Part shown: positions 1-20,000 of the stretch, in pieces
How positions within the stretch are numbered: the stretch's first letter is position 1
How the letters are laid out: the number at the start of each line of letters is the position of its first letter
NCBI GenBank assembly: GCA_040285745.1
Contig: JAUFOR010000007.1
Location: forward strand, 114,458 to 134,457
Length of the DNA stretch: 20,000 nucleotides
Direction: 5' to 3'
Source: Barthelona sp. PCE
Lineage: Eukaryota
Translations under genes and position numbers: made by a program
Notes under the pieces: generated by a model
The model's input: only the letters and a program-made list of their open reading frames with translations
What the model was told of the DNA's origin: nothing
Database searches by the model: none

Positions 1-76
1 TCAGCAAAGCGCTTAAAAACAGGTATAGCGGTGTCCATATTAGAACAAAAACTGCAAGGAACCTTGGATAATTCAT
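1..76 (-). CDS. 5' end of a gene running off the window; hydrophobic N-terminus (signal peptide or TM helix)
   Basis: ATG at 76 (minus) opens MNYPRFLAVFVLIWTPLYLFLSALL to the window edge. It is preceded by a pyrimidine tract and the CCATTTCA motif (83-90) seen before other genes here. Not in the ORF track. Confidence 0.55.
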   Translation of the reverse strand, partial: MNYPRFLAVFVLIWTPLYLFLSALL

Positions 77-82
77 TGCAGC

Positions 83-90
83 TGAAATGG
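83..90 (-). promoter_or_regulatory. Initiator-like CCATTTCA
   Basis: 6 nt upstream of ATG 76, after a pyrimidine tract; identical 8-mer before LSm7 and ZnT. Confidence 0.5.
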
Positions 91-267
91 AGGAAAGAAA
101 ACAAGAAAACAGTTGCAAACTTTACTTAAAGTTTTTTTATCAGGCTTAACATGCATTTAAAAGATCAATATTTATCCAAAACGTATTAAAGTATTAATAA
201 AAAGATTTTAAACTTAAAACAGGTAATTGCCAGTTTATCTATCTCAACATAGGCACAAAAAATAATG

Positions 268-1851
268 TTATTCTACACATATTGGGTTCATCTGGGAACC
301 TAGAGGTGAAAAAAGGAAGGAATCCTGAGTCATGGAGTAAGTCTGAGCAGGTGAGGGCGACCATCTGGGTGAAGTTTGAGATGTGGGAGACATTATAGGA
401 GACATCACTGGTGATGTCTGGGTGTCCTGTGTGGGTGAAATCATATCAAACGTCAGTAAACTAGGTTGCTCCTGACTGCGACTCTTTCTCCTCTTCTTCT
501 TCTTCTTCTTCTGAGGGCTCACGCACTGTGAAAAGGAAGGGTAATCGTGTAAAGTGTGCTGGGAACGGGGCTTCTTGGATCCAATTTCCCGGTGCAATGG
601 AGTTCCGAAAAGTTGTGTGCAAATGCTACTGTCGCGTTCGAGGTATAGCGACTGTGACTGTGTGTAAGGGCTTTGCGACATACTGACGGGCCTCTTTCTG
701 GTAACGGAGAGGGAAGGCGTTACGAATCTAGAAAGATTCTTCACATTGTTGCTTGAATACGGTCGCTCAGCTTTGAAATTGAAAGGCTTTGGCTCCTCCA
801 ACAAATCAAACATTAGGGGCACCTCGTACAGCAAATCCGCAGGAATGACAATACTGCACTCATACCCGTTGGTGCGAATTCCGCGATCATCGTTCCCGAG
901 AGCGCTGATGCTGAGGTTGTGCGACCCAACCATAATGTATTTAAGCACACCGCCCGTGAACAGATAGAATACCTTAGCGTGGCTCATAGTTCCCTTTTTA
1001 AAAGGCATGAAACGGCACAGCACTCCAGACTCTTCTGCAGCATCTATTGAGGGCTGGAAAAAACACTTCCCCTGCTCCTCTATACCGTTATTGACGCAAT
1101 ACTGAAGCGAAGGCCAGTACACAAAAACATTCTGCTTGTGATTGACATCCTTGACATGCAAAGTCTCTTTTAACTGGTCAATGAAGCTATCGTGCAGCGA
1201 TCCTATGCTGGACACTGATATGTGGACCTCATCTATGATACATTCGCCGCCAATATCGACGATTGGGCTGGCTTGATTAGGTACGGTTGTGAGAAGCCGT
1301 ATCCTATCATCTAGGAAAGAAAAATCAAAGCCGAGGATGACCTCAGACGGTATACCGCAGTCCTGTAGGAACGCATAAAGGTCATTTCTGAATGTATTAC
1401 TTGCATATCTGTTCTTACTAACGCGACCAATCTTTGCAGGGAGATCTTTATACCAAAAAGCATTTACGCTTCTTTGGAAGTCGCCAATCACCAGGTTAGC
1501 GCTTGTTATGACCAAACGCATCGAGTTATCTGGAAAGAAAATCATCCAAATCTTTGGATGAAAACACTCCGTAGCACAAGTTTCCACTTCATGAATTGTT
1601 GTATTGTTGATTGTATACACGTCCCGCGGACAAAAATCATCCTGCGGATGTGAATAAATAGTTATTGGACAAGAAATTGTAAGAGATGCAAGAATTTCTG
1701 CAAGAGAATGATCGTATCGGTATGACGTCAGTATGCACGACGATGGGAGTAGTATTTGTGAATCAGACACCTTCTTAAAGATGCTCTTGACTTGTTTCAA
1801 CCCATTGTCTCCATTGGAAAAGAAAACGTGCTCATTCAGTTCTATATTCAT
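268..1851 (-). CDS. TDP1: Tyrosyl-DNA phosphodiesterase 1 (PLD superfamily) with a C-terminal S/T/P/Q-rich tail
   Basis: Two catalytic HxK motifs in TDP1 context: FHPKIWMIFF...RLVITSANL and MSHAKVFY...GSHNLSISALG...NGYECSIV; also SSIGSL and VYWPS motifs. Confidence 0.88.
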   Translation of the reverse strand: MNIELNEHVFFSNGDNGLKQVKSIFKKVSDSQILLPSSCILTSYRYDHSLAEILASLTISCPITIYSHPQDDFCPRDVYTINNTTIHEVETCATECFHPKIWMIFFPDNSMRLVITSANLVIGDFQRSVNAFWYKDLPAKIGRVSKNRYASNTFRNDLYAFLQDCGIPSEVILGFDFSFLDDRIRLLTTVPNQASPIVDIGGECIIDEVHISVSSIGSLHDSFIDQLKETLHVKDVNHKQNVFVYWPSLQYCVNNGIEEQGKCFFQPSIDAAEESGVLCRFMPFKKGTMSHAKVFYLFTGGVLKYIMVGSHNLSISALGNDDRGIRTNGYECSIVIPADLLYEVPLMFDLLEEPKPFNFKAERPYSSNNVKNLSRFVTPSLSVTRKRPVSMSQSPYTQSQSLYLERDSSICTQLFGTPLHREIGSKKPRSQHTLHDYPSFSQCVSPQKKKKKKRRKSRSQEQPSLLTFDMISPTQDTQTSPVMSPIMSPTSQTSPRWSPSPAQTYSMTQDSFLFSPLGSQMNPICVE

Positions 1852-1945
1852 TGTATTTGCATTGAAAGAATATAGTTATTGAAAAGGCGCAAAAATTATA
1901 TAACAAAAAATTCTCAGAATCAACGTTTTCATTTAATGTTTGTGT

Positions 1946-3157
1946 TTATTTCTTGTTAAAGACACCAGAAAATCTCTTAATGAAGTCATATGATGTGTTG
2001 GGGATCACATAAAAGATTGGGAAATAGGGAACCATATAGCGATCATGCGTAACCATACTGTGAAGTGTTTTGTTTTTTGGAATCTTAACCAATCGCGTTG
2101 ATTTCTCCACCATAGGTACCAATTCAAGGTTCTCAATACTTTTATCTTCGACAGAAACATCGTCATTGAAGTATTTGCAAATGGGAAGTGTCCAGTTCGT
2201 TTTGAAATAGAAATCAACAGAGTCAACTGTGTATCTTCCGTCCTTGTCCCACGTCGCCGGTGGTGCGCTTGGGCCAAATATTGTGTTAGCAAGCTCATGG
2301 AACGTCACGCTGGCCTCAACGTTGTGCAAGTAATCATTTTGCTCTGTTTCGGGATAGAGAAGCATCAACGGGAACGAGTATGTGCCCTCCTTTTCGTTGA
2401 TGATAAACTCCGACTGGGGCAGTGTAGTTTGCATGGGAAGCATGGGGAGACCAAGTGTAACACCAATGCGCTTCAATGGTTCATAATAGTCGTACTTCTG
2501 TAGTGTCTGCTCCGACTCCGTCTTCTGTTTAAGCAATAATTCGATCTGAGCAGCGAGCTTCTTGAACGGCACGTTGTCGGGCTGATGGTCTATGGCCATG
2601 TTAACATATGAGTGCGCCTCTTCAAGCTTTGACAGCTGGATGCACGCCTTGGCAGCACGGAACATACTCTTAAAATGCTCAGCATCAATTCTTAAAGCAA
2701 GTTGACTCGATTCAAGGGAAGAACGCCAGTTTTCCATGTATAGATATGCCTGAGCACGGTTAGAAAGCAGGGCTACCCGCAGTTTATCATTGTCGAAATC
2801 TTCCTGAAGACCTTTGGTATAATGATGACAGGCATTCATGATCATTTGACGTGTTCTCACTCGTAGATATGTGTGTAAACAGTCATTACCGGACTTCTTG
2901 CACTGCTCTGCCCTATCCTCAGGTGTAGAATCGGAATACATGATAGATTGCAATGCTTCCATACCTTGTGCAAGGTTTGGATTATCTTTCGCATCGTTGG
3001 GGTTTGCAAATAGAGGCATGTCCTCAATTGGAGCAACTCCCTGCATTGGATCAGTACCCTGGGGCAAAACAGATCGATCAAGCCCTTCATGAGGTACAAA
3101 TTCTGTTTTTTCTGGTTCTGGAGCAACCATAACCTTGAGTTCCTTTCCCTCAGTCAT
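1946..3157 (-). CDS. TTC4: TTC4/Cns1-like Hsp70/Hsp90 TPR co-chaperone
   Basis: MPLF motif, EALQSIMY..TPEDRAEQCKKSGN, three TPRs (LLSNRAQA, KSMFRAAKACIQL) and a C-terminal FPLMLLYPETEQNDY...PATWD segment resembling the Cns1/TTC4 wheel domain. Confidence 0.88.
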   Translation of the reverse strand: MTEGKELKVMVAPEPEKTEFVPHEGLDRSVLPQGTDPMQGVAPIEDMPLFANPNDAKDNPNLAQGMEALQSIMYSDSTPEDRAEQCKKSGNDCLHTYLRVRTRQMIMNACHHYTKGLQEDFDNDKLRVALLSNRAQAYLYMENWRSSLESSQLALRIDAEHFKSMFRAAKACIQLSKLEEAHSYVNMAIDHQPDNVPFKKLAAQIELLLKQKTESEQTLQKYDYYEPLKRIGVTLGLPMLPMQTTLPQSEFIINEKEGTYSFPLMLLYPETEQNDYLHNVEASVTFHELANTIFGPSAPPATWDKDGRYTVDSVDFYFKTNWTLPICKYFNDDVSVEDKSIENLELVPMVEKSTRLVKIPKNKTLHSMVTHDRYMVPYFPIFYVIPNTSYDFIKRFSGVFNKK

Positions 3158-3237
3158 TAAAAAAGTTGTTAATTGTGATGAACAAAAGAAAAAGTAGTAA
3201 ATCGATTACCAATAAATGATATTTACAAACGTAGTTC

Positions 3238-5703
3238 TCAAGCTCCAACAAAGCAGTCAATGAAGGAAACAACATCATGTTTGAAAGAAGGAAGCAGATC
3301 GAGTAAATTCAATACATAATCTCTGAAAAGAACAATTGTGTCGCGGATGTTTGAATTGTGAATGGTGTTGTACAGTTCGGAATCAACCTCACTGTAATTC
3401 TTATATTGCTTGAAAGCATCCAACAGCTCATTGTATTGCTCATCAGTTACACTGGCAAACTCCAAAATGTTTTTGTGAATGGTGTCCAGACTACGATCAT
3501 CAATATTAGCGTTCCAGATAGAGTCTGGACTGCGTGCAAACTTGCGCAACGAGAGCTCTTTGACAGAACAAGTACCAAACGCAAGGAAGGGAGCAAGAAT
3601 ATCACGTACAACCATGAAGTCCAGGTTTTCATCGTTAAACATAGTGGGACTAGCAAAGTAGTCTGTGTAACAGTGAGAGATAATATCACGTGCCTCAGTG
3701 GTTGTGAGCTTCTCGGTGCCCTTAAAGTCAAGCTCCAAACCAAAGTCGAAGGAGTAAATCTCCTTCATCGTTGCCATTGCTTCAGCCATAACGATCAAGA
3801 TAATACTGCTATCATGCGCGCGGTACACAAGATCGCGGACAAAGCCTTTCATGTCTGGGTTGTAACCTGATCTTTCATCGTAACCGATGAGCGATTCAAC
3901 ATCGGTAAGTACGAGGACTGCTCTGTCGCAACCAGTCGCCATGCTGAAATGTGCTGAGATCTTGGCCATTCGGTCGCGCGGGGCCTCCTGGCGATAATCC
4001 TTGCCATCGATGAGCTTCACAAAGTTTGGTCGCAGGTCCTTGAGAACCTTGAACATAAAGTTGCGGGCGTCTGTCCTGCGTGTGTCACCTGTGAGTAGGA
4101 TCGAAGCACCCTCATTGTAATCGAGCTGAACTGAGACGTACTCCTCGAACTGTTGTTTGTATGACGTGAGAAGATCAGAATATGGCTTGAACGTGACCTT
4201 ATCTGCCTCATCAAAGAACTTCTGGGCACCGTGTGTGGATGATACCAACTGTAATGCGTTTAACAGATGCTCTTGTCTTACCACGAACAAATCATCACCG
4301 TAATCCCTCTCCATTGATGCAGCTAGAGTACGTGCATCCTGGAACGCAAGCATCTGTGCCTGGGTACAAACAGAACGGATGTCTGCGCCTGAATAGTTGG
4401 GTGTTCTTCTCGCCATCTCAACCAGGTCGACGTCTTCAGCAAAGTAGGGAGTCAGTCTCTGTGAGTGAATTGCAAAAATGTTTTGACGCCCATTAAAGTC
4501 GGGGAGCGGAATCTCGAGCTGAATTTCGAAACGACCGGGTCTCAACAGAGCCTCATCGATGAGATCTCTTCTGTTTGTCATACCAATGACGATGAAGTTG
4601 TCGAACAGCTCAACACCCTCCATGATTGCCAACAACTGGTTGATGATACCGTCTGTGTTGGCGCCTGAACCTGACATGTTACGCTGTCGAGTGATGGCAT
4701 CAATCTCATCGAGTATAATGAGGTGGAGGTCTGCAAACTCTCCATTCTCATCAAAATCCTTCTTCGCTTCTGCAAACAGGTTACGGATATTCTCCTCAGC
4801 CTGACCAACGTATTTGTTGAGAATCTCGGTTGCCGCCTTAATGACGGGCTTACGCGTCTTGAGTATCTCACCAATAGTACGTGCCAGGAGGGTCTTTCCA
4901 TTACCAGGAGGACCGTACAGCAGGAGGCCGATGGGAGGGCGATACCGTTCATCCTTGAGAGAGGCAGGTGTCATTCGTGGGTATAGCAGGGATGTGATGA
5001 TTCGCTTAAACATGTTGTCCATGCCACCGATACCCTTCTGCTGAAGAATAGAGCCCATGTCGTCAACGATTTTCTGAATGTTTCGATTTTCTTTGAAGTT
5101 GACACCGTCAGAGCCATCGTACACGATAGTGCACTTTTCTACGTTGGAGGGGAGCCTGCCGATAGTTTCCTCGTGAATGCATTTCATTTCGCTTACAGTT
5201 GCTATCAAGTTGTTACCTTGGTACTGAAAAAGAATGTTTGACCCTAAATCAATTGGAGCACCATCCAGAGCTTCCAATACCGCTGCCTCGAATACCTCCA
5301 TGGTCTCCCTTGTGATAACAATGTTATCATGCTTCTTAGCAAGATGTGCAATTGTAAAAGTTACATTGCTGATGCGTCCGATTTGATCATCGGATACTGG
5401 TTCGAGAATCATGTTCTGTCCGTCGAGACTGCTTCCTCCACGAACACGAATTGTGATTCCCAATGAAGTACGTTGGGGACCGCTCATATAAACCTTTCCA
5501 TCAACACCCTCGCATACTTCAAACTTAAAAATGTGCTTATGCTCAGGTTTGTTAACGTTAGTGAGGAAACCAAAACCGTGCGGAGGTAAAATTCGTGTGG
5601 GATCGGAATTGACATACATACGATGTTTATATGCCAATGATGTGCTTGAATGAGTACCCACACCGTAAATGATGGGCGATGCTTCACTTTTTGGATCGGA
5701 CAT
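3238..5703 (-). CDS. NSF: Vesicle-fusing AAA+ ATPase NSF/Sec18, with a degenerate D2 module
   Basis: D1: GIGGMD, LLLYGPPGNGKTLLAR, EILNKYVGQAEENIRNLF, LHLIILDEIDAI, VIGMTNRRDLIDEALLRPGRFE, all NSF-type. Start set at the first ATG (5703, MSDPKS), with CCATTTCG 13 nt upstream; the ORF track used a TTG at 5781. Confidence 0.9.
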   Translation of the reverse strand: MSDPKSEASPIIYGVGTHSSTSLAYKHRMYVNSDPTRILPPHGFGFLTNVNKPEHKHIFKFEVCEGVDGKVYMSGPQRTSLGITIRVRGGSSLDGQNMILEPVSDDQIGRISNVTFTIAHLAKKHDNIVITRETMEVFEAAVLEALDGAPIDLGSNILFQYQGNNLIATVSEMKCIHEETIGRLPSNVEKCTIVYDGSDGVNFKENRNIQKIVDDMGSILQQKGIGGMDNMFKRIITSLLYPRMTPASLKDERYRPPIGLLLYGPPGNGKTLLARTIGEILKTRKPVIKAATEILNKYVGQAEENIRNLFAEAKKDFDENGEFADLHLIILDEIDAITRQRNMSGSGANTDGIINQLLAIMEGVELFDNFIVIGMTNRRDLIDEALLRPGRFEIQLEIPLPDFNGRQNIFAIHSQRLTPYFAEDVDLVEMARRTPNYSGADIRSVCTQAQMLAFQDARTLAASMERDYGDDLFVVRQEHLLNALQLVSSTHGAQKFFDEADKVTFKPYSDLLTSYKQQFEEYVSVQLDYNEGASILLTGDTRRTDARNFMFKVLKDLRPNFVKLIDGKDYRQEAPRDRMAKISAHFSMATGCDRAVLVLTDVESLIGYDERSGYNPDMKGFVRDLVYRAHDSSIILIVMAEAMATMKEIYSFDFGLELDFKGTEKLTTTEARDIISHCYTDYFASPTMFNDENLDFMVVRDILAPFLAFGTCSVKELSLRKFARSPDSIWNANIDDRSLDTIHKNILEFASVTDEQYNELLDAFKQYKNYSEVDSELYNTIHNSNIRDTIVLFRDYVLNLLDLLPSFKHDVVSFIDCFVGA

Positions 5704-5716
5704 TAAAAATGTGTAG

Positions 5717-5724
5717 CGAAATGG
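5717..5724 (-). promoter_or_regulatory. Initiator-like CCATTTCG
   Basis: 13 nt upstream of the NSF ATG, after a pyrimidine tract. Confidence 0.45.
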
Positions 5725-5893
5725 CAAAAGAAATGTTATACAAGCAGCTTGACGCTTCTGTTCTGGTTTTAGCAGCTTCAAGTTTCAGCTAGTCGTGTTG
5801 AGATACTTTAGAAAATTAAAAACAAAGGTTCTTGACCATAATTGTTGTAACATATTTTTCTTTGCATATCAGCCATATGTTTTAATTTAATTG

Positions 5894-7687
5894 ATGAATT
5901 TTACTCCAATGGTAGAGGACAGTGAAGGGGGCACACCAGGAGCGGCTACTAGCACTTTTCTCACAGATCTTATTATAGATAACGACGCAGAAGCTACAGA
6001 ATTTGAAATCCCAGAGATGAGGGATGGGGGAAACGCACCTTACATTGAACTCCCAGATGAAATTAGGCTTTTAGATGTAATACATAGTATTATTCATCAG
6101 CGACAGATTCAAGATCCATATATTTGTGGAATTCTTGTTACAGATCTTCTGTTGGAGTATTTTGCGTCGCTGTACTGGTTTTTTATGTTCGATGCGTTTG
6201 AGGACACATACATTGATGTACTATTAAACAAAAAGGAGTCTACAGCACACAGTCCGTTGCTGGAGTTACGCGTCAACGAACAATATACGCGCCAAAAGCG
6301 CATGATGAAGCGAAGCGTCCGTAACATAGGTATGCTCATGATGAGTGTCAGCGAGCTTTTATTAACGAGCGTTCGTCCTTTTGTACCAAAGGCGCTGGAC
6401 GTCATTGACTTCTCCCGTGTGTCAACTGCAAAACAGACAACGACACCTAAGGATGAGGAGAAGGAACCACGCAGCATAATACACACAGTGTTGCACAGTC
6501 ACCGCACACATCGTGTGATCCAGCAGCATAATATAATATTTAACAAGAACCACAAGCCCCCGATCACGTATGTAACTCGTTCAGTGAAGCGATTAGGATC
6601 GAAGGATATTCAGGTTATCTTCGACAACTTCTTTGCTCTCCTGCCGGATATCAGTGCAGAGGTTGTCTTTACCCTGCTTGTTATAGCGCACCCGTACCAA
6701 CGTGAGGCCTTGCAACAGCGCAGTTATGTTGTTACTTTACAGGAACAGCTGGGAGTTTTGTTAAGCGGTGTGAATAAGAGCGACAGTTATTATGAAAAAG
6801 CCATGGGGAGATGGAACAACGTCTTCCTCATCAACTTCTTCAAGAACTTTGATAAGCTGAATCTGATCAAAAACATGAAACACCGCATTGTAGAGAAGAA
6901 CATCCAAAAATTGTTAAAAAGGTTGAAAAGAAAGAAATTTAATCTACCCAATGAGCTAGAGGAGCTCAAAAATGAAATGCGAGGTATCAAAAACCGAAAG
7001 AAGAACTTCAAAAAAATCATGAACAATTTGAATGCAAAGGATTTCTATGAGTTGCGCAACGATAACGCTCTTGATACATATATGAAGGAGCGTTACGAGA
7101 ACATATCACGGTACATTGAGGACAGCGTGTCATTGAAACGGAATCAGCTCAGAAAGCTGAAAGTGTACAATCCAGAAGTTTCAACACGAGTACCCTCAAA
7201 GGAAACCCCAGTTCCAGTGGTGCCGACAATTAACCTTAAGAAGCTGAAGAAGGAACCAATTTTTGTGAGGAAAACAAATCGTTTCGATCTTAAAGGTACA
7301 ACCAGGCTTGTTGACGCTCTTCTGACAAACAGAAATGTGAAACGCAAGAAACCTTCTTCCGGTAAGGCTACCCGTATATTCTCTGCAGCTCCAAAGACCG
7401 AGCGTATTCAACGCGTGGAGAAAGGTTACAATAACACAGTTGTCCTAAACAATACACAACTGATACACAGGGACTATTCTTCGATAGCAGCTGCTCCTGA
7501 GTTGGATAAGGTGCGTAGTATAGTTACTAAATCAAAGAAGCGTGTGCAGACAGAGTTGAAGTTGCTCAGGAAAAGTACGGAAGAGCATTCAAAGGAGCTT
7601 AGTGATACGTTCAGCCGCATGACTTATATGGAAAGGAAGCAATTAGCAGACCAATTGGCGGGTTTTAGGCAACCGTTTGAGGAGTAA
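5894..7687 (+). CDS. FAM227-like (FWWh-domain-like) protein with a basic, coiled-coil C-terminal half
   Basis: Intact 597-aa ORF from ATG 5894. Segments IELPDEI, YFASLYWFFMF, KRMMKRSVRNIGMLMM, DNFFALLPDISAEVVFTLLVIAHP and LGVLLSGV occur in the order I recall for the FAM227 FWWh domain; recognised by eye only. Confidence 0.55.
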   Translation: MNFTPMVEDSEGGTPGAATSTFLTDLIIDNDAEATEFEIPEMRDGGNAPYIELPDEIRLLDVIHSIIHQRQIQDPYICGILVTDLLLEYFASLYWFFMFDAFEDTYIDVLLNKKESTAHSPLLELRVNEQYTRQKRMMKRSVRNIGMLMMSVSELLLTSVRPFVPKALDVIDFSRVSTAKQTTTPKDEEKEPRSIIHTVLHSHRTHRVIQQHNIIFNKNHKPPITYVTRSVKRLGSKDIQVIFDNFFALLPDISAEVVFTLLVIAHPYQREALQQRSYVVTLQEQLGVLLSGVNKSDSYYEKAMGRWNNVFLINFFKNFDKLNLIKNMKHRIVEKNIQKLLKRLKRKKFNLPNELEELKNEMRGIKNRKKNFKKIMNNLNAKDFYELRNDNALDTYMKERYENISRYIEDSVSLKRNQLRKLKVYNPEVSTRVPSKETPVPVVPTINLKKLKKEPIFVRKTNRFDLKGTTRLVDALLTNRNVKRKKPSSGKATRIFSAAPKTERIQRVEKGYNNTVVLNNTQLIHRDYSSIAAAPELDKVRSIVTKSKKRVQTELKLLRKSTEEHSKELSDTFSRMTYMERKQLADQLAGFRQPFEE

Positions 7688-7718
7688 ACAATATTTTCAC
7701 ATTTTTTTATTCTATGTT

Positions 7719-8576
7719 TTAGACCAGCTCCAAAACGCGTTCGTCAAGGTATTGTTTAATCTCGTGTGCCTCTGCGAACTTACCACTCCTGTATAAAGCC
7801 ACATACAAATTTTGCCAAATGGCAGGAGATCTTTCGCCAACAGTTACAAGTTTGCACACACGCTCTGCCTCTTCAGCGTCACCTATTGTGATGTACAATC
7901 CTGCACAAATCTCAACAAGAAGCATTGTGTTTTCGTATCTGAGCATTAGCGCATCAATATCCCTAATTGAATCAACCACCTTGGCGCTAGGGTCTTCCTT
8001 AAGGTGGACGTTGTGTAAGTTAAGGGACCCGGAATTGGAGCCCTGATAGTGAGGATGATTCGCAGCAACAAGGTTAATCATGGCAAGAAGAAGCTTGACA
8101 ATGGGGTTGAACTGAGCTCTAACGCTCTCTTCAACTTCGTCCAATATCTTGTAGGCCTTTGCAACCTGGCGCATCTGTAACAGAGATTGTACGGCATAAA
8201 AAACAACATCAATGATTGTGTTTGGGAAATCAGTTGCAATGTACAGTTCTAGTGCTTCGTTGAACCTACCAAGCTTTGTATATATGTACATGAGCGCGAT
8301 TTTATCCTGCAACGATTCCTGATTCTGAAGAAGGATGTTGAGCTTTTCAAGAGAAAATTCTAGCTCAATATCTGCAACGTAGTATACGCAGTCCTTATCA
8401 GACTCATATTTCTCAAGGTATTTCTCTGCCCCGTCCAGTTTTAACTCAGACCACTTCGAATAGAATAACAAATCTTCTGTTTCTTTAGCATTCTGTGCAA
8501 TATCCAAAGCAGATGCATAGTTTTGGAGGTAACAATAAGAGATAACGTCCCTCAGTTGGGTATCCTGGTAATCCAT
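7719..8576 (-). CDS. COPE: Coatomer subunit epsilon (COPI, Sec28), divergent
   Basis: 285-aa TPR-like helical protein. N-terminal QLRDVISYCYLQNYASAL, AVQSLLQMRQVAKAYKIL and RYENTMLLVEICAGLYITIGDAEEAE match the epsilon-COP pattern. Confidence 0.72.
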   Translation of the reverse strand: MDYQDTQLRDVISYCYLQNYASALDIAQNAKETEDLLFYSKWSELKLDGAEKYLEKYESDKDCVYYVADIELEFSLEKLNILLQNQESLQDKIALMYIYTKLGRFNEALELYIATDFPNTIIDVVFYAVQSLLQMRQVAKAYKILDEVEESVRAQFNPIVKLLLAMINLVAANHPHYQGSNSGSLNLHNVHLKEDPSAKVVDSIRDIDALMLRYENTMLLVEICAGLYITIGDAEEAERVCKLVTVGERSPAIWQNLYVALYRSGKFAEAHEIKQYLDERVLELV

Positions 8577-8582
8577 GCTTAA

Positions 8583-8590
8583 AGAGATGG
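8583..8590 (-). promoter_or_regulatory. Initiator-like CCATCTCT
   Basis: 6 nt upstream of the COPE ATG, after a T run. Confidence 0.4.
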
Positions 8591-8808
8591 GAAAAAAACT
8601 ATAACAACGTTTAAGCTGAATTTATCCGATAGTAAATTTCACAAACTGGCTTAATATACATGTAAGTTGAGATTTTTACCTTGAAAATACTAAAAACTCA
8701 ATATACTTCATGCCCTGCAGAAATTCTTTTCAAAGCTGTATGTGACATGCATGTGGGAGAATTGTGAGTTTTGTGGGGAAATTCAAATCCACAAAATTGT
8801 CATTCAAG

Positions 8809-8846
8809 GTATGTAATCGTTTCCTTTTTTTTTACTTTCTTCAAAG
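8809..8846 (+). other. Putative 38-nt spliceosomal intron in the NuoF 5' UTR
   Basis: CAAG|GTATGT donor, polypyrimidine tract and TTCAAAG| acceptor 1 nt before ATG 8848. An Inr-like TCATTCA (8800-8806) sits just before the donor. Confidence 0.55.
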
Positions 8847-8847
8847 A

Positions 8848-10137
8848 ATGCTTGAGAAATTCAAGGCGATTTTGAAGCCTTTTGGAGGGGCAGCGGTATC
8901 TTCCAGTAAGATTTTTGACAATCTGTATGGTGAGAAGAAAACGGATATTAAATCATCCATTAAACGTGGTGACTGGGTAGGTTTTGATGATCTTATCTCG
9001 CTTGAGCCTTCGACCATCATAGATGTGGTCAAAGACTCAGGAATTCGTGGACGTGGAGGAGCAGGGTTCTCAACAGGTTTAAAATGGTCTTTTATGCCTA
9101 AAGATGATGGAAAGAAACACTTTCTTGTTGTTAATGGTGATGAAGGTGAGCCAGGTACTTCAAAAGATAGATACATTATGTTGAATGAACCGCATAAGTT
9201 AGTTGAGGGTTGTGTTTTAGCAGGTCGCGCTCTTGGAGCAACTGAAGGTGTCATTTACATCCGTGGTGAGTTCATTGATGAGATGGCTTCTGTCCAAAAA
9301 GCTATTGATGAGTGTTACGACAAGGGTTTGCTGGGGAACATTCTGAACAAAGACAACTTCACTTTTGATCTCCGCATCCATCCTGGTGCCGGAGCTTATG
9401 TGTGTGGTGAAGAAACAGCTCTTATAGAGTCCATTGAGGGCAAACCAGGTCGTCCGCGCAACAAACCGCCGTATCCAGCTCAGGCAGGACTTTATGGGTT
9501 GCCCACAATGGTTAACAACGTTGAGACGATCTCATCAATCCCCACAATCTTAAGAAAGGGTTCAGATTGGTTCAGCGTCAAAGGTACCGAGAATTCTAAG
9601 GGAACGAAACTTTTCACCGTTTCTGGTGACGTGCACAAACCTTGTGTTGTTGAAGAGGATATGGGTATCGCCATGACAGAGCTCTTGAGTCTTGCGGGTG
9701 GCGTCGATGGAAAGCTTCAGGCTCTTCAACCTGGAGGTTCTTCTACAGGGTTCCTGTTACCTGAGGAAGTGAACACTGCACTTTGTGATTATGATTCGTT
9801 GTCATCTTATGGTTCTGCGCTTGGAACGGGAGCAACAATCGTGCTCAATGAAAAACGCGATATGATCGACTATCTTACTCGTCTTGCTCGCTTTTATGCA
9901 CATGAGAGCTGCGGTCAGTGTTTGCCTTGTCGAATGGGTATGCCCAGAATCTATGAGCTTATGAAGAAATTCAGCAGCAGAAGAGCCTCCAAAAAAGATT
10001 TAAGGGAGCTTGAAACATTGGTTAATCACATCCCGGGAAAGACAATATGCGCATTAGGTGAGGCTGGTTGCGAGCCCATTAGATCAGTCCTCGAAAAAAT
10101 GCCTCACTTATTCCATAGCATAATTGAAGTTTACTAA
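8848..10137 (+). CDS. nuoF: NADH dehydrogenase 51-kDa FMN/4Fe-4S subunit (NuoF/NDUFV1) with a short N-terminal leader
   Basis: SGIRGRGGAGFSTGLKWSF, NGDEGEPGTSKDR, GAGAYVCGEETALIESIEG and Fe-S ligands ESCGQCLPCRMG...TICALG. The first ATG is 8848; the ORF track's GTG extension reads through the putative intron. Confidence 0.95.
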   Translation: MLEKFKAILKPFGGAAVSSSKIFDNLYGEKKTDIKSSIKRGDWVGFDDLISLEPSTIIDVVKDSGIRGRGGAGFSTGLKWSFMPKDDGKKHFLVVNGDEGEPGTSKDRYIMLNEPHKLVEGCVLAGRALGATEGVIYIRGEFIDEMASVQKAIDECYDKGLLGNILNKDNFTFDLRIHPGAGAYVCGEETALIESIEGKPGRPRNKPPYPAQAGLYGLPTMVNNVETISSIPTILRKGSDWFSVKGTENSKGTKLFTVSGDVHKPCVVEEDMGIAMTELLSLAGGVDGKLQALQPGGSSTGFLLPEEVNTALCDYDSLSSYGSALGTGATIVLNEKRDMIDYLTRLARFYAHESCGQCLPCRMGMPRIYELMKKFSSRRASKKDLRELETLVNHIPGKTICALGEAGCEPIRSVLEKMPHLFHSIIEVY

Positions 10138-10224
10138 CAGTTATAGACTATCCCATCACACATCTTGTATGAAAACCTTCACATCATATTACATTGCAAT
10201 AAACATTGTATGTTAAGCTGAGAA

Positions 10225-10569
10225 TTATTCAACAACCTCCTCCTGTGTCTGATTTTCTTCTTCATCTACATCTTCTTCGTTACAGTGTTGCATGTAGGGG
10301 TTCTCGATCTCTGCGAAACCTTCTGCTGGCATGAGAGTGAGGATAGCGAGTGAACGAAGAATAGTTGTGTTAAGAGCAGTTCTAGTTTCGATTATTTCAC
10401 CGTCAATGATTTCGCTCTCAATCTTGTCGGTGTCTTTAAGTACACAATTCTGAATAGGATCGTAAGAAACAAGTTTTCCCTCTAACATGTCTCCATTTTT
10501 GAGATTTACGACAACTTTCTGTTGCATATAGGGTTCTAGATCGATGATATTCCTGGATATGGCTTGCAT
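10225..10569 (-). CDS. LSM7: Sm-like protein LSm7
   Basis: IIDLEPYMQQKVVV, Sm1 (EGKLVSYDPIQNCVL), Sm2 (ILRSLAILTL) and the LSm7-type C-terminal PAEGFAEIENPY. Confidence 0.8.
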   Translation of the reverse strand: MQAISRNIIDLEPYMQQKVVVNLKNGDMLEGKLVSYDPIQNCVLKDTDKIESEIIDGEIIETRTALNTTILRSLAILTLMPAEGFAEIENPYMQHCNEEDVDEEENQTQEEVVE

Positions 10570-10584
10570 TTGTTATTTAGGAAA

Positions 10585-10592
10585 TGAAATGG
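10585..10592 (-). promoter_or_regulatory. Initiator-like CCATTTCA
   Basis: 15 nt upstream of the LSm7 ATG. Confidence 0.5.
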
Positions 10593-10654
10593 GATGGAAA
10601 TTTCTAAACAAAAATTTTGTGATGAAAAAGCATTTAAAAATTAAAATTAGCTAT

Positions 10655-11857
10655 TTATTCGTGCTTCTGGCAGCATGCCTTGGCCTTTTCACAACACCTA
10701 AAAGAGCAATCATCAAAGTTTAATGTTACACCTTCTTGCAGTTGAACAAACTCGGGTTGTAGAGTCGTTGAGTGAACCCCCACATCGTGAAGCATCCTCT
10801 TCGCAACAGTGGCAACGCTATTCCAATCAGCTGAATCAACAACTGTAACATGTGCAGAGCATACTATTGTGGAACGCACAAGACTCCAAATGTGCAAATC
10901 GTGCACTCCAACAATATCAGGAATCTCCATCAACTTCTCCTTGATCTTCTTAGAATCGATGCTAGTGGGAGTGCTCTGCAACAGGATAGCAATCGCCTTC
11001 TTCACCATTGGTGTTGCTGAGAAAACCATAAAAATCGCAATCATAAGCGAAGCGATGGGATCGGCAAGGTGTTTGTACTTCCAGTCTGTCCAATAGATGA
11101 TAGCACCAGAAATAAGCACTGCGATAGAACCCAGTAGATCACCTATGATGTGAAGCAAAGCACCCATGGCGTTCAGGTCAACGTCATCCTTGTTCTTCTC
11201 ACTATTACCGTGGTCATGGTTACACTTTTCTCCGTGTCCATGACTGTGAGAGTGTCCACCGTGACTGTGATCGCAGTCCTGATGAATTTCCCCGTGGAAG
11301 AGCTTAATTCCAATTATATTAATGAAAAGGCCAATGGTGGCCACAGTCATGAGTGGGATACCAACCTCAGTACCGTGCTCGTCACCTCCCAATATCTTTT
11401 CAAAGCTCTCCAACGTAATGAAGAATGACAGTGTGAGCATGACGACACCGTTGCACAGGCCACCAATGACTTCCCCTCTTTGAAATCCGTATGTGTTTGA
11501 ACTGCTTCTTGGTCGAAGAGATATTTTCTTAAAACTGAGTGCAAGAATAAGTGCACTGAAATCAAGAAGCATATGCATTGCATCACTGATCAGAGCAAGT
11601 GAGCTGAATATGTAACCTGCCAGTAGCTCAACGACAAAGAATAATCCTGTCAAATACACCATCGTTATGTACGCTACGCTAGATCCTTTTTCAGGACTTT
11701 TGCTGTGCTTGTGGTCGTGGTCGTGGCCACAACATGCTGATTCATGACCGTTACATGTTTCTTCAACATCATGATTACAACTATGTACTTCATGTTCTTC
11801 ATTTGACTCTGCTGAACCTACTGAACCTTCGTCGAAGTCCTTCACAACCAAAGACAT
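10655..11857 (-). CDS. Cation diffusion facilitator zinc transporter (SLC30/ZnT, Zrc1/Cot1-like)
   Basis: SLALISDAMHMLLD (TM2 HxxxD), TYGFQRGE, His-rich loop, LHIIGDLLGS (TM5 HxxxD), ADPIAS, VHDLHIWSL and HSTTLQPE. Confidence 0.93.
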   Translation of the reverse strand: MSLVVKDFDEGSVGSAESNEEHEVHSCNHDVEETCNGHESACCGHDHDHKHSKSPEKGSSVAYITMVYLTGLFFVVELLAGYIFSSLALISDAMHMLLDFSALILALSFKKISLRPRSSSNTYGFQRGEVIGGLCNGVVMLTLSFFITLESFEKILGGDEHGTEVGIPLMTVATIGLFINIIGIKLFHGEIHQDCDHSHGGHSHSHGHGEKCNHDHGNSEKNKDDVDLNAMGALLHIIGDLLGSIAVLISGAIIYWTDWKYKHLADPIASLMIAIFMVFSATPMVKKAIAILLQSTPTSIDSKKIKEKLMEIPDIVGVHDLHIWSLVRSTIVCSAHVTVVDSADWNSVATVAKRMLHDVGVHSTTLQPEFVQLQEGVTLNFDDCSFRCCEKAKACCQKHE

Positions 11858-11871
11858 TGCTGAAATATCAA

Positions 11872-11879
11872 TGAAATGG
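11872..11879 (-). promoter_or_regulatory. Initiator-like CCATTTCA
   Basis: 14 nt upstream of the ZnT ATG, after a T run. Confidence 0.5.
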
Positions 11880-12139
11880 AGAAAAAACTATAAAACGAGA
11901 TTCCTTATGTTGACCAATGTATATTCTTGGTACAACAACATTTTTTGACAGCCCCTCATGTTGCTAAAATGTGTTGAAAATGAAATAAACTCTTCTTTTG
12001 TCACCCTGCAAAAAGTTCATCTTAATTGGAAAACTTTTTGCTTGACCTATGTTTACATAGGTCATTTTGTTCCCTGTCTGACGCGCTTTGTGGTAAGAAA
12101 CCATTGTAATACAATTTTGTAATATGCTTTAGATTTTTA

Positions 12140-12146
12140 CCATTCA
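12140..12146 (+). promoter_or_regulatory. Initiator-like CCATTCA
   Basis: 8 nt upstream of ATG 12155, after a T run. Confidence 0.45.
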
Positions 12147-12154
12147 CACTCAAT

Positions 12155-13501
12155 ATGCCTCGGCCGATCAGGCAAAGGGGGTTTGGATTTGTTATTTCTG
12201 GTCAAAATTTGTCGGAAAGGATCTTAGAAGGCAGTAGTGTAGCTTTTAATCCACTTAATGTTGATATATGTCATAATTTTGGAGCTGCTGACCATTATTC
12301 TTTGGGTATATGTGTGTCTATGGATTGCTACTATCTCATGCAGTTCAATCGCGCAGAGCAACTGCACAAGTTTACTTTCTTTTCCTTTGGATATCCAGAC
12401 TACAATGTTAAAATACTAAATACTGTTGTGTTTGACTTTGGAAAGAACTCAGATGAACTTTATCATGATTTTATTGTTATCAATGATGAGCTTGTTGTGC
12501 TTAGGAAACATGATCACAATATTGATCCTTTCAATATTCAGTACAATCAAGCGTATGTTTTTGGTCCAGAAGGGTATTTGTTTGGTGTTGGAATTAGGCA
12601 CAGATTGCTGGGCATTTGTGGCAGATTTGTTTTTGTAGTTGAGAGAAGCAATATTTTGGTTTTGGAAATGATCAACGGTTGGAATCAGAGTGATGTTGAA
12701 ACTTTGTACCAAATTGAAGCGAAGAGCAGAACTTTCTATTCTTCTATTTCAAGGATGTTTGCAACATATGACGATCTGAACGACACTTGGTTGATAGCTT
12801 TTATTGGTGATGATCCAAGCGCCAAACCGAAATGGGAGAGTTTAACGGACTATATACCTGGAGGATACATTCCTGAATTTAGTTATCGTTTTGACTTTTT
12901 GCTGAGGTCATCAGAAGGGGTAATTGTGATATTTAACAAAGAATCAAAAGTTGACTTGGTGTTGAATATGAATAATGAAATCTCAACGTTTGTTGTACAT
13001 GTTCCCCATAACCACATTATGTTTGGGAATTCAAGGTCAGTATTGGATTTTTGGAATGATATCAGAATGATGTCAATTTCTGGCAGCAATTTGGTGTTAA
13101 AAAAAGGTTTCATTCCGATTTCCAGCATTCAAATTGATCTGAGCCAACCTGAATCATGTTTCGTGCAGTATATTGGATCTATGGCAATTTTTCAAACAGA
13201 AAACTTGATTTTTGTTGATTTTTCGAGCCATATCATCCACTACGTGCCTTTAAACGGGCGCAGCTGGCAGAGACTTAATGATGGATACTTGTGTCTTTTC
13301 TCAGAATGTGCCGTTTGTATTTTACACTGTGGGAGAAATCTCACATTAACAGCTTGTATTTCACACCCTGAAGAGTATGGTGTACCTGTGGGAATTGCAC
13401 ACGGTGTGCTGATTTTTTTGGAAACAGTAGTAAATAGTTTATTAATTTTCGAGCAAGCTGTCCCGGATTCTCGTATGTACTGTTCCTTGGTCTTCTGCTA
13501 A
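12155..13501 (+). CDS. Hypothetical beta-strand-rich protein; the last ~29 codons may derive from the antisense 3' end of the retroelement
   Basis: Uninterrupted 448-aa ORF with CCATTCA 8 nt before the ATG; no family motif recognised. Confidence 0.7.
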   Translation: MPRPIRQRGFGFVISGQNLSERILEGSSVAFNPLNVDICHNFGAADHYSLGICVSMDCYYLMQFNRAEQLHKFTFFSFGYPDYNVKILNTVVFDFGKNSDELYHDFIVINDELVVLRKHDHNIDPFNIQYNQAYVFGPEGYLFGVGIRHRLLGICGRFVFVVERSNILVLEMINGWNQSDVETLYQIEAKSRTFYSSISRMFATYDDLNDTWLIAFIGDDPSAKPKWESLTDYIPGGYIPEFSYRFDFLLRSSEGVIVIFNKESKVDLVLNMNNEISTFVVHVPHNHIMFGNSRSVLDFWNDIRMMSISGSNLVLKKGFIPISSIQIDLSQPESCFVQYIGSMAIFQTENLIFVDFSSHIIHYVPLNGRSWQRLNDGYLCLFSECAVCILHCGRNLTLTACISHPEEYGVPVGIAHGVLIFLETVVNSLLIFEQAVPDSRMYCSLVFC

Positions 13502-13519
13502 CTGTTAGTATCAGACTCT

Positions 13520-14230
13520 ACGCCTGCTCCTTGCTGCCCTCATAATGTTCTTCATAGCATAAGCGTGAAAAGCAAATAGATGGTAGCTAAGACCTTTTTA
13601 AGTTTCGTTCCACTGGTCTTAATTGATTGCGACGTTGATCTCTCGTTCAACGACTCGAGCACCTGTTCCCCACGACGTGTAAGCTAGCTCGAAATTGTAT
13701 TTCTCGTGCCTTCGACGTCGGTTCCCACAACATCGGATCCCAAATGTAAAACCCTCCGTGCGCAACGGCCATAATCTTGACCGGCGGGTCATCAAAGTTT
13801 TGTACTTATTTAGCTTCTTGTAAAATAGGCTGCACGTACGTGACCTCGATCTTTGCTCGTGAACGGCGATGTAGTCATAACATCCACCACAACCTTGGGT
13901 CCGCTTGCTTCCAGTATTGCAAAATCTGGTCGCTTACGTTCTTTCCGATTGGGATTTTGACTCACCACTTTCGTACCGTTCATGTGTCCAACCCAATTGT
14001 ACACGATGTATGTCACTGTACTCCTCAAACTTTCTTTTAGGAATTGGCTTATCCAAGTTGAAAATATGAGCATTTCCTGATTTTCGAACAGTATCAACTG
14101 TTTTTCTCAAGAATGTTGTTGTGCAGTTTGACGACAAGACCGTGATTTTTTTTTTGAACAAGAATAATGATGACTTCTTCTGTCTAAAAACCTTCTCTCC
14201 ACAGAGTTGCACCGCCCAGAGGCGTACATT
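13520..14230 (-). pseudogene. CCHC zinc knuckle plus PD-(D/E)xK restriction-like endonuclease of the retroelement, frameshifted
   Basis: Reconstructable CQLCGEKVLDRRSHHYSC...LHNNI, then RKRPDFAILEASGPKVVVDVMTTSPF, KKLNKY and a terminal helix LSYHLFAFHAYAM. Confidence 0.8.
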
Positions 14231-15249
14231 TCGCGAAGTTCAGGAACAACAATTGGTATATACCGGCTAAAAGCATAACCAAACATGTAACGCTCATCAA
14301 ACATTGAATGAATATTGGCAACTGACCTTTGGGGCCATGTGGCGACGGTAGCATCGAGTGACCAGGCAACAGAACGCTGAGACATCAAGGCGTCTCGGGA
14401 TATAAATGATTCTGGATGGAAACGACAATGTTTGATCGCATAATCAAACAATTCGAAAAAAAACGTTTTTGTGAGAATGTTTTGTAGTTTGCTTTTTGAC
14501 GCACAATATTAGTAGCCATACTGATCTCAACATCGTACGACTCCATCTGAGTGTGCTGCCCATAGTTTACGGCAAGCCACAGTAAATTTGAAGCAAATTC
14601 ATGCTTTGTTTCTGTTAAGAGAAACTGCTTCCACAAGTTTGTGTTGGCAATCCTCATCTTGGTAATGAGCATCCGGCATAAAGTAGGGTTTGTTATCTTT
14701 GTCATAGTTGAATCACCGTATGCCAAATAACGTGGGCTAAGCCTAGTGAAATCCGACCACTCAATCAAAATTGAAACGCTTGATTGAGCTACTTACCGAA
14801 GCGGTACTTGCCAAGTCAGCTATTTTGTGGAGGAACACAAACAAAGACAACCAGTCCCACCAAGAGACAAAAGGATAACGGAGAGTTGGAGCTTCATCGA
14901 TCGATAACTCATCGGCTCCAGGAATCATCTCAAGAAGTAAATTCTGTTTGATGGTCCTTTCCATATCATCAACTGCATCTTCAGTGAGAGTCACCGAGCG
15001 TACGTGATGAATGAGCATCTGATCAATCGACATAGAAGCAAGATACTTGAACAAAAGCTGTCCCTGGACTTATATACTCGAAGTTGTTTGACGCCATTGC
15101 TAAATCACGCATGCATGACTAACATTAAAGTCGCCAATCTGAGTACCTAACAATTGATAAAAAAGCTAAGCTTAAGTTGTGGGTAGCGATGTTCTCTTGC
15201 TCTTCACCTCTTGGAAATATCCCGAAGCGAAAAGCAATACTCGGCTCCA

Positions 15250-16305
15250 TACCCCACCAGCTCACTTCTCAGCATTCACTTTTCAGGTTATAGAACTCGA
15301 GCTTACCCTTGATTACATCAAAGGTTGACATGACAGTTGATGGTTCACCAACAATATAAATATCGTCAGCATACGCGTACATATTGACTGAATCTGGGGC
15401 TACGGCTTTCGTATCCTTCAAACACTTCAGCAATAAGAAGAGCAAACAACAACGGAGACGTTGCGTTACCCCTGTAACACGCCCATACAACTATCAAAGG
15501 CGCTCTCCATTCGACCAAATCGGAATTGGCCTTTTTTGCACATCTGATGATATGCTTGGAAGCACCAAGGGAGCATGTGCAGCGACAATATGCAGCAGCT
15601 TGTCACGACGAACGCTGTTGAAGGCGTTAGCAATGTCAATAACAAGAGCAACATTACGATCACTTCGCTTTAGATTGACATCCAACGAGGTTTGCGACCA
15701 GAGCAGTAGCATCCCGCATCCAGCACCGAATTGTTTGTGTTTAAACAAATTACTTTTTTGACACGTTCCAGAAACTTCAGATCTTGACTCGCGATGATCT
15801 TATCAGCGATACCGAGTGCAGAGGCAACTGCGATGGGGCGTACAGGCATATGCTCACCCTCTTGAAGCTCCTCCACATGCTTTTTTGTTAAGAGAACAAT
15901 TAGTCGGATATTCCAAAGGGCCCACGGGCGCGATCCGAACGCATAATCATTGATGGCAACTTGAGTAAAAGCATCCATGTAGCGATCGTTACGATAGATT
16001 TCAGCCACAAATAACTTAAGTAAATATGGCATCACTCCATCGGCACCGGCAGAAATGTACTTTTTGACTTTTTTGGTGGTCTCATACACCATATCTTTCG
16101 ATATTATGAATTCCTCAGGGTCCCACTCACCTCTCTTGAAAGAACTCATGGTTTCGCGCAGAATCGCATCAGAAACTGGTGCACTGACTGGATGCTTTGA
16201 TTGCATCTGTTCCAGCACGTTAGTATCTGATAAAGGCATGGTACCTTGACTCTTTGCTAGCCTTATGGCCTTTCCTGGTTGGTTGGCGTCTGCGTACTTC
16301 TTCAT
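15250..16305 (-). pseudogene. Reverse transcriptase domain of the retroelement, split over several frames
   Basis: Fragments MQSKHP, SAGADG, VRPIAVASA, KQFGAG, ALVIDIANAFNSVRRD, GVLQG/NATSPLLFALL (after removing one G from the G4 run at 15469-15472) and MYAYADDIYIVG. Confidence 0.9.
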
Positions 16306-18379
16306 ACGAAGGCTTACAGACTCCCCTAGACTCTCAACGGATGGCTGATTGGAACGTTGCCTCGGCGTCTTACCAAAACATAGCGCAGAAGCTGCAACTA
16401 TTAGAGCCCTCGCCTATACATCGTTGAGACTCACGTAATGGAGTATTCCATATTAACAAACCAATCTTCAGGACACAGAAATATAGCTTTCTTGATTTCT
16501 TATCACCAATTAAATTATCTTGGTTCTCGATAACTTTCTGAAAAACAAACTCATTAAAACTTCTAGAGCATCGTCTTTGTCTAGGTCTGGTCGTAAAGAA
16601 TGTAGAGCCAGGACCCCGGACAATTGTTGACAAACTCCTTGATTCTCACAAGTGTTTCAATATTACCGCTCTGCCACTGAGGCAATCGCGGTGGATTAGC
16701 GCAATAAGCGCCCAGAAGTTCTCAAAGAAATCTTCAGCAACTCTTCTCTCAGCAATTTCTGCTTATTACCGTCAGTTGCACAAAGTCGATTGAATCGGAC
16801 CAGCGGGTCGTGGTACAGTAAAATGGGGAAAGTGTATTCCATACGAGAACTTGAAACTGGGTATGTAACATTGCTCATAATGGGAGGAGCTTGGTTGGTA
16901 ACACTGCTCGTAACAGGAATTGAAGGCGTCGGGTTAGTATCTACCGGGTCAACATCAATGTATGTGACTGTGACTGGTTCCGGTTAACCAATGCTGGCGC
17001 TCCAACTTCTTGGAAGACAGAATCATGCGATTCTGGATCACTTTCACCTTAAAAAAAATATGACTGAGTAGAGGAATCATTCTACTACTAAAAATGGGAA
17101 GAGCTCGGTACAAGTTTCTCTACTTCCATTAAATTCCAAACAGGCCTTGATAAACGCAAACATCACGAAATAGAAATTATCCGTGAACGGTTCTACATTC
17201 TGCCAATGATAAACATTCTGGCCACGCGGAGTCCATTCTGAATTTCATACAAAGACACACTTCTAACGAAATTGATTGCTGCCGGATGTAAAATCCTGCA
17301 ACGCTCATCTTCCTTTTTCCTCAGAAGCGACACTCCTTATAGTGTCATCCAAATGTGAATCTCTCGTCTCCAAACTTCTCATTGATAGCATGTACAATCT
17401 CGTTTGCATCAACGCCAGTGCTGCATACTTTCAGGATAGCATGTGCAATAACGAGTTGTCCTCGTGTACCTGGGCTTGAAAGACGGCCACCAACGGTTTC
17501 CATCTTCTCACCTTCAATACTGCGTAAAGACAACCAATCTGCGTCAGTGCACAAGCCCTCCACTGATCATGAACATTTTGTCGAATTATTTCTATGGACG
17601 GGGCTCTCCTGTTGTTTTGAAGAAACTTTCGTCCTTTGAATTATTGACAACATCTGCTCACCGAACTCTGTTAGTTGGTACTTGACATCTTCCTTAAGAT
17701 ACATAAGTGTTTGCAAAAGGACTATGTGGCGTAGTAACAATTGGATTGGCTAACATTGTTTTCGATATCCTCATATACCCTCTCTATTTCTGGATTGGTA
17801 CATAAGCTGCAGGAGGTCCTAGATACTTCTTGCTCTTCATACAAATAATAATCATCATCATCAGTCCCACTCTGGAAGCGGGGAAGGTAAATATACAGTA
17901 TCTGAAAATGTATCTGATAATGTGTTGTGAAGGAGAAAGGGTCACAAGGTTGAGCTGTGACTGTCGGTAGAGATATTCTACCACACTACTTGTCAGTTTA
18001 GCGACAGAACACGACACAGTTTAAAACGCACGAAACCATGAAAATAAGCGCGTCATGGCATGCATATAATGATAACACACAGTGTCGTGAGGGGGACAGC
18101 TTGGGCCCGTGTGCGGGGCATAATGATCAGATAGTGATGTTAAAAATCGTGAACTCCATAAGCTACCTACAAAATCATATCTTTGGAAAAATAAATTCTG
18201 AAGTTTGCAGTAGGCACACTCTGAGTGTAAGAGCTTGTGGACAAGTATCTTGACAAAACCGGCATAACGTGACCTTAAATTTACAAAGTCTTCATCTACC
18301 TTACGCAGGCATATGGGCTCAAATGGCGTATATTGGTGAGTCATGAGGCGTGGGGCGCCCCAGAGGACCTATTACCTCG

Positions 18380-19762
18380 GAATCATCAGAAAAATAGCGG
18401 CGAAACGGCTTGAAATTGATTGAAAATTGTAAAAGCGAGATGGCATGATTATAAAGATGTCTCATGCCCGCAGGGGGACCCATGGGATAAAACACTCTAA
18501 CAAAGCTTGACGTAGTGTCTTGCCATGGCTGAAATCTGCTGTAAAACAACAAAATCCCGCATCATGCATCTGCAACAAAAATTCCCTGCTTGAATACGTC
18601 GAAAGCGCCTCTTGAGGAGGGCCAGGACATGGAAATAGCGAAAAAACCATCACTGTAGAAGTTTTGGAATTTGAATTTTGTTCAAAGTTGTTTGGGCGTT
18701 TCTGTGCTTGTAAAAGCGCGTCTACGCACCCGATACATGCTGATCTGCTGGGTCTAACCCCTTTAGAATCGTTCTGCATCACAACTAAAAAACGTTTTCT
18801 TCATATTCACTATTTGTGCCCATTTTTTCGTATTCAGCGATCGTAACGACACCAAAACGACGTCCTCCGAGTTTGAAATAGCTGCACTTCCATCACAACA
18901 CGAGTCTTTTTTTTCTCAAACTAACACCATTTTCGGCGTTTCCAGTAGTCTGAACGGGTTCAGGGGCCTTCTACGCGTGTTCCATGTATCCCATCAGGTC
19001 TAAAACCTTCTTGGTCCATATTCTGCAAATAGTCTCGTTTATGATCAAATAATATGACAGGCGTGCGATTTTCATGTTACTGCTCGTCGAGAAAAAATGG
19101 CGGCGCAACTGAAATTGATTGAAATTGTAAAGCGAGATGGCATGATCTCAAAGTCTCATGCCGCAGAGGACCATGGGATCAAACACTAACAAAGCTTGAC
19201 GTAATGGTAATCTTGCCGTAAAACAGAAATCATAGCAACAAGCAACAAAATCCCACATCTGGCATCACAACAAAAATTCCTGCTTGAATACGTCGAAAGC
19301 GCGCCTCTTGAGGAGGGCCGATGTAGAACCATCACTGAAAGTTTTGGAATTTGTTCAAAGATTGTTTGGGCGTTTCTGTGCTTGTAAAGCGCTCTACACC
19401 TGCTCTGCTTTGATCGCGGGTCCTTTAAGATGAATTCTGCATCACAACTAAAAACGTGCCTTCTGCCACTGTTGCCCGGTACTTTACAACATTCAGCGAT
19501 CAACGACACCAAACGACGTCCTCCGAGTTTGAAATAGCTGCACTTTGTCACAACACACAGGTCTTTTTTTTCTCCAAAACTAACTGTTTTAAATTTCCGG
19601 TAGTCTGGTGGGTTCAGGGCTGCACTACGCGTGTTCCGCCCAACATCCCATCTACGCTTCTTGGTGCGCTTATTCTTACCGATAGTCTGATCCAAATAAC
19701 TGCCGCGATAGACGTTGATTTTCATGGCCTGCTGCTCCAGGATCATCCAGATAAAACGGCGA
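18380..19762. repeat. Direct tandem repeat: two copies (~700 and ~660 bp) plus the start of a third
   Basis: Unit starts at 18389 (GAAAAATAGCGGCG), 19091 (GAAAAAATGGCGGCG) and 19750 (GATAAAACGGCG). Shared blocks in the same order include AGCGAGATGGCATGAT, CTAACAAAGCTTGACGTA, CTGCTTGAATACGTCGAAAGCGC, GCCTCTTGAGGAGGGCC and ACGACGTCCTCCGAGTTTGAAATAGCTGCACTT. Confidence 0.95.
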
Positions 19763-19788
19763 GCTGGTTAACGGTGCAAAGGGTCCAC

Positions 19789-19985
19789 CATGGTCTTCGC
19801 CAAATTCTGCTGGTCTCACTGGTCGCCGGTCATGGTCTATGGTCTACCGCCGATCGCTGGTCTATGGTCTGCTTGGTCTTATGGGATACCATGGTCTATG
19901 GTCTCTGTGCGGATACACCTTTGGCGGTCTGCTGGTCTATAGTACCATGATTCCTGTGGTCTGCTGGTCCTGGGTCTGGTGCTAT
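19789..19985 (+). repeat. Degenerate short repeat tract, core TGGTC, apparent unit TGGTCTA; telomere-like
   Basis: 13 exact TGGTC copies in 19791-19969, with 7-nt-spaced pairs at 19833/19840, 19858/19865 and 19892/19899. Confidence 0.8.
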
Positions 19986-20000
19986 GATACTAGCAATGCA

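Follow-up and report, generated by a model that had tools for sequence, protein, structure and literature searches.

A full-length LINE copy beside a degenerate telomere-repeat-like tract in Barthelona sp. PCE

The stretch of DNA analyzed here (20,000 nt; the window) carries a full-length, inward-pointing copy of a non-LTR retrotransposon, followed on its 5′ side by two copies of a ∼0.7-kb unit and by a degenerate tract resembling the telomere repeat of the organism. We tentatively read this arrangement as a copy of a new, array-forming LINE with a restriction-like endonuclease (RLE) beside the decayed relic of a telomere, and give this reading somewhat less than an even chance of being right. 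The window belongs to a contig of 134,457 bp in the assembly of Barthelona sp. PCE (10.2 Mb, 8 contigs; PMC11316075, the genome paper), the smallest genome reported for a free-living eukaryote, only 4.46% of which is repeats (PMC11316075). A word search of the genome paper found retrotransposons nowhere mentioned, and a literature search returned no paper pairing barthelonids with retrotransposons; the element family is previously undescribed.

Nine host ORFs (114–847 aa) span positions 268–13,501, and six of them clearly contain Pfam families (Tdp1, Cns1/TTC4 Wheel, AAA, NuoF 51K, cation efflux, and LSM). The first-pass annotation had gene-dense host DNA stop at ∼13.4 kb with no host gene on the far side, which holds: the last of the nine ORFs ends at 13,501, and none is recognizable 3′ of that position up to base 20,000, the limit of the sequence examined. 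This last host ORF (12,155–13,501, plus strand; 448 aa, annotated as P0162), delimited from the ORF list, the mapping of the element boundary, and reading of the sequence, is an orphan, a search of the protein collection having returned only P0162 itself and Pfam having given no match. Its last ∼25 codons (13,425–13,498) are antisense of the 3′ end of the element and thus come from it, so the original 3′ end and stop codon of the gene are missing or displaced.

The element body (13,425–18,371, minus strand; 4,947 bp, with the 3′ end at ∼13,425 and the 5′ leader reaching up to 18,371) was delimited by homology mapping, read contigs, and gene models. The 1472-aa model P0002 mapped by tblastn from 18,121 down to ∼13,700 on the minus strand, and other models extended to 13,514; contigs of runs X1 and X2 begin at 13,431 and 13,440, respectively, and continue to 19,086. 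P0001 and P0008 represent this very locus as exact spliced models. The deposited sequence of the element contains many frame switches, which may be assembly errors. As the first-pass annotation had it, the 3′ end is joined to host DNA and the repeats and G/T-rich tract lie off the 5′ end, as the tblastn mapping confirms, and no target-site duplication was found (no word of ≥9 letters from the 80 nt to the left of the element recurs in 18,300–20,000). Poly(A) was not found at the 3′ terminus (∼13,425). Presumably, the element would copy itself like other RLE LINEs, by target-primed reverse transcription, in which a DNA 3′-OH would prime cDNA synthesis starting at the 3′ end of the RNA; such a mechanism would account for the direct junction between its exact 3′ terminus and host DNA, which lies here inside the 3′ end of the last host ORF.

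Among the features of R2-type architecture are a CCHC motif at the C-terminus and, after it, a PD...(D/E)xK-type nuclease. At the level of motifs and profiles, the element is an RLE-type non-LTR retrotransposon with R2-like architecture, and the inward-pointing RLE-type LINE proposed earlier is thereby supported, with reverse transcriptase (RT) and, at the C-terminus, CCHC/RLE encoded on the minus strand of 13,425–18,371. The RT core (15,256–15,784, minus strand) was mapped from the Pfam domain RVT_1 of family models (E 6.9e-19 in P0002, residues 774–950; E 1.8e-19 in P0005). Both the YADD motif (frame 15,269–15,490, minus strand) and the RPD...DV motif were found in the window's own reading frames. 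Motif search, alignment, and profile comparison placed a CCHC knuckle and a putative restriction-like endonuclease (RPD-13 residues-DV, then K..KY) at 13,885–14,212 (minus strand). Because RVT_1 was the sole Pfam domain in P0002 and P0003 at E values up to 0.1, an AP (exo-endo-phosphatase) endonuclease is absent.

The strict pattern CCHC...[RK]P[DE]...D[VI].. was present in all four family models checked. In a comparison set of 69 records (P0014–P0082; 68 from other organisms and the Barthelona fragment P0068), more than 350 aa follow YxDD in 42/69, and the loose and strict CCHC/nuclease patterns were found in 20/69 and 4/69, respectively. Residues C546, C549, H559, C563, H574, and D653 were invariant in an 18-sequence alignment of the element and 17 hand-picked relatives, 13 of which had been chosen because they bear the pattern. 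A profile including the element and relatives matched solved R2 proteins from RT through the C-terminus (E 4e-48) and L1 ORF2p in RT only (E 7e-22), and the Barthelona C-terminus (P0159) matched a relatives-only profile with an hhalign probability of 74.9% (E 2.6e-5). When PDB was searched with the element sequence alone, no R2 was returned, only marginal retron and group II RT matches (E 0.04–0.5), and the AlphaFold model (pLDDT 37.5) was too low in confidence for checking the endonuclease fold. Outside Barthelona, relatives were found by the RT core only (∼30–35% identity), the best named ones being unnamed models of Closterium, Eukaryota sp. TZLM1-RC, and Cafeteria. With R2 and other RLE LINEs (CRE/SLACS/CZAR, NeSL, R4, Hero, and Utopia), the element shares a single long ORF encoding RT and then CCHC plus a PD-(D/E)xK-type endonuclease, the lack of AP endonuclease and poly(A), and a recurrent junction with one repeated sequence; it differs from R2-type LINEs in the N-terminal zinc finger or Myb domain, neither of which was recognized here by Pfam.

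Beyond the 5′ end of the element, the first-pass annotation had described ∼680-bp tandem repeats. Direct repeats of ∼0.7 kb do exist, but there are only two copies, 71–74% identical, and a ∼50-nt stub, and a relative and the read contigs both give 711 bp as the length of the unit. Copy 1 (18,372–19,076, minus strand; 705 bp here) was recognized by self-comparison, from family models, and from a 741-nt read contig placed on 18,376–19,086 with wrap-around loose ends; on the plus strand, it opens with a ∼29-nt segment also present between the unit and the next element in arrays elsewhere. Copy 2 (19,077–19,726, minus strand; ∼650 bp), delimited by self-comparison and alignments, is rich in indels, with 38–71 indel events relative to copy 1 versus 54–125 substitutions, depending on the scoring scheme, and with deletions in excess. 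The annotated 186-aa ORF P0163 (19,189–19,746) lies inside copy 2 and has no in-frame homology to the reading frame of the unit. The stub (19,727–19,775, minus strand), discerned by eye, corresponds to the opening ∼50 nt of a third unit and follows on from the end of copy 2 without a shift of register; it is weak alone, its local alignment being no better than chance.

The unit is probably a part of the element (a 5′ or N-terminal module) and not a host satellite, because it is open in the element's frame, a coding status that rests on gene models whose exon structure is not visible. P0154 begins within the unit and continues in frame into the element ORF, and P0006 terminates in unit sequence. 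Contigs from two runs join the element body to the unit, which also wraps onto itself, and the same unit/element junctions recur in P0161, P0154, P0006, and the read contigs; the 3′ end of the window copy instead joins the host ORF. In arrays elsewhere, exactly one unit plus the ∼29-nt repeated segment lies between head-to-tail element copies. P0161 (2834 aa) consists of element, 329 aa, and element again, that is, two head-to-tail copies in one frame, and contains two identical 9-aa marks spaced by 237 aa (711 nt). The family appears to be array-forming and young. In the window, a young-looking element lies inward of old-looking units, an order that fits neither simple terminal addition nor simple single insertion.

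The excess of indels in copy 2 fits a long-read consensus of raw quality, typical of a contig end; the apparent decay of copy 2 and the tract could then stem from sequencing errors, with a true unit and telomere underneath. More generally, the whole right edge (19,077–20,000) might be the poor consensus of a collapsed or thinly covered repeat, in which case neither the diverged unit nor the degenerate tract would be real, and what truly lies here may be a more extended array of units or elements, whether or not it includes a telomere. The assembly was indeed made with ABruijn from Albacore-called R9.5 reads and underwent polishing, first by Nanopolish and afterwards with short reads (PMC11316075, section 17), deletions prevail in copy 2 over copy 1, and the element differs from short-read-type contigs by 44 other letters and 112 gaps (X1) or 54 and 124 (X2), a dominance of indels as in unpolished repeats. 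However, a difference of 26–29% exceeds the usual consensus error, the host genes of the same window are intact, and the short reads (308x; PMC11316075) should have polished unique, diverged sequence. We consider such an artefact quite unlikely.

Further copies of the element are found across the genome. The RT fragment 15,670–16,413 (minus strand) matches five Barthelona sp. PCE proteins at 84–97% identity, and 18 gene models on 5/8 contigs belong to the family: eight on the 2.17-Mb contig, with locus tags spread over 726 numbers, and four on the 2.13-Mb contig, with tags spread over 455, tags giving position only roughly (6 tags separate two models that lie 379 bp from each other). By this measure, copies are not confined to chromosome ends; the family is dispersed, without dedication to them. 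The first-pass annotation had itself named copies dispersed in random orientation with target-site duplications as evidence against a chromosome end; because the family is dispersed, that objection applies in part.

The published Barthelona telomere repeat is 5′-TATATGGTCT-3′, an unusual 10-nt unit, and a telomere is present at one end of only 2/8 contigs, or at 2/16 contig ends (PMC11316075). The tract at 19,790–19,985 (plus strand), delimited by motif counts and alignment to this repeat, contains 11 copies of its core, TGGTCT. In the 20 kb, the core occurs 17 times on the plus strand, 11 of them in 19,791–19,957, and four times on the minus strand, none of them in that stretch; the strand is that expected for a right-hand chromosome end. 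With two or fewer mismatches, TGGTCTATGGTCTA occurs three times versus 0.12 expected, a count reached by 0/200 shuffles. Local alignment of the tract to a TATATGGTCT array scored 71 (mean 17, maximum 30 in 200 shuffles; 43 for the highest-scoring 225-nt piece elsewhere in the window), identity to the ideal array being ∼60%. To judge from these comparisons, the tract is related to the telomere repeat of the organism. The (TGGTCTA)n array of the first-pass annotation survives as a TGGTCT-rich stretch on one strand but not as a tandem array: Tandem Repeats Finder reported nothing at default settings and only 2.9 copies of a 7-mer (19,828–19,846) at a minimum score of 30. Exact TATATGGTCT copies are absent from the tract, start-to-start distances of TGGTCT range from 7 to 34 nt and are never 10, and regularity does not increase toward base 20,000.

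Irregular core spacing (7–34 nt), three TGGTCTATGGTCT dimers lying 25 and 34 nt apart in the tract, the missing canonical repeat, and the dispersed family would all suit an ordinary internal insertion beside a minisatellite, telomere-like by chance or through a shared simple motif, at a site that never was a chromosome end and beyond which genes resume after 20 kb. This is improbable, however, given an alignment score far above those of shuffles and of every other piece of the window, the location of all cores on one strand, and the resemblance to so unusual a core as that of the organism's own 10-nt telomere repeat, which would be an unlikely coincidence.

Could the locus be a live chromosome end, with a canonical (TATATGGTCT)n array beginning no more than a few kb past base 20,000, the element and units terminal-most, as GilM/GilT are, and the tract as the variant-repeat inner edge of the telomere? 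The tract is significantly telomere-like, has the strand that such an end requires, and extends to within 15 nt of the right edge of the window; next to it, only a stub of the outermost unit is left, as would be expected if telomerase had capped an eroded 5′ end; telomeres do exist on 2/16 contig ends; and the indel-rich 19.1–20.0 kb resembles a thinly covered contig end. Against this stand the lack of any exact repeat in 200 bp and of a trend to regularity, the dispersed family, and the full 20-kb length of the window within a contig of 134,457 bp, which makes it unlikely that its end coincides by chance with that of the contig and favors the relic. One reading of the locus tags even puts the window at the start of the contig, a reading unsupported elsewhere. 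We regard a live end as unlikely. Of the retrotransposon-capped chromosome end proposed in the first-pass annotation, the telomere-like tract on the right strand and the inward 3′ end stand, whereas the canonical repeat is missing and the family is dispersed.

In the preferred reading, a telomere relic, the outer DNA (the diverged second unit, the unit stub, and ∼200 bp of decayed repeat) would be what is left of a chromosome end, the tract would be an interstitial or subterminal telomere remnant and not a live telomere, and the DNA would be expected to go on past base 20,000. Against the relic, a live end would have exactly this polarity (3′ end inward, G/T strand outward), and the telomere-like alignment reaches 19,985, so the tract may simply continue. 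Like interstitial telomeric sequences, or fossil telomeres, the tract is a short, decayed, one-stranded, telomere-derived block beside mobile-element DNA; it differs from other such blocks in its unusual 10-nt unit.

The overall layout recalls GilM/GilT (Genie 1) of Giardia, like Barthelona a metamonad. These elements share with that of Barthelona the C-terminal endonuclease, one-direction head-to-tail arrays, and a similar size (5,474 bp for GilM, PMC7000408, versus the 4,947-bp body and 711-bp unit). According to a review (PMC5537684), they lie in Giardia between subtelomere and telomere repeats, the outer copies being 5′-truncated. In contrast, the repeated module of Barthelona sits 5′ of the element body and is open in the element's frame, that of Giardia being described as belonging to a long 3′ UTR; poly(A) is absent; and the family occupies at least 5/8 contigs, whereas GilM/GilT are confined to ends. 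GilM is likened here by description. HeT-A/TART/TAHRE of Drosophila belong to the Jockey clade, have an AP endonuclease or none, and replace telomerase repeats. They form head-to-tail arrays with the 3′ end centromere-ward (PMC5537684). The Barthelona element, too, forms head-to-tail arrays, and in this one copy, judged relative to the telomere-like tract, the 3′ end points centromere-ward and the 5′ end toward the tract. Unlike them, Barthelona has a telomerase-type repeat, an element with an RLE, and copies away from ends.

The family adds a putative RLE of the early-branching LINE type, and it exposes an annotation problem: at least 18 "hypothetical proteins" are pieces of the element, one host gene model (P0162) ends in element antisense, and one "gene" (P0163) sits in the repeat unit. 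Should the pairing of LINE and telomere-like tract recur at other ends, a sister lineage would be shown to share the Giardia-type arrangement of LINE and telomere, and there would be a handle on the upkeep of an unusual 10-nt telomere. It is conceivable, if rather doubtful, that barthelonid chromosome ends are Giardia-like, with arrays of an RLE-type LINE and its ∼0.7-kb module, 3′ end inward, lying outward of the last genes and inward of the telomerase repeats and helping to heal broken or eroded ends. Were this so, the end in the window would have broken within a gene, LINE arrays associated with telomeres would be older than the split between Fornicata and the barthelonid/skoliomonad clade, and they would occur together with a telomere repeat that is among the oddest known.

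According to its description (PMC11316075), the Barthelona sp. PCE genome comprises 10.2 Mb in eight contigs, with 5,064 proteins and 4.46% repeats, and was assembled from Nanopore reads with ABruijn and polished with Nanopolish and short reads. Nine host ORFs fill window positions 268–13,501, among them those for Tdp1, a Cns1/TTC4-like protein, an AAA ATPase, NuoF, an LSm protein, and a cation-efflux transporter; a LINE on the minus strand (from 13,425 outward), direct repeats, and a TGGTCT-rich tail follow. The anatomy proposed in the first-pass annotation is real, but its details had to be corrected. The NuoF gene (complex I 51-kD subunit, with FMN and 4Fe-4S domains) is intact at 8,764–10,137, in an anaerobic host whose mitochondrion-related organelle is reduced. 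The final 25 codons of the last host ORF, the annotated orphan P0162 (12,155–13,501, plus strand), are the antisense of the element's 3′ end, so that the true 3′ end of the gene is either absent or displaced and does not lie within the window. In the protein collection, this ORF (12,155–13,498) matched itself only, and it belongs to no Pfam family. The window copy proves that the 3′ terminus of the element can join unrelated host DNA, and this junction is presumably the signature of target-primed reverse transcription, not of segmental duplication. As had been claimed before, no target-site duplication was found around the element upon re-examination. No tRNAs were found, and Rfam returned zero matches (E up to 1) for 13,000–20,000; no HDV-like ribozyme was, thus, detected there.

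The reading frame of the window's element copy switches many times. The protein P0002 (1472 aa) aligns between 18,121 and about 13,700, with further models extending to 13,514; the frame carrying the reverse transcriptase (RT; 15,670–16,413, minus strand) is matched by five Barthelona sp. PCE proteins with 84–97% identity. Two annotated hypothetical proteins, P0008 (PCE1_003211; 13,937–14,385, minus strand) and P0001 (PCE1_003217; 14,764–17,080, minus strand), are exact spliced readings of the window, that is, of a single frameshifted element copy; both are on the 134,457-bp contig. They lie 379 bp apart but six steps apart in locus tag and accession, which indicates that locus tags in the Barthelona record are not strictly positional.

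Pfam recognized RVT_1 in the element and nothing else. Outside Barthelona, 1,852 proteins (E up to 1e-3) were matched by the RT core alone, all with their best match at query residues about 40–250 and with roughly 30–35% identity; those with named organisms were unnamed models from Closterium, the skoliomonad “Eukaryota sp. TZLM1-RC”, and Cafeteria. The C-terminus of the element contains a CCHC knuckle, RPD followed after 13 residues by DV, and K..KY. Many of the relatives terminate in such a CCHC/RPxD/DV arrangement: among 69 records inspected, the tail was long enough in 42, and a loose form of the pattern was present in 20 of the 69. When the Barthelona protein P0005 was aligned with 17 relatives of our own choice, six C-terminal columns were invariant. 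The profile of this alignment matched solved R2 proteins from the RT through to the C-terminus (E 4e-48), whereas L1 ORF2p was matched in the RT only (E 7e-22); P0005 on its own retrieved just marginal retron and group II RT matches from the PDB. The Barthelona C-terminal fragment P0159 aligned to a profile of the relatives only with a probability of 74.9%, and its AlphaFold model (pLDDT 37.5) was too low in confidence for a fold search. Based on the C-terminal motif, the invariant columns, the R2 profile match, and the relatives-only alignment, the element is filed as a LINE of the restriction-like endonuclease (RLE) type, which bears out this part of the first-pass assignment.

Read contigs of three runs (X1–X3) from one study were compared with the window; none from X3 was placed on it, and blanks and depth carry no evidential weight. 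No contig covered 12,000–13,430 (except for a 36-nt scrap) or 19,209–20,000. Compared with the short-read–type contigs, the window element differed by 112 gaps versus 44 other letters (X1) and by 124 gaps versus 54 other letters (X2). Within the deposited 13,431–19,086, the differences were dominated by gaps of 1–4 nt, several of them in homopolymer runs. Loose letters of X1 at 17,197 resemble the start of a sequencing adapter, which we take to be adapter read-through, not biology. The gap-rich pattern is what an unpolished or thinly covered long-read consensus would look like, as at a contig end, and suggests that repeats of the Barthelona assembly escaped short-read polishing. Because gaps dominate the differences, the frameshifts of the element may not be real. 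An assembly artefact at the right edge of the window (19,077–20,000) is considered improbable.

The ∼680-bp repeats claimed outward of the element are indeed direct repeats, but there are just two copies of ∼0.7 kb (18,372–19,076 and 19,077–19,726; 71–74% identity), with deletions in excess in the second relative to the first, and a stub of ∼50 nt of a third, in register after copy 2, which was placed by eye and is not significant alone. The gene model P0161 (PCE1_003952, 2834 aa) runs through one element, 329 residues, and a second element, all in one frame (residues 1380–1713; 987 nt between the tandem elements). Two identical 9-residue marks in it are 237 residues, that is, 711 nt, apart; between tandem copies there is, thus, exactly one unit together with a repeated segment of ∼29 nt. 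No stop interrupts the sense frame of the element anywhere in the spacer, the 711-bp unit included; for the unit, such an open frame is improbable by chance. Moreover, P0154 starts within the unit and continues in frame into the element ORF, P0006 terminates in unit sequence, and read contigs from X1 and X2, both public, start at 13,431 and 13,440 and span the element to 19,086, their loose ends joining unit to unit. The element itself most likely includes the unit, as a 5′ or N-terminal module; alternatively, the unit would be a tandem target that is struck at a single site, with ∼29 bp being duplicated. In the ESM Atlas, no usable match was obtained for the portion of P0154 that the unit encodes. 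Of 10 small ORFs looked up exactly in the protein collection, only 19,189–19,746 (minus strand) was present, as the annotated P0163 (186 aa). It lies wholly within the diverged copy 2 and is probably a spurious gene model, as it shows neither a Pfam family nor in-frame homology to the reading frame of the unit. For the end ORF (19,755–20,000, plus strand), no word-sharing protein was found among those of 45–144 aa.

The last ∼200 nt of the window are not the (TGGTCTA)n array they had been taken for. The telomere repeat given for Barthelona is 5′-TATATGGTCT-3′ (PMC11316075); elsewhere in the literature, this sequence occurred, among the matches listed, only in unrelated contexts (primers and the like). 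Aligned to an ideal TATATGGTCT array, the tract scored 71 over 19,790–19,985 (134 matches in 225 columns), compared with a mean of 17.2 (SD 4.3, maximum 30) for 200 shuffles and with 43 for the highest-scoring 225-nt piece elsewhere in the window. It contains 11 of the 17 plus-strand TGGTCT of the window and none of the four on the minus strand, and an unrelated minisatellite, accordingly, has very little probability. The tail (19,746–20,000) resembled neither the unit nor the element's 3′ end better than shuffles did. The earlier interpretation as a chromosome end is partly supported: a telomere-like tract on the expected strand, the polarity of the element, and the truncated outer unit speak for it. 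Against it, the tract contains no canonical repeat (TGGTCT starts are never 10 bases apart) and becomes no more regular as base 20,000 is approached, the window is a complete 20-kb piece of a 134-kb contig, and the element family is dispersed: its 18 gene models are distributed over the 2.13-Mb (4), 2.17-Mb (8), 1.33-Mb (3), and 0.77-Mb (1) contigs and the 134,457-bp contig of the window (2). A live telomere just beyond the window is considered unlikely, even if the apparent decay of the tract may, given the gap-dominated differences, be partly error. The best reading, to which we hold tentatively, is that the element belongs to a new family of RLE LINEs that forms arrays, and that this copy lies next to the decayed relic of a telomere.

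Lexicographic locus-tag numbering (per-contig gene numbers), with the window at the contig start, would fit both the six-tag gap and the nine host genes, given a 104-gene contig starting at the window; on three other contigs, however, it yielded no joint solution and at most one chance adjacency, and it was kept as a weak hint only. The closest known system to the Barthelona arrangement is GilM/GilT of Giardia. P0009 (PCE1_004386, 74 aa), on the 1,334,541-bp contig, corresponds to the very C-terminus of the element. If the tags of that contig are 004386–005064 (679 genes, which fits the gene density of the genome), P0009 is its first gene, and a second Barthelona contig would begin in the element.
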